From the NCBI GenBank assembly GCA_964187785.1, contig OZ076409.1, positions 4,652,001-4,716,000 on the forward strand: a stretch of 64,000 nt of DNA. The letters run 5' to 3'. Both the position numbers and the translations under genes were made by a program. The DNA comes from Amphiscolops sp. MND2022 (taxonomy: Eukaryota). How positions within the stretch are numbered: the first letter of the stretch is position 1; each line of letters opens with the position of its first letter. This document shows, in pieces, positions 1-64,000 of this stretch. The notes under the pieces are model-generated. The model ran no database searches, was not told the origin of the DNA, and was given only the letters and a program-made list of their open reading frames with translations.

Positions 1-2091
1 AATCCCTTCAGGAATTGGTAGTAGCCATTCATGTTTTCACCGGTTACAGCGAAGTTACAGTGTTTGCTGGTTTCCGGTGCTAGTTTCATCTGTCCGTAGG
101 CATAATCTAGATCTATCACGGATATCCAAATTGGATCGTGGTTGTTTCTTGATAGTTCGGCGGATATTTGGTTCAGTAATTTTTCCATATTTGGCATGTG
201 CGGTCTTTTTTTCTCACAGCTATAGTTCAGTTTGCGTGCATCTAGTACAATTTTTACTGTCTTGTCTTTCTTTACCGTAATCACTAGGGTGATACGAAAC
301 AGTTTTCTTCGATTGTTTCTAGTCTTTCGAGATGTCCGGACTTTATTAGTCGATCTAGTTCAATTTTTACACTTTTCTGGAGGTGGTATGGTATTGGTCT
401 GGTTTTTTGTTTTATGGGGTAGCATTCCGGTTTTATTTGGACTTTCACTTCCGCGTTTTTAATCGTATGGTTTGTTTCGAATAGTTCGTGGAATTTTGTG
501 TGGATTTCCTTGGATTGGTTGTTCTGTTCGTCCAATAGGATTTTGTAAATGGTAATTGGTAGTTGTTTAAGCCAGTTCACACCTAGTAATGGTGTGATGT
601 CGTCTCTTTGTGTGATAAGTATTGGTAACTTTTTAATTTCGCCATTGTATTCAATATTCGCCCATATTTTTCCCAAAAACTTGATCTCATTTTTGTTTAC
701 GTCTTGATATCTTTCTTTCAGTGGGTGTATGTCTCTTGGTTTGTATAGCTTTGGTTTATATGGCATGATAGTGACCGGAGTTCCGGTGTTGATGGTAAAG
801 TTTTGATATTTCCCAATAATTTTCAATTTGATACCGTAATTGTCGTTTTTGTCTGGTAGTATTTTGTTGAATTGGGTTATTTGTTGGATTTCTTCCGGTT
901 CACTCTCTTCTTCTTCGCTGTTTGCCGCTTCGAGGTAATTAACTCTTTGTCTTCTTGCATTGTCTGTTTTGCTGCGGCACACTCTCGCGAAGTGTCCTAT
1001 TTTGTGGCAGTTGTTGCATTCTACGGTCTTCGCTGAGCATTTGTGTTGTGGGGACCAATTTTGTTGTCCGCAAATTCCTCCACAGTTGTTATTTTTTGTT
1101 GTCTTTTCGGTGTTCTTCCGGTGGTTTGTTTATCTCGCAGTTGTATTTTTTTGTATTGGTTCTTCTTTTATTTCCTTTTCTTTTGCGAGTACTGGGGGGA
1201 TTGTCGATTGTTTATGTCTCTTGTCGTAACTGTCTGGGTTACTGAATCCACGGTGATTTTTAAATTCACTGTGTTTTCTCGGATTAGTTTTTCCCGTAGT
1301 TTCTTGTCGGTAATGCTGGTAATGAATTTTGATACTAGTAGGTCTTCCTGTTTGATATCTTTGAACTCGCAATCTTTTTCTAGTGATACTACTTTTCGCC
1401 AATGGTCCTCCAGTGTTTCATTTTCTTCCTCTTTCGCCCAGAAGAAGTCTCCGCGATTGTGGTAGGTATTGTGTTTCGGCATGTAGTAATCTTTGAAAAG
1501 CTGTGTTATTTTTCGGTGTTGATCGTGTCTGGGTCGGTGTTAAATTCTCCTTTTGAATTTCTATTGCGGATGGTCCGGCGCCCCAGATAAAATCTAGTCT
1601 TATGTGGTCTCTATTGTGGGTTCTTTTTCCGTCCATCCATTGTTCGTGAGCATTGTTTCGCCGGATAAAGACGGTTTTATGTCGATGTCATGGATCCGTT
1701 TGATATAGTGTCTCATTCGTTCGGTCCATTCTTTGGGAGTATATAATTTCTTTCCGTCGAGTCCAGTGTCTTCAAGGTAAGGTAGTAGTATGTTGTTTGT
1801 GGTTGTTGTTGCCATTGTTTCTTTTGTTGGGTAAAATGGGTTTTTACACGGTAAAATTGATATCTTGTTTACTGTGCCATGTTGTATTCTGGTATTCTAC
1901 AGTTAAAACAAGGTTCTGTTTTAAGACTTTAACTCAGATCTCTTTCAGTATCAAGTTATCTCAATCTATTCTAACAGCAAAGTGACAGCAATTAGTGTTT
2001 TGTTGGTAAGTAACCGAGTCTCTCTGTCTAAGTCCGTATGTTACGGTAAGTGTTAAATCTACGGTAGAGGTCATGATGATAGCATGCCACA
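1..2091 (-). mobile_element. Ty3/Gypsy LTR retrotransposon, 5' part (LTR, PBS, gag, protease, start of RT), degenerate and truncated by the window edge
   Basis: Minus strand: candidate LTR 2091-1880 (TGTGG...CAACA) followed directly by PBS TGGCACAGTAAACAAGAT. Gag fragments from 1815 with zinc knuckle CNNCHKIGHFARVC. Protease INTGTPVTIM...LLGVNWL. RT N-terminus RPIPYHL...FVSP, continuing out of frame as VLDARKLN...IDLDYAYGQMKL to position 1. Multiple frameshifts. Confidence 0.9.
1880..2091 (-). repeat. 5' LTR (~212 bp) of the left Gypsy element
   Basis: TG...CA termini with short inverted ends and an adjacent TGG-initiated PBS. The partner LTR lies outside the window, so the outer boundary is inferred. 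Confidence 0.65.
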
Positions 2092-2927
2092 GGGGCCATT
2101 TCATTACGACTTTAGTTTGTTCCAGGCGTGAATTTCTGCTATTTTAGACAATAATATCAAAAAATTATGGTAATTTTTTACCTGATGTGTCCAAACAGTT
2201 GTAGAGACAATCTTCTAAGTATTTACAATCATATAAGATTCTCTTATTAATGAATTATTTTTATTCAAGAACAAAAAGTGCTTTCGTGTTGTTGGGGGGG
2301 GGGATTCCCAACAAGGTGTACCTGGTGGTAAATACGAAACATGGTCCCCTTTTTTCAATCAATTCAATTTCGAGACTGACTTTCAAGTTTTCAACCAGAA
2401 GTGAAAGACTCATATCTGTTACTTTTCAAAAGCAATGTTTTCCTCGAATTCCAGTCGAAGAATCTACTTCATAACCTTTTTGAGACCTTTGCAATTCGCG
2501 GGGTAATTATGTACTGAGCCATGAAGTGGTTAATTTTTTCAGTTCTGATAGAAAACAAAACTGATGACTTGTTTCAGCAACGTCAAACGACATTTGTTGG
2601 GAATGAATCATTGGAAAATTACGTAAAGAGAAATATTTTCAACCAGCCAAAATGAAATTGAAGTGAAAGAATTTCCACTTGGAAAAACTTAAGTGGTTTG
2701 AGAAATCTTCTGCCGAGACTCACTTGAACTTCAAGCTAAATATTACTCAATTATCGCTGTTATGTCAATCAATCAAATCCCAATAGAAAAAATAAGCCAT
2801 CACGAAATAATATCAGAAGAGAGGTAGATCAATGCTATTCCGAATAATACAACATCGAAATAATTCAAATATTCAGAAAAGCAAAAATTCACGCTTGAAA
2901 TAATCTAGAATAGTATAGCATTTGTAA

Positions 2928-3054
2928 TTCAAGTGAAACAAAAGTGAACTTCAAGTGAAACAAATGGGAAATTCAAGTAAAACAGTGTATAAACAGAAAT
3001 TCAAGTGAAACACTAGACATTCAAGTGAAACAAAACGAAAATTCAAGTGAAACA
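2928..3054. repeat. Irregular minisatellite, six copies of TTCAAGT(G/A)AAACA
   Basis: Copies at ~2928, 2950, 2972, 3000, 3020 and 3042 with short variable linkers. Confidence 0.8.
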
Positions 3055-4390
3055 TTTCATACTTCATTTCAATTCCGTTTCAAAATTGAATAATATTACG
3101 TTATTCCAATAATAAATAATAATAATTACAATAAAACTGTATTCCAAGTTTGATGAGGAGATGAAAGCAGCAGCAGCAGCAATTGAAATATTGGGCGGAA
3201 ATCCATTCATCACATTGAAGGATCTTAATTTAGCTTTTCATACAAGCCTGTCGTATCTTCGAAAACGTTGGCCAATTCATTGGAAGGCCTGGCGTATACG
3301 TACATTGAAAAAGGCTCGAGATGTAACTGCCGAGAGGAGTACGACCGAGGTGAAAGAATATCGTTACATCTACGCTGAGTGGCTCACCAGTTTACAAGTA
3401 GTGAACTCTCACAAGTTTTAAACATACATGAGTTCGGCGTCAATATTCATACCAGACGCAATAAGTGCTTAAGGGGGACCAGAACTTTTCGAACAGTGTC
3501 CGGGCAGACAGGCCATACGTTACGTAGTTCTGCATCTAGGATTTTTTATTATTATGTGTTATACCAGAGAACGGTAATATTACTGTTCAAACTGGAACAT
3601 ACAGATGTTAGAAATTGGTTGCACTTCATGTCTTACGTTACTTAAAAGTAGCTCTTTTCTCTAGCTTGAAACATTCAGATATGCTGAAAAACGGAAAATG
3701 TTTTGTCATTCAGAAAATTTTCTAATTCAAGAAAAGTGGCACAGTGCTGTAGAACGAAAGAGCAGACCCTTTAGGCTTGAAACACGCAGAATCTCAACTG
3801 GAAACAACAACAAAAAAGAAAAAAGACCCCAAAGGAAATGACAATTTCATTTTTGGAAAAGTTTCGCAACGCCGAAAAACCACACTTTGGATAATTTTTG
3901 CTCGTATAAACTTTTTAAACTGAATTGAAAAGCATCGTATTTTAAAAGGCCTGAAACGTCCTTACCACGCCGTTCCCTCGTTTTTTAAAGTGTTCACTTA
4001 TTAACTTCAAGCCCTGGCACCAACTTAAACTGAAGTTTCAACTAAATGGTTTTATGTTTTTGATTCAAGCCTTTTAATGATAGCAATAAAAGTCTCCTAT
4101 TAAAAGTCTTTCGATTTTTTTCTTCCATTGACGTCACAAGAAGAAAGAAGTTACTTAAACAAAACTCTTATTAGACTTTCATTTCTCTTTGTAAAATTTT
4201 AAAAAATTTCAAAAAACACATCGATTACGTAAGGAACGGTCGCTTGCTTGAGTGAAGAACTGTGTGTGCGCTCGCCATACAAATCGCACATTGAACATTA
4301 GCATTGCCTCATTTCAAAAGTGAAACATTTCAACGTTTTGAAACATTTAAAACATTGTTACTTCCTGTTTTATTTTGCCGAAAACTTATC

Positions 4391-5212
4391 ATGTCGGTAA
4401 GAGCTGAAGCACAACAAGACAGGGAACTACTGGCCAACATTCAGGATGAAGGTTTGCGGCATTATCTGGAAAAACTCTCGGAGAAGGTTGATCAAAATCA
4501 TTCTGATACAAACAAAAGGTTGGACGAACTTTTCAAACTTTATGATGATATAAATGAGCGGCTTCGAGCACAAGAGAGATACTCAAGTAAAGATTCTCTC
4601 ATTATCAACAATCCCCCTTTTGACCCGAGGGATGAAAAAAATCTTTTGAAAAACATATTGGAATTCATCACTGGTACCTTAAAAGTTCGAGATGTAGATA
4701 GATACAGCTTCAAAGCCTATCACTTGCTACCACGTCCATATCTCCCAGATAACTTGATGCTACCCATAATAATGAAGTTTGTTTACTTCAATGACAAAGA
4801 CAGAGTTTTTGCGGCGAGAAAACTTCTCAAAAAAGTTAAAAATACAATAAATGGGAAAAATATCTATATCAACGAACGCCTCCCATCCTTCGATAATCAA
4901 CTAAAGAAAGACGCTGAAGCCTTGAACTACATAACGACAACACGGAACTGTATTGTATCAGTCTTGTGTGAAAAAGCAGATGGAACCAAGCTGTTTATTC
5001 CCATCAAAAGTGCAGAAGACCTCAAAGCATTGCGGAACCCTGTTGAAAGATCTGCCAATTTGTATGGAAGTGCTCCAGAAACTGCAGCGAAGAGAAAATT
5101 TAGCGTGATAAAAAACGATGAGGAGAAAATAATGATGATTTTTGCGTCCATGTCACCCGAACAAAAGAAAGTTTTCTTGGAGAAAGCCAAAGCTGATAAC
5201 GAAAACAACTGA
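4391..5212 (+). CDS. LINE ORF1 protein (coiled coil + RRM-like)
   Basis: Intact frame from ATG 4391: heptad-like N-terminus, RLRAQERYSSKDSLII, PIIMKFVYFNDKDRVF, KNIYINERL. These motifs are typical of ORF1 in CR1/L2/Jockey-type LINEs, and it lies upstream of ORF2. Confidence 0.8.
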   Translation: MSVRAEAQQDRELLANIQDEGLRHYLEKLSEKVDQNHSDTNKRLDELFKLYDDINERLRAQERYSSKDSLIINNPPFDPRDEKNLLKNILEFITGTLKVRDVDRYSFKAYHLLPRPYLPDNLMLPIIMKFVYFNDKDRVFAARKLLKKVKNTINGKNIYINERLPSFDNQLKKDAEALNYITTTRNCIVSVLCEKADGTKLFIPIKSAEDLKALRNPVERSANLYGSAPETAAKRKFSVIKNDEEKIMMIFASMSPEQKKVFLEKAKADNENN

Positions 5213-5789
5213 ATATAGAAAGAAAACTAAACTTTCTCTATATAAACATAAACAATTAGGCATTTGTGTTCCTTATTTAATCTAAACTTGGATAAAAGAG
5301 CAAATTATTACTCTCTTTGAAATCATGATGAAAACTTAGGGTATAAATAAAAAAAAAACGATTGTACAATTAATCTTATAACGTTTTTGCATTTATTCGT
5401 TTGCTTTTCATGTCTTTTTATGTGGGGACGATTCTCCGTTTCCCACAGCAGCGATTCTCCGCTGCCCAAGAAAAAAAAACAAAAGAAAAAGGCGAAAAAG
5501 AAGAAAAATTTCGAAATGTAGTAGAGACGATTCTCCGTCTTTGCTGTTTTCTGTTTTTCATACTTTTTTTTCTCTATTCAAAACAACATTTGCCAAATTT
5601 CTGCATGTGACCCAGGCGATTGGCATGACATAGGCGCACATCAGTTCTTTGTTGCAACAAATTCGACTTTCACTTTGCAAGAAACCAACAAGAGACAAAA
5701 ACACTAAAAACACTGCCGCCTTGTAACGAAAAAAAAAATAAACCAAAAGTTTGACTGCAAATTTGAAAAACCAAAACTTCGAGAACTGT

Positions 5790-8560
5790 ATGGTAGAGGG
5801 GTTGACATTTTTCTATAATAATATAAGATCAGTATCAACAAACTTAGGTGATCTAGAAATTTTGATAGCAGAATCAAAACCATCTGTTATCGCACTAACT
5901 GAAACGTGGTTTAAGAACGAAAATGATGTAGAACTTTATAGCATAGACGGATACCACAGACCATTTACCAGTACTAGGAATAAAAGACGAGGTGGAGGAG
6001 TAGCAATTTATGTTACGTTAGACTTGGAAGCAGAACTAATACACACTGATGAGATACATGAGTCAGTATCAGTAAAAATTAGTGACTCCAAAAAGAAAAA
6101 GAAAATCACTGTTTCTTGTTTTTACTGTGAACCTTCCAGAAACAGAAACCAGTATCTAGAACACGTTGAAGAAGTGTTGATGAAAAATGGCGACGGTTTA
6201 CAAATAGCATGTGGTGACTTCAATATTGATCTCTTGAACGTGTCCCTTGCAGCACGGGTAACGCTAGAATACTTGATGTCTTCACAAGGACTTGATTTGG
6301 TTAGTTTGAGAGAACCTACTAGAGAAACTGCTACATCAAGTACATGTATAGATTCGATATACAGCAATGTTCCTGTTCAACGATCCCTGATAGTAAAGAC
6401 TACATTCTCTGATCACTACAGCTTGAAGTTGGATATCAATATATACCATGAGGTCGTAGAAAACATCTATGAATTTAGATCCTTGAAAAAATTAGAAGAT
6501 CCTCTCTACTGTGAAAAGTTTCTCTTTTACTTGAGTCATTCTCTGGGGAAAATTGATGAGGTAAACACAGAAGCCGAAGCATATCTTGATAAGGTTGCAC
6601 AACTACTTCACGATGCCACAGACAAATACTTTCCGCTAAATAAAGTAAAAAGACGCGTTTGCAAAAAAACATGGATAACAAATCGTATAAAACGGCAAAT
6701 AGCTACTAGAGATAAACTGTACCAGCTATGGATCAAAACAAAAACAGAGCTTGATCACGAAAAATACAAAAAGAAACGGAATGAAGTCAACATGGAGATT
6801 AAAATTGCAAAACGAAATGAAGTTCAAAACAAAATTGAGCAAAATAATCCAAAAGAACTGTACAGACATATTAAAAAAATGAAAGGAACTGACACCCAAG
6901 TGAAAAATTTTGGAGGACTATCTGTTGAAGACTTCAATAAATATTTCGTCACTGCTTGTGATAAACAAAATAACACGTCCGCTCCTAAATGGAAAAGTCA
7001 GCAAGTTGACCAACCGCAATCTATGTTTCTACGTCCAGTAAATGATGATGAAATATTGAAAATTATCGCAACATTGAAAAACAAAAAATCTGTTGGAAAA
7101 GATGGTGTAGATGTCAGAGTTTTAAAGAAAGCGGCACAAATTGTTAGTCCTTACCTAAAAACTGCCTTTAATAAATGCATTTCAGAAGGAGTTTTCCCCC
7201 AAAGTATGAAAATTGCCAAAGTAGTTCCAATTTTTAAAGCCGGAGAAAAAAATTTACCTTCAAATTACAGACCAATTTCAATTTTGGGTAATTTATCAAA
7301 AGTATTTGAGAAAGTAATCCACGAAAGATTGATGAACTATCTAGAAAAGTTTTCACTCCTTTCGGAAAATCAATACGGATTCAGGAAAAAGAAAAATTGT
7401 ATCCAAGCAGCAACATCGCTATATAAAAAAAATAGAAGAAAATTGGCAATCCAAAGCCAAAACGAACTGCATTTTTGTCGACTTCAGGAAAGCATTTGAT
7501 TCAGTTGATCACAAAATCTTGTTAAAAAAGTTGTACCATTATGGTATTAGAGGGATTCCTCATAAGCTCTTGGAAAATTATCTGGCAAATAGATTTCAGT
7601 ATGTTAAAATTGAAAATGAATGTTCAAAAATGGGATCGATAAAACGTGGAGTACCACAGGGATCTATTCTTGGCCCACTTTTGTTTCTTGTATATATTAA
7701 TGACCTGGGTGCAGATGAAAATTGGCAGAGCGAAGTTGTAAAATATGCTGATGACACAGTTATGATAGAAAAATTAAACTCTAGATCAGATGACAAAAGT
7801 TTATTTCAAAGCTGGCTGAATGAAAATGATGTTGACTGTAATTACATGAAAACGAAGTTTGTTGTTTTCGAGAAGAGATCAGTAAATCATCCAAATATAG
7901 CAATTGGGGATCATGAAATTTCCTCATGTGAAAACTACAAGTACTTGGGCATACATTTTGATAAAAAATTGAACTTTGAAGTGCACATTAGTAAAATCAC
8001 TGGGAAACTTGCACGACAGAGTGGAATGCTTTACAAATTAAGAGAAACACTGAACAAAAGACAGTTAGTACAATACATCCGATCATATATATCGCCAATT
8101 ATTCAATATGGGGTTCTTTTGTATGGTTTAAGCCCGAAAACAAGACTACAAAAAATCATGTTACTTCAAAAAAAAATAATTCGGACTTCCACCAAGGGCT
8201 AGTGTAATGGCAAAATTTAAAGAGCTAAAAATTGGCACAGTTTTTGAATACCATATATACGAAGTTTTCAAGTACTCTATTAATGAGATTCGAAATGGTT
8301 TCAAAAATTTGAAGATTGGGGCTCAAACCAGGCAGACAAGAAACAGAAGTCTAAACGTTTGGAACTTCGCTGCAAAAACTGATCGGCTAGATTCTCATGC
8401 AATAATACTAATGAATTGTTTACGCAAGTGGGGTGTCTTGCCGTCCGAGGAAAATATATGTGAAATGGATGAAAAGCAGGTTCAAAACTTCTATCACCAA
8501 ATTTCAGATCTATATATTTTTGGCAACGGTGAACTGATCGATCTCCTCTACAATAGATAA
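5790..8560 (+). pseudogene. LINE ORF2 (APE endonuclease + reverse transcriptase), two frameshifts
   Basis: EN motifs YNNIRS, IALTETW, GGGVAIY, GDFNID, CIDSIY, SDHY. RT motifs NYRPISIL, QYGFR, FVDFRKAFDSVDH (after a frameshift in the A-run at ~7425), GVPQGSILGPLLF, YADD. Second break at ~8185. Confidence 0.92.
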
Positions 8561-9527
8561 ATAAGTGTCAAACCTCTACCTCAACCAAGTTTCTGTTTTA
8601 ACCAATAACGCATACCTTTTTGTTGTAAAAAAGGATTCCTCACGAAAAGCCTTTGTGCTTGTAGGAATTCTTTTCAGGGGCTTTTATATATATATATATA
8701 TATATATTTTTACTTTGAAATTATGGAACATGTATAACGCCACCTGATAAATTCAATTATTATTATTATAAATTTTAAAATCTTTATTTTCACTCGTTGG
8801 GTTTGGAATTAGACAAAATTCTCTGACTCAGCGTGCACGGACATGAACAAAAGCTATTTGGTTCAAAAACTTTCTGTCTGCAGTTTTTTCCAGTATGACG
8901 TATTTATTGCTCTCAAACATGACTAGCAAAAAAGCAATTTTTCTCTTAGACAAGCCTCCTTCACAACTGAAGAGACCCGTGTGAAATAAAAATTGGTAAA
9001 AGCCTGAAAAATTGTGTCTCTGGTACTAGGAACCTGATGGCAACATCGTAGACGTAGGGATTAACCAATTCAAACACCGTCTATACAATTTTACTTCAGC
9101 AATTTTTTTTAATTTTTCAATGAATTTTTGTTCTTCAATGAATTTTTTTAGCGGAGTTCTATTTAGTCGGCTCTTTTCGAAGGGAAGATTCGACTATGGA
9201 AGTGGCGTTTTTTAAGTTTGGCTCACTGACAACTTTTTATGAGCAAACTTTTATAAGCTGTAGCTTAGTAACTTCTAACAAGCTTGCAGGTAATCCCTTA
9301 TTTCTGAGATCTCAGAAGCAGGTATATGTGGGTTCGAATCTCGTACTGAACCAAAATACTTTTAATGCTAGCAGAAGTAGAGAGGAAACCATAGGGTATC
9401 CCCTTTTGTTTTTTTTTCAGTTTTTTGCGACTTTGTTCTGACGTTTTTTCAACTGATTTTTAGCAGAAAGAGAGCGTTTTGCGAGCATGGAGTTCTACTT
9501 GGAGTTTTTTGGCACTATGCAAACTTG

Positions 9528-9971
9528 TTTTCAGTCAGCGCTTTTTCTCTTGAGGAATAAAGCCCGACTGTTACAGTGGGTAGTTTTTTTTCAGCTGAAT
9601 CTCACTCTGAATGGTCCACTTTTCTTACAACTCTTACAATCTAACAATTTCTTACAATTCTTAACTAGCTTACGAAGTAGTATTTTAGAAACTCAACGGG
9701 GCCAAAGTGTTTTCGGCTCTGTGAGATTTTTTTTTCGAAAAATGAAATTTTCACCGAAGGGTTCCCTTCAATTTTCTGATATTTTCCAACAGAATGGATG
9801 TTGAAAAATGCTAAAGGGTCCCCCCTTTCAGTTTTTTTCGGCATTGTGAGACTTTTTTCAAATTTTGTTTTCATAAAAGGGTCCCCAATTCACCAATACT
9901 TTGACATTTTGAAGTCCTTTTGCTTTTTTGAGCCTTAGATATGGGCCGACTTGGGCCGCTCCCGGCTTGTT
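9528..9971 (+). mobile_element. HINE/DINE-1-like non-autonomous element, family A copy
   Basis: 5' TTTCAGTCAGCG...CCGACT hairpin; 3' GAGCCTTAGATATGGGCCGACTTGGGCCGCTCCCGGCTTGTT. Confidence 0.7.
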
Positions 9972-10145
9972 TGTTTTTTGTTTGTCTTCAGTCACTATGC
10001 ATTGTCCACTTTTAAGAATCTCATTACAGCTTGAGAACGAAACGACCACTTGGCTTAGTGGGTGAGTGCGTGAACGCTAAGGAAAAGCGCAAGAGTTCAA
10101 AAACAGGATGGACATTTTTATCTGACTTTGCAAAAGTTAACGAGA

Positions 10146-12523
10146 TGTAACGTCCAGCAGCCTTATCACAGAACACCTGCCAGAACTTTCCCAAAATTTC
10201 GAAGCACCACAGAAAATAAAAATGTCCGACCTGGCAGGTACTTGAAATCATACAGGAAGACAGAAAAGCAGCAAAAGAGGACCCGCCCAGCAGCTTTCAG
10301 CAAGAAACAAAATACACCCCGTGGAAACAATGAGGAGCGCGAAAGTGACGACAGCAACCGGAAGAAACTTCCAGAAATGCCAAAATCACGCGGTTACGCC
10401 AGAAAACCCAGTAACTACAGTGTTTGCTTCATCCGGTGTGCAACATCACGTAACTCAAGGTCTCGGTGAGACTTTGATTCCACGTTTTATTGCAGTAATT
10501 TCCTCAACGGTGCATTGTTTCAGGTATTTGGAAGTGTACGATCTGTTAGATCCTGTATTTCCAGTGTATTTCCAGCTAACCACCGTTTTTGTACTTTGGA
10601 AGAATGTAAAAAGTCGCATGAACCCTAGTAATTGTTTTTAGAGGCTTGTGGGACGTATCCTGACTTCGAGAGTGCCGGCATGTTGGCATGGAGTTGTAAA
10701 ATGAGGTGCTTCTTTGACGTATGAAAGGTACCCCCGGTAGACTTTTTTGAGTGCAATGCTAGCGTTTAGGTCTGTAGTAAGACTATGGTCTCCTGTCTAA
10801 GCAACCTAGGCACTGTTCCAGTTCTAGGATGTACGCTGCTAGCTTGACGTTACATCTAGAATCGTTTCATTGGCGACCAGAGAGGAATACTTTCCATTAT
10901 TTTGTAGCACTTGGAGTTGTTCCTGCTTTCCAGCCCTGTAGGGTCCGGTTGTAGGAAAACTCATGGGAGGGTCCTAGATTTTTTACTTGCGTTTTTCGAG
11001 CCTGGTAGGTTTCCGTCTAACATAATACCTGAGTTTTCTGCGTGCTTGCAAGGTCTGCTAAGAGAAATTGACATTTGATAGAAAAAAACCCTAATGGACG
11101 GTGTAGTGGCTGGAGGAAATTCACATCCAGCTTAACCGGATTTTGTTTTGAAGGGCTCTGAATTTTGTTTCAGTTTGGCCCGGAGAGTACCTGTACTCTC
11201 CCGAGAAAAATCAACCCTGAGCGCGTTAGAACACCCGGAGCATCGAAGTTCTGAAAAATTCTTGGCCAGCAGCCGTGTTTTTAAAATTTTAATGATTCCG
11301 CTCGATCTGTTATTCAATGCCAAACACTGTTTTCATGATCTACCACAATGTCGGATTATTAACTTCTGTTGGTCCTGGTCTATCATCCTTACGATTTAAT
11401 CATTCGATAGAGAAAAATGCATTTTGTTATTCTCTCTTATCTATACACTGGTGCTTTATTCTATCATATCTGCCTCGTATACGTCGTGTCATAAAAAAGT
11501 GCAGTATTTTGTCCTTTCTTGTTTTGCCTGTTAGGCCATATAATTACAACACTTTGTGCAAATTTGAAGTACATCCGGAAAGAAGTGGAAAGGAACGCTC
11601 TGACAGAAATGGATCCTAATCACACATCACATCAGATGGACACAAATGTTTGAACTGAACCTATATTTCCAACATAAAAGAGCAAGGGTATCTTCTCGTT
11701 TTGTACTATTTTGGGTGCTTTATGACATTTGTCTCCTTATTGATGCTATCCATTAGTGCAGTTTCTGTTTGCCAAGCATTACGACACTTTTTTAAAAATT
11801 ACTGCAGTTACTTTACGCCCTGAAGTGCTATTGTGCATTTTATTAAACTTTACTTATCAAGGTTGGAGCCTAATCTATTCTTGTCAGTGCATTTTCTAGC
11901 TGTAGCGAAAGTGCTGGAATTTTTGGTGCGAGATCAAAATTTGGAAAACATTTTCAAAACAATGCTACGTGTCTAAAGTTGCTGATGCTTTTCGCGTGCT
12001 ACAAACCGTTGTTGATATAAAATCAGAAGGCTAGCAAAGAAAACTCATTTTATTTTTGGGCAGCGCCTTTTGTTTGGATTCCGAAGAGCAATGTTGATGG
12101 AACAGTATCACTGGATAATGACAACCAAGACGTGAAAGTCCACTCTCGCGAACTACAACAACGGGAGCGGGAGGATGTGATGTCCAGCAGCCTTGTCACA
12201 TAACACCTGTCAGAACTTTACCAAAATTTCGAAGTGCCGCACAAAACAAAACTGTCCGACCTCGCAGGTACTTGAAATCATACTGGTGGGACTTTTCCTA
12301 CGTCAAGGAGGCTCCTCGTTTTAGAGCTCCATAGAAACATGCCGGCACTCTCAAAGTCCGGACACGTCCCACAAGCCTGTGAAAACAACTACCAGGGTTT
12401 ATGCACAAAATTCCAAAGTGGGCAAAGCAATTGTCTAGGTTTGTAGTAAGAGTATGGTCTCCCGTTTAAGCAACTTCGGCACTGTTCCAGATCTAAGATG
12501 TACGCTGTTTGCTTGACGGTACA
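10146..12523 (+). mobile_element. Old internally deleted LTR element
   Basis: LTR1 10146-10854 with ends TGTAACGTC...GACGTTACA. PBS-like TGGCGACC at ~10871. Purine tract GGGAGCGGGAGGA before LTR2 12176-12523 (TGTGATGTC...GACGGTACA). Both ends of the two LTRs align with many mismatches. No clean TSD. Confidence 0.75.
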
Positions 12524-13379
12524 AGAAGAATGTAGCAAAACACCAAAAGTTTTTCCGACGCTGTGCCATTTTTTTTCCAGATTTAAAAAGTTCTAAACCA
12601 AAGGTAATTGCTTCAAGCGTTCGGTTCGGAATGAGTGTTTAGAAGTCTAAGGGGTCTCGTTTTGTAGTTTCGGCCTTAAGTGGTTTTTTTGAATGAGCAC
12701 TTTTTAGAACAGCTTTTTTTCGAAAACTTGGGTTTTTTCTATGTTTCCATTTCAGAAAAAGCTGTTTTCGAGTTTTTGTTGGGTTTTCGGCATCGTACGA
12801 TTTTTTTGACCAAAAAAGTTCATGAAAATTTCTGTTTTTCTATGAAAACGAAGATTAGCTTTAATAATCTTTTAAAAAAGAAGCCTCGAGTGTTTCAAGT
12901 TGTTTTGGCACGGTATGATTATTGAAAAGTTTCACAACAGTTGTCCTTGCAAAAGTCCCCCCGAGATTTTTTCGGCAACGTGCAACTGTTTCTAGTTTTT
13001 CTTTTCACTAGGGGTCTCCCCCTTTGGGTTTTCTATTCTTCAGCTTTCAAAATGTGTTCTGCAAGTCTGAAGGACCCTTGGGTAATTTCGGCAATGTGAA
13101 CCGTTCATGAAAAAGTTCATATCAACAAAAAATATCCATTTGAATTTTTTAAAAGTAGTTAGATAGAAAAAACTCTTTGTTTCACGGAATAGCTTTACCT
13201 TTAGGTTTTTCAGCATAGTAGGACTTCGTTTGAATATACAATATACCAATTGGTCCACCAGGGCGGAAGTTCGTATCTAATAAGAATCAATCTTCTTTTA
13301 AAATTTTTCTTCTCGTATTGACAACAAGACTTTCAAATCGCTCCTTCACATTTACTAGTGATAAGTCAAGATTTAATTC

Positions 13380-14585
13380 TACGCAGTATAGTAGAGAAGG
13401 ATCCCTACTGCTGTCAGCAGACAGTTTTGCAAGGAATACAGTATAACTGGGCTACTGGTAAGGTTTTTTATTGGTTACAAAGCAGTTGTGATGGACAAAC
13501 CAGACGAGAACGTCTAAAGTCGGCGCTATGCCTAAGACTCAAAAAGGGCAAAACATTTTTTTGGAAAAAAGAAAGAAAGTTTTGATATTTTTTTTCCGAA
13601 AAATTTTGCATAATGCCGAAAAATGTAAAAGAAGGACCCTTCTGGATTTTTTAACATACATTCTGTTGCAAAATATCAAAAAAAACTCGAAAGGGGGACC
13701 CTTTGGGCACGTCCGGTTTTGTAGGTTTCCTTGAAAACGTAAAAAATGAAAGGGGGGACCCTTTGGAGCAAAGTTTGCCTTGGGCGGACTTGGCCTCAGG
13801 TGCTCTGCTCAGGATTGTAAAAAGTGGACCGATCAATGTGAGGATTGTAGTCTGAAGAAAAAAGAAGACGAGAACGTCTAAAGTCGGCGCCATATCTAAG
13901 GCTCAAAAAGCGTAAAACACTTTTTTTGGAAAAAAATCGAAATTTTTGAAAAAAAATTTTCTTTCAAAAGAAGTCGCATAGTGCCGAAAAATGTAAAAGG
14001 GGCGGCCCTTCTGGATTTATTAACAAACATTCCGTTGCAAAATGTCAAAAAGCTCAAAGGGGGGACCCTTTGGGGACATAAAAAAATTTTCGAAAAAAAG
14101 TCGCACAGTTCCGAAAAAAATCCAAAGGGGGGACCCTTTGGGCACGTCCGGTTTTGTATTTTCCTTGAAAAAGTAAAAAATGATAGGGGGGACCCTTTGG
14201 AGTACGTTTGCCTTGGGCGGACTTGGCCTCCGGTGCTCTGCGCAGAATTGTAAAAAGTGGACCGATCAGTGTGAAAAAAAAGGTCACTGCTATAGTCGGG
14301 CATTTTTCCTTAAAAGGAAAACGCGCCGACTAAAAAGGTCACTGCTATAGTCGGGCATTTTTCCTTAAAAGGAAAACGCGCCAACTAAAAAAGAAAAACG
14401 CGCCGACTAATAATCAGCCGGGTGTCTTCAGACGTCTGGCCACTCCAAAGCCCGGATTTGAACCCGTTAGACTATTGTTTCAGGTGGTATGAGAAGCACT
14501 TGGAGAAGTAGAGAAGCAACAAACATTGAACAAACTCAAGGGCGTCATGGAATGTTTCTTAGTTTTCTTGATGGAGTATTATCGG
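13380..14585 (+). pseudogene. Tc1/mariner-superfamily transposase remnant, split by a HINE array
   Basis: Joining 13497 to 14410 gives ...KVFYWLQSSCDGQIISR, followed shortly by VWPLQSPDLNPLDYCF, the WPxxSPDLNPxD signature. Confidence 0.7.
13498..14410 (-). mobile_element. Tandem/composite HINE family A array
   Basis: Two 3' ends (13498, ~13862) and reiterated 5' ends CGCGCC(G/A)ACTAA at ~14330, 14385 and 14410. Closely matches the copy at 41156-41635 in the opposite orientation. Confidence 0.75.
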
Positions 14586-14947
14586 TAGGCGTCGGCAGCC
14601 CGGGAAATTTCAAACTCGGTTTGGTTTTGGTTCAGTTCGGGCCAAAAAATCGGTTTTCAACTTCGGTTCGGTTTTTAGGTCTAAAATCTTTAATTTTAAA
14701 ATCTAGTGTTTGGTTGAAGAATTCAATTGAACTTGTGAATCAATGAAACGGTTGGTTGATATTTGATCAAAGAAAAAAATGGCGAGCAGCAGTGGTTGTT
14801 AGTGGTTCTATTTCTAAGAAATGCAAGGTTGTATGCTGCGATATACGCCGCATATTTCACAACAACTTAGTTAATACCGAGTACATGTAAACCGAATCGA
14901 AATGAATTTTCAGTTTTCGGTTCGGTTCGGTTAACCGCCGACCCCTA
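14586..14947. mobile_element. hAT-like MITE (362 bp)
   Basis: TIRs TAGGCGTCGGC / GCCGACCCCTA; 8-bp TSD ATTATCGG / ATCATCGG (one mismatch); internal TTCGGTT/AACCGAA motifs. Confidence 0.75.
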
Positions 14948-15602
14948 ATCATCGGCAGTTCGTTCAATCAATCGCAGACTGAAATTATGCCAACTTGCCG
15001 AATGACAACACCTTCAACATCTGATGAACTAGTTCAAACGTTTTTTCCATGGATTTTTTCTCCATTTACTAAGTATCAACTTTATATATTCGACAGCGAA
15101 ATTGATGTTTGCGTTCAATTCTGTCCAGAAGACGTCAAACACCCTGTTCATTTTTGAAAACTTTTCTCAAAAACTCACTAATTTGTTGCGCCGGAAATGG
15201 TATCGGTATGGCCAGTAAGAGTGTGGTAATTGAACTTGATCAGTGAGGATTTTTTTTCAGTTGGAAATATCACTGTTTCCAAAAATAAAGTATTTACCGC
15301 TCTAAATGTGTAGTCTTGACGTTATAATCGTGCGATTTGCCATGAATCGTTTTGACAAGAAGAGGGTGGACTTAGAGCATGACACGTGTTGAACTATGGA
15401 AAAGTTTCAAATGATTCACATTTTAATTCTTATCCACTAAAATGGAAGCATATCCAGATTTGATGCGTTATTCTCAAATTTCAATTGATTGTCTTCAGGG
15501 AAAGGGAGGAAAAGTACGTTTTTCCAATCGTAACTTTTTGAGTAGCTTATTTGCATAAAGCAGTGTTTCCACGTCCTCAGAAACTTTTTATTTCGAACTT
15601 TT

Positions 15603-17474
15603 ATAGTCGGCGCTTTTCTTTAGAGAAATACGGTCATGGCTTTTCGTCAGTGTTTTTTTAAGACCACCTGAACTGACCAAAATAGTTCTACAAAAGTTCT
15701 ACAAATTATTATTGCCCCAAATTGCACCATTTGGCCTAGCGAACTGAACCAAAAGGTTTTTCCTGTTTTCCCGCGTAACATACCATACCGGGCGAGACCA
15801 AAGGGTCCCCCCTTTCAGTTTTTTTTTGGTATTGTGAGACTTTTTTTCCGAAAATTTTTTTTCATAAAAGGGTCCCCAACTCACCAATACTTTGACATAT
15901 TGAAGTCCTTTTGCTATTTTTGAGCCTTAGATATGGCGCCGACTTGGGCCGTTCCCGGCTTGTTTGATATATTGTTTGTTCAACAATTGACTCTAGAAGG
16001 TGTCTGAGTTTCTCAAGATTCATATCAGCAGAACATATAACAAATAGCGCAGTGCTACAGCGTCTCTTCTCCTTTTTAGTCGGCGCATTTTAGTAGAGAA
16101 TGAGCCCGAATTTTACCGTGGGTAGTTTTTAGCCGCGTAAGGTCCTCTTTTTCAGTCGGCGCTTTTCTTAAGAAAAGAGTCAACTATAGTCATGGCTTTT
16201 CGTCAGTGTTTTTTAAGACCACCTGAAGTGACCAAAATAGTTTTACCAAAAGTTCTACAAAATTTTGAGAAGACGCCAAATTGTACCTGTTGGCCCAAGG
16301 AACTGAGCCAAAAAGGTTTCCCGCGTAACATACAATACCGGACGAGGCCAAAGGGTTTCCCCTTTAGATTTTTTCCGGCATTGTGCGACTTTTTTCAAAC
16401 TTTTTTTCCACCAAAGGGTCTCCCTTCAATTTTTTGGAGCTTTGCAACAGAATAGATGATGAAAAATCCCAAAGGGTCCTCCCTTTCAGTTTTTTTGGCA
16501 TTGTGAATTTTTGTTCATAAAAGGTTCCAAATTCACCAAAACTTTGACATTTTGTAGTCTTTTTGCTATTTTTGAGCCTTAGATATGGCGCCCACTTGGG
16601 CCGGTCCCGGCTTGTTGCTCATTTGTTCAACAACGTGAACTACGGACTACAGAGGTTCACAACACTCGAAGCTCATTAGCTCCAAAACGGAAAGAGAAAA
16701 CAAAACAGACGTCCAGAACCTCGAAAACACACTAATGATCCCCTACCTTCATTTTTTTCTACTTTTACAATTTTGAGCCTTAGATACAGCGCCAACTTTG
16801 GCCGTTCCCGGCTTGTTTATTTTTGAAAAAGAAAATCCTAATTTTAAACAATGCATTTTTCTTTCCTCTTCAACAAGGACTACCTGTTGCTACTAGATGC
16901 TCGAAAGTGGAAAAAACGACTTTTAGAACAGCAGGTATTTCCTACGTAGGTTCAGATCCCAAAGTGGCTTTTTTTCTAATTTGGAAAAGCGAATGACATC
17001 GAGTTTTTCATCGACACTGTGGGTTTTTCGGGAATTGTTTTCTACTTTAAAGAAAAATACTTTTTTTGTCGAGGTTTTTGGTAAGAGAAAAAGGTCCGAC
17101 TATTTTGCTAGTTTTTTTTCGTCAGACCACAGACCTCACTCTGCATGTACCACTTTTTGTGCACTGTGCAGTTTTACCAAAAGTACTTAGTATTTGATTT
17201 TGAACGCATCCAAAGCCTCTAAAAAACCATTCCAAAGCAGAAAGATCCCGCTTTTCAATGTTTTTCGGCACTATGAGACCTTTCCCGCCCTTCTTTAGGC
17301 TTTGTGGGACTTCTTTCGAAAATTTTGTCGCCAAAAGGTCCCCCTGAATTTTTTTGATATTTTGCAACAAACTGGATTTTCGATACGTCCAAAGGGTCCC
17401 CCTTTTACAATTTTAAAAACTTTGCGCCTTTTGAGCCTTAGATATAGCGCCAATTTTAGATGCTCCTGTCTTGT
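15603..17474 (+). mobile_element. Cluster of HINE family A copies, one nested
   Basis: Copies at 15603-15964, 16074-16817 (containing inner copy 16148-16616) and ~17062-17474. Each ends in a sub-TIR, a small hairpin and TTGTT. Confidence 0.75.
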
Positions 17475-17831
17475 TTGCTTTTTGACTTAGGACTCACGCT
17501 CAAATAGACACTTTTTGGTTCAGTTTGTTCAATTAAAGCTAGTTTTTTCTCGTGGAACCAAAGAGTTCACCCTGTATGTACCACTTTTGCGCACTGTTCA
17601 CTTTTGTCATATGTACTTAGTACTTTGTTTTTAACGCATCCAAAGCCTATATCTTGAAATACAAAACCATTGCAAAGCAGAGGAGTCCTCCCTTACTCTT
17701 TGTTTGGCACTATGAGACTTTCCTCGCCCCCTTTTTGGCTTTATGAGACTTTTTTCGGGAAATTTTTTCTTCTTTCTTCATTTTTTTGACATTTTGCAAT
17801 AGAATGGATGTTGAAGAAGTCGAAAAGGTAC

Positions 17832-18100
17832 TGTGCTGCTTTTAATGGTTGGTTCTTTCTGATGGTGGTATTATTCACAACTACTAAAAGCGGCTAAGAG
17901 ACAGGCTAGCTAGCTAACTTTATTACAACTAGTTCGAGGTGTTAGAAGTAGAACAAAAAGGAAGTCAACCGAATACTGATTATTAGTTTTCTCTCTCTGA
18001 GGGAGTAGAGACTTACAGTCATTCAATAATAAATAAATGTACATTCTAGAATATTCTATAAACATCTAAATACTTTTGGTTATTAATGTAGGTCAGTACA
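17832..18100 (-). repeat. 3' LTR (269 bp)
   Basis: TG...CA ends; about 5 substitutions and a 2-bp indel versus the 5' LTR; AATAAA on the minus strand at 17919-17924. Confidence 0.97.
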
Positions 18101-18115
18101 TCCATCCCGGTTTTT
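18101..18115 (-). promoter_or_regulatory. Polypurine tract
   Basis: AAAAACCGGGATGGA on the minus strand, abutting the 3' LTR. Confidence 0.75.
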
Positions 18116-19121
18116 AAATAAAATAAAATTTTAAAGTAGCATCATTAATTAAAATGAAGAAAAAAAATTTTGTTTAAATGTTCTTAGCGTTCAGCTAGTT
18201 AACATTTTTCATTTGATGGATGATTGGCATAAGTCTCTGTAAGAGTGGTGTAAGTTCGACTCATTGGTGTACCTCGAATTGTCAAAATTTTGATTGACAC
18301 CTAGTAGGTGCGACTACAGTTCAAAAAGCGTCAAAGTGGTCTTTTTCACTATGCTTTCGTCGGCTTGTTTTTTGAACTGTTAGATGCTCAATTTTATGCC
18401 TCTGTTGAAGTCTTTGAATGAACTTCGCATTGAACAAACGTGAGCAAACATCATACGAGTTAAAGGTCAAAGAGTCATTGAAAAATTTTTGTTGATAGGA
18501 TTTTTTCATCGAGTGTGAAAACTGTCTGAAAAGATATCAGGTTGTGATCAACTTTGGCGGGTTTGTTATTGAACAAATGTTGAAAACTTTGGGAATTTGA
18601 GTCTGTCATTATTCGAATCTGATTCGAACAATGTGCTTGATCTATTTTTTGAGCTTGTTTTGTTGAACTGTTGAAAAGATTTGTTGTTAACATATGTGAA
18701 TTTTGGATAGGATAGCACCGAAAAATAATAATTTTTAATTATTCTTTAAAAATAAAGCAAATAAATATCGGTAAGAGTGTGAATTAAATGATTTTGAGAG
18801 CAATTAAATATGGGTGGGGATGAAATTTGAAATAAATACATTGCGAATGTTTTCGGTATGAGTTTGAATCTTTTTAAATATTATCATGCACAATGTTTTT
18901 TCTTTGAGTTTCCTTTATTATTGATTATCAATCATCTTCTTCGGTTGAGAACTGGATGGCTGAATATTGAAGATTGGAAGATGGATGAAGATGGGTCAGC
19001 TGTTGGGCGGCGGTGAAGTTGTGAAGAACGGGTGCTGAGTTGTGACGAGCAATCGTTGTGGTTGTTTGGATTTGAAGATATGTTGTCATCTGATGAGTGC
19101 TGTTGATGTCATCTGTTGATA

Positions 19122-19715
19122 TCAGAAAGAGACGTAAGTGTACGTTTTGTATGGGTAATTATCATCTAGAAGTGTTTCTGGAGGGTCTTTTTGAAGTTCT
19201 TCATCAGTATCGTCGTTATTGTCTGAAGGCCAATAGGAATTTAGGTTTTGTTTTTGCATTTCAGAATGCATTCTGTTAGATAGATTTCGTGATAAATGTT
19301 TGGGTTTGATTGTAGTATGCTCTGTTTGGGTAGTGGCGTCTCGTTGGGTTGAATATGTATCAGGATGTTTATGAATTTGAAGATATTGATCAAAGTTTAT
19401 TCGTGTGATTTGGAAGATTTGAAACATATTGAGCAATATCATTCTTGTAAGATGAGTATCTGCCTTTTTATCTGTTTTGAGCTGTGCATTTAATGTTGTT
19501 AAAGGCTTTTTCAGAATCAGGGATCGCAATCGAGCTGAAGGAATTGAAAGAAGAGGAGCTATTGGGCAGTCGGTGTCACCAGAATGGAGTGTCGTCATAT
19601 TGAAGAATATGAAGAAATTTGCTGAAAATTGTAGAAGATTTCGTTGGAATTCTTTTTGGATGGACGGCTTGAGAAGAGGAAGAAATGCTGATGAAGCAGT
19701 TGTGACGGTATTCAC
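19122..19715 (-). CDS. Element-borne ORF of unknown function, probably a spliced exon
   Basis: 197 open codons with no ATG at the start; preceded exactly by CTAATCTATTTTAG|G (branch point + acceptor-like). Confidence 0.45.
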   Translation of the reverse strand: MNTVTTASSAFLPLLKPSIQKEFQRNLLQFSANFFIFFNMTTLHSGDTDCPIAPLLSIPSARLRSLILKKPLTTLNAQLKTDKKADTHLTRMILLNMFQIFQITRINFDQYLQIHKHPDTYSTQRDATTQTEHTTIKPKHLSRNLSNRMHSEMQKQNLNSYWPSDNNDDTDEELQKDPPETLLDDNYPYKTYTYVSF

Positions 19716-20124
19716 CTAAAATAGATTAGTTTGTTTACAATAAAGTTCCTTTTAAAATAGAATTTCATAGTTGACATTTTTTTGATGTAATTTGTGATGT
19801 TATATTTTTTTTTAATTTTAGGAATTAAGTTGATGTATTTTGGAAGTCTTTTGAAGGGTATTTAAATATCTTTCATATAAGTACTTATTTGTTGAAATCG
19901 GTCCATTGAAAGGAGGAGCAATTGAGGAATTTTGTTAAAAATTTTTATGTCGTGATTGAAAATTTTTTATATTGTTTTATTTTAAAAGAGTATTTTAATA
20001 TCAAGCATGTAATATAATCATGCATAGCAGGCATATGCGTGTAGACTCAATTCATTTTGACAGGTTGTTAAGAGATTAAGTGATAAGTGTTAACAATTTA
20101 AAGTTATTATCCCATGATTACCAG

Positions 20125-21392
20125 TTAAGATCGTTGCATTTTTTCAATTGTATAGTTGAATTCGTCCAAAGATGTGCGAATACACAAAGCTGATTGGCTA
20201 ATTCTTGTCGTATCAAATACGTCATTTTGTATTATGCTTCGAGCTTGTTCAAGAGTATTTACGATTTCGGCGATTGTTATAAGAATGTCTCGGTTCGGAT
20301 GATGATAAGGTTTTATGATGTTCAAAATTTCTGTAAATTTCTGTAATTCGTCCGTTGGGCGAAAACTTTGTGGTTGAGGAATGTCATTTTTGGTTTTCTT
20401 TGGCGATTCTTGTTTTGTCTTCTTGTGTTCTTTATGATTTCCATTTGTAAGAAGTGAAAGCAGATGAGAAATAACGAAATTTAATTCATTATTTGAATAT
20501 CCCTTTTTGGTCATTGCGTAAAAATAGGATTTTTCACATCTCCCAGAGGTTGAGAGGCTATATGTTGAATTGGAGGAAGAGGATCAGATATATTTTGTGG
20601 TATATCTTCTTGTAGTAGCGAATCGTCGTTCAGAATGAGGTATTCTTGTGGTACAATGAATGTACACAGAAAACTTTGTTTAAGCGGATCATAATTTCTA
20701 AGTTTTCCTTTTGTTTTGGTATGATCTATCAAATATTCTGAGTTGAAAGTGAATGGCGACGTATATTTGGAGTTGAAGAATATATAATTATCGGGCTCTT
20801 TGTATTGAAGAAACTTCTGATAAGTCATGTGATGAGCTTTTTTGATTTAGTTTGGCAAAAAATTTGCATCATTTTCTTCGGTTCGAAGATCATCTGGAGT
20901 AGGTCTGAGGAAGTTGTATTGGAGTGAGAAAATTTTCACTTTATTTTTTAACCACCAATCATATGGGGTGATCAGTTTTGAAGCGATTGAAGTATGATAA
21001 TCATTTTTAAATTCTCTGATGATGATTTTGTGTTTTGTTGGAATCATGTATAACGAGGTTAACTGAGATTGAAAGGTAAATTGTTTTGATGAGAGAATAG
21101 GAACTAATTCACAATCTCTATCTTCATCTTGTTTAACTGGTTTTATGAAAGGAGGGCAAGCGCCAGATTCCATAAAAGGTTTGTCTGCAGTTATATCTGG
21201 ATACTTTCTTTTTTGAGATCTTGCGTTAACATGATCTACTTGTTCAATAGGAATAGTTTCCATGGGATCTTGAGAGTTTGAAGATGAGTTATTATCCTCG
21301 TTAACATTTTGTTGAATAGTTATATTCAAAGGGGATGCAAGCAATTCAGAGGGGTTAGAGTTAACTACATCAATTTCGGGCAAGGATTCCAT
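20125..21392 (-). pseudogene. Element-borne accessory ORF downstream of env (~420 aa if repaired)
   Basis: ORFs 21392-20847 and 20828-20511 are in the same frame, separated by one TAA. ORF 20514-20125 follows via an ATGA overlap. No recognisable domain. Confidence 0.55.
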
Positions 21393-21833
21393 TATTTAGA
21401 CTTGCGTGGTTTTGTTGAGCTAAATTAATGATTTATACGTTTGATTATACTATTTTTAATAATAAGGAAAACTTTTGTTATGTCTTTTCTGTCCATTAAA
21501 TTGTTTGTTAAAACTGAAGTTTAAATTGTACTTACAATATGAGAATAACTGAGTCAATTGTGGGTTGAAAACATCAACAATCACAGTGGCATCTATTCCA
21601 GGAATAGAAACTTCTGTAATTTCGGTCTTTTAGATGGACTGAAGATCCAGTTGAAGTCTTCTGGTTGAGAGTTGAGTTGTGATGGGCAAGTGAATTTTCA
21701 GTTGAGTTGAAAAGGAGAGACTGGTCCAAGTGAGAATTTGAGTTTGAATGAAAGTTAAACTGAGGAAAAATTTGTTGATAATTTTTTGAACTTTTTCTGA
21801 GGTTAATTTGTTTATTTGGTTATTGCTTTTTAG

Positions 21834-24416
21834 CTAAGAGGGATTAAATTTTATAAAGACTTTAGCAGGACTTTCCGGTACAGCTATTACATTTGATAAT
21901 ATTGGGTCATAGTCCTGAGAGTTAATATCGTTGACATTTGTTGGGTGTGTTTTTTGCGGTGATTGAAATGTTGAATTCTTACTGGAATATTTAGGAAGTA
22001 AATAAAGGGAGTCATTATCAGAGTATCTTCGTTTATTGTGTATTTCTTTTTCCGGCAATAGGATATTATCATTTTCACTTGTTGTGATTTTGGGTTTAGT
22101 ATATATCCGTTTTCGTTTTCCTGTATTGTTCAAATCGGTTATCATTTCCGATGTAACTATAATAAAAAATCCATGGGCTATTGAACTCAAAATGGAAATG
22201 TTGCTTTGGAGATTATATTTTATGCTAATTGTTCTGTAGAATTTGAGTAAAAATGTTAAAACTTCTCTAATGAAAAGAAATGTTGAAAAATAAATTCCAC
22301 ATTGTGTTAAAACATAACATGGATATCCAAAGAAAATAATGAATGCTTGACTGAACCAGTCAGGGTTGAAAAGTGGTAAGAGGTTTAACAAGTGGTCATG
22401 TACTCCAATCCTTAAATGATTATAAGGAATATGTCCTGGGTAAGAATGTTTATCATTATGTACTGTGATGAAATCATAGCTCAATGATTTTCCAAGTAAT
22501 TGAAGAGTTGTGTCTGAATGTTTAGCGAATAATACTCTGTTCCAGAATTGATCTAATTCTGTATTGAGTATATACCGGCATCTTGGGCGGTAAATGTATT
22601 AGGAGTGATTGTTGTTTTAATTTGGGTAGGTTTAAACATTTGTGGTGCTTCTCGTTTGAGTGGTTCAGGTGTTAACACATAAAAATCTCCGTCGTTATAA
22701 TCTGGGTCTAATTCGATTATATTTTGTGGGTTATTTCCACATTCAATTGGTGTTGCATAGTTAAAAGATTGTCTTGTTATAGGATCAACATACAATATAG
22801 TTTCTCTGTAGTGTATGGGAATTCTATCAAAGCATTTGTCTGCCTTGTATAGTGGTGATATAAAATGAGGGCAATCATACAGCCATGCTGTAGATCCTTC
22901 AACGTAGAGAAAGTTACTACGATTTCCAGTTAAAAGAAAACCGGCTAATTGAGGATTCTTAACTGACATAGCTAAGATTGTTAACAATTGAGTTCTTTTC
23001 AGTTCACATATTGTATGAAGGATGTGTTTAGTTCTTGTACTGTCATGGATTTAAATACATGGTTTATTGTGAAATCAATTTTTGTATCACTGTGGGCATC
23101 ATAGTCTAAAGTGGCGAAAGTGTTAGATATATTCAACGCAGGGAATATAAACCTTTTATTTGAGTCATCATATTTTATGTTTCCACTAATTGTTTGATCA
23201 ATTATTGAGTGTGGTTTTGGTAGTCCTGTGTTCATATCAAAACCATCTAAGTATGTAACAAAGATGTCTTCATATTGTGTTGAGAATAATGGTTCAGGTT
23301 TTCCACGAAAGGTTTGTGCAATTGGGTATATTTCAAATCGAGAACGGCTTGGATTGCTTACTTTTGATTGTGGTGTTTTCACATTAGGATATCTTGTTCC
23401 TTGTATTCCTTCGGTTTGAAGTTTTTGTGTGATGTTTGAAGTTTCAATGAAGGTATCAGTTTCTATCCAATGTCTATCTTTGATTCGTGTCATTCTACCA
23501 ATGAACTCTTGAAGTTGAAATATGAGGCCAAATTTTTCATCAAACCATGTTAATGTATATGGAGTTTTTGTCGTGGGTTTACAAAATGCGTCTGAATGAT
23601 AGCATGGTAAAATGTGTCCGTCATGTATTAATTGATTGTTTTTATCATCATAATCTATTGCGGTGTTAACAATTCTAAGTTTCCAACTTTGTCGGGTAAT
23701 TAAATGTTCTCTGTCGGCTCGACATCGGGAGTATGTATTTTGTGTAACATTAACAATCCAGTCGGGATAATTTTCATCGAATACGAAGGTTCCAATATGC
23801 CATGTGTTTAATTTATTTACTCTAAATGGTGTTTGAATTTGTTTAATTGTGTTTTGATAGTTACTATTGTTGAACAATGAGAAAGAGCTTTGTATATTGT
23901 AATTGTTTAGTTCTTCGCTATCAGTCGCGTTTAAATATCTTATCACGTTTTTGCATTCAATAGGGTCTATTTTTTTGGAAGTTCTAATGTGTTTTGTCCC
24001 CATTGTAAACGATCATATCGTCTACTAGATGTGAATGTTTGTGAACACCAGACCTTTTCAGTCTTTTTATATGCTTCGCATTTAAAGGCTTTTATTGTTT
24101 TGGCTTTTGCTCTAACATAAACTGTTGCTTGGGTTTTTGTGTGTTGTATATCTGAGGGTGCTTGTTTACATGGTTCAACATTTAATAAACTGAATTGTCT
24201 TCAGTTGTTTTTTTTTGCACAATCATAATGGGATACCATTAAGTTGAAAATGTTGGGGTCTTGGTCTGAAATATGATTTTCGGAATTGGTTGCATCAACT
24301 TTAGGAACAGTTGAAAGGTGAACTAAAGAGTGAACTATGTCTATGTGTATAATATATATGTATTTAACAACATGTATTATCTATACTAGGTATAGGTTAA
24401 AGGTTGTTTGATTCAT
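21834..24416 (-). pseudogene. env: Envelope glycoprotein, class III fusion-protein-like (chuvirus G / herpes gB type), disrupted
   Basis: Manual reading from ATG 24416 gives HYDCAKKNN*RQFSLLNVEPC...KAFKCEAY...WC, then DYDAHSDTKIDFTINH...LHTICELKRTQLLTILAMSVKNPQLAGFLLTG...EGSTAWLYDC...CFDRIPIHY...YVDPITR...ATPIEC. A C-terminal hydrophobic segment (FIIFFGYPCYVLTQCGIYFSTFLFI) and cytoplasmic tail follow. Two stops and ~3 frameshifts. Confidence 0.8.
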
Positions 24417-24430
24417 GGTTAAAATATTGG

Positions 24431-25896
24431 TTAAAATATTGTTCTATAATTAGGTCCGGAAGAGGGATTAAAGAAGTTTATATGTCCTGTTCTAATCTCA
24501 GGTAATTCTGCGTCACAAAGGTAAGAAATGGATGTGACTATGAATGGTGATGGGGTTGTTTTGTGTGCTACTCTTGTTGAAAGAGAGAATGGATGAGGTC
24601 CTAACGAGTTGAATGTGACTTCTACTTCAAATTTTAATGTGGGTTGTTGTTCTTGTAGTCTTCGTAAGTCTCTTTGTTTTCTTTGGGTTGAGAGTGAGCT
24701 ATTGTTTATAAATCTTGCAGGTAATACTGTGTATCTGGGATCTTCGTTGAGCGTACGAACAATTTTTGAATTAACACGGATGGGATATTCGTGAGGGTTT
24801 GGTGTTGGAGGTCTTGAGAAATCTTCTAAAAATTATTCAGGTAATTGTAAAGAAGAGTTTGATGCTATTGAACTAGGTGAATAAACTCGTGAGAAATTAG
24901 CTGCGCTATCTGATATAGTTATTGGGTCTTCAGAAAGAAGACAAGCTGTTTCAAATCCTGATGTGATTTGAAATGGTAGTGATAAAGAAGATGGTATAGT
25001 GGGTTGAGATGAGGAAAGAGAAGAAGGGTCTTATCTGGGTTGGGCGTGCTGTCTAAGTAGTCTTGAGTTTGTACTTGAACTAGTTAAAGATTGTAATTCC
25101 TGAGAATTTCTTTGTTGTTGAGATCGAAGGTTATAATTATGTCTTGGTACTCTAGTACTAGCAGTTGAGTCAGAATCTTTATCTTTATGATATAAACCTG
25201 TCAAAGAAGAGGTAGTGGTTGAATTTACACGTTCTAATTCAAGTTTGGGATATATTTGAGAAAATGTGAATGAACTTAGTTCAGATGGTGAAGGAATTGG
25301 GTGTTGTTGTGATTTCTTCACTGGTGCCTTCAATGAAGGTTCTGGTAAGAATGTTATTGGAGTATGACTTGATGATGGTAAGTTAATGTCTTGTGGTAAT
25401 GTAGGCAAAGGAGTTTTTCTTTTTGTTTTCGTTGCGGTTGGTACTTTATGTGGACAAGAATTTATGTATTGTAGAACTGAGCTGGGATCAGGGATATGAA
25501 AGGAATGAGTGGGAGTAATTGGTGGAAGAGGAGGTTTATTTAAAATATTTGAAGTATCTGGTGTATTTGGTGTTGTAAGTGTTTCATCATTAGAGTCAGA
25601 AACTGGTGAACGTGTTTCTGCAAATGTCAGATTTTGTGAAATAGGTTGTGATTGAGTTGATATTACTAGTGTTTGAGTTTGGGTTATAGGTGTATTGGTG
25701 GGTGTTATTGGTACTCTATCAGGAGTATATGGAGCGGATGGACTGGGGTTTGAGGATGAGGTATCCAGTATGTCTGTATCTGAGTTTAAATATGCCGGAT
25801 ATTCAGGTAATCTTCGGAGTGAATGTGTTGAACTAAAAGATGAATTATTTGTGGCTGATGATGGTGAGTGAATATGTCTATCAATTTTGAAATCTT
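24431..25896 (-). pseudogene. Extra ORF between pol and env: Ser/Thr/Pro-rich with a C-terminal ordered-looking region
   Basis: One frame runs ~490 codons with two internal stops (25031 and ~24836), includes the track ORF 25031-25408, and ends 14 nt before the env ATG. No ATG seen. Confidence 0.6.
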
Positions 25897-26076
25897 ATGT
25901 GTTATGGTAGTTTGTTTCAAATTGTAAGTTAGGTATTTTTATATCAATTAGGGTTTCTTTCTTTTATTATCACTTGTGAAATATTTTTTCATTCAATTTC
26001 ACATTAAGCTTCAAACTTTCTTTCTTTCTTTCAAATTTTCTTTCTGTCTTTCAGCAGGATTTTTGAGAAAGTGAAA

Positions 26077-29000
26077 TTATATCCTTTTCACCAAGGAAAA
26101 GTCGATAGTCTTATCTTGGTTGTGGGCGGAAATTGTATCTATAATAGGAGTGTCTTCGGGGGTTAATAAAATTATCATAGTCATGAATGTCTGATTGGTT
26201 ATCTGAGTTGGTATTTTGAGAATTTTGTTCTTTTTGTTGGTTCGGAAAGGAAGAATATTGGCTAAAGGATTCCGGTTGGAAGTCGATTGTGGATGGTATA
26301 TCCGTTTCTTTATTAAATGTTGTGGAAGAAAATTGATCTTCGTCACTGAATTGGTTTTCATCGGAGTTAATTATTTGATTGTTTATATTCGAATAATTAT
26401 CATTGAATAAATGAGGATTATACTGTTGTAGGGAAGGAAAAATAATTGGTTCTTTTGTATAGTAAGGAATTAAATGATTTCTGTGTATGTGAGATGTGTA
26501 ACCATCTTGATTAACAATTTCATATGTTATATAGGAAATTTTGTTAATATTTTTGAATGGTCCAATTCTGATAGGTTTTAATTTGTCGGAAAAATGAACA
26601 TGGAGAAAATTTCTTTTTAGTACAATTGTACCAATATCCAAGGGTCTCGGATTGTGGTATGTTTTGTTAAAATTAGCGTAAGAAATTAATTTTTCTTCTT
26701 GTGTTTTCATATACTGTATGGTATATTTGTATCATAGCAGTTTCAGTGGCTAAGATCCATTGTGGGATCGGTTTAGATAAAATTTTATGGAAGAAGGGGT
26801 TTAGATTTGATTTGTCATAGTGTGTATGAAGTGGTAATTCTTGACAATATTGGGAAGTACAATTTCTATATGTATCTCTTTGGAGATTGAGTTCAAAATT
26901 GATTGGAATTCTGGGTATAGTATGAAATACTATTTCATATGGAGATAAGTTCATTTCAGAAAGTGGTTGTGAATTATGTGCATAAGCATACATATGAACT
27001 TGAGTGGACCAGTTTTCTGGAGTGTTATGTAAGAAAAGTCTGAGATGAGTTCCAAGATTTCTGTTTTGATTTTCAACTAAACCATTAGTCCATGGTGCAT
27101 AAGGAGTTCTTGGTGAATGTCTAATTCCCATTGTTGTACAAAGGTTTGCGAATTCGGAATTAATGTTTTCTGTTCCACGGTCGGTAACTAGGTATACAGG
27201 AGGTCCAATTTTTGTTATCCAATGATGTAGTAAGGAGTTAACAGCGTTTTGAGCATTATTTTGTTTTATAGGTACTGTTACTACAAAGTGACTAAAAGCG
27301 TCTACTATAACATGAATGAATGAGTTTTGATTAGATGGTGGGTTTATAGGTCCTTTTGTATCCATTGATATTCGGTAATTAAAATATGAAGCATTTTCTG
27401 AGAATGTTTGTATGGATGCAGTTTGTATTTTTTGGTTAATATGTTTATTTTGTTGACATTCAATACAATCATGGATAAATATTAACATCCATTTATTCAA
27501 ATATGGTAAGAAGTAAAATTGATTAAAAGCTTTGATGGATAATTTTATTCCAGAGTGTCCGTGAGCATGAAGTTTGTTAAAAGCTGCGTGGAAGAGTTTA
27601 AATGGTAAACATATTTTGTCTCTTTGATTCGGATTTGAATCATGAATATTAGGATAATCTATGTGGATAATTTTTGTATCATGGTTAATATACAATTGGT
27701 TGAAAATTTTGTAATATACTAATAAGAAAGAATTAGCTGCGATTGTTGGGTCTATTAGTAAGGGTCTTTCATTATTAAGTATCCATTGGTAAACTTCTTG
27801 TAAAACAGTGTCTTGTTCTTGTTGAGTTTTAATTGTTTCAATTGTTATTTGTGTATCTTCTGGTAGGAAGAAATTATTAAAATATCTTTTGTATTTGAAA
27901 AAAGATGGATCAAAAAATGGAACTTGTTGATTACAATAATCGAATTTGGTAGGATCTTGTATAGCAAGTGTGTGTTCTTTTAACTTGTCTGAGTTTTGAT
28001 GTTGGATATTATTTGATGAAGTTAGTTCATCGTCATCACTGAGAATATCAGTATCATTAAGAATTGTCGACTGTTGTAAGAGAGATTTTGTTTGGTTTTT
28101 TGTATATTTTTTATATTTTGATTCAAATGGAACAATAGATTGAAAAGAGAAGGAATCTAAAGGTTTTATGTGGATATCTTCTCCTGTGTTTTTTATACGG
28201 ATAGAGAATTGGTCGTCTCCGTAGTCAGCAAGGATAGGATGACAATCATTGTTTTGATTATATTTGATTTCTTCATGTTTTACTAAATAGTGTACTGGTT
28301 TGAGTTGATTATCTTTCATGATAGAGAAATCTATTTGAGGTGGTAATTGTTTGTGTCGTAATTGATGTACTTGTAATTGTTCTTTTGTAAAAGTTCGTGA
28401 AAGCATATCTGCTACAGTTAAGTTTTTTCCAGGGGTATGAATGATTTTCAGTTTGGAGAATTTGGTTAATTGCATTTGTGCTCTATAGAATCTAGGACTA
28501 AGATTTACTTTCTTTGCGAAACAATGTAGTAGAGGTTTGTGATCTGTAAAGATGTTTATGGGATGAGGAGATCCAATGATCAAACATTCATATATTTGTA
28601 ATGCGTAAACTATTGCAAGAAGTTCTCTGTCTAAAGCTGAAAGTTTTTGTTCTTGTGTGTTAAGAATTCTGGAGTTATAAGAGATTACTTTCATTTTATT
28701 TTCTTCGTACATTTGGAATAAGACTGCGCCTAAACCAACTAACGAAGCGTCTACTGTTATGAAAAATGGATGCGTTGTATTGGGTATTGTTAATTCAGTG
28801 TCTGCTGTCATTGCATTTTTTACATTTTGGAATATTTTTTCTAATTCAGGTGTCCATTGGAATTTAACATCATCATGTAGTAATGTATACAATGGTTTAA
28901 GGTTTATATGAAGTTTTTCAATGAATCTTGAATAAAAGTTAACACTGCCAAGAAATTGCATAACATCTTTCTTTTCTTTTGGTCATGGGATTCTTTTAAT

Positions 29001-32000
29001 AGCTTCAATTTTGGATGGAATTGGCTTAACTGTGTTGTTACCAATTTCATGTCCAAGGAATTTTACTTGAGTAACATGTAGAACGATTTTTCAGGTGCAA
29101 GTTTGAGATTTTCTCGAGATGCTATTGTTTGTAACTCTTTTATAAGTTCAAACATTTCTTGTTTTTCATTTGCGAGGAGTAAAATATCATCTATATAAAC
29201 TAACGCAGAACGTCTATCTAAAGAAAGTTGACATTTGTTTTGTGAAAAAGTTTGGAAGTCCCTTTAATCCGTAAAATCCACGGATAAAGGCGTATAGTTT
29301 GTCACCGGATGAAAATCCTGTAAGTTTGATTTTTTCTTCGTCTAATGGTGTATGGGCATAGGCATACATTAAACCAATAATTGATTTATATTTTTTATTG
29401 GCTCTAACTAATTGAGGAGCTAAAGGTTCAATGGGCCAAGATTCAAGCTCTTGGTTAGTGTTTGAGTTTAAATGTCTTGCGTTTAAGACAACTTTTGTTG
29501 CGTCTCTTTTTGGGATAATAACTAAAAGGTTTAAAAATGTTGTTCCAATTGTGTGTTTTTCATCTGAGGTGGAACCAATTTGTTTTATTATATTGTATTT
29601 TTCGAGTTCTAGAAAAAGTTTATTTAGTCTATCTCTGTAGTGAATTGGTACTTTAGAAGGTCTTTGTGTATGAAGTTTACAGTTATCCTTTATTCTAATT
29701 CGAAAGGGAGTAGAAATTTTTCCTACGTCGTTCTTATGTTTGGCGTAACAATTTTGATTATCAATCAAAATATTGCAGAGGTTTACGTTTTCTGTATCTG
29801 TTAATTCTGAGTATTCAAAGTTAAACTTTTTTATGAATTGTTGGTTTTCTGTAGAAAATGGTAATGGAGGAAAATCTTTTCGAATTTTATCGGAGGGTCG
29901 AAGATTTCCAGTAACAGAAGGTATAGGAAGTAGAAGTGTTTTGTCGTTGATTTCTATTTTGTTAATTTCTAGTAAGGATTGTGGTGTTACCCTAGTACAT
30001 AAGTTCATATCTGCATATGGATTTTGTTTAATTGGAGTTGTGGTATCAGGGTGATACGCATGTATTACAGAGTGAATAAGTGAATTTACATCATTAACTC
30101 TATAGTGAGGAGGAGTTGTTTGAGTAATAGGGATCTCTATGTATCCAATGATTCCTAGTGGTAATGTGGCTGGGTAAGATGTAAAATTTTGAATTATAGT
30201 CGCACAAGAGTCTTTGCTTTTTTCATTGACTATCATATCCAAGAAATGAAAAATATCTTTAAATTTTTGTAAGAAGTTTGTATATTGGTTTGTTGGATAA
30301 AATTTTGTATTATCTTCAAGTTCAAAATGTAGATTTGAATAGTTTTTAATTGGGAAATGTATGGTTTTTCCTGACCTTGGTTTAAAGTGAATTGGTTCTT
30401 TACATTTAATAGTATAAATGTAAGAAATATATGGGTAATCTTTTTCGGTATATGTGGAAAATGTTGTTTTTGTTGAAAGCTTTGGATGTTGTTCTATGTA
30501 AGTCATAATATTTTGTTGAAAATCGATATTTTGGATGTGTTTTTTGAAAAAGGGTGTCCCAAGAATGTTGTATTTGATATTGGCTACGGCGAAATCGATA
30601 TTAAAGGATCGTGTTTGATGGTTTACTTCAGTAAAACAGGTTATCGAAATATAGTGTATTATTGGTACTTCAGTTTGGTTTGCAACTGTAAGAATTTTGG
30701 CTCTTTTGTTTTCAAGATTGGTTGGAACTTTGATGTTTAATTGTTTGGAAATCACATGAAATGTTGGTAAATTCAAAACAGATATGGATGCTTCAGTATC
30801 TAAGAGGAATAAGATTTCTAATTTTGAAGGTAATAAGTTATCATTTGTTTCAGAAGCGTGAACATATTGTGGATAAAACCAACTATAAGGAGTGATTGTA
30901 TTAGCTATTTCAGTTAATTGACAGGTGTGGATTTCAAATTTTGTACTATCATTGTCTTTTGTAGATTTAACGTCTACTTGATTTATTTTGTTTTGTTGTC
31001 GGTTTCGTAAGGGTGTTCTCGATCGTGATCTAAAATCTCTAGGTCTTGATGGAGATCTATATGGATAATTATATCGTTTAAAGGAGTTTGCTTGTGATTG
31101 AGAACGAGATCTGTATCTTGAGCGAGAGTTATATCTGTAATTTGAGTTATTTCTGTATGGAGATCTATATGGAGATCTAGATGGAGTTCTTCTTTGATAA
31201 TAATTATCAAATCGAGATCTATGTGGACTTCGAGATCCATTGTAATATCTTTGTCGAGAATTTGATCTATAGTTGTTTTGCGAAGATTCTCTACTATTGC
31301 TACGGTATCTATCATTATTTCTGTGTCTATCGTTTTGGTAATTTTGATTATATTTGTTACGATCGTCATCTGAGGAGTAAGGGTTTGTATTGTCATTTCG
31401 AGTTTCTTGTGAGTTATTAGGTTTCCTGCGAAAACATTGTACAAAGGATTGTTGAGGAGTTCGTGATCTGTGGTTATTGTATTTTTGGTTTTCATCATAA
31501 CGTTGTTTTTGATAACAGTTCGAAATACTATGATTATTTTTGTGACAATAGGAACAATATTTTTTATATGCTGGTTTGCTTTTGTTATTTGGGTCTCCAG
31601 ATTGAGTAACCTTTATATGATCTTCATGTTCAAATTCTTTTTTGTTAGTATCATCTTCAAGCGATACTTTGTTTATTTCTAGAGATAAGTCGTTAGTTCT
31701 AATTTTTTCGTTAGCAATGTCTTCAGAATCGACATGTCTAACAAGTGTGTGAAATGGTATTGAAGGTTCAAGTAATGTCGATACATGTTTAACTTGTCGT
31801 TTATGGGCGAAATCTTTTAATTTTTTGGGTAATCCTTTTGTAAAGATTTCATTATTTTTGAGGTTTATGGTAGCTGCAATTTCATCACACCATCCCTTTT
31901 CAACTAATTGTTGTACTCTAAGGGCGAAGTGGCGTACTGTTTCATTATCTTTTTTCATGAGTGACATAGCTTCTACGTGGGCGTAGTAAGCTTTTTTTTG

Positions 32001-34090
32001 AGATGAAAATTGTTTTTTGAATAATTGTACGAAGGAGTTCCAATGTTGTTTATATGATAAATGAAGGTTAGTATACCAATCGAGAGCTGTTCCTGTTAAA
32101 GAACATTGTATGTAAGCCATGCGTCTGTTATGCCAAGATCTTTATTTTATAGGATTATTCTGAGGTTCTTCACCTATGGCGAAGGTTAATCTAGCTTTGA
32201 CTTGTTGTAGATATTCTTCTGGAGTATAAGAATGGTCTAAACCATCAAAAGGTTTCATAGGTTCTGGTATTGAAGCGGACATGTTCATAAAGGTATCTTG
32301 TGGCATTGGTAAGTACTGGAGTGGAGGAGCTAATTGTTGTGTGATTTGAGGAGGTATATGTTGAGTTTTATTTTGTGGTAATGGATTTGGATTTGGATTA
32401 GGATTTGGATTGGGATTTGGATGCATTTGATATGAAGGATCAGTTGGTATCAGTGTAAGTGGAGGGTTTTGAAGTCTTCTTTGAGAATTATGTGTGGTAT
32501 GGGAATAAGAAGTTGAAGGATACGAAGTTCCTTGATTTTGAGAATATATATTATTCTATGAAGTACTGGTTTGTGATAATTGTATGAAAGGGTTTTGTGT
32601 TGTTGAATTCGTATTAATTTGAGAGTGATTTTGGTTGATATTTGTATTAGTATTTGTATTTGATGGAGTATAAAAGTTATAATTAAATGGATTGTAATAT
32701 GGATTGGAAGTTTGGGGATTATCATTACAATTGTTGTTTAAAGAAATCGATCTATCTGAGCGGAAAGCAGAAGGAATTAATGGAGGATCATATCTAGGTC
32801 GAGTAATGTATCTTGTAGAATCAGAATAGTTCTTGTTGGAGATGCAACATTAACAGAAGTATTCTGAGCATGAGATGTGGTTAGAATATCATCATGTAAT
32901 GTGTCATCGGTTTCGTCGTGTGTTGTTTCATCTGTGTATGGAAGGTTGAAAGTTATATTACTGTTTGGAGATGTATCTAAATGAGATTGAGGGCTTTGTG
33001 TATTTTGTCTCTGATTTACAACTCTAGTTGGAACTCTAAAGGATTGAGAGTGTGTTGATGTTGATGTTCCTGCTTGTGATGCATTTCGTGTTGAAATTGT
33101 AGGTTCTTGAGTAGTAAACTCAGTATCATTATAGTTTTCATTTTGATTTTGTTGTTGGAGTGTATTTTCATTATTGGTAGTATCATCTTCAGTATAGTTA
33201 TTAGTGTTAAATTTTAAGTTTTGTTGAACTTGAGAATTTTGCTCATAGTGATAAGGTCTATTGTCTGCAAATATATCATTTTCTGTAATTAATAGAGGAT
33301 CAAAACGTATGTAATCTAAAGTTTGGTTTGTAATTAATTGTGGTTTATGGAAATAAGGATGTTCATTTTGTTCACTGATGATGAATGGTTAACATTCGTC
33401 AACTGTAAAATGATTTGGAAATGCTGTAAAAGCAGGTTGATCTTGTTGTGACCATAATAGTTGATAATTGAATCTGAAGTATTTTCTGAGGAATAGAGAT
33501 ATTATTTTGATCTGAGGAATTGTTTGGTCATTTAATGTTAAGTCTTTGAAATAATGATAGAGGAAATTTTGTATTCTTAATATATCAGTTTGTAACCAAT
33601 GATGAGGATTGTCTTCAGGATTAACTAATCTTTCAATAATTTCTACGTCGAAATTATTTTAATATCGTTCAAGTTCGTCGAGTGCATTTGGACTAAATTT
33701 TGGAATTTCATGTGCTAGGTTGTGGTCTTTAACATTGTTTAAAAAAGCATGAAAAACTTGTTTAATAGAAACTTGGAGGTTTATTGGGTTTATTGTTTTT
33801 CTGTATATATGAGATGAATTAGGTCTTTGTTGAAGAAAGGAAGTTTGAAAAGCTGGGTATTCTGCAGTGATAGTTAGAACTTTGTATCTAATATAGAAGA
33901 GGTATGTGTCCAAATGTTCTCTGATAAGAGGTATTGTTTCAATTGTATGAGGTTCATTTTCAAATGGGAGTGGTTGTGTATAATGGGAAATAATGTTTTG
34001 TAGGAAGGGGTTTAGTTCTAATTTTACAACTTTTGCATTTTCAATGACGGGAGTTTGAAAAAGTAGAAAGGTTGTTATTGAGGAGTTCAT
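26077..34090 (-). pseudogene. gag-pol: Gag-Pol polyprotein (long N-terminal extension, capsid, CCHC, RS-rich tract, PR, RT, RNase H, integrase)
   Basis: Capsid PFDG...SLTGTALDWY; knuckle CSYCHKNNHSISNC; protease FLLDTEAS (catalytic-motif G lost) and ILGTPFF; RT FYGLKGLP and LVYIDDILL (~29190); RNase H VDAS...DRELLAI...TDHKPL...ADMLSR; integrase HAHGH...CIEC, MDTKGP, TDRGT, NGLVENQN, and GPF motif. Broken by several stops and frameshifts. Confidence 0.95.
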
Positions 34091-35462
34091 TTTTAAAGTT
34101 TATCTTTTCTCACTGTAAGTATTTTTTAAAGAGAATACTAACTATAAATAAGACACAAAACGTGTATGTTGTAATGAGCACTACTGTGGTAACTTTTTCC
34201 CACATGTTATAATATGAAGGTTGAAACGTTGAAAATAATTTTTGATAGAGATCCTTTTAAGTTGGAGCTCTTGGGTAATGTCTTTGTTGATTTATGATAA
34301 AGAAAAAATTTTGTTGATATCGTTCAATTAATCTTTCAAAATCGTCTGATGTAGGGTTTTGAAGTGAGATAATTGGCGGAATGTAAAAAGTGAAAGGATA
34401 AATTGTTTGATTGTATATGTTAGGGTTCATATAATTAGTATTGTAACAAGAATTTGAAGTTATTTGGGATGTTAATAGTTTTGGATAGAGAAGAAAGAAG
34501 CGGATGCAAAAGAATCTGTATTCAACCTCAAAGGATTGCTAACAGAAACTAAGTGTGATTTTAAGTCTGGATCACTTTAAAGTGTCTAACATAAGGTTAC
34601 TGACACGTCCAGAAACGCTAAGGTTATTTTAATTTTAAGTGGGTTGTGTGTTTTAGGACTAAGGGGGTGGAGCTCTGAACAATCAACGTCCACTATCCAA
34701 AGTCTGATCAATTCTGATCAAGATCAAAGTTTGATCTTTGTTTCTTTTACTTTTACTTTTACTTCCTGAGAATTTTTAAGATTCGAACGTAGTTCGGTGT
34801 CCTCTCGATTCTCCTTAAAGACGTTTACACTTAAGTAAAGTTGTTAGTCAGTCTTAGAATCAGAGTGAGCTGGTGGAGCTGTCTGATTGTCTACGTCTTA
34901 CGGGAGGGGATGGTAATTGTGGGTGCCTGAAAGTAGAAAACTAACTTTACAGTGTCTGTTTTATTTACATGCCTTATTTTAGGTTTTAGGGCAAAAAAGT
35001 TGTGAGAATTGTATGTGGTATTTTGTTAAAATAATTGTTTTGTAAGATTATATTAGAATTATTGTTGTTAAAAGTATTAGATATAAGGTTAAGTGTTGAT
35101 TGTGTTGTTATTTTTCTTGTGTTGTTTAAGTTTTGAATTTATTAGTATTGTTTAAGTTTTGTGAAATTATGTGTATTGTTTGTCGACAATTGGAAAAGAA
35201 ATGGAATAGTGCGTGGTTGTTTTTTGTAGATAATCTTGGTTGCCTTTTTTTTATTCAGAGTCTATTTCTGAAAACTATTTTGTAGGAATTTTTTGTAGAA
35301 AATGGATCCGAAACGTAAAGGTAGAAAATCCAGGTTTTCTGCCAACACGAAGTTGATCTTGAGACGTATGTGCTTATAGGTGAGCGGAGCTGGACATGCA
35401 CTCAGTCAACTATTACACCAGGAGTCCACCTGACGTTCAAGATAGCAGGATTGAAGAAAGTT

Positions 35463-35790
35463 GGTGTCAAAGGTGTTAGAAAACCTTGATAAACCAGAAA
35501 AATGTTGCTGTGTCAAAGGTGTTAGAAAACCTTGATAAACCAGACAAACATCAACGAACTGTTTCAACAAGCTTCCGGATTAGCTGTGATAAATCAGTAT
35601 AGAGAACAGAACTGTGTCACTTTTGGATAAATCAGTCTGGAAAGAGAAGAGAAACAGAACTGTGTCACAATGGATAAATCAGTCTGAAATGAAACCGTTT
35701 CAACGTGTTAGAAAACGTGATAAACCGGTATGGCAAGAAGAGCAGAAAGAAGAACCGTATCAACGTGTTAGAAAACGTGATAAACCGGTA
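35463..35790 (-). repeat. Array of seven related hairpin/GATAAA modules in the 5' leader
   Basis: Units at ~35463, 35508, 35559, 35612, 35660, 35695 and 35755 share C(T/C)GT(G/T/A)TCA...GATAAA(C/T)C(A/G)G; the first unit is slightly divergent. Confidence 0.75.
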
Positions 35791-36007
35791 GTGAAGAAAA
35801 TTTGTTATATTTGAATTGATTGTTGTAGTGGAGAAATTGTATTTCTAACGATGATGTATTTTTTGATGAAATTCAGAAAGTCAAAAACTAAATTTTCAAG
35901 AAATTCTAGAAAGATTTCACTGCAATTCCAGAGAATTTCAAAGATGGAGAGTGGTATTTGTTTTATTGTTGAGAGAAGAGAAATCATCCAGGAGAAAAAG
36001 GCAAGAA

Positions 36008-36025
36008 ATTTTACAAGTCGCACCA
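36008..36025 (-). promoter_or_regulatory. Primer-binding site
   Basis: TGGTGCGACTTGT begins 3 nt after the 5' LTR on the minus strand. The cognate tRNA was not identified. Confidence 0.75.
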
Positions 36026-36028
36026 AAT

Positions 36029-36299
36029 TGTGCTGCTTTTAATGGTTGGTTCTTTCTGATGGTGGTATTATTCACAACTACTAAAAGCGGCTAAGAGACA
36101 GGCTAGCTAGCTAACTTTATTACAACTAGTTCGAGGTGTTAGAAGTTGAACAAAAAGGAAGTCAACCGAATTCTGATTATTAGTTTTCTCTCTCTGAGGG
36201 AGTAGAGACTTACAGTCATTCAATAATAAAGAAAAATGTACATTCTAGAACATTCTATAAACATCTAAATACTATTGGTTATTAATGTAGGTCAGTACA
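36029..36299 (-). repeat. 5' LTR (271 bp)
   Basis: Direct repeat of 17832-18100, followed by TSD GTAC. Confidence 0.97.
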
Positions 36300-36303
36300 G
36301 TAC

Positions 36304-36895
36304 CCCTTTTACACATTTCGGCATTTTGAGACTTTTCAAAGTGATTATTTTCGCCTGAAATTTTTTCTCAATGTTCATCCAAAAATATCCATTACAAAGC
36401 GTTATATCTAATTTTTGACGTTATATCCGAACTGTACTGCGTTTTAAAGAAAAGGCGGAGGTTCGAAAGCAGGAGTTTTCCATGAAAACGTCCTATGCCT
36501 ATTTCAAAAGCTGCGCTTTTTGAGCCTCAGATATAGCGCCGAGTTTGGACGTTCCTGCCTTGTTTCTTTTTAAACGTTACATACAAACAGAGAGCATAAG
36601 GAATGGCCTCCCTTTTTTGAAAAGTTTTCAATGTCTCCAAATGGTCAACCGTTCGATTGTTTCGATATTATGGAACCAATTGGGTGTTTGAAAACCCCTT
36701 TTACATTTTTCGACACTATGAAACTGTTTCAAAACTCTCCTTTTTCGTTTTTTTTCGAAAGTTTTCTAATGTCTCCAAAAGGTCCTCCTTCATTTTTTTG
36801 GTATTTTGCAACAAACTGGGTTTTCAAAAAGAAACCTCTCATTTACTATTCTGAGTCTTAGATATAGCGCCGAATTTGGCCGTTCCCGGCTTGTT
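36304..36895 (+). mobile_element. HINE family A 3' portions; the first is the remainder of the copy split by the giant LTR element
   Basis: AAAAGGTAC|CCCTTTTACACATTTCGGCA reconstitutes the family core motif across the insertion. 3' ends at 36564 and 36895. Confidence 0.7.
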
Positions 36896-37280
36896 ATTCC
36901 TTGTTTAAAACAGCTGTTGTAAAGGACAGAAAGTTCAGGCTTTGCGGATTTGCTCGCCGTCAACAGTTTGCCTGAATGAGCATGGAAATCAGCTGTGTAG
37001 CGAAATTGCTGCAAAACTGATGTTTTGTTTGAACGTCTTGAATACAAACTGTTTAATTCGATTGTAGTGATGAACATTCAAAGATGGGAATTGAAATTAA
37101 TTTTTATTATAATTAAAATTTCACTTGAATTAAAAAGGCTCCAAAAAATTCCAAATGGGTTCCGCCTTTCAGAGTTTTCGGCATTGTGAAATCGATTAAA
37201 ATGAATTTTTTGTCTGCAATTAGCTTTTCTCAATGTATACCTAAAAATAAATTGTTTTCTATACTATCCAGAATATATAT

Positions 37281-38004
37281 TGTAACAGGGCCCTCTGGTA
37301 GAGCAATTTTGCAACTTTGACATGTTCAGAAATTTTGTCAAAAATTCTTATTCGATATGTGACGTGGCACTGAGCATGTGATTGCTCTTTTCGCTGTTTC
37401 TACGAAATTGGTAGGTACTTCGACAACAAAGAGCAAAAACATAGGTGCAGCCCCACAACAGACGCTAGAGACTGCAAAAACTTCTGAGAATAGACTCTTT
37501 ACGGGTGCTAACCGTGGTTTTCTTTGAATTTAGCGTTATGCTACCTTAAGTTGCGGAAACCGGTCAAATGAGTCCTGTAGCTTAATTATCCTTGTTTGGT
37601 GCTTGGAGTCCCTGCGTTCCAGCTTTTATCTGTGTGGTTTCCCATATTCGTGCCTGTTTTGATGTATTTTCACTGGTTTTAGCTAGCTCGAGCGCTAGTT
37701 TTGGCAGTTTTAGGTCTTAATCCCAATTTAAGAACTTATTCCCCGTGTCACCCTGGAATTGGAAATTTACCTCATTCTTGGCATTGTTTTTATTTGCTAG
37801 TTAAGCGGTGGTCTTTAGAGAGTCAGGAAGATGCCCGTTACTGTTAGCAATCAAAGACTAGGACCGGTTGGACAGTATTCGTCGAAGCACCTACGGCCTC
37901 GGGACGTATTTCAGGCAAAATGGAGGCAAAATGGATCTGTGGCGATATGCGCCTGTCTTGAGTGATATACCCATTTCTGCAGGTTCCTCCACCTTGCCGT
38001 TACA
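37281..38004. mobile_element. Solo LTR (724 bp)
   Basis: TGTAAC...GTTACA termini with flanking TATAT on both sides; higher GC than flanks; length and termini resemble LTR 10146-10854. Confidence 0.7.
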
Positions 38005-39078
38005 TATATACATACACGTTTTTTAGGTCTTCTATTATTTTTTCTTGGTCTTCTATTCTTCTGTTCTGACGTTTTTTTTCTGGGCCGGGGTTTCACTGGA
38101 ACATGATTGAATGTTCAAAAATCCCCAAGGGTCCCCCTTTTAGCGCGCCAGTTCGGTCCCCCTATGGGCTTTTTGGGTGCTTGACACTTTGAAGTCCTTT
38201 TGCTGTTTCTGAGCCTTAAGCGGAGTGTCGACTTATGCCGTTCCCGGCTTGTTAAAGATTTGCAATAAAATTAACCACATTAAAAAGTAGAGAACAGAGA
38301 AAAGGCTACATGGTTTGTACAGGGAATTTTTTCTTGAGACAGTTGATTTTCAAGACATTGCGCTGAATTGTGAATTGAAATGATACCTAATTTCCGCAAT
38401 TTGATTTGACTCAAAATCATAAAATACCTTTGTAATTCCCGACGCAAATCTGAGATACTTTCTGAGACATTTTTGGCAAATTTATATGCAAAAAAATTAT
38501 TCCGCTTTCGAAAATTTCAGTTGTCATTGGTTTTCACGCGCTATAGTGCTTATTTTTGGGGTCACAAAATAGCGTTTTGAACATCATTTCACACTGTAGA
38601 AAAATTAGTGCTTGGATGGGATAGAAAGACGGCCCCATAAGTAAAAAATTGTTTTTTGAAGATTCCACCCTTGCACATAAAAAACTAGCTCATGGATGTA
38701 TAATCCTGTTAGCTCAAGTCTTTCTGAGAAAAAAACAGTATATGACAACAATGAATAGTCATTTTATTCAATTCCAAACAAAACAAATTCAAACACATTG
38801 AAATACGTTGACTTCTTTGCAGCAGCTTTCAAAACATCGCACATAATCACCAATAAAGTCCAGAAAAACATGAAACGAGTGAGCAAAAAGTGGCAATAAT
38901 CTTTATCAGGGGGGGGTTAGGTAAACGGAAAGTTGGTTATTTAGAATGTACTGTAAATCAACATTCATCTAAATTTACCATTAAATGTTTTGTTAATGAG
39001 TTCTAGAACTCATATGGGAAATATCAAATAACATTCAACGATGGGATTTTTTGAAAATTTTAAAAAGTTTGAGAAATT

Positions 39079-40200
39079 TCAAACGTTTATTTTTCGGTGG
39101 AGCTTTCCTCGGATTTTGCGAAATATGTTTTTCAACGTCTTTCGAAAGTTTTTGTTAAACTTGGCTTCCACGAAAGTGTAGAAAAGAAAGTTGAGGGTAG
39201 GTAGCAATTCCAGAATCGCAACCACTTTGGTCAAGAGTTCTTGATCACGATCTTCTGACAAATGCAGGAAGATTCGCAAGATGGAAGCGACCACTCCGGG
39301 AATGAAGCTGATGAGGACAATTCCGATTATCATTGCTATCTTGATGATACATTGACGCGATTGCCGCTCGGAGAAGGTTTTTGTGCGTCGTGGAAGAGGG
39401 TCCTGGGATCTAGTAGAAAGTTGGGCAGAATATATCTGATGATTGGCAAGTGTTTGAGATGACGAAGATTTGATTGTGCTCTTTGATTGTTGACAGGTGT
39501 TTAGCGTCACTTGGCTGGCATTGTAAGCAATTTGAGGGTTCATTCCTTGTTGGACTTGGCGAACCCTGGCATTGTGACCTACCATTGACCTTCCTCTGGC
39601 CGAATCTTTGCGTTGACTCAGGTTTTTCAGACATGGTATGTAGACACCAATGATCCCAGTGGCACTGCCAGAAATTAGCAAAGCGAACGTGCCTTTCGCG
39701 AAAGATGCCAAGTCTAGACCTTCAAGCGCAGTTATAACCGAGGTTAGTATAACTGAAAGTAGTAAAGATGTCAAGATTGCGTTAGTGCTGTATTTAACAG
39801 GCCAAGAAGTTGACATGTTGAGGGGGTCAGCGCATATTGCGACATTTCTGTGGCAAGCAATCGCAAGTATTGCAAGAATGGAGCAAGTGGCGAAAAGAGT
39901 CCGGATAGCGGGAACTACGACAGTGCGGAAATCGTCAGTTATAAAAAATGACTCTGGGGAACTTATTTGGAATACTATTTCGGCTGGAATCATAGTCGTT
40001 GCCGCAATAAGGTGTGAGAGAGCTGAAAATATGAAAAGATAGTCGACTGATTCTTTTAATCGATCATTTTTAAGTTTGATGATGAAAACCAAAGCGGTTA
40101 TTAAATTCATAGGGATACTCAACGCTAAAACTGCTATTTTTGCACCGAAGATGGAATATTTAAAGTAACTATCCGATAGAAGGGTCAAGTTTGTGTCCAT
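39079..40200 (-). CDS. Orphan rhodopsin-family (class A) GPCR, single exon, 373 aa
   Basis: Seven hydrophobic segments: TM1 N, TM3 LAIACHRNVAIC (DRY position), long ICL3, TM6 SFIP, TM7 LNFLFY, helix 8 NKNFRKTLKNIF. Uninterrupted ORF; AATAAA ~310 nt downstream. Confidence 0.88.
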   Translation of the reverse strand: MDTNLTLLSDSYFKYSIFGAKIAVLALSIPMNLITALVFIIKLKNDRLKESVDYLFIFSALSHLIAATTMIPAEIVFQISSPESFFITDDFRTVVVPAIRTLFATCSILAILAIACHRNVAICADPLNMSTSWPVKYSTNAILTSLLLSVILTSVITALEGLDLASFAKGTFALLISGSATGIIGVYIPCLKNLSQRKDSARGRSMVGHNARVRQVQQGMNPQIAYNASQVTLNTCQQSKSTIKSSSSQTLANHQIYSAQLSTRSQDPLPRRTKTFSERQSRQCIIKIAMIIGIVLISFIPGVVASILRIFLHLSEDRDQELLTKVVAILELLPTLNFLFYTFVEAKFNKNFRKTLKNIFRKIRGKLHRKINV

Positions 40201-41155
40201 TTTACGATTGAAAGATGGTTTCTTTGCTGGTTAAAATTGCGAGAATTACTACAAAGTATTGGTCGCAAAATTGATGAAGCTAAAAGTGAAAGATTTTCTT
40301 ACTTCACTTGACTGAAACAATAAAAGCAATGATTTATAGACTCTAATGCAAGTTTTTCTCCTGAGCTTTAATCGAGGAAACGAAAAAGTTTTTTTTAATT
40401 GACAAATGTCCAATCAGAAACTGAGATCTTCAGATGAAACTTGAAACGGGTTGACTAAAACTCAACGACTTACTCTGATTGGCTAATGATGAAAAAAGCC
40501 GAGATCGCACAAGCACTCGAATTTCAAACAAAAAATACAACTATACCAAGAAATTCGAACTGTAAGCTCAATGTATTTGAGTCCCGAATCTCAGCTACCG
40601 CATATTTCAAAACAAACTCAAACGCTGACTCATGAAACGGAATCCGTAAAAGAATCCCCAGAATTATGTTATTTTGTTATTTGACAACATACAGAATTGC
40701 AAAGTTAATGAAAATGGATCATCCTTAACAGTTTTCAAGATGTGAATAGGTGTTTTTAGTCGGCGCATTTTCTGTTTAAGGAAAAATGCCCGACAGCAGT
40801 GACCTTTTTTACATTCCTGAAACCACGTAAGGCCAAGTCTGGCATTTGTGGATATTATCGCGGCACAGTCAGAGACTATGTAAACAAAAGCTGCGCTTCG
40901 CGCTGCGTCTTGTTGAAGCCGTGATGAGATTTTCTCAGCCTTAGCAGGACATTAAATCTTATGGGAGGTCGTAAAATTGAAAAAAAAACACAAGGATTCT
41001 GTGAAGGATTCGGATCGTCCTTACCCCTGTTGTATACCTACCAAATCCCTATACTACTGTTTTTTATTTTGTTTTTTTTCGACTACAGTTTTAGGATATC
41101 ATCCTTATGTCTTCTGTTATTGGTAATAATTTTAGTTATTAGTATGTGAAAAATG

Positions 41156-41635
41156 TTTTTAGTCGGCGCGTTTTCCTTTTAAGGAAAAATGCCCCACTAT
41201 AGCAGTGACCTTTTTTTCTTCAGACTACAATCCTCTCACTGATCGGCCACTTTTTCGAAACTAGAAACAATCCTGAAACCACCTACTCCTAAGGCCAAGG
41301 CAAACTTAGTCCAAAGGGTCCCCCTTTCATTTTTTTACTTTTTCAAGGAAACATACAAAACCGGACGTGTCTAAAGGGTCGCTTTGGATTTTTTTCGGCA
41401 CTCTGCGACTTTTTTTCGGAATTTTTTTAATGTCTCAAAAGGGTCCCCCCTTTGAGTTTTTTGATATTTTGCAACGGAATGTTTGTTAATAAATCCAGAA
41501 GGGTCCCCCATTTTACATTTTTCGGCACTATGCGACTTCTTTTGAAAGAAAATTTTTTTCAAAAATTTCAATTTTTTTCCAAAAAAAGTGTTTTACGCTT
41601 TTTGAGCCTTAGACTTTAGACGTTCTCGTCTTGTT
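41156..41635 (+). mobile_element. HINE family A copy
   Basis: 5' TTTTAGTCGGCGCGTTTTCC...GGAAAA hairpin; 3' GACGTTCTCGTCTTGTT. Confidence 0.75.
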
Positions 41636-42243
41636 CATTGTACCGCTGATTCTTTCACCTGCACTGTGTATCTTGATCAGATTGAGACCGAAGATTTTAT
41701 AAAACACAAAACGAAGACTGAAACAAGAAAATATCATCTTTTTATTGACGTTGTTATTTAGATTTAAATGGCTGTTTTTGGCACTTTTTTGTGTAGTAAT
41801 TAAACTGATATCATGTATAAATCCCCAGTTGTTCCTTTTCTGAAGCCCACCGAGAAAATGTAGGTAGGCGGAGATGTTCGTGTGCTTAATTAAAGGACGA
41901 AAGGAGATTTCTTATTGATTTAGTCTCTTCCACAGCAGAAAAGTCCTCCGGAAATTGAATTTTTATGAAACAAAATGTTTCCAGGACTTTTTTGAGTCCC
42001 TCCGGAGCTACGTTTCTCGGAAACCCAAAACTCCTTCACTCTGTAGGTGCCACGGTTTACGTTACATAAGTTATACATGCACAAATAGTGATTACAGTTT
42101 CAGATGTTGGTGTGTCCCTTGGAATAAACTTGAGACCCGCAAAAGTCATCAAACGTTCCTATATACCGGGTTAAAGTATCCTAGAGTGAGTGGTTTCCGA
42201 GTTACATGAGTTGGGTATGGTGGTACTTTGAAGCAGCCTACCA

Positions 42244-42776
42244 TTTTTAGTCGGCGCTTCATGAAGTGAAACGCGACTATTATAGTGACTTTTCTTTTTT
42301 TTTTTTTTTTTTTTCAATCCACACGAACTGACCAAAATAGTTCTTAAAAGTTCTACAAAATATTATTGCATCAAAATGCACTATTTGGTCTAGCGAACTG
42401 AACCAAAAAGGTTTTTCCTGTTTTTCCGCGTACCATACCATACCGGGGGAGACCAAAGACTCCCCCCTTTCATTTTTTTTTCGGCACTGCGAGACTTTTT
42501 TTTCGAAAAATAAAATTTTTCCCCAAAGGGTCCCCCCTGCATTTTTTTGATGTTTTGCGACAGAATGGATGTTGAAAAATCCCAAAGGGTCCCCCCTTTC
42601 AGTTTTTTTCGGCATTGTGAGATTTTTTGTCCATTTTTTGAGTAATTTTTTCGAAAATTTTTTTTTCAAAAAATTTTGATTTTCGAGTACTGTAAAAGAG
42701 TACTTGACACTTGGAAGTCTTTTTGCTATTTTTGAGCCTTGGATATGGCGCCGACTTGGGCCGGTCCCGGCTTGTT
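42244..42776 (+). mobile_element. HINE family A copy (canonical)
   Basis: TTTTTAGTCGGCGC ... GGCGCCGACTTGGGCCGGTCCCGGCTTGTT. Confidence 0.8.
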
Positions 42777-43087
42777 TCAATTCCTGATCCCTTTTGCCAG
42801 TTGCCCATATTCTCCAGCGCAGTTGTTTTCATTCATTGGTTTCAACGGTTCATTGGCACCTAAATTGATTTGAATGGCACAAGCATTCGAGAAAGTGATC
42901 ATGTCTCCAAATCTGAGAATATTGTTTTTTGCACAAAAATAGTTGTCTCTTCCCAAAATTCAGTTTTGGCGAAAACCAGTTTTCTCAAAAGTCTTTGATC
43001 AATAGAAAAAACCAACCACATACGCTTCCACAGCAAGTTCTGGTGCAACAAACCCCAATAAAATTCTGCTGTCACTACAAGCCCCCG

Positions 43088-43668
43088 AAGTGGCGGTACC
43101 GGAAAAAGAGACTAAAATTCTAAAGGAAAGGGCGCGCGGCGACAGAGGCTTAACTGACCAAAATGAAAGCCCAGTACCAGACCTTTCAAACGCGCTATAG
43201 TTCGTTCCTCTGGTACGCGTAGTTGTGGAGATATTGATGATTTAAAAATCACTGCTTTCTGTTATACTATTCTACTACTATCTGCTATACTACTATCTGT
43301 TATATATAACCTATTTAGGTTCCTTTTTGACCTCTGACCTGATACTAATAAATAGCAAAACGGTCACTACTATCTGTTATATATAGCCTATTTGGGTTCC
43401 TTTTTGACCTCTGACCTGATACTAATAAATAGCAAAAAGGTAACTACTATCGGTTATATATAACCTATTTAGGTTTCTTTTTGACCTCTGATCTGATACT
43501 AATAAATAGCAAAACAGTCACTACCGTCTGTTATATTTAGCCTAATCAGGTTTCTTTTTCGGGAAGCGGCGATACCGAAAGAAGAAACTAAAATTCTGAA
43601 GAATGGGGCGCGTGGCGACAGGGGCTCACCTGGCCAAAATGGAAGCCCAATACCAGACCCTTCAAAAC
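43088..43668. repeat. 77-bp minisatellite (~3.5 units) flanked by ~105-bp diverged direct repeats
   Basis: Units start at 43290, 43367, 43444 and 43521. Flanks 43088-43191 and 43564-43668 align. Confidence 0.85.
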
Positions 43669-43943
43669 GTTTTTAAGTGACCTGGTTTATACAGTCTGTT
43701 CTTTTTGACTTGTGAGTGCTTTCCATTTCCTTTATGCAAAAATTCAATTCTCGTTTTTAGAGCATAACCTGAAAATACATCTGCCAGAAGTACTTATAAG
43801 CAAAAGAATCCAATCGAAGATTTGGAAAGGAAACTAACTATTCTAACGTTTTTGCCAGCAAACGTAGTTCGACAATATTTTTTCAAAAATAGGTTTTTGT
43901 TCGTCCGTAGCTTTCTCTGTACTATGTTCGTGAACTGTTGAGT

Positions 43944-45293
43944 TCAATAAAGTGCTTCTCTTTTCAAATCGCACAGGAATGAATATTCGGGGAGACCAAT
44001 ATCATCATGAAGATACTGCAAACCACTGGTTACTGCCCATGAAACAATGCACAGAGCATCACCCAAATCTGGTTCCTGATTTCCTGCGCGGGAGCCCCAG
44101 AGTATTTTGTTGTCTGGCACCAGTTTTTCATCAATTGTTACCCACTGCGTACTGTCTGCACTCTCTCTATGAACTCCAAACCACATCGGAGTATTGCCAA
44201 ACTTGCCAACAATGAACTGCAGTTGGGCGACTGATCCGTCCAGATCGGAGAACAATTTCCCGCCTGAATTCTCACAATGAACCTTGGCATTAGACCAGTT
44301 CTTCTTTTCTCGCACAATCAACAACCACAGTTTGGTTCGCTGGATTGGATCAATGCCCGTTTTTCCTGCATGAGCGAAATCCAAGGCAATTTGCTTTTTG
44401 CAATTTTTTTTGGAAAATTAGTGGAAATAATACAACAACATTTTAAATTCATTTCCAATGTGACAGTTTGGAATTGAGATACAAACTTTGTTCACATTAT
44501 TTTCCCTTATGAATTCACGCATTCTTGGAAAAAAATCAACAACTTCCTGTTTTGAGTTACAAAAAACAGTGAATACGATCATAATTATAATCAAAATGCG
44601 TGAAAAATGTTTTGTTCAAACAAAAAACTTTTAATAGATGTTAACTTCCAGGTATGAAAGAAGGTTTTACATTTAGTTAGGCTAGTTTGAAATTTTTAAG
44701 GGGATTTACTTTCAACAAAGTTTGGTTGTTTGGGGGGGGGGGTGTACAGGAAACAGCCCTTTGAACTCATTTTCTGTTTCCACGGCAACTTCTGCAACCC
44801 ATAGACCCTATTCGCGGTCAATTCGTTTCTTGTCGATTCTACAAAACCCGGGATTGTCGTCCTCTTGGATGTTTTGCTTGAGGAATTTTTGAGTACATAC
44901 AGGAAAGGAATGTTTTATCCCGTAATGAGCACAATTCGAATTTGCGTTTAGTAAATTCTGGTTTTTTCCGATGGAAAATGCATCGGCAAAGTTCAACTCA
45001 CAAAACCTTCTTGAGCAATAATTGAACGAGCGACACTTAGATATCTTACTACATTTCAGGGCGCAATGCGAAATGGTCAACCCTTGCTCACTAAAAAAGC
45101 GGCGGCTCTCAGCCAATGGAATAAGGGGTATAAAATCTTCCCAAGTGATATCTTTGATCACGGCAGGAGTTTTTGTTGCTTCGTAACTTTTCAAATGAAG
45201 AAAGGAAACATGAAAAAGTATTCGAATATAAAATCCAAACAGGAGTAAGATAACAGGAACTGCTTCGAATCTTGAATGGAACAAGTTTTTCAA
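43944..45293 (-). pseudogene. PAN/apple-domain + C-type lectin protein, disrupted
   Basis: PAN-like CALKCSKISKCRSFNYCSRRFCELN; CTLD KNWSNAKVHCENSGGKL...MWFGVH...W...EPD...C...LHDD...FLCD. In-frame TAG at 44808 and a ~360-bp repeat insertion at ~44400-44760. Confidence 0.75.
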
Positions 45294-45639
45294 AAAGACC
45301 TTTTTGTTATAAATAAAAACCTCTTGTTTTCAATGTTTTCAATCGTGGCGCAACAAAAACCGTGTATGTTGTTAGTCCAAGGATTCATACAAGGCGGTCC
45401 TTTTGATCAGGAAAACATGAAAAGTCCCGGGAGATTGAGGAAAGTTGCTTGCTTTCATTATACAGTGGTATGGAGAAAGAATGCGACTCCGTACAAAATT
45501 TCATTGAAATGAAATGAAATCAAAAATATAACAAAACGTATCCAAAAAAGATACAAAACATACACCATTACGTAAAAAAAAGTCTAACCACCCAGTTCAT
45601 ACCAAAAGTTCATACAAAAGTTCATACAAGTTGAAGGAA

Positions 45640-46310
45640 GTCGTCGGATAGCTTCTTTTTGCAACAACTAGCTGTAATCGTCGAGGAATTGATTCGTAAA
45701 GTTTTACCATAAACTCAGCCGGATTTTTTCGAATTCTTCCTGTGCATAATTCCAAAGATCTTTCAGGGTCGCCGGATGTCTTTTACAGATGTTTTTCTTC
45801 AGTACACGCCACAAATGTGCGATAATGTAGAGATCAATCAGGGGACTGCGCATGCCAATTTTCCAGTGAAGTGAACCCGTATTTCCAAAAATGGTTGGTT
45901 TCTTTTGATGTACGTTTGGTTAATGATGAATTTCCGGGTTTCTTTTACGTTCAGATCATACGATGCTTCCGTTTATGGAAATTAGTTTCTATGGATAAAA
46001 AACGCTTTTGGTGATGCTATGACAAACGTGTTTTTCAAATATTGTCCCTGAATTGCTTCCATGTTGTATATATGGTGGTTGTATGGCTGGCAGGTTTTTA
46101 TTTGTAGTAGAATTTAGTTCGTTATAAACTTTTCGAATAATATTGGCCTTCGGTTGTATAAATTGACGTTGGAACCGGATATCACTCCATTTCAACGTCA
46201 GATTTAGGAAATGGATACATTAGTATTTCTGCATACGCAAATTATTTGGATGTTACGTAACGTTTCAACACCTTTCATACTGAGCATTACACCTTTTGTA
46301 ACAGCCATAC
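45640..46310 (-). pseudogene. Tc1-like transposase remnant
   Basis: Minus strand, with frameshifts: LENWHAQSPD...HLWRVLKKNICKRHPATLKDLWNYAQEEFEKI...KLYESIPRRLQLVVAKRSYPT, the Tc1 C-terminal pattern. The upstream limit is approximate. Confidence 0.75.
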
Positions 46311-46542
46311 CAACTTTTCAAACAGGTTTGTACCTTCTTTTCAGATCGTTTATAGATGAATTAGAAAGAGAAGGAAAAAATATCACGTTGAAATAGAAAT
46401 TGCTACATTGGTTAAGAAGCCAAGAAATTCATTAACGTCATCGGTAATTGGCTAAGTTATGCTGATTTGCCATTTGTGAGGAAATTTGTTAGTCCATAAA
46501 ACGACGACCTTACTTCTGGTCATTGTATGATTTGAATGTTGG

Positions 46543-47077
46543 TTTTAGTCGGCACTATTGAAAAAAAGGCCCGACTCTCACAGTGGTTAGTTTTTTTAGA
46601 CGCGTAAGGTCCACTTTATTGTTCATTTGTTCAACAACTTGAACAACGAAAACGAAAAGATAAAACAAAACAGACGTCCAGAACCTCGAAAACAGACCAA
46701 GGATCTCCCCTTTGGTATCTTGGTGTTTTTCACTTTAATTATTTTCGGTACTATGAAACTTTTTATGAAAATTTTTGGATTGCACCAAAGGTACCTTCAT
46801 TTGTTTCGATATTTTGCAACACAATGGATGCTAAAAAATTGCAAAGGGTCCCCCTTTTACATTTTTCGGTACTGTGACACAGTTCAAAAGTCTTATTTTT
46901 TGAGTTTTTTTGATTTTTTAATGTATCCTATTGGTCCCCCCTCCCTTAAATTTTTTCTTAATTTTCAGCAAACTGTAGTTTCTAAAAGCCCTAAGGGTTC
47001 CCCTTTATACAATTTTAAAAACTTGGCGCTTTTTGAGCCTTAGATATAGCGCCCACTTTGGCCGTTTCCGGCTTGTT
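46543..47077 (+). mobile_element. HINE family A copy (empty-site version of 16074-16817)
   Basis: Same 5' and 3' termini; GCGTAAGGTCCACTTTATTGTTCATTTGTTC is uninterrupted here. Confidence 0.75.
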
Positions 47078-47659
47078 TTTCTGTTGAATGGTAACAGCAT
47101 GATTGAGCGGTTTTCATACAAAACCAAACATGAATTTTTATGATCTGCATGTTTTTGTATTGAGGTTAGAACCCGGGTTGTGATACGGCGTTTGGTTGAT
47201 GGATTTTAATCAAGGATATGAGGTTAAAAAAACGGCTTCTTTTGAGCTTGAAATACTTAGTAACCGCGGTACACTTTTTTGTTCATGTTGTCCATTTTCC
47301 TCTGTGACTTCATATCATCCGCAAATCAGTCCAAAATGCTTCTAGGAATCCTGTAATGTCACACTTCTGAGTAACTTTGGCGGTGTGCAATTTTTTTTCG
47401 AAAAAAAAACATTTTACGAATAATGTCACAAATTCGTGTTTCTGCGATTTTTCAGTGTAAAAAGTTTTAAACGTGAAAGGTCCCCACTTGGAGATGGAAA
47501 ACTTCTGTTTCAAGGCTTTTGCTACTCCACTGTGTCTCCTGAACAAACTACATTCAGTAATGTCTAACTGGAACTCAAATTCATTTCTAAATAACTAAAT
47601 AACTAAAGAGAAATGTTGACAAACAAGTATGGGAAGAGTGCAACAATATATTATTTTTT

Positions 47660-48000
47660 GGGTATGCGGAAAGCTCGTCAAAAACAACTCGTCGAAACTA
47701 AAGGGCGGAAAACTGGTCGAAAATTAACTCGTCGAATAATTACAGATAACCCACGAGGAATTATCCAGTGCTAATTATGGACTAATTTTAGTTAATTGAT
47801 GAGTGAAAATTTCAGTTTCACGCATAATATAGCTTTTTTTAGTTATAAAAAAGCTTGAAATGTTGCACTTTTAGTTAGCAAGTTCTTGCGACGGGTTTTC
47901 GGCCGGCGAATTTTTGGCGAGTTGCTTTTCGACGAGTTTTCCGCATTGTAGTTTGGACCAATTGTTTTCGGCGAGTTGTTTTCGACGAGTTTTCCTAGAT
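47660..48000. mobile_element. Foldback/MITE-like element with reiterated inverted subterminal motifs
   Basis: AACTCGTCGAA repeats on the left and TTCGACGAGTT repeats on the right. Confidence 0.6.
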
Positions 48001-49298
48001 TCTATTTTTTATTTCATGGTGGGAAAAAACAATTTCGCCATATTGGTGAGGCTAGATTGGACAACCACGTTTCACTGATGCTACAAATGGAAATTCTGGG
48101 GGAAGTTCAATCATTTGCTCAAAAACTTTGGCTGTGAAAAATAAGTAATATAGTTTTTCAAATGGCTATAATGAAATATTGCAATAGCGTGTGCAGTAAA
48201 ATCTATATTTTCACTTATTGCAGTAAAATTACTCATTTTTATTGCAGTAATTCTAATTGCGAAACAAAATTACCCATCCCTGCACGGAATTGTTTGTTCC
48301 CAATGATGTTTTCTCTGAAAAAAAAAGAAAAGACAAGAGTGATATTTTTGCCACTTTGAGTGTTAACATCCTCTGAGTGTTTTTATCCACTTTGAGTGCT
48401 TTGATTAAAAATCACTTTGAGTGCCCATAGAGACAAAATTTAAGTGAAAACTTCTTGTTCCACAGCGACAACTGTCGTGATTAATTTTGCTGAGTACCCA
48501 TTGAAATCAATTTTAATTCTAATATTCACAGTTCATAAACACAGCAATTTGTTGGCTTAATGGATGGATCTGTCTACTTTGCGAAAATTTATTGGTTTCA
48601 TCAGCGGTATAGTCAAGGTCATATTTAATAGATAAATGGAGACTGATCGTTTTTTGACCGTAAAAGTTCTGTCTAGTGACGCTTTTAGATTACACTCCGG
48701 TAGATTCAGATATTATTCCAGTCCTTTTTACACATGGCTTCACTGGTTTTAGATAGTTTTCAATCTTTTCCTAGTGGTTGTAATATCATCTTATTCCAGT
48801 AATTTTCAACATTTGAGTGAATTTTAGATTATAATTCGATTTATCATTCATCATTCAAAATTGTAGTCTAATTTTTCTATAACTCCTTTCTCGCAATCAC
48901 GCAGTTTTTGGGAATGACGTTTTCACCATCTCGGGCTGAAGCCTAAAACAGGAATGTTTTCAAAAAAAATTACTAGGTTTTTTTGGCAAGTTTTTTTTCT
49001 TTTTGCTTCTCTTGATGAGATCTCAACAATCATTTGTGGCATTTACTTTTGATCGCCCTTTCGAATTTTTATTGTATAATGTTCAAGTGCGTGAACTAGT
49101 TTTCAGTTTTCAGACCAGTAGTGACTTGTCATTTCAAAAAAAAAATTATCTTTTTCCAATCAACAACAATTTTTCCAAACCTGAAGGTGTCTGCTTTTTA
49201 GAGAAATAATTGAAGAAGAAAAGGCAACGGATTGAATTAGTTCATGTATTTAAACCAAAAACACAACCCCAACAGCAGTTTTTCCACAGCTCCCTCTT

Positions 49299-49532
49299 AT
49301 TATTTTCTTCCCGCATAAATGGGGGAGGAAAATCATCATCTGTGTTGCGTTTTTTTTTCCAAATTCTGCCAAATCTCCTCCAAGTTTCACCTCACTTAGA
49401 GTTACTTGACTATTTTAGTTACCTGACTATTGTAATTACTTAGTAAAATCTAGTCACCAGGGAGACACGAAGTAACGCTGATGCGTTACATTTTTAGCGG
49501 AAAATATCCCGGTGCTTAGCGGGCGTCTTTTT
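49299..49532 (+). mobile_element. HINE-like family B, short copy
   Basis: Shares its 5' block and the 3' GCGGAAAATATCCCGGTGCTTAGCGGGCGTCTTTTT with 55779-56180. Confidence 0.65.
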
Positions 49533-49631
49533 AAAACTTATTCCGTAAACGACTTGGTGTAAGCGTATTTCTTTTGATGTTTACGCCATGTTAGAAAACA
49601 GTATTTAGGAAGGTCATTTTAATACCAAAAC

Positions 49632-49889
49632 AACAAGCCGAGAACGGCCCAAGTCGGCGCCATATTCAAGACCCAAGACTCCAGAATAGCAAAAAAGACT
49701 TCAAAGTGTCAAAAAACCGTTATAAACGAATTTTGAAAACGGTACATCCGAACTTTGAAAACTTTGGAAACGTTTGAACAAACGAACAAAAAAAACGACC
49801 ATTCAGAGAGAAGGCAAAAAAACTACACACAAATACCCACAGTAACAGTCGGGCTTCTTTTCCTTAGAGAAAAAGGCACCGACTAAAAA
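49632..49889 (-). mobile_element. HINE family A copy
   Basis: AACAAGCCGAGAACGGCCCAAGTCGGCGCC ... CCGACTAAAAA. Confidence 0.75.
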
Positions 49890-51017
49890 TATCAAACCGA
49901 AATTAGAAACATTCTAATTGGAACACGGCTTTAGTTCTCGGAAGATCAAATGAATTCTTCAAACCTTGTCAAAATTTTGGATACACAGCATTTTTTATCG
50001 TAATTGTTACGGCATTTTGAAAACATAGACATTTTGAACGTATGGGAAAGTTCAGCAAAATTGTTGGCCTACGTCCGGCCAACATTTGTTCAATTTAAGA
50101 TTGGGGCATCTTTCAGAGGAAACATTTTTACTGCATCACAAATATTCTCGATGATAAAGGCCCTTAGAAAACGAAATACGCCAGAAAGTCGCATTCGAAT
50201 AATTAACATTCGTATGCAAAATACTAAGTAATAGCTTTAGCGAGTTGAAAGTTGATCCGCAAGAAGGTCTTGGGAGCCCACCATGGAAAAGGGTTTACCA
50301 ATTATGCCAAGTCCTCGAATGACTACGGATATTCTAGTAGCCAATTGGTTGTAAATGGAGTTCAAACTCAATCGATCAAATACTCTCAAGAAGTTCGACT
50401 ATGATGGAGCCTGCTCTGATTGAACATTCGAGCACTGGAACATGAACAATTGCCTTGGGTATCTTTCAGAGTAAGACATTTTACTGCTTCACATATACTT
50501 TCGAATTAGTAGGCCTTAGAAATGCAAATAGGCCGCAATGTCGCCTTTGATCAAGGAACATTTTCCGTCAAAAAAAGCACCAAGGGCAATGTTAGCGTGA
50601 TAAAAATTGATCCACGAGAAGGCCCCGTGAGTGCACCATTGAAAAATGTTTCCTATCATGCCAGTAGCTTGAATGATTCCAAAGATAATAGAAGCTAACC
50701 GTTTAGAAAGTGGTGTTCAGATTCAACCTATCAACTTTTCTAACGGGAAAAGTCTGTGTTGGAACTCCGTCGACAAAACTGTTTGTACTAAAAGGTAGTC
50801 CAGAGTCGCGTTGATTTTTATTGATAAAACGAAAGCATATCTATCATAGAGGACGGGAAACAAGGGCTCAAAGTTGAAAAAGTTGATCAATTTCACACTT
50901 TTTGACAGAAAATGTCAATTGTGGAAATTGACTCTGATAATAGAATTGGAACATGCTTCGATACGCTCCGCTTAAAAACCAAGTTTGTAAAACATCTTGG
51001 AAACCTTGTTACAGAAG

Positions 51018-51551
51018 AACAAGCCAGGAACGGCCCAAGTAGGCGCCATATCTAAGGCTCAAAAAGACTCGAAAACGAAAACCATTTTTTCTACAACTGG
51101 AGACAACAAAAGTTCTCAAAAAACTAAAAATTGAGAAAAAAATTTCCGAATTGTTTTCGAAATTTTTTTGAAGTTTCCGGGAAGTTGCATAGTGCCGAAA
51201 AATGTAAAAGGGGGGACGCTTTGGGATTTTTTGAACATCCATTCTGTTATCAATATCAAAAATTGATGGGAGGAACAATAAAAAAACTTTTCGGAAAAAA
51301 ATCAGTGTCACAGTGCCAAAAAAAGGAGGAAAGTCTCATAGTGTCAAAAAAAAGTGGACCCTTCTGCTTTGGAATGGCTTTTATCTCATGTTAGAGGCTT
51401 TGGATGCGTTGAAAATGAAGTACGAAGTACATATGGTAAAAGTTGGTAAATGTGCATTAATGCACAAAAAGTGGACGTTTCGCGTTGAACTGACGAAAAA
51501 AAACTAGCCACTGTAAGAGTCGGGATGTTCTTCGAAAACGCCGACTAAAAA
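51018..51551 (-). mobile_element. HINE family A copy
   Basis: AACAAGCCAGGAACGGCCCAAGTAGGCGCC ... CGCCGACTAAAAA. Confidence 0.75.
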
Positions 51552-52352
51552 TTGGTGTTACAAAAGTGGCAGGGTACAATACGCAACAGAAATGGTGACC
51601 CTCTATTCTCGAGAAATGACTAGATGAATTCATGAGAACCAAAGTTCAGAACCACTGGCAGACTAAGCAAAGTTTTCCTGAAAAAATTCGCAGTGCTAGC
51701 AAACGGTCAAAAATTAGAACGTGAAGTTCGTTCCACTTTAAAGCTTAGACTCTGTTATAAGATTTCCAAAAAGTTTCTTGAGAAAACTTCGAAGAAAAAA
51801 ATCCAAATTCGCCGTGTTCATAGCAAGATTTAGTAATCTTTTCATCAGTAAAGGCGTTATTTCTGGAAATAAAAAACGGAAAGTAGTTCAACAATGTTGA
51901 AAATGTTGAAAATTATGAAAATTCTAGCGCCTTAAAGTACCCTTCGAGCGTGAATTGTTTTTCCCCCATTGAAATTTTTAGGAACCTAAGAGAAAAATTC
52001 TTTGTGAAATGGAAATTTCCTCAAAAGTGTTCAACAGTGCCCAAAAACCCAAACGAAGACCCTATGTTTTGTCAGAGTTTTCTCTTGACTCACACTGCCA
52101 GCAAACCAAAAGTAGACCCTTTGGTTGGGTAAAAAAAATCACAAAACAATTTCGGTGGAGACCCATTGACGCTAATTTGTACATTTGAAACTAGTTCGAG
52201 TTTAATTCCAATAACACGATCAATAAGGTAAGGTCACGACTGCAAACAATTGATCGTTTATGGCATTGTAACACACACTGATGCAAATTGTACCAAATAT
52301 ATCTCTTAAGAACCGTACAAAAAAAAATGATACAGTAGATGTAATTTGATCT

Positions 52353-52762
52353 TAGGGCTCTTTTCTGTTCCCCACCATCAAAATTTTTTGAGGGAGAATT
52401 AGAAAAAAATTCAAACTGGTTGAATTCGAAGTGAAGTTTTTTTTCATAACAGGAAGTTAACTTCTATCGGAATAGTTTTTCATTTGAACAAAACATTTTT
52501 CACACAATTTTACTGTAAATGTGTTAAAAATTACCTGTTTTAGTGACTCAAAACAGGAAGCAGTTGAGTTTTCAACAAGAAAGCGTGACTTCAGAAGGGA
52601 AAATGCGTGAACAAAGTTTGTATCTGAATTCTAAACTGTCACCCTAAAAATAAATATAAAAGAAATGTTTCTAATTTAGTTCTAATTCGTTTTATTTTAA
52701 TATTTTCACGAACATTTTTTCAAAAAAAAACAGCTGGTGGGGGGGACAGAAAAGAACCGAAC
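52353..52762. mobile_element. MITE with ~23-bp TIRs; a related inverted copy interrupts the lectin gene at ~44400-44760
   Basis: GGCTCTTTTCTGTTCCCCCACC / GGTGGGGGGGACAGAAAAGAACC. Internal 52440-52642 is a diverged reverse complement of 44460-44660. Confidence 0.65.
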
Positions 52763-53236
52763 TTAGAAGTATCTGACAAAGTCTTCAAAAACATGATAAT
52801 TGTGACGATGGGGAAGCTTCAAAAAGGTAGAAAAATTCGATCAAAACCATTACAAAATGCAGTCCAAAAACTTTTTTTGACCACTGCGTATGTATTTGGA
52901 GCGGAATTTCAAATTCGTTACAAAAACTTTCAAACTCATGTCCATAGCTTGCGTCTTGTCGCATTGAGTCTGGCTCCAGTTTCGTCTTGTGAACAGGATT
53001 GAGCTCGCGTTTTTGGTTGTTTTGAAATTGTTGCAGGCGTAAACATCAATTTTATCTCAATTTCAGTAAAATTGAAAAACTATGTTCGTGTTTTCTCTAC
53101 CGGTTGAACAAAAGTTCATCCGAGAAATATAAGATATGATTGTTTGGACCTATTTGCACCAATTGTTGTAAGCAACTTCTATACGGTTGCAAATATCGAA
53201 TATATTTGCTTCAATAAGGCTATCAAAGTTTCGTTC

Positions 53237-53911
53237 GGCGACAACTCATATCAAGCGACAACTCATATCAGGCGATATTTCACATCAATCAAAACTCATA
53301 TCAGAAAATTATAATCTAAATGTAGCACACTCATAGTTTATCAATTTTTATGAAAAAAAATTTTTGTTCAATTCCTTCCAGATTTTTTTTCTTGCTAAAT
53401 AGGATTTTACAATAAAATTTTTCTTGGGAACATGGCTTTCTTGATAAGATCTTACCATGGCAAAATGAATACCATCGCAAGATCTTGACAAGATCTTACT
53501 AAGATATCCACGGAGGGTCAACCCGGGCACACTAAATTTCATTCCAAACAATTCATTAAATCATCATGTGAAATTAGCTCATTGATAACTAATTAATACA
53601 ATTATAAAACAGAAACAAGATCCCACAGTAAATATCAGTGTAAAGGATAATCACTTCCTTATCACACCTTTGAGCAGATTGCATAAAATGCAAAAAATGA
53701 TACCAAATAGACTTTGGAATTTTTAATTGCAGCAAATTATAAATTGCACTTGAGGTTGAATTCAAGTATTTCTAACATATTGGCAAACCTGATATGGGAT
53801 GTCGCTTTTTCTCAATTGACATCAGTTATCGCTTGATATGAGTGGTCGCTTTTTTCAATTGATATGAGTTGTCTCGCCTGATATAAGTTGTTGCCAGATA
53901 TGAGTTGCCGC
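53237..53911. mobile_element. Foldback-like element with inverted subterminal repeats
   Basis: GCGACAACTCATATC repeats on the left and GATATGAGTTG repeats on the right. Confidence 0.6.
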
Positions 53912-53983
53912 TATGACAAAGTTCAAGTCTATAAGGGTCTTAACATATGCACACGTAATTCTTGCAAATGGAAACCCTCAATA

Positions 53984-54453
53984 TTTTTGTCGGCGCTTCA
54001 TGAAGTGAAACGGGACTATTTTAGTGACTCTTTTTAAACTTTTTTCCAAACCACTTGAACAGACCAAAATAGTTCTTAAAATTTCTACGAAATTTTATGA
54101 TCCCAAATTGAATCATTTGGCATAGCGAACTGAACCAAAAACGTTTTTCCTCTTTTCCCGCGTAACATACAATACCGAGAGAGACTAAAGGGTCCCCCCT
54201 TTCAATTTTTTTTCGGCATTGTTAGACTTTTTTGCAAAGAAAATTTCAACAAAGGGTCTCCTCTTCAATTTTTTGATGTTTTGCAACAATTGATGTTAAA
54301 AAATGCGAAAGGATCCCCCGTTTAAGCGCGCCAATTCAGTTCAACTTTTTGGGTATTTCAGGTACTGTAGAAGAGAATACTTTGACACTTTGAAGTCCTC
54401 TTACTATTTTTGAGCCTTAGATATGGCGCGAACTTGGTTGTTCCCTGCTTGTT
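53984..54453 (+). mobile_element. HINE family A copy
   Basis: Homologous to 42244-42776 along its length. Confidence 0.75.
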
Positions 54454-54639
54454 TCAAACAGTGTGTGCTAAAAAAAAGTTTTGGCGGATACTGAAGCATA
54501 GCAGAAAACTTGCAAACATATTTGACCAAAATATTGGCAGACGGACAAAGTTATAGGGCAAATTTAAGCGTTTTTAGGATTCGGAAAAAATATCGACTAC
54601 TTATGCAATCGTGCTGTTTTTTTTCTCCCGTTTTTTTTT

Positions 54640-55100
54640 CTCATGAAAATTTCAAATTTCTCAAAAACTGTCCGTACGATTTTCACGAAATTTTGCACAG
54701 TCATTCTACACACGAAGCGGCCCCTGCGTGAGCAAAAACATCAAAATCGTATGGATTGGATGTGAAAAACATAGCCAAAATTAGCCCAAAAATGGCCAAA
54801 AAACAGCCATTTTTTGACTTTTTTCGATTTTCTCAAAAACTATCCATACGATCCGAACGAAAGTTTCTACAGTCATTCTACACCATACTAGAGTCCTATA
54901 TGTGCAATGGAATCAAAATCGTATGGCTGGGATGTGTGAAACATAGCCAAAATTAGCCCAAAAATGGCCAAAAAACAGTCATTTTTCGATTTTTTTTTCG
55001 ATTTTTTCAAAAACTGTTGATACGATTCGAACAAAAATTTCTACAGTCGTTTTCTACACCATATTATGGTCCTATGTGTGCAATTTCAATAAATTCGTAT
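54640..55100. repeat. ~175-bp tandem repeat (~2.5 units)
   Basis: CATAGCCAAAATTAGCCCAAAAATGGCCAAAAAACAG at ~54770 and ~54942; CAGTCATTCTACAC repeated. Confidence 0.75.
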
Positions 55101-55778
55101 GATTCTGGGATTGGAGCGAGTCAGAAGGAAAAAGACCTAAGCCGACTCCTTTACCGCATATGCGGCTCTGGTTGATCAACTACTTACGTCAAACTCAAAA
55201 TATCGGCTTGATATATCGTTGACGTTTAAAATACATACATATATGGAAAGATTGAACAGGGACACTGAAAGCTGACTTCTTTCGCACGTGATCAATTAGA
55301 GTTTTTTCAAGTAAATTTTCATTAATATTTCAACGCTGTCTTTTAGTGCCCCCTCTGTTTTTCTACACCAAATAAGGCGGCGTTTTTCCATTAATGGTTG
55401 ATACACATGCATTTGGAGTAATCTATTACGTAAATCGAATAATTAGGGTAAAGGTTAGAGTCGAAGTAAAGTAACCAAGGTAATTAGGTGAAACGTTTGT
55501 GCCCTTGATTAATATTTAGTTCTAAAGAATGCTAAAAGATGCTAAAAGAAAGCTAAAAGATGGTAAAATGATGCTAAAAGAATAATTTTGAAATCTCCAT
55601 GACGCACTATTACTGACTCAAAATATGATGAACTCAAAACCTTGCGTATTTTCCATGTTTCAGTCTACTTTTTCAAAAACCGACCGAAAAATATGAGGGA
55701 GCAGGAATTTCTGAAAAACAATTTCAATGCATGAAGTTATTCCAATCATGCGTTTTGCTCGTGTTCCGTCGATGTTTT

Positions 55779-56180
55779 GTTATTTTCCGCCCACATATAA
55801 TGGGGGAGGACAATCATGATTTGTGTTGCGTTTTTTTCCAAATTCTGCCAAATCGTCTCCGAGGTCCTCATTCGACTTAACTTCTTGACTATTTTATATA
55901 GCTACTTGACTATTATAGTTACTAATAACTAAAATCGTCAAGTAACGAAAACAACTTAGAGGGAGGGAATAATATCTAAAATAAAAATGGGAATAAGATC
56001 TGAAGGGAATAAGGTCTAAAATTTCAGGACGGGAATAATATATAATGGGAAAAAGATCTAAAATCACCAAATGTTAAATCTTATACTTTAAATCATATTC
56101 CCCCTTCCAAAATAGCCATGGCTCAGTTGGCGAAAGCGAAGAAGGCGGAAAATATCCCGGTGCTTAGCGGGCGTCTTTTT
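55779..56180 (+). mobile_element. HINE-like family B copy
   Basis: 5' TATTTTCCGC and 3' GCGGAAAATA inverted pair, then hairpin CCCG-GTGCTTAG-CGGG and a T-run. Confidence 0.65.
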
Positions 56181-56775
56181 CGAAAATTGAACAATATAAA
56201 AAATCGAAATCATTTCGAATTCCATTACATTCCAATACAAAACATCAAACAGAGAACGACAAAAGACACAAACTGGTTTCGGCACAGTTGTGAAGGGAAA
56301 ACATCATAACACTCGAAACATCAGAGCGTCGTTTTCCAAATATTTGTTCTGAGATGAATTTTTTTCGATCTTTACGTTTTTATCAGAGTTAGGTTACAAA
56401 ATTTTTACCTTGTTTGCGAAATTCCCCGCGCTTGATTGATGCGTATTTGACGTGAAATGATTCTAAACAAAGTTGTACAAAGTACCCAGAGATACCTTTT
56501 ACGCTGAAAAATTTTTCGAACTGAACACAACAAGAGAATTCAAGTTCTTGAACCTTTTTGGAAAAAATGTTACAAAATAAATGTGTATATGAAATGGACA
56601 ATTTATTCTAGTGTAATATATATAAATCAATATATGAAACGATATATCTGAAAAATGTTCATATGAAATCTTTAAAAAACCGAATTTGGGAAATTTAGAC
56701 TGAACGAAAAGTTGTTATAGAACAAAATCGGTCAATTGACAGAAATTGTGGGTTCATGTCTTGCAATAAACCAAG

Positions 56776-57135
56776 TTTTTAGTCGGCGCTTTTTCGTAGA
56801 AAAACGCAGACTATAGTAGTGACTTTTCTACTTTTTTTAAGACCAACGAAGTGACAGATTTTATAAGCTTTATAAGCTGACTTGAACTAACACTAACTGC
56901 CACACTACTTCTACTGGCACTTGAGATAGAGGTTAATTAGGCATTTTTGAAGTCCTCTTTTACATTTTTTCGGCACTATGCGACTTATCGGAGACCAAAA
57001 AAATTTTGGAAAAAACTTCGAAAAAAATGGGGTCCTCATGCGGGTACTGTAGAAGAGAATACTTGATACTTTGAAGTCCTTTTGCTATTTTTGAGCCTTA
57101 GATATGGCGCCGACTTGGGTGGTTCCCGGCTTCTT
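56776..57135 (+). mobile_element. HINE family A copy
   Basis: TTTTTAGTCGGCGC ... GGCGCCGACTTGGGTGGTTCCCGGCTT. Confidence 0.75.
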
Positions 57136-58404
57136 ATGCTGTGCAAAGATAAAGGAAAGACCAATGAGTCTGTCATTTGCAATGTTTCGGTACTATGCGA
57201 TTTCTTTCATCGAAACCCCCTGCAATTTTTAGCAAAATAAAAAGAGTATAGAGGGCCCAGTTAGAAATTTTTGTCACTATGTGACTTTTTTCTTACATAA
57301 TGTTTGTCTTCTAATGATTTTCTGTCCAGAGACCTAATGGCGACATCTTTAGTTATTTTTAGGTGATGTCGGGCTGATGAGAGTTTTCTCAATACCTGTC
57401 GAAAAAAGTCAACGAGTTTTTGGCACTGTGCGATTATTATTATTCCGGAAAAAAATTTCTTATGGTCAAAGGGTACTCTCTCAAAAATTGAATTTCTTGA
57501 CTGGAGTCGTATATATGTCCCTTCGGGAATTTTTTGGTAAATTTTTCTCAATTGTGTGTTTTTGCATATTCGCAAATTTTTTTCCGCCACTTAAGGCAAT
57601 TTAGATCTTAGGCTCTGTTAGTAAAACAAGACAAAACGTTTCTCAAACTTCGAAACTTCAACAAAAGTTCAAAAACTGTTAAAATCAATTCTGTACTGTT
57701 CATAGCACGATTTAGTGAAACTTTCAACGTTAAATACGTTATTTCCCGCGATGAAAAAGAAAAAGTGGTTCAAAATGTTAGAAAGCTGTTTTAGAAACAC
57801 TTCGGAAAAATCAAATACCTAAAAAGATTTTTTGGTCTGAATCGTTTTTTTTCCACGCAAATATCATTTTAACCAAAAGTAAAACTCCTCAGTGAAAAAT
57901 AAAAGTTATCCAATTATTTTTGAACTGCCAAAAAACCCAACATGAGACCCTCTGGCCTAATAGGGCTTTTTCTTGACTCAAACTGCTTTTGTTGATTCAA
58001 AAGTGGTACCCTTTGTTTAAACTAAAAAAATGAAAACCAAATTCGGTCGGAACTTATTGACTCATAATTTTAGAATACAAAGTGATTCAGATTTCATTGC
58101 ATTAGTCGAATTGAAACCGCCTTTTCTTTGGCCACTTTGAAAAAGTAGTTGGAGTCGCATCAAGGTTATCGCCAATTCTAGAAAAAAAACGAAAAAGAAA
58201 AAGTTGCGCTTTCTCTGCCAACTGAACAGCTATTGATACAAGATTTCTTCGATCACATTGTTTGAGCTGCAAAAATGATTCGAAAATGATTTTGACAGGT
58301 TCTCGAAACTTCATCCAACAATATGTGCAAAACCAAATTTTGCGGGTTCCTAAGCCAAGCAGAAATTGTGAAAACATATTTGACCGAAATTTCACCCACA
58401 TTGT

Positions 58405-60167
58405 TGTTAGTCAGCGCTCATCAACGAAAAAAAACTGACTTCAGTTGTGGTTTTTCAGACATGAGATCTGAAAGATTTCAATAGGCTTTCTATGCTTATA
58501 GTTACTTAGTTAGTTACATCAGTAACTTCTAACTGTCACTTGGCCTATTGGCCTAGACGTTAAATCGAATTTCTGAGCAGTTCTGAGACGAGGTTTGAAA
58601 AGCAGAATGTCGAGACACGCACAATAACGAAACTTTTCAATGCTTGCAAAAGTAGAGGGGAGACCAAAGCGTCCCCCGTACGAGGTTTTTCGGACTTATG
58701 CAACTCTTTTCTTCGTTTTTAAATAGAAACGCTCTTCCTCGATTTCGGCGAAACCAAACCTTTTGCTAGCATAGTAGGCCACTTTGCGTTTTTTTTCCGT
58801 ACCGCGCGACTCGCCGGTAACTTTCAAAAAAAGTTGAAAAAAGTTTTCGAAGGAGTTCCCGCAGTTTTGGTTGTTTCAGGTGTTCTTTAAAGGAAAACGT
58901 CTTTGACAGGATCGAGGGTAACCTCTCTCATTATGTTCTGATCTTGTGGAACTGATAAGTTTTCTCGATGACTGTGGAACAGACCTACTGATACTTTTCG
59001 GCACTATGCAACTTACTTTTTTTGATGAAATTTTCATTTGATCAAAGTGTGCACTCCATTTAAAAACTAGGTTCGGCCTGAAAAAAGCGTTTGGCGAGCT
59101 TGAAGTTTTTTTCAGCACTTCCAGACATTTCCTATTATAAAATTTCGAACGAAATCTATACTTTTTAAAGATTCAGTTTTTTGATGTTTCTAGTTCGGGA
59201 AAAGGTTGTTTTCGAGTCTGATGTGTACCTCTTTTGGTATTTTTTTGCAGTGTAAATTTAGGAATGTTTTCACAATGTGTCCCTGTGCATTTTCAAAAAA
59301 CTATTTTAAAATCTTGAGCGAGGTACCTTTTGCCGTTCCTGGTTTGTATTTTTAAGATCGGTGGACTGACAGATTTCTATAAGCAAACTTGCATAGGCTG
59401 TATCTTGGAAGGAGGGTTCGAGTCTCGCACTAAACCATAGTTTTCAATACTTGCAGAATTAGTGAGGAGAACAAGTGAGGGGTCTCCCTTTAGGTTTCTT
59501 CGACACTATGCGACTCTTTTCTGAATTTTTTTTAAAAATTGAATTGCCGTTATCTAATTTCAAGTAAGAACAGAGCGTTTTGCAAGCATTGAGATCCACT
59601 ATGCGAATCACCGAAAAGAAACATTGCAAAAACATTTATATAACTATTCCACAAAATAGAGGAAATCCGTGAAGACAACCCTTTCTGAACTTCCAAGGTG
59701 ACCTCTTCGATCACTTTTGGTCCTGTGCAATTGATGAAAGTTTTCTCAAAAATTCTGGAAGAGATATACAGTTTTTCTCGGCACTGTGCGACTTTTCTTC
59801 AAAAAACATTCCGTTTGGTCACGCGGTCCCCACTTCCATGAAAACTTTCGGCTTTGAAAATCGTTTTGCGAGTTTAACGCACCTTCTGCAGCACTATGAA
59901 TCTTTTTACCGTGGAACAAAAAATGATTGATTTTCCAAAAATTGGTCTTTGATGTTTCCAGTTGGGAAAAAAGTGTTTTTTTTTTTTTAAAAAAAGACAA
60001 AGATTCAGAAAAAGTCTCTGTTTTCGAGCCTCGATGGTACCATTTTGGGTTGTTTTAAGTTCAATTCTTGATAATATAAAAGTTTCACAATAGTTTTTCC
60101 TTGAATATTTCAAACTCTTTCTGAATCTTGAGAGCGAGGCGCCGACTTGGACCGTTCCCGGCTCGTT
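58405..60167 (+). mobile_element. Older, longer HINE family A-related copies in tandem
   Basis: Degenerate 5' TTAGTCAGCGC at ~58407; 3' ends at ~59346 and 60167 (GGCGCCGACTTGGACCGTTCCCGGCTCGTT). Confidence 0.55.
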
Positions 60168-60191
60168 GATTAACTTAAATTAAGTTGACCT

Positions 60192-61188
60192 TGTGACATA
60201 CGAAGGTCACAACCCAAAAAGAGCAACAGTGTTGTTGTCAAACAAACTCATAAACAACTGATTTAGCTACTGCTCTATTTATGTTTAGTAGATACGGTGT
60301 AAAAGATACATACTTGACCATTATACATTTGAGATAGATACAATACAGCTGAAGAGATACTACCGTACCTAACCTGTTTTAAAGCTTAGATTTAGCGATC
60401 TTAACATGGCGCAGTAAGCAAGATTCCCTTTTATTAAATTTGTCCACCTCTTTTACCCTTCCTTGAAGACTGGATCCGCAGGAAAGACCAACCGAGAAAT
60501 GAGAAGGGACAATTTACCTCCCCACAAAAGAATACCGGCAACATGACGGACTTAGACCTGAGCATCGTCTCAGATGACGAATTCAACTGCTACAACAACA
60601 GTGAAGGCAGACCAATAAGCGTGAATGTAGACGATGAACTACAAATTCACTCGAAAGAAACGAGACTATCACCGGAGACGGTATAAACCACGACCACATA
60701 AGAACTAAACCAACAACACCCGTAAGAAGGTCTAGAAGATTACCATTTGCAAAACAAACCGATAAACTAGGCGGTATCCCTTACCAAACCAATAATAACC
60801 GTAAAAGAAATAAATATAACCATAATTTGTTACAGGAAAAACGGACGACACCACCACAAAACAATGAAGAAGAAGAAAACCGTAACATACGGACAAAAGA
60901 AGAAGTCGACCGTATTATACGGGATCAACACTCCAAAACCCCCAAATCACAAACCCACATGAAGAGGGGGGAATGTGACATACGAAGGTCACAACCCAAA
61001 AAGAGCAACAGTGTTGTTGTCAAACAAACTCATAAACAACTGACTTAGCTACTGCTCTATTTATGTTTAGTAGATACGGTGTAAAAGATACATACTTGAC
61101 CATTATACATTTGAGATAGATACAATACAGCTGAAGAGATACTACCGTACCTAACCTGTTTTAAAGCTTAGATTTAGCGATCTTAACA
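60192..61188 (+). mobile_element. TRIM-like miniature LTR element (997 bp), young
   Basis: 215-bp LTRs at 60192-60406 and 60974-61188 differing at one base; TSD GACCT; PBS TGGCGCAGTAAGCAAGAT; PPT GAAGAGGGGGGAA; 567-bp interior with no enzyme domain. Confidence 0.95.
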
Positions 61189-61813
61189 GACCTAAAATCA
61201 AGTTAGGTCAAACAAAATTTATCATTAATGGCCTTGGCTTTATATGTCATTCATGCGTTAATTTCATTCATATATGGAAAGATTGAACCGGGACACTGAA
61301 AGTTGACTTAGTTCGCTCGTGATCAATTTGATTGTTTTTTTTTCAAGTGTTTTCGCATTAATTTTTCAAAGTTGTGTTTTTGTGCCTTCTCTGTTTTGCT
61401 ACAGCAATTAGGACGGCAGTTTTCGATTAATGATTTGATACGTATGAATTTCGAGTGATCTATTACGTAAATCAAATAATCAAGACAAAGGTTAGAGGCA
61501 AGGTAAAGTAAGTAACCAAGGTAATTGAGTAAGATGCTTTTAGTCGAACAATGACTAATTAAAAGCGTTGAGTTATCCAGAGCTTTCGATGGTTCAATCT
61601 AGTTTCTAAAAACCGACATAAAATTATACAAAACCTAAAATTTTTGAAGAATAATTTCAAAGCATGAGGTTATTCCAATCAGCGCGTTTTGACCGAGTGT
61701 TACTGTGCTTTTGTTGAAAGATGAAAACTTGATGAAATCAGTCCGAAATAAATAACATCAAATCATCAAACACAAAACGAGAGGAACCGATTTAAATTGG
61801 CTCTGCAGATTTT

Positions 61814-62035
61814 CCCGAAGCGCCAAAAACTCAAAACATCAAAGTGTAGTTGTTATAACAACTACGCTTTGATGTTTTGAGTTTTGTGGCGCTTCGGGCA
61901 AAACTACGTCTCTTTTTGAGAACATGGAGATTTCAAAAGAAATTGAAACATCTCGGAATTTAGTTATAACTAAATTCCGAGACCGAGATGTTTCAATTTT
62001 TTTAAAAAAATCTCCACGTTCTCAAAAAGAAACGT
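61814..62035. repeat. Two adjacent spacer-less palindromes
   Basis: 61814-61898 (axis 61855/61856) and 61906-62035 (axis 61966/61967), both centred on GTTATAAC. Confidence 0.9.
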
Positions 62036-62103
62036 TTCTGGCCGCGTTTTGACAATCTATCGCTTAAAACATCAGGAAGGAAATAAATTCCCTGGTGACC
62101 ATT

Positions 62104-62347
62104 TTGAAAATTTACAAAAAAAGAAAATGCTTGAACATATGACATTGAACTTGGAACTATCTTTCCATTTGAGTTGAGACTAATTGAAATGCGACATATG
62201 ACATTGAACTTGGAACTATCTTTCCATTTGAGTTGAGACTAATTGAAATGAGACTAATTGAAAATTTACAAAAAAAAGAAAATGCTTGAACATATGACAT
62301 TGAACTTGGAACTATCTTTCCATTTGAGTTGAGACTAATTGAAATGC
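62104..62347. repeat. Recent complex tandem duplication
   Basis: Three exact copies of ACATATGACATTGAACTTGGAACTATCTTTCCATTTGAGTTGAGACTAATTGAAATG; copies 1 and 3 share a longer 5' extension. Confidence 0.9.
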
Positions 62348-64000
62348 CTGTAACAAGATTTGAAGAGCAAAACAAGCTTTCAAACTAAATAGTAGCTCGT
62401 GAAGCACTGTGATAATTTCTGCAAAAAATTGTCTGTCTGAAAGTATACAATCAGGATCTCGTTAAAGCTTGGAATGAGAAGTCTAGATGAAAATGAAGTA
62501 AAATTTTTGTACTCTTTTAAACTTTTCATGCATTTCATATGACACATTTCTGATTTCATCCCTATTTGGAGGAAGAAAGAATGTTTGAAATGCACTCGTT
62601 TGAAACCTTTGAAGATAAGAATAAATCGAAAGCTGCAATGCACTGGAACAATCTTGTAAAATATGATGAAACACGTTTTGAAAATATCAGACTCATAAAA
62701 GCCCGAATTGAATGTCTCCTCTAGGGATCTGAAACTCATTTCATACAAATATGAATATAGATAGAGTTTCAAAATGGCAATTCGAAAACAAATATTTCCT
62801 CTGCCGATGTCCTCGCAAGATCCGATAGAAATCGGGAATAACTTTCAAAATCTGTTACAGCGCATTTTCAACTTCAAATGAGTGAAATTATCAAACACTG
62901 AAATCACTGTTCGAATTGGAAAAAAAACATTCACGCCAGAATTGAACCTCACACATTCCTGACAAGAACCCACTTCGGGTTGAAAACCTAAGAAAATTAA
63001 CTTTTTACATTCTTTTTATAGGTTGTCTGACACTTCAATCAAGATTTTGGGATGTTTTCATGCTCAAAAATTTCACTGTTGCCTGATAATTATTCAGGTT
63101 TTAATCAAAGTTTATGCAAAATTTGGCGGGTTGTTTGAGCAACATCAAAGATGCAGAGGATGAGAACCCGCAAAACTTTCGTTAGTTTTCACAACTAAAG
63201 TGAGTGTTAATGTATGCACAGACTCTACATTTTTTTTCGCCTAAAAATCTTTAAGGCATTGAAACTTCGTCATGACTTGGAGATATCAGGGCATAAAACC
63301 TACTTTTTGATCGTATCTTGAGAAAAACTACATGGCAGTACTTTAGAGCGTAAAATTTGAAAAAAAATTGTCATTTGACTTTTAAAAAAATTTAAAGTTT
63401 GATTTTTACAAAACGTATTAAAATCTATAAGCAATCATGCTGTTCTCAGTGGAAAAAAATTCAAAAAAGGAAACTGATCGAAGCTTCTTTCATTTTATGT
63501 TCATTTGAAGACGCGGAAAACTTTTTTTTTTAAATTTCGATGACAGTTAATAATTTGAAGATTTCGTTTATTTCATGCGTTTCGATGTTATTCCGTCAGA
63601 AACAATTCCGTTTTGCAATTTTACACATCAGGGAGCGCATTAATAACGTCTAAAGAATCCGGTCTTCCCTTTAGATCTTCTTTATTTCCTGAACTTTTAA
63701 ACCTTATTCCGTTCAGATCTCATCCTTTTCTGATTCTTCTGATTCTTCCGCCGCCAGTTCCTTCATATAATATTTAAATATAAAGGCAGCATTCTTGTAG
63801 AATTGTTTTTGACTAAAAAACTTGCTTGAAACTTATGTTTTCAAATTTATATAAAGTTTTTAAAAAGTAATTACCTTTTCGCTATGTTTGAAACTTCAAT
63901 TCTCAAAATTAGTGTGTGTTTTTTCTAGTTTCAACCATAACAAGATTTCGAGATATCAGTGTTTTCATAGAAGAAATTAACTCTTGTTCAAAATTTCATA

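Follow-up and report, generated by a model that had tools for sequence, protein, structure and literature searches.

An 18.4-kb env-bearing Ty3/Gypsy-type element with additional reading frames in Amphiscolops sp.

The window analysed here, a stretch of 64,000 nucleotides from Amphiscolops sp. MND2022, harbours a Gypsy element of 18.5 kb, which is two to three times the typical size of such elements. The question raised by this locus is whether the reading frames found in addition to gag, pol and env are genes of the element or foreign DNA lodged within it.

Boundaries and copies of the element

A complete LTR element occupies positions 17832-36299 of the window, with its sense strand on the minus strand and a total length of 18,468 bp (Table 1). 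Its two LTRs are direct repeats of the TG...CA form that differ by five substitutions and one 2-bp indel (K2P 0.019), and together with the short target-site duplication they identify an LTR retrotransposon or endogenous retrovirus-like element. Of the other copies, seven retain both LTR ends, and six of these are likewise flanked by perfect 4-bp duplications. The PBS-like site, a TGG-initiated 17-mer, shows at most one change in other copies, in which the PPT-like sequence is kept as well. No tRNA was detected in the window by ARAGORN. A candidate tRNA end, a genomic 22-mer that is present in many copies and ends in ...AAGTCGCA, would form 11 paired bases with the PBS-like site if CCA were added.

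From 5' to 3', the element consists of the 5' LTR, the PBS-like site, the leader with an upstream ORF, gag-pol, ORF X, env, acc1 and acc2, and then an untranslated stretch of some 1 kb, the PPT-like sequence and the 3' LTR. All 16 stop-to-stop frames of at least 100 aa are located on the minus strand, as are 25 of the 28 frames of at least 80 aa. The sense strand is composed of A 0.39, T 0.29, C 0.22 and G 0.11, and the flanks differ from it. No LTR-like repeats were found inside the element. The initial annotation, which described an 18.5-kb Gypsy element of complex layout with LTRs, a GTAC duplication, PBS- and PPT-like sites and frames on one strand, agrees with these findings. The window copy is disrupted in gag-pol, ORF X, env and acc1; it is a dead, defective copy that was inserted recently.

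Table 1. Features of the element, in window coordinates
Feature	Position	Strand	Remarks
Target-site duplication GTAC	36300..36303; partner copy 17828-17831		borders element at both ends
5' LTR	36029..36299	-	TG...CA, 271 bp
PBS-like site TGGTGCGACTTGTAAAA	36009..36025	-	begins 3 nt past 5' LTR
Leader, ~1.9 kb	34091..36028	-	up to element position ~1500, no consistent coding signal
Upstream ORF	34257..34430	-	57 codons, MNPNIYNQ...RAPT*
gag-pol	26051..34090	-	in-frame stops and frame changes in window copy
N-terminal gag extension, ~650 aa	32150..34090	-	dN/dS 0.40 vs 0.95 / 0.94 off frame
Capsid-like domain	31899..32111	-	Pfam Retrotrans_gag, 4.1e-7
CCHC zinc knuckle CSYCHKNNHSISNC	31515..31556	-	motif read off translation; R/S-rich stretch after
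Protease active-site motif LLDTEAS	30786..30806	-	DTGAS in another copy
Reverse transcriptase core with YIDD	29066..29263	-	RVT_1 1.9e-7; shifted frame in window copy
RNase H	28458..28856	-	RT_RNaseH 3.9e-25, RT_RNaseH_2 7.4e-25
Integrase, H2C2 zinc domain and rve core	27093..27596	-	1.9e-6; 1.2e-13
pol-ORF X spacer	25902..26050	-	purine-rich GAAAG repeats, length varies; conserved TGATAATAA triple stop
ORF X	24431..25901	-	about 489 codons; two in-frame stops in window copy
env	21834..24416	-	split across three frames in window copy
Stretch directly past env TAG stop	21633..21833	-	67 codons in env frame; dN/dS 0.33 (0.18-0.74)
acc1	20125..21392	-	430 aa, soluble, KRK-rich stretch
acc2	19122..19725	-	frame of 197-200 codons, open in window copy; first Met 19598, giving 158 aa
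3' untranslated region, ~1 kb	18116..19121	-	frame-specific constraint absent
PPT-like AAAAACCGGGATGGA	18101..18115	-	purine-rich 15-mer, adjoins 3' LTR
3' LTR	17832..18100	-	269 bp

Ten other copies, located on different chromosomes, were fetched, and all ten carry the extra regions in collinear order, although the presence of ORF X is partly by construction because the copies were picked via ORF X matches. The leader, the gag extension, acc1, acc2 and the 3' untranslated region played no part in this choice. Four of the copies can be aligned over all 18,468 bp at 93-95%, and one more can be aligned up to position 18329; the remaining five have internal deletions or duplications but keep the collinear order. 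Eight further places show acc1 after env, again separated by about 420-450 nt. In a first look, the LTR, the ORF X region and the acc1 region yielded comparable numbers of candidates (1747, 1420 and 1449, respectively).

Selection was estimated as pairwise Nei-Gojobori dN/dS over 11 copies, with the coding frame compared to the two other frames. Overall, the ratio is 0.25-0.42 in the coding frame versus 0.7-1.7 in the other two, the pairs being non-independent and the intervals quoted for single frames reflecting codon resampling only. Non-coding parts yield 0.59-1.05 in all frames. The copies are 5-7% apart, whereas divergence between the two LTRs of a copy is only 1.1-3.0%; much of the divergence among copies is therefore older than insertion. 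The ratios indicate that all frames of the element were held by purifying selection during the diversification of the family.

Relatives with open frames are present in the same genome, as the initial annotation had anticipated from the similarity of the LTRs. Frames of at least 2,600 codons are open at 16 of the 55 best pol places, env is stop-free or has a single TAG at 38 of 52 and acc1 is stop-free at 78 of 98, shares that describe the best-scoring copies and are not genome-wide rates. Among the places scored in the genome, distant acc1 relatives are without a stop at 92 of 94 and a sister ORF X at 79 of 101.

Gene content

The leader contains a conserved upstream ORF (34430-34257) that had been overlooked in the initial annotation. 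Its ATG and stop are unbroken in nine of 11 copies, and its dN/dS is 0.29 (0.14-0.50) in frame versus 0.71 and 1.44 off frame.

In intact relatives, gag-pol is a single frame of about 2,650-2,680 codons, laid out as N-terminal extension, capsid, CCHC knuckle, R/S-rich stretch, protease (PR), reverse transcriptase (RT), RNase H and integrase (IN). The extended gag proposed earlier corresponds to a translated N-terminal extension of about 650 aa, in which an ordered part of about 280 aa precedes a Q/N/S/T/P-rich part; it has no Pfam match and Atlas scores of at most 0.76. Pfam found no protease family in gag-pol, and PR is recognised by its DTG-type motif. RVT_1 reaches 3.2e-13 in another copy. 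In-frame dN/dS is 0.34 for gag-PR-RT and 0.33 for pol, of which 489 relatives were found. By the pol domain order PR-RT-RNase H-IN, with IN last, unlike in Ty1/Copia, and by the predicted capsid and CCHC motif of gag, the element is assigned to the Ty3/Gypsy type.

ORF X is S/T/P-rich and disordered, with a conserved PSAP motif and a small C-terminal beta domain. Its dN/dS is 0.40 in frame versus 0.73 and 0.96 off frame, with 0.37 (0.17-0.88) for the first 44 codons. Ten of the 11 copies have no in-frame ATG, where composition predicts 4.6. Relatives at 41-45% identity have motifs in common with it, and one continues into the env N-terminus. In sister families, ORF X has an ATG at the frame start (P0354), and its absence here could reflect a defect in the lineage of this family rather than splicing. 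A rough search for splicing signals yielded nothing decisive. As a 4-residue motif in an S/P-rich protein, P(S/T)AP could be preserved by composition alone. The AlphaFold models of ORF X (mean pLDDT 38.5) and acc1 (30.6) are unusable.

The env protein comprises a signal peptide, an ectodomain of about 680 aa, a transmembrane segment and a tail of about 135 aa, with hydrophobic segments at residues 19-37 and 715-733, 16 Cys and 10 NxS/T; among the element proteins, it alone has signal and transmembrane segments. The Pfam family PF24664 ('Monjiviricetes_fusion'), whose members are presumably class III fusogens, matches an open 869-codon env copy (3.5e-23) and the window fragment 22556-23050 (2.6e-14). 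This is the sole match: no baculovirus/paramyxovirus F-type family was found on env at E<=0.1, and phmmer against PDB chains gave nothing at E<=1. The dN/dS of env is 0.42 in frame versus 1.06 and 0.94 off frame, and a TAG common to copies was found only 5' of the env Met. These predicted features give env the topology of a type-I membrane glycoprotein, and the Pfam match relates it to the fusion glycoproteins of negative-strand RNA viruses. Its position 3' of pol, the predicted signal peptide and anchor, and the homology to viral fusion glycoproteins place the element among the env-carrying Ty3/gypsy elements whose ENV, here putatively, is of class III (HSV/gB- or Chuviridae-like). Errantivirus sensu stricto, the genus of the insect elements gypsy, ZAM and Idefix, was rejected as a placement because env matches no F-type family. 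The 67-codon stretch 3' of env, frame-shifted in several copies, is possibly under constraint.

The most constrained gene is acc1 (dN/dS 0.25 versus 0.93 and 1.69). The window copy of this gene contains one stop and a frame change and falls about 25 nt short of other copies. Its 320 representative relatives include no Pfam family, and a profile scan of viral contigs found no acc1. The frame of acc2 (0.40 versus 0.86 and 0.91 off frame) is open as far as the common stop in seven of 11 copies. The upstream ORF, the gag extension, ORF X, acc1 and acc2 have no match in Pfam, the PDB sequence search or Atlas. Three of the additional coding regions listed by the initial annotation, namely 25896-24431 (ORF X), 21392-20125 (acc1) and 19715-19122 (acc2), are retained here. 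A fourth, 18693-18321, within the 3' untranslated region, finds no support as a coding frame: its dN/dS is 0.63-1.2 in all frames, and a sliding scan is flat over element position 17155-18200.

Expression and origin of the additional genes

The locus very probably represents a copy, recently inserted and since disabled, of an endogenous retrovirus-like element of the Ty3/Gypsy type that is 18.4 kb long, has its genes in the order given above and is very abundant in an animal genome. The DNA flanking the element is suggestive of a metazoan host. In such an element, a full-length LTR transcript would serve as genome and as gag-pol mRNA, the product of which would be cut by the element's own protease. 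Subgenomic, most likely spliced, RNAs would permit the translation of env, ORF X, acc1 and acc2. Because ORF X has no ATG and yet is constrained from its first codons, an upstream exon may supply its start codon, as for CERV of the C. elegans element Cer1. The functions of the accessory proteins are conjecture, since they match nothing in the databases searched. ORF X is most likely a putative adaptor in particle release or RNA handling, a guess based on the conserved P(S/T)AP, the disorder and the position beside env. Soluble, KRK-rich and the most constrained, acc1 is most likely a putative nuclear regulatory factor, which is likewise a guess.

An element of this size, in which known domains are absent from every extra frame, might also be a one-off chimera, or its extra regions might be nested insertions, as the initial annotation had considered, or chance-open junk between pol and the LTR. 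Such foreign regions are not expected to keep the same order and spacing in all ten other copies, which lie on different chromosomes and have 4-bp duplications of their own; internal LTR-like repeats are absent, and relatives at 35-48% identity have open frames. Neutral evolution of the extra frames, the other doubt raised earlier, is contradicted without recourse to a consensus: they are constrained in one frame only and open in many copies. The foreign origin is refuted by the collinear copies and the frame-specific dN/dS, and its probability is close to nil. It is more conceivable, but improbable, that the extra genes are real passengers picked up from host or virus, without a role in replication, in an element that spreads only within cells and keeps env as a relic. 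Capture of ORFs, either between pol and env or past env, is known for LTR retrotransposons (as described in PMC6431247), and germline retrotransposition alone could yield thousands of copies. Against this, all four extra frames and env match pol in constraint, and they are retained in sister families diverged to 35-48% protein identity. The share of open env frames also speaks against a relic, and some lineages would be expected to have lost a gene, which, copy-specific deletions aside, none of the ten copies has.

The block of ORF X, env, acc1 and acc2 may instead have been taken in one piece from a negative-strand RNA virus, with the accessory proteins as diverged phosphoprotein-, matrix- or nucleoprotein-like proteins. 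In mononegaviruses, the P and M genes precede G, and the order of ORF X and env recalls this arrangement. The env protein matches a Pfam family named for Monjiviricetes, and ORF X, which is S/T-rich and disordered and has a small domain at its C-terminus, lies directly 5' of the glycoprotein gene. The likeness in gene order is loose, however, the searches matched ORF X, acc1 and acc2 to no viral protein, and the acc1 profile is absent from the scanned viral contigs. This origin is considered very improbable.

Relation to known elements

Complex retroviruses, such as lentiviruses and foamy viruses, carry gag-pol-env together with a number of accessory frames, small or medium in size, all on a single strand. 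The window element resembles them in layout, in its long leader and in the A-rich sense strand. It differs from them in that its pol is of the Ty3/Gypsy type by Pfam domain set, its env is no SU/TM protein of class I, and none of its accessory proteins resembles Tat, Rev, Tas or similar.

Cer1 of C. elegans is under 9 kb long and is not known to have a working env. Like the window element, it belongs to the Ty3/Gypsy type, has gag-pol as one frame and encodes an additional S/T-rich protein without a known family. This protein, CERV, is phosphorylated, and its mRNA is spliced and shares its first exons, in frame, with gag (PMC10309623). The likeness is one of description; splicing has been demonstrated for Cer1 and is only inferred for the window element, and the account of Cer1 gives one accessory gene, whereas the window element has several.

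Other giant Gypsy-like elements are Burro of planarians, at over 30 kb, and Ogre of plants (PMC6431247). They share with the window element the Gypsy type, a length far over 10 kb, thousands of copies and extra coding capacity. As described in that source, Burro has an env-like region matching mononegavirus fusion glycoproteins, which is part of one polyprotein of about 4,900 aa together with BIR, MATH, BCL2-like and other domains, and the size of Ogre comes largely from its LTRs. In contrast, the window element has LTRs of only 270 bp and separate extra genes with no known domain. The Vesta and Juno elements of bdelloid rotifers (PMC5408684) are similar in having extra frames 3' of pol, some of which are common to diverged families. 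LTR elements with captured ORFs usually have one extra ORF by these accounts (PMC5408684, PMC6431247), compared to four or five plus env in the window element.

A further comparison is offered by the 'ancient errantiviruses'. These are Ty3/gypsy elements with env, found in metazoans other than insects and in some insects, whose ENV is of the HSV/gB type (class III) or Chuviridae-like (Chary & Hayashi, eLife 2026, PMC13524379). By that description, they have in common with the window element a Ty3/gypsy-type pol, a downstream env with signal peptide and membrane anchor that is akin to RNA or DNA virus glycoproteins rather than to the baculovirus F type, and multiple copies with signs of recent spread. 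They are presented there as having three ORFs, in the order GAG-POL-ENV or GAG-ENV-POL; the upstream ORF, the 650-aa gag extension, ORF X, acc1 and acc2 of the window element go beyond this set. That survey, the largest, retained, as it is described, only regions of at most 10 kb with a POL-ENV gap of at most 1 kb. An element of the window type would have been dropped by these filters, because it spans 12.3 kb from gag to env, with the 1.6-kb ORF X between pol and env.

The window element is a variant of env-bearing Gypsy elements already known. A bolder reading, which is possible but doubtful, regards it as a dead member of a living lineage of 'complex' metaviruses, Ty3/Gypsy viruses of an animal that would be enveloped and would have expanded to 18 kb by the addition of at least four proteins of new families, namely the small upstream protein, the gag extension, the P(S/T)AP protein without a start codon beside env, and the two proteins encoded past env. 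Spliced subgenomic RNAs would give rise to these proteins, which would be required for RNA export, budding or host control. If true, complexity parallel to that of lentiviruses and spumaviruses would have arisen independently, outside Retroviridae, and sister families would still be active in the host.

Gypsy elements bearing env are found across animals and treated as three-gene elements. The family described here shows that they can hold four or five further genes, which are conserved as strongly as pol, lie outside known protein families and are common to diverged sister families that occupy a sizeable share of a 1-Gb genome. It provides a tractable system, in which one genome contains many natural copies as well as several diverged families, for asking how retroelements gain accessory functions and whether 'complex' genome organisation has evolved repeatedly.

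Boundaries of the element and its other copies

The element is delimited by two LTRs, and its own coordinates (el) follow the minus strand from 5' to 3', the window position being 36300 minus el. The initial annotation had recognised a GTAC target-site duplication and an LTR pair with about five substitutions and one indel. Direct-repeat search and alignment confirm both: GTAC borders the element on either side, and five substitutions and one 2-bp indel distinguish the LTRs of the window copy (K2P 0.019), a divergence of 1.9% that is a relative measure without an absolute date. A PBS-like sequence, TGGTGCGACTTGTAAAA, lies 3 nt inward of the 5' LTR, a PPT-like sequence, AAAAACCGGGATGGA, adjoins the 3' LTR, and both are kept in other copies. 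A tRNA partner of the PBS was looked for and not found. The 22-mer TTCAAGTCTCCGGTAAGTCGCA, present at more than 20 places in the genome, including six copies about 1.77 kb apart on contig 4 near 73.84 Mb, resembles the 3' part of a SINE or of a tRNA-like gene; if CCA were added, bases 1–11 of the PBS would pair with it.

Between the LTRs, all 16 stop-to-stop frames of at least 100 aa lie on the minus strand, as previously stated for the long frames, and so do 25 of the 28 frames of at least 80 aa. A strong strand bias in composition sets the element off from its flanks (GC skew 0.2–0.47), the sense strand being composed of A 0.39, T 0.29, C 0.22, and G 0.11. No Rfam family matched window 15000–39000 at the gathering threshold, and a tandem-repeat search returned short arrays only. 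The element is inserted within a cluster of short repeats. Four copies of a dispersed 82–91-nt repeat with the core GAGCCTTAGATATGGCGCC...CCCGGCTTGTT lie immediately to its left (window 15892–17484) and at least three to its right (window 36481–38262). The flanking DNA also holds the remnant and the two frames listed in the table, which hint at a metazoan host.

Features of the element and of its flanking DNA. Genes of the element are the longest natural open frames, read separately in each of 11 copies (the window copy and ten others).
Feature	Position	Strand	Size	Remarks
LTRs	window 17832-18100, 36029-36299		269 bp, 271 bp	TG...CA; direct-repeat search and alignment
Upstream ORF	el 1870-2040	-	57 codons	open in 9/11 copies
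gag-pol, single frame	el 2210-10246 (ATG el 2210, stop el 10247)	-	~2,650-2,680 codons	open in 0/11 copies
pol-ORF X spacer	window 25902-26050	-	~150 nt	purine-rich GAAAG repeats, length-variable, ends with conserved TGATAATAA
ORF X	el 10399-11866	-	~489 codons	open in 5/11 copies
env	ATG el 11884 (window copy) to el 14463	-	858 codons from Met (869-codon open frame)	open in 1/11 copies
acc1	el 14908-16172	-	430 aa	nearly complete in 2/11 copies
acc2	el 16575-17175	-	200 codons	first Met at codon ~40-42; open in 7/11 copies
Non-LTR retrotransposon remnant	window 4295-8202	+		frames match Exo_endo_phos (7.8e-11) and RVT_1 (4.6e-22)
Intronless frame	window 39082-40230	-	383 aa	weak rhodopsin-family 7TM match (2.6e-5), below Pfam's cut-off
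Frame	window 43947-44417	-	157 aa	weak C-type lectin match (3.4e-4)

The extra regions of so long an element could be nested insertions, in which case other copies would lack them, as the initial annotation had pointed out. The 1.07-Gb assembly was searched segment by segment at the DNA level. The LTR yielded 1747 candidates (40 scored, all but one at 97–100% identity), the ORF X region 1420 (40 scored, 94–96%), and the acc1 region 1449 (40 scored, mostly 89–95%), the candidate counts being unscored lower bounds. Ten other copies were picked from these match lists, which biases the sample towards complete copies with ORF X. Four of them align end to end over 18,468 bp at 93–95%, and a fifth reaches el 18329. 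The remaining five are collinear with copy-specific deletions or duplications (el 3117–5613, 5145–6856, and 7908–8658; a gap of about 126 nt; a 3' duplication). Perfect 4-bp duplications, differing in sequence, accompany six of the seven other copies that have both LTR ends. At eight further genomic places, env is followed by acc1 with a spacing of about 420–450 nt. The collinearity of all ten copies and the recurrent env–acc1 spacing rule out nested insertions and imply that the 18.4-kb layout is the family's own.

Coding capacity and selection

The window copy is defective. Its gag-pol, with an altered protease motif, is interrupted by several in-frame stops and frame changes; two stops fall in ORF X, env is split among three frames, and acc1 has one stop and a frame change in a region of 1,271 nt, about 25 nt shorter than the ~1,296 nt of other copies. 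Under a ciliate-type code (table 6) the frames stay separate, as true frame shifts remain. Pfam domains can still be assigned in this copy: Retrotrans_gag, RT_RNaseH and RT_RNaseH_2, Integrase_H2C2 and rve, and RVT_1 in a shifted 66-codon fragment with YIDD. A CCHC knuckle and the protease motif LLDTEAS (DTGAS in another copy) were read off the translation. The domain order, PR-RT-RH-IN, is that of Ty3/Gypsy elements, and about 650 codons of gag-pol precede the capsid domain.

The env candidate matches PF24664 'Monjiviricetes_fusion', with 2.6e-14 for the window fragment and 3.5e-23 for the open 869-codon frame of another copy, and no F-type family in Pfam. This open frame has a hydrophobic N-terminal segment, one membrane segment (residues 715–733), a tail of about 135 aa, 16 Cys, and 10 NxS/T sites. 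A sequence search of the PDB with env returned nothing at E ≤ 1.

Selection was estimated by the Nei-Gojobori method as dN/dS for each of the 55 pairs among the 11 copies, with codon columns set by a natural open copy and re-read in the other two frames as a control. The pairs are non-independent, the intervals reflect codon resampling only, and the copies are a best-match sample; within these limits, in-frame dN/dS is 0.40 (0.34–0.49) for the ~650-aa gag extension versus 0.95 and 0.94 off frame, 0.34 for gag-PR-RT (0.92, 0.89), 0.33 for pol (0.80, 0.96), 0.42 for env (1.06, 0.94), and 0.29 (0.14–0.50) for the upstream ORF (0.71, 1.44). In the leader and in the intergenic and 3' UTR stretches, all frames lie at 0.59–1.05, and a sliding scan agrees with the per-gene values throughout. 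The copies are 5–7% divergent from one another and only 1.1–3.0% between their own LTRs (5.8% in one pair, of which one LTR is truncated), so much of the divergence arose in replicating lineages, which is what allows selection to be seen.

The additional coding regions proposed earlier fare well on the same 11 copies, with one exception. ORF X (0.40, 0.33–0.52; off frame 0.73, 0.96), acc1 (0.25, 0.18–0.32; off frame 0.93, 1.69), and acc2 (0.40, 0.28–0.59; off frame 0.86, 0.91) show frame-specific dN/dS below 1, whereas the tentative fourth frame (el ~17607–17979) gives 0.63–1.2 and finds no support. Over the R/S-rich part of gag (window 30986–31612, minus strand), the window copy and several others have an open alternative frame of 209 codons; the sliding scan finds constraint in the gag frame only, and the alternative frame is probably a by-product of composition. 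Right after the env TAG (window 21633–21833, minus strand), 67 codons in the env frame have a dN/dS of 0.33 (0.18–0.74). This stretch has no Met and is frame-shifted in several copies; a read-through tail, an RNA element, and noise are the candidate explanations.

ORF X and the accessory proteins

ORF X lacks an evident start. In 10 of the 11 copies it contains no in-frame ATG, against 4.6 expected by composition and a Met content of 0.8–2.4% in the other genes; its codons 1–44 are constrained all the same (0.37, 0.17–0.88). In sister families, an ATG stands at the frame start (database protein P0354) or at the 'MNSDTD' position (P0255, P0314). Read-through from pol into ORF X is rejected by the differing spacer length among copies and the conserved triple stop TGATAATAA, and the database proteins that seem to fuse IN and ORF X (P0328, P0343) are internal-deletion copies and do not point to a fused product. 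The start codon may instead be supplied by an upstream exon, by analogy with CERV of Cer1, which takes its start from an upstream exon on a spliced mRNA that has the first exons of gag in common (PMC10309623). The spacer may act as an internal polypurine tract, or it may signal splicing or termination. A scan for splice consensus matches gave many acceptor-like and few donor-like sites and no defensible pairing.

S, T, and P make up 38% of ORF X. The protein is predicted to be disordered save for a C-terminal helix and three strands (pLDDT ~63 in an AlphaFold model from an 18-row alignment with mean pLDDT 38.5), and constraint is strongest in this C-terminal domain (dN/dS 0.26). The 125 relatives of ORF X are unnamed and include some at 41–45% identity; the ORF X profile found none in metagenome contigs. 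SP[ST]AP occurs near the N-terminus in all seven sequences covering the site; VP.H.YNLR, L[LV]RQ[HQ].QP, TSG[FL][ED][ST]AS, and the C-terminal domain are further common motifs. One distant relative continues into an env N-terminus, which indicates that the order ORF X then env is conserved. Where ORF X gives way to env (window ~24417–24436), between the stop codon of the one and the ATG of the other, a duplication of about 20 nt (TTTTAACTATAGAACAATA-like), present in 5 of the 11 copies and absent from the window copy, divides the family into two sub-lineages.

None of the accessory proteins matches Pfam or has a hydrophobic segment. For acc1, a PDB sequence search gave nothing at E ≤ 1 and the Atlas no usable match; Atlas scores for the gag extension were 0.76 or lower. 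A word search found 320 relatives of acc1, at 69–94% identity among those listed and none of them named. A profile search returned 320 representative relatives, 35 at E ≤ 1e-30, including full-length proteins with an alignment identity of only 33–35% to acc1 of the window; against viral contigs the profile found none. A KRK-rich stretch and strong conservation of the core characterise the protein, whose AlphaFold model (17-row alignment) has a mean pLDDT of 30.6. For the extra genes as a group, mode of expression and function are inferred.

Relatives in the genome and known elements

The expectation that more intact relatives may exist is borne out by protein queries, whose counts refer to the best-scoring places and not to genome-wide rates. 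Among the best 55 of 42,504 candidates for pol (818-aa query), 47 have no stop, and 16 lie within open frames of at least 2,600 codons, most commonly 2,654. The best 52 of 11,447 for env are full length in one frame, 5 without a stop and 33 with a single TAG; the only TAG that recurs among the aligned copies in the env frame is upstream of the env Met. Stops are absent from 78 of the best 98 of 7,638 acc1 candidates, from 79 of the best 101 of 9,128 candidates for the sister-family ORF X (P0354), and from 92 of the best 94 of 8,271 candidates for distant acc1 relatives (44–50% to the database protein P0370; frames of 376–601 aa). These counts show a large and diverse lineage, some of whose members have open genes. 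The sister families are much younger than the window's family. The 96–100% identity of the matches to P0354, together with several pol places that score identically within 2,654-codon open frames, suggests that they spread very recently.

Elements of this kind are already known. A survey (PMC13524379) describes env-carrying Ty3/gypsy elements with F-type or HSV/gB-type ENV as widespread in animals and Chuviridae-like glycoproteins beside gypsy POL. Additional ORFs, whether between pol and env or downstream of env (PMC6431247; PMC5408684), and giant Gypsy elements such as Burro and Ogre (PMC6431247) are likewise on record. By the thresholds of the survey (PMC13524379; POL–ENV gap of at most 1 kb, overall at most 10 kb), a family like this would be filtered out, since its corresponding measures are 1.6 kb and 12.3 kb. 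The initial annotation was largely right in its overall reading, and the element is real. Relative to the part of the literature searched, what is new is how many conserved extra genes there are, the protein families they form, and an ORF X that has no start of its own. The element is an env-bearing Gypsy variant whose conserved gene set is unusually rich.

Follow-up and report, generated by a model that had tools for sequence, protein, structure and literature searches.

Class III envelope genes in retroelements of animals

Envelope (env) genes of the gB type and of a chuvirus-like type are already reported in metazoan Ty3/gypsy elements (Chary & Hayashi, eLife 2026, PMC13524379; preprint 10.1101/2023.10.26.564294); according to the methods of that report, the chuvirus-like glycoprotein that mosquito BEL/Pao elements carry is found beside gypsy POL too, in 114 elements. 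The gB-type errantiviruses described there are LTR-bounded, have the order gag-pol-env and occur in many near-identical copies, and their Env, a Cys-rich class III fusogen, has both a leader and a membrane anchor. Anakin, a BEL/Pao LTR retroelement of mosquitoes, carries a Pao-type pol with a chuvirus-like glycoprotein gene downstream of it (Dezordi et al. 2020, PMC7642597). In Drosophila, the elements gypsy, ZAM and Idefix are organised as Ty3/gypsy gag-pol-env, duplicate 4 bp of their target and have an env of the F type (PMC13524379). The glycoproteins of Jingchuvirales/Monjiviricetes are encoded by negative-strand RNA viruses.

The locus described here lies in a window of 64,000 nucleotides from Amphiscolops sp. 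MND2022 (contig OZ076409.1, positions 4,652,001 to 4,716,000; coordinates below are those of the window). With a probability of about 0.88, the region is a decayed env copy of an 18.5-kb minus-strand endogenous retrovirus of the Ty3/gypsy type (an 'errantivirus' in the broad sense), the env of which is a class III fusogen. The element shares the layout of the gB-type errantiviruses and, like them, has many near-identical copies, and its Env shares their protein architecture; it differs in its length of 18.5 kb, three further conserved ORFs and a long gag extension, features that the available text of PMC13524379 does not describe. Like Anakin it is an LTR retroelement with a chuvirus-like glycoprotein downstream of pol, however its pol is of the Ty3/gypsy type; like Drosophila gypsy, ZAM and Idefix it is organised as gag-pol-env and duplicates 4 bp of its target, whereas its env is class III. 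In contrast to the Jingchuvirales/Monjiviricetes genes, this env sits in an integrated reverse-transcribing element beside reverse transcriptase (RT) and integrase. A class III env in a Ty3/gypsy element is a sound finding, yet it is not a new kind of finding because the combination was recently published for many animals; on this point the literature background of the sequence-only reading of the locus, which knew such envelopes from BEL/Pao elements, was out of date (PMC13524379). The independent or ancient capture that the same reading suggested is a possible origin of this env. Six short env motifs, and more generic ones too, gave no match in the 230 representative ENV sequences of supplement 2 of PMC13524379, a set that is gapped and covers domains I-II only, which makes their absence weak evidence.

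Organisation of the element

The features of the element are collected in Table 1; env is a minus-strand gene within its 18,468 bp. The two LTRs differ from one another by five mismatches and one 2-bp indel. The 9-mer resembling a primer-binding site has no match in the PBS table of supplement 1 of PMC13524379.

Table 1. Features of the retroelement in the window, in the order of transcription
Feature	Position	Strand	Remarks
Whole LTR retroelement	17832..36299	-	18,468 bp
Target-site duplication GTAC	17828-17831 and 36300-36303		4 bp, both flanks of element
5' LTR	36029..36299	-	271 bp, TG..CA ends
Primer-binding-site-like TGG... motif	36017..36025	-	3 nt inward of 5' LTR
Region upstream of gag core	32142..34538	-	interrupted here by stops and one frame change
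ORF: gag, protease, N-terminal RT part	29214..32141	-	Retrotrans_gag, CCHC knuckle
RT middle, YIDD motif	28986..29263	-	reached through two frame changes, closed by a stop
RNase H and integrase ORF	26673..28982	-	Pfam RT_RNaseH, RT_RNaseH_2, Integrase_H2C2, rve
First extra ORF, between pol and env	24431..25894	-	remnants of 287 and 133 aa; commonest open frame elsewhere 489 aa
env, class III chuvirus-G/gB-like fusion glycoprotein gene	21834..24416	-	broken
ICELKRTQLLTILAMSVKNPQLAGFLL, predicted end of long central helix (domain III-like) and next short helix	22931..23011	-	from model of intact paralogue
Predicted env transmembrane anchor	~22245..22346	-	hydrophobic C-terminal segment; paralogue hydropathy and model helices
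Second extra ORF, downstream of env	20125..21395	-	three pieces; commonest open frame elsewhere 431 aa
Third extra ORF	19122..19715	-	197 aa here, 203 aa in C4 copy
Purine-rich tract, putative polypurine tract	18101..18115	-	abuts upstream side of 3' LTR; function inferred from position
3' LTR	17832..18100	-	269 bp

Pol is of the Ty3/gypsy type as supported by three comparisons: its Pfam domain set, its best solved relative and the domain sets of long homologues; the same assignment had been made from motifs and gene order. Retrotrans_gag, RVT_1, RT_RNaseH_2, RT_RNaseH, Integrase_H2C2 and rve are matched across the gag and pol ORFs (RVT_1 with E=1.9e-7 on 29263..29066), together with a weak SH3_Tf2-1 match. 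In a search of solved structures the best relatives are Ty3 Gag-Pol (7q5b, E=8.9e-34) and Ty3 RT. Precomputed domains of Ty3/gypsy type occur in all 100 long homologues listed, with RT_RNaseH_2 (PF17919) in 97 of them and Peptidase_A17 in none. Named Pol homologues, known from arthropods, a cnidarian and a fish, are 31-38% identical (31-37% for the arthropod and cnidarian proteins). The TG..CA LTRs, the short target duplication and the order gag-PR-RT-RH-IN are those of Ty3/gypsy (Metaviridae) elements. That the element is instead an 'Anakin'-like BEL/Pao element is considered highly improbable: capture of a chuvirus-like env was first described in Pao elements (PMC7642597), the order PR-RT-RH-IN is common to BEL/Pao and Gypsy, and there is no solved BEL/Pao structure to compete with Ty3 in the structure search, but no window pol ORF matches Peptidase_A17 or any other BEL/Pao-specific Pfam family at E<=0.1, and both the gag and pol domains present here and those of the long homologues are the Ty3/gypsy set.

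The region upstream of the gag core corresponds, in a 90%-identical database relative, to a continuous N-terminal gag-pol extension of ~625 aa. The protease motif reads DTE in the window copy versus DTG in the relative P0241.

The env copy of the window

The env reading frame starts with an ATG at 24416, spans 861 codons and ends in a stop codon at 21836-21834; the motifs and the repaired frame of ~860 codons quoted earlier were all recovered, on the minus strand. 'Repaired' here means read through three frame changes (near 23971, 23023 and 22565) and two in-frame stops (24383-24381 and 24203-24201). Three-frame translation of the minus strand places YDC..QFSLLNVEPC, which an in-frame stop interrupts, at 24227-24168; EGSTAWLYDC...CFDRIPIHY...VDPITR...ATPIEC follows downstream of ICELKRTQLLTILAMSVKNPQLAGFLL in the same frame, and a tail runs from the hydrophobic segment to the stop. 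The open piece 23050..22553 on its own matches the Pfam profile PF24664 (Monjiviricetes_fusion; gathering threshold 27 bits) with E=2.6e-14 and 52.6 bits, and the N-terminal piece matches the N-terminal part of the profile weakly (E=0.023). Judged by these matches, chance cannot account for the env signal in the window.

Assembly error is a conceivable source of the frameshifts; real decay is favoured by the two in-frame stops, by the DTE protease motif and by a DNA divergence of 5-8% from other copies. Going by its reading frames the window copy is dead and can have no env function; with damage to env, to RT and to the protease motif, it is considered unable to act.

Sequence family of Env

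Since naturally intact copies exist in the genome, an X-joined read-through of the window env is unnecessary, and the intact paralogue P0001 (856 aa, from genomic locus L010; 92% DNA identity to the window env) stands for the protein in what follows. P0001 matches PF24664 in two stretches with E=6.4e-25 and 87.6 bits, the best covering profile positions 301-509, and matches no second Pfam family at E<=1, F-type or other env included. All 51 aligned env homologues match the same profile, and 2071 library proteins match env at E<=1e-3. The ectodomain contains 14 cysteines, mostly conserved in this aligned set of 51. Sequences of solved structures yield no match at E<=10 with the intact env, and a scan of IMG/VR with the env alignment gave nine pattern matches, none of which was confirmed. 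By its profile match, Env is assigned to the Monjiviricetes fusion-glycoprotein family, which includes the G proteins of chuviruses, xinmoviruses and rhabdo-like viruses; the Jingchuvirales/Monjiviricetes glycoproteins are also its nearest predicted structures (E ~1e-28).

Fold and architecture of Env

The AlphaFold model of P0001 is of middling confidence, with a mean pLDDT of 68.9 and a pTM of 0.43. It features an N-terminal helix (8-29), a central helix of 45 residues (437-481, pLDDT mostly 58-89) and C-terminal helices (678-733); residues 704-722 form the only 19-residue window with a Kyte-Doolittle mean of at least 1.5. According to this model, the intact Env (~856 aa) is a membrane glycoprotein of type I topology with an N-terminal hydrophobic leader, a Cys-rich ectodomain of ~650 aa, one anchor and a predicted disordered tail of ~120 aa.

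A Foldseek search of BFVD with the model is led by the glycoproteins of Tacheng Tick Virus 4, Soybean thrips chu-like virus 4, dermapteran chu-related virus 142 and a xinmovirus (E 2.9e-28 to 1e-25, identity 12-17%); the first herpesvirus gB is at rank 17. In the PDB, the Foldseek matches listed (ranks 1-49, redundant chains omitted) are all herpesvirus gB, the best with E=9.7e-13 and probability 1.0 over ~700 columns; identity in the structural alignments with gB is ~10%. VIA-align gives Z 9.1 for gB, 7.4 for Mokola G and 6.7 for rabies G, and Z 9.0 for gB domain IV (rmsd 3.5 Å, 157 residues). Superposition of the whole chain on gB is poor (TM 0.21-0.30, rmsd 16-20 Å); a close overlay of the entire chain is not what the fold call relies on, its basis being the Foldseek E-values together with the profile hit and the matches at the level of domains. 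The modelled fold thus supports Env as a class III fusogen akin to herpesvirus gB and rhabdovirus G, with the class III fold shared with gB although no sequence similarity to it is detectable.

The sequence-only reading had called this env a class III protein resembling chuvirus G and herpes gB, not an F-type env. The PF24664 profile and the Foldseek and VIA-align searches bear this out: the glycoproteins of chuviruses, xinmoviruses and rhabdo-like viruses are the best structural matches and herpes gB comes next, neither an F-type protein nor a host membrane protein takes that place, and the call, made on motifs alone, was correct as to class. An env of another class (baculovirus-F/paramyxovirus-F, phlebovirus Gc or a host membrane protein) is given next to no probability. 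It is contradicted by the Pfam search with P0001, where PF24664 is the only match at E<=1, and by the Foldseek and VIA-align results, the leading matches of which are all class III with no F protein among those listed for PDB, BFVD and VIA-align; no evidence was found for it, and it was rejected.

It is hypothesized that the Env protein trimerises with the central helix as the trimer core, that internal fusion loops would insert into the target membrane, and that refolding about the central helix would then fuse the membranes. The nearly invariant W289 is a candidate fusion-loop residue. A trimer prediction for three copies of residues 425-655 scored 0.01 against a mark of 0.32, a value that belongs to an uncertain fragment fold predicted with the alignment unused and that speaks neither for nor against a trimer. 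Env would be expressed from a subgenomic, probably spliced, RNA, and the capsids of the element may pass from cell to cell, for example from soma to germ line as in Drosophila gypsy/ZAM.

Copy number, selection and recent activity

Thousands of LTR-bounded copies of the element carry env in the genome, and env is fixed inside the element in many copies. Env and the extra ORF downstream of it occur together at 17 genomic places, and env and the extra ORF between pol and env at 12, in each case with strand and spacing as in the window. Env lies within an open frame of at least 861 aa in 61 of the 150 copies scored. The median dN/dS of env is 0.087 at a mean dS of 0.22 (21 pairs, from only the seven intact ORFs of 19 loci); there are at least two subfamilies, dS ~0.3 apart, in which env is strongly constrained. 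Two intact-env copies that were examined have 237-bp LTR pairs with no mismatches in either. Env is under purifying selection, and copies with an intact env inserted recently.

These data bear on two other views of the gene. In the first, env is an endogenous viral element (EVE) derived from a chuvirus, which reached one retroelement copy by accident and has been carried along without a role; there is a precedent in Jingchuvirales glycoprotein EVEs that lie beside Gypsy fragments, with no clear evidence of capture in the available text of PMC10084718. This is very unlikely, as the position and spacing of env are constant in many copies, purifying selection between the subfamilies is strong, and intact frames persist in the fraction of copies given above. 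In the second, env is kept by selection but is no longer a fusogen, having a receptor-blocking, immune-modulating or particle-release role. Antiviral roles are proposed for solo chuvirus-like glycoproteins (Dezordi et al., PMC7642597). The intact Env also lacks a basic R-x-K/R-R cleavage motif; many class III fusogens, however, work without cleavage. Only a small chance is allowed for this second view: the full architecture of leader, 14 conserved cysteines, central helix and anchor is retained, dN/dS is low (~0.09) across the whole env ORF, and the gene is carried by thousands of LTR-bounded copies, not by a single host locus. A class III fusion glycoprotein remains the favoured reading of env.

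Extra ORFs and gag extension

Less expected are the ~625-aa gag extension and the three conserved ORFs that the element has in addition (489, 431 and ~200 aa). None of the three ORFs has a credible match in Pfam or belongs to a known family. The second (in its 432-aa form) has no usable match in the ESM Atlas; its homologues are all members of the family, 69-97% identical and without Pfam domains, and its AlphaFold model (13 sequences) has a mean pLDDT of 30.5.

A wider reading, held tentatively and at rather less than even odds, is that the family is a currently replicating, possibly still infectious 'complex' Ty3/gypsy retrovirus. It would combine gag-pol and a class III env of the chuvirus type with the ~625-aa gag extension and three genes specific to the lineage (489, 431 and ~200 aa), the extension and these three genes being under purifying selection and without detectable relatives outside the family. 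If true, an errantivirus of the invertebrate type would have a set of accessory genes, and the element may account for a sizeable part of a 1.07-Gb animal genome.

Significance

The element adds one very abundant, recently active lineage to the class III env-bearing Ty3/gypsy elements of animals. What makes it valuable is not the concept but the particulars: thousands of copies that form a natural series, constrained subfamilies and copies with identical LTRs. The extra conserved ORFs are possible objects of study as retroelement accessory genes, and the env bears on whether this fusogen was exchanged between negative-strand RNA viruses and retroelements, and in which direction.

Env Gene and Surrounding Element

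The env gene of the window lies in a decayed LTR retroelement on the minus strand, and is a further member of the published gB/chuvirus-like env in Ty3/gypsy elements. All motifs quoted for env by the sequence-only reading are present in the three-frame translation, and the repaired frame of ~860 codons it proposed runs for 861 codons through frame changes and two in-frame stops (24383-24381 and 24203-24201). The gene is not open, being divided into four frame segments (24416..~23971, ..~23023, ..~22565 and ..21834), and this copy of the element is dead. Its protease motif is DTE (30800-30830 region) while P0241, a database gag-pol protein 90% identical to that of the window, has DTG, which is a further sign of the copy's inactivity; ~625 residues (1-626) precede the Retrotrans_gag core of P0241, and the counterpart in the window is the interrupted pre-gag region. 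Read 5' to 3', the element comprises the pre-gag region, gag-PR-RT start, RT middle, RH-IN, an extra ORF, env and two further ORFs; its LTRs differ by five mismatches and one 2-bp indel.

Features of the window element (env landmarks from three-frame translation)
Feature	Position in window	Strand	Remarks
LTR retroelement	17832-36299	-	18,468 bp; GTAC target duplication on both flanks
LTRs		-	269 and 271 bp; TG..CA ends
Primer-binding-like motif	3 nt inside 5' LTR	-	TGG...
Purine tract	directly before 3' LTR	-	
Pre-gag region	32142-34538	-	~2.4 kb; broken by stops and a frame change
975-aa ORF	29214-32141	-	Retrotrans_gag, CCHC knuckle, protease, start of RT
RT middle	between 975-aa and 769-aa ORFs	-	YIDD; reached by two frame changes
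769-aa ORF	between RT middle and extra ORF 1 remnants	-	RNase H and integrase
Extra ORF 1	24431-25894	-	remnants; 489 aa in better-preserved copies; 2845-4314 in copy L021
env ATG	24416	-	861 codons to stop
YDC...QFSLLNVEPC	24227-24168	-	
ICELKRTQLLTILAMSVKNPQLAGFLL	23011-22931	-	
EGSTAWLYDC / CFDRIPIHY / VDPITR / ATPIEC block	after ICELKRTQLLTILAMSVKNPQLAGFLL	-	
env hydrophobic anchor	~22346-22245	-	
env stop codon	21836-21834	-	ends tail after anchor
Extra ORF 2	20125-21395	-	remnants; 431/432 aa in better-preserved copies; 7357-8655 in L021
Extra ORF 3	19122-19715	-	~200 aa; 9042-9653 in L021

A ~91-bp repeat (60-70% alike) flanks the insertion at 16533-17482 and 36481-36902. Short ORFs on either strand of these stretches abound in PKGPPF-like motifs, and the insertion site of the element seems to be repeat-rich. 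Elsewhere in the window, a non-LTR (LINE-type) retrotransposon with Exo_endo_phos endonuclease and RVT_1 in two frames occupies 5742-8202 (+), downstream of an ORF with no Pfam match (4295-5212). A fragment of another LTR-type element (284-1129, -) shows by eye a CCHC knuckle and then a protease-like stretch, with no Pfam match at E<=0.01. Likely host genes or exons, in keeping with an animal genome, are a 383-aa ORF without interruptions that resembles rhodopsin-type receptors (39079-40230, -; 7tm_1 E=2.6e-5, under the cut-off), a C-type lectin-like piece (43944-44417, -) and a PAN-domain piece (44808-45329, -).

Identity and Fold of Env

The piece of window env at 23050..22553 matches Pfam PF24664 'Monjiviricetes_fusion' with 52.6 bits (E=2.6e-14; cut-off 27 bits), and the N-terminal piece weakly matches the N-terminal part of the same profile. 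P0001, a naturally intact paralogue of 856 aa from its Met (copy L010), reaches 87.6 bits (E=6.4e-25) and matches no other Pfam family at E<=1. A search of 1.84 billion representatives returned 2071 relatives at E<=1e-3, the full-length ones 21-35% identical, and all 51 aligned homologues match PF24664; sequence search against solved chains gave no match. The ectodomain of P0001 has 14 cysteines, most conserved in nearly all homologues, and five N-glycosylation sequons; the protein lacks an R-x-K/R-R site.

The fold was modeled on P0001 rather than the broken window gene, using AlphaFold2 with the 51-sequence alignment; the model (mean pLDDT 68.9, pTM 0.43, above 70 for most of the ectodomain) features a 45-residue helix (437-481), helices spanning the anchor and a disordered tail. 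Among predicted viral structures its top matches (E 2.9e-28 to 4e-25) are glycoproteins, including those of Tacheng Tick Virus 4, Soybean thrips chu-like virus 4, dermapteran chu-related virus 142, a xinmovirus, Drosophila unispina virus 1 and a qin-related virus; the first herpes gB stands 17th in the list (E=2.7e-14). In the PDB search every one of the 49 matches listed is a herpesvirus gB, the best with E=9.7e-13 and probability 1.0 over ~700 aligned columns. VIA-align gives Z 9.1 for gB, 9.0 for gB domain IV alone (rmsd 3.5 Å, 157 residues), 7.4 for Mokola G and 6.7 for rabies G. Global TM-scores are low (0.21-0.30); overlaying a monomer model on one subunit of an extended post-fusion trimer should give such values, but they remain a weakness of the fold evidence. 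The structural matches listed include no F-type or class II protein. The feature is real, and the earlier interpretation of env as a class III, chuvirus-G/gB-like protein and not an F-type one is correct, on both the PF24664 and the structural matches.

Pol Type and Published Relatives

The Gypsy pol of the sequence-only reading is likewise well supported, by Pfam domains, solved relatives and homologue domain sets rather than by phylogenetic placement. The gag and pol ORFs contain RVT_1, RT_RNaseH_2, RT_RNaseH, Integrase_H2C2, rve and Retrotrans_gag, and no BEL/Pao-specific family matches the window ORFs at E<=0.1. The best solved relative of the RH-IN ORF is Ty3 Gag-Pol (7q5b, E=8.9e-34); this and Ty3 RT (4ol8, E=2.3e-14) outrank retroviral integrases. 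Among 100 long homologues listed, all have Ty3/gypsy-type domains, 97 have RT_RNaseH_2 and none has Peptidase_A17; source names, where given, are mostly 'K02A2.6-like' or 'hypothetical protein'.

Chuvirus-derived env is reported in mosquito Pao elements by Dezordi et al. 2020 (PMC7642597), and a 2023 paper notes that such glycoproteins adjoin Gypsy fragments, capture not being clear (PMC10084718). Chary & Hayashi describe 1512 Ty3/gypsy elements with env across metazoans, around half carrying HSV/gB-type env; the mosquito chuvirus-like glycoprotein also adjoins gypsy POL in 114 elements from Coleoptera, Hymenoptera and Polyneoptera as well as Hexanauplia, and the association is argued to be ancient (PMC13524379). 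A class III env in a Gypsy element is thus already in print. Six short env motifs of this family had no match among the 230 representative ENV sequences of that paper, which contain gaps and are limited to domains I-II, and the primer-binding 9-mer of the window element is absent from its table of primer-binding sites.

Copies, Selection and Activity

The 1.07-Gb genome has 6956 first-look candidates for the 23050..22553 piece; each of the other 149 matches scored shares 94-96% identity with it, and 61 of 150 scored rows have a stop-to-stop frame of at least 861 aa. Tables read by eye show 17 places common to the env and downstream-ORF searches and 12 common to the env and upstream-ORF searches, each with the window's spacing and on the same strand; L021, another copy, matches in order (IN / ORF489 / env / ORF432 / ORF203). 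Env is intact in 7 of 19 other loci, and among these seven ORFs (21 pairs) median dN/dS is 0.087 (mean dN 0.021, mean dS 0.22), which indicates strong purifying selection during lineage divergence; two subfamilies, with 863-aa and 870-aa env frames, are separated by dS ~0.3.

Two intact-env copies (L022/L023 and L024/L025; 18,308 and 18,320 bp) have 237-bp LTR pairs with no mismatches, which points to very recent insertion. Window env DNA is 91.7-94.8% identical to the 20 loci compared, and the window LTR is only 86% identical to the LTRs of these two copies over 154 bp; the window copy belongs to a different, older branch, and several subfamilies of different age coexist.

The identity, fold, context, constraint and recency of env are observed here, and we infer its working mode from known systems. 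By analogy with class III fusogens and Drosophila errantiviruses, env would be made from a subgenomic RNA, taken into the secretory pathway by its leader and trimerised around the central helix; it may then be taken up on budding particles or displayed at the cell surface, and its internal fusion loops would fuse membranes and allow the element to move between cells.

Extra Reading Frames

The commonest open-frame length is 489 aa directly upstream of env (among 136 scored copies) and 431 aa downstream (among 150 scored copies); a third frame of ~200 aa lies beyond the latter. In a single pair, the window copy and L021, dN/dS of the extra frames is 0.11-0.37, similar to env (0.11-0.24) and RH-IN (0.12-0.15). 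None of the three matches a Pfam family. The 432-aa protein found only close family members in a library of 5.8 billion proteins, none outside the element family, and no Atlas match; structure prediction gave no foldable model. Extra ORFs are known in LTR elements in general, and are not described in the parts of the literature on env-carrying Ty3/gypsy elements considered here. Env itself is a modest finding; the accessory ORFs deserve further attention, as does the fact that the family is so large and recent.
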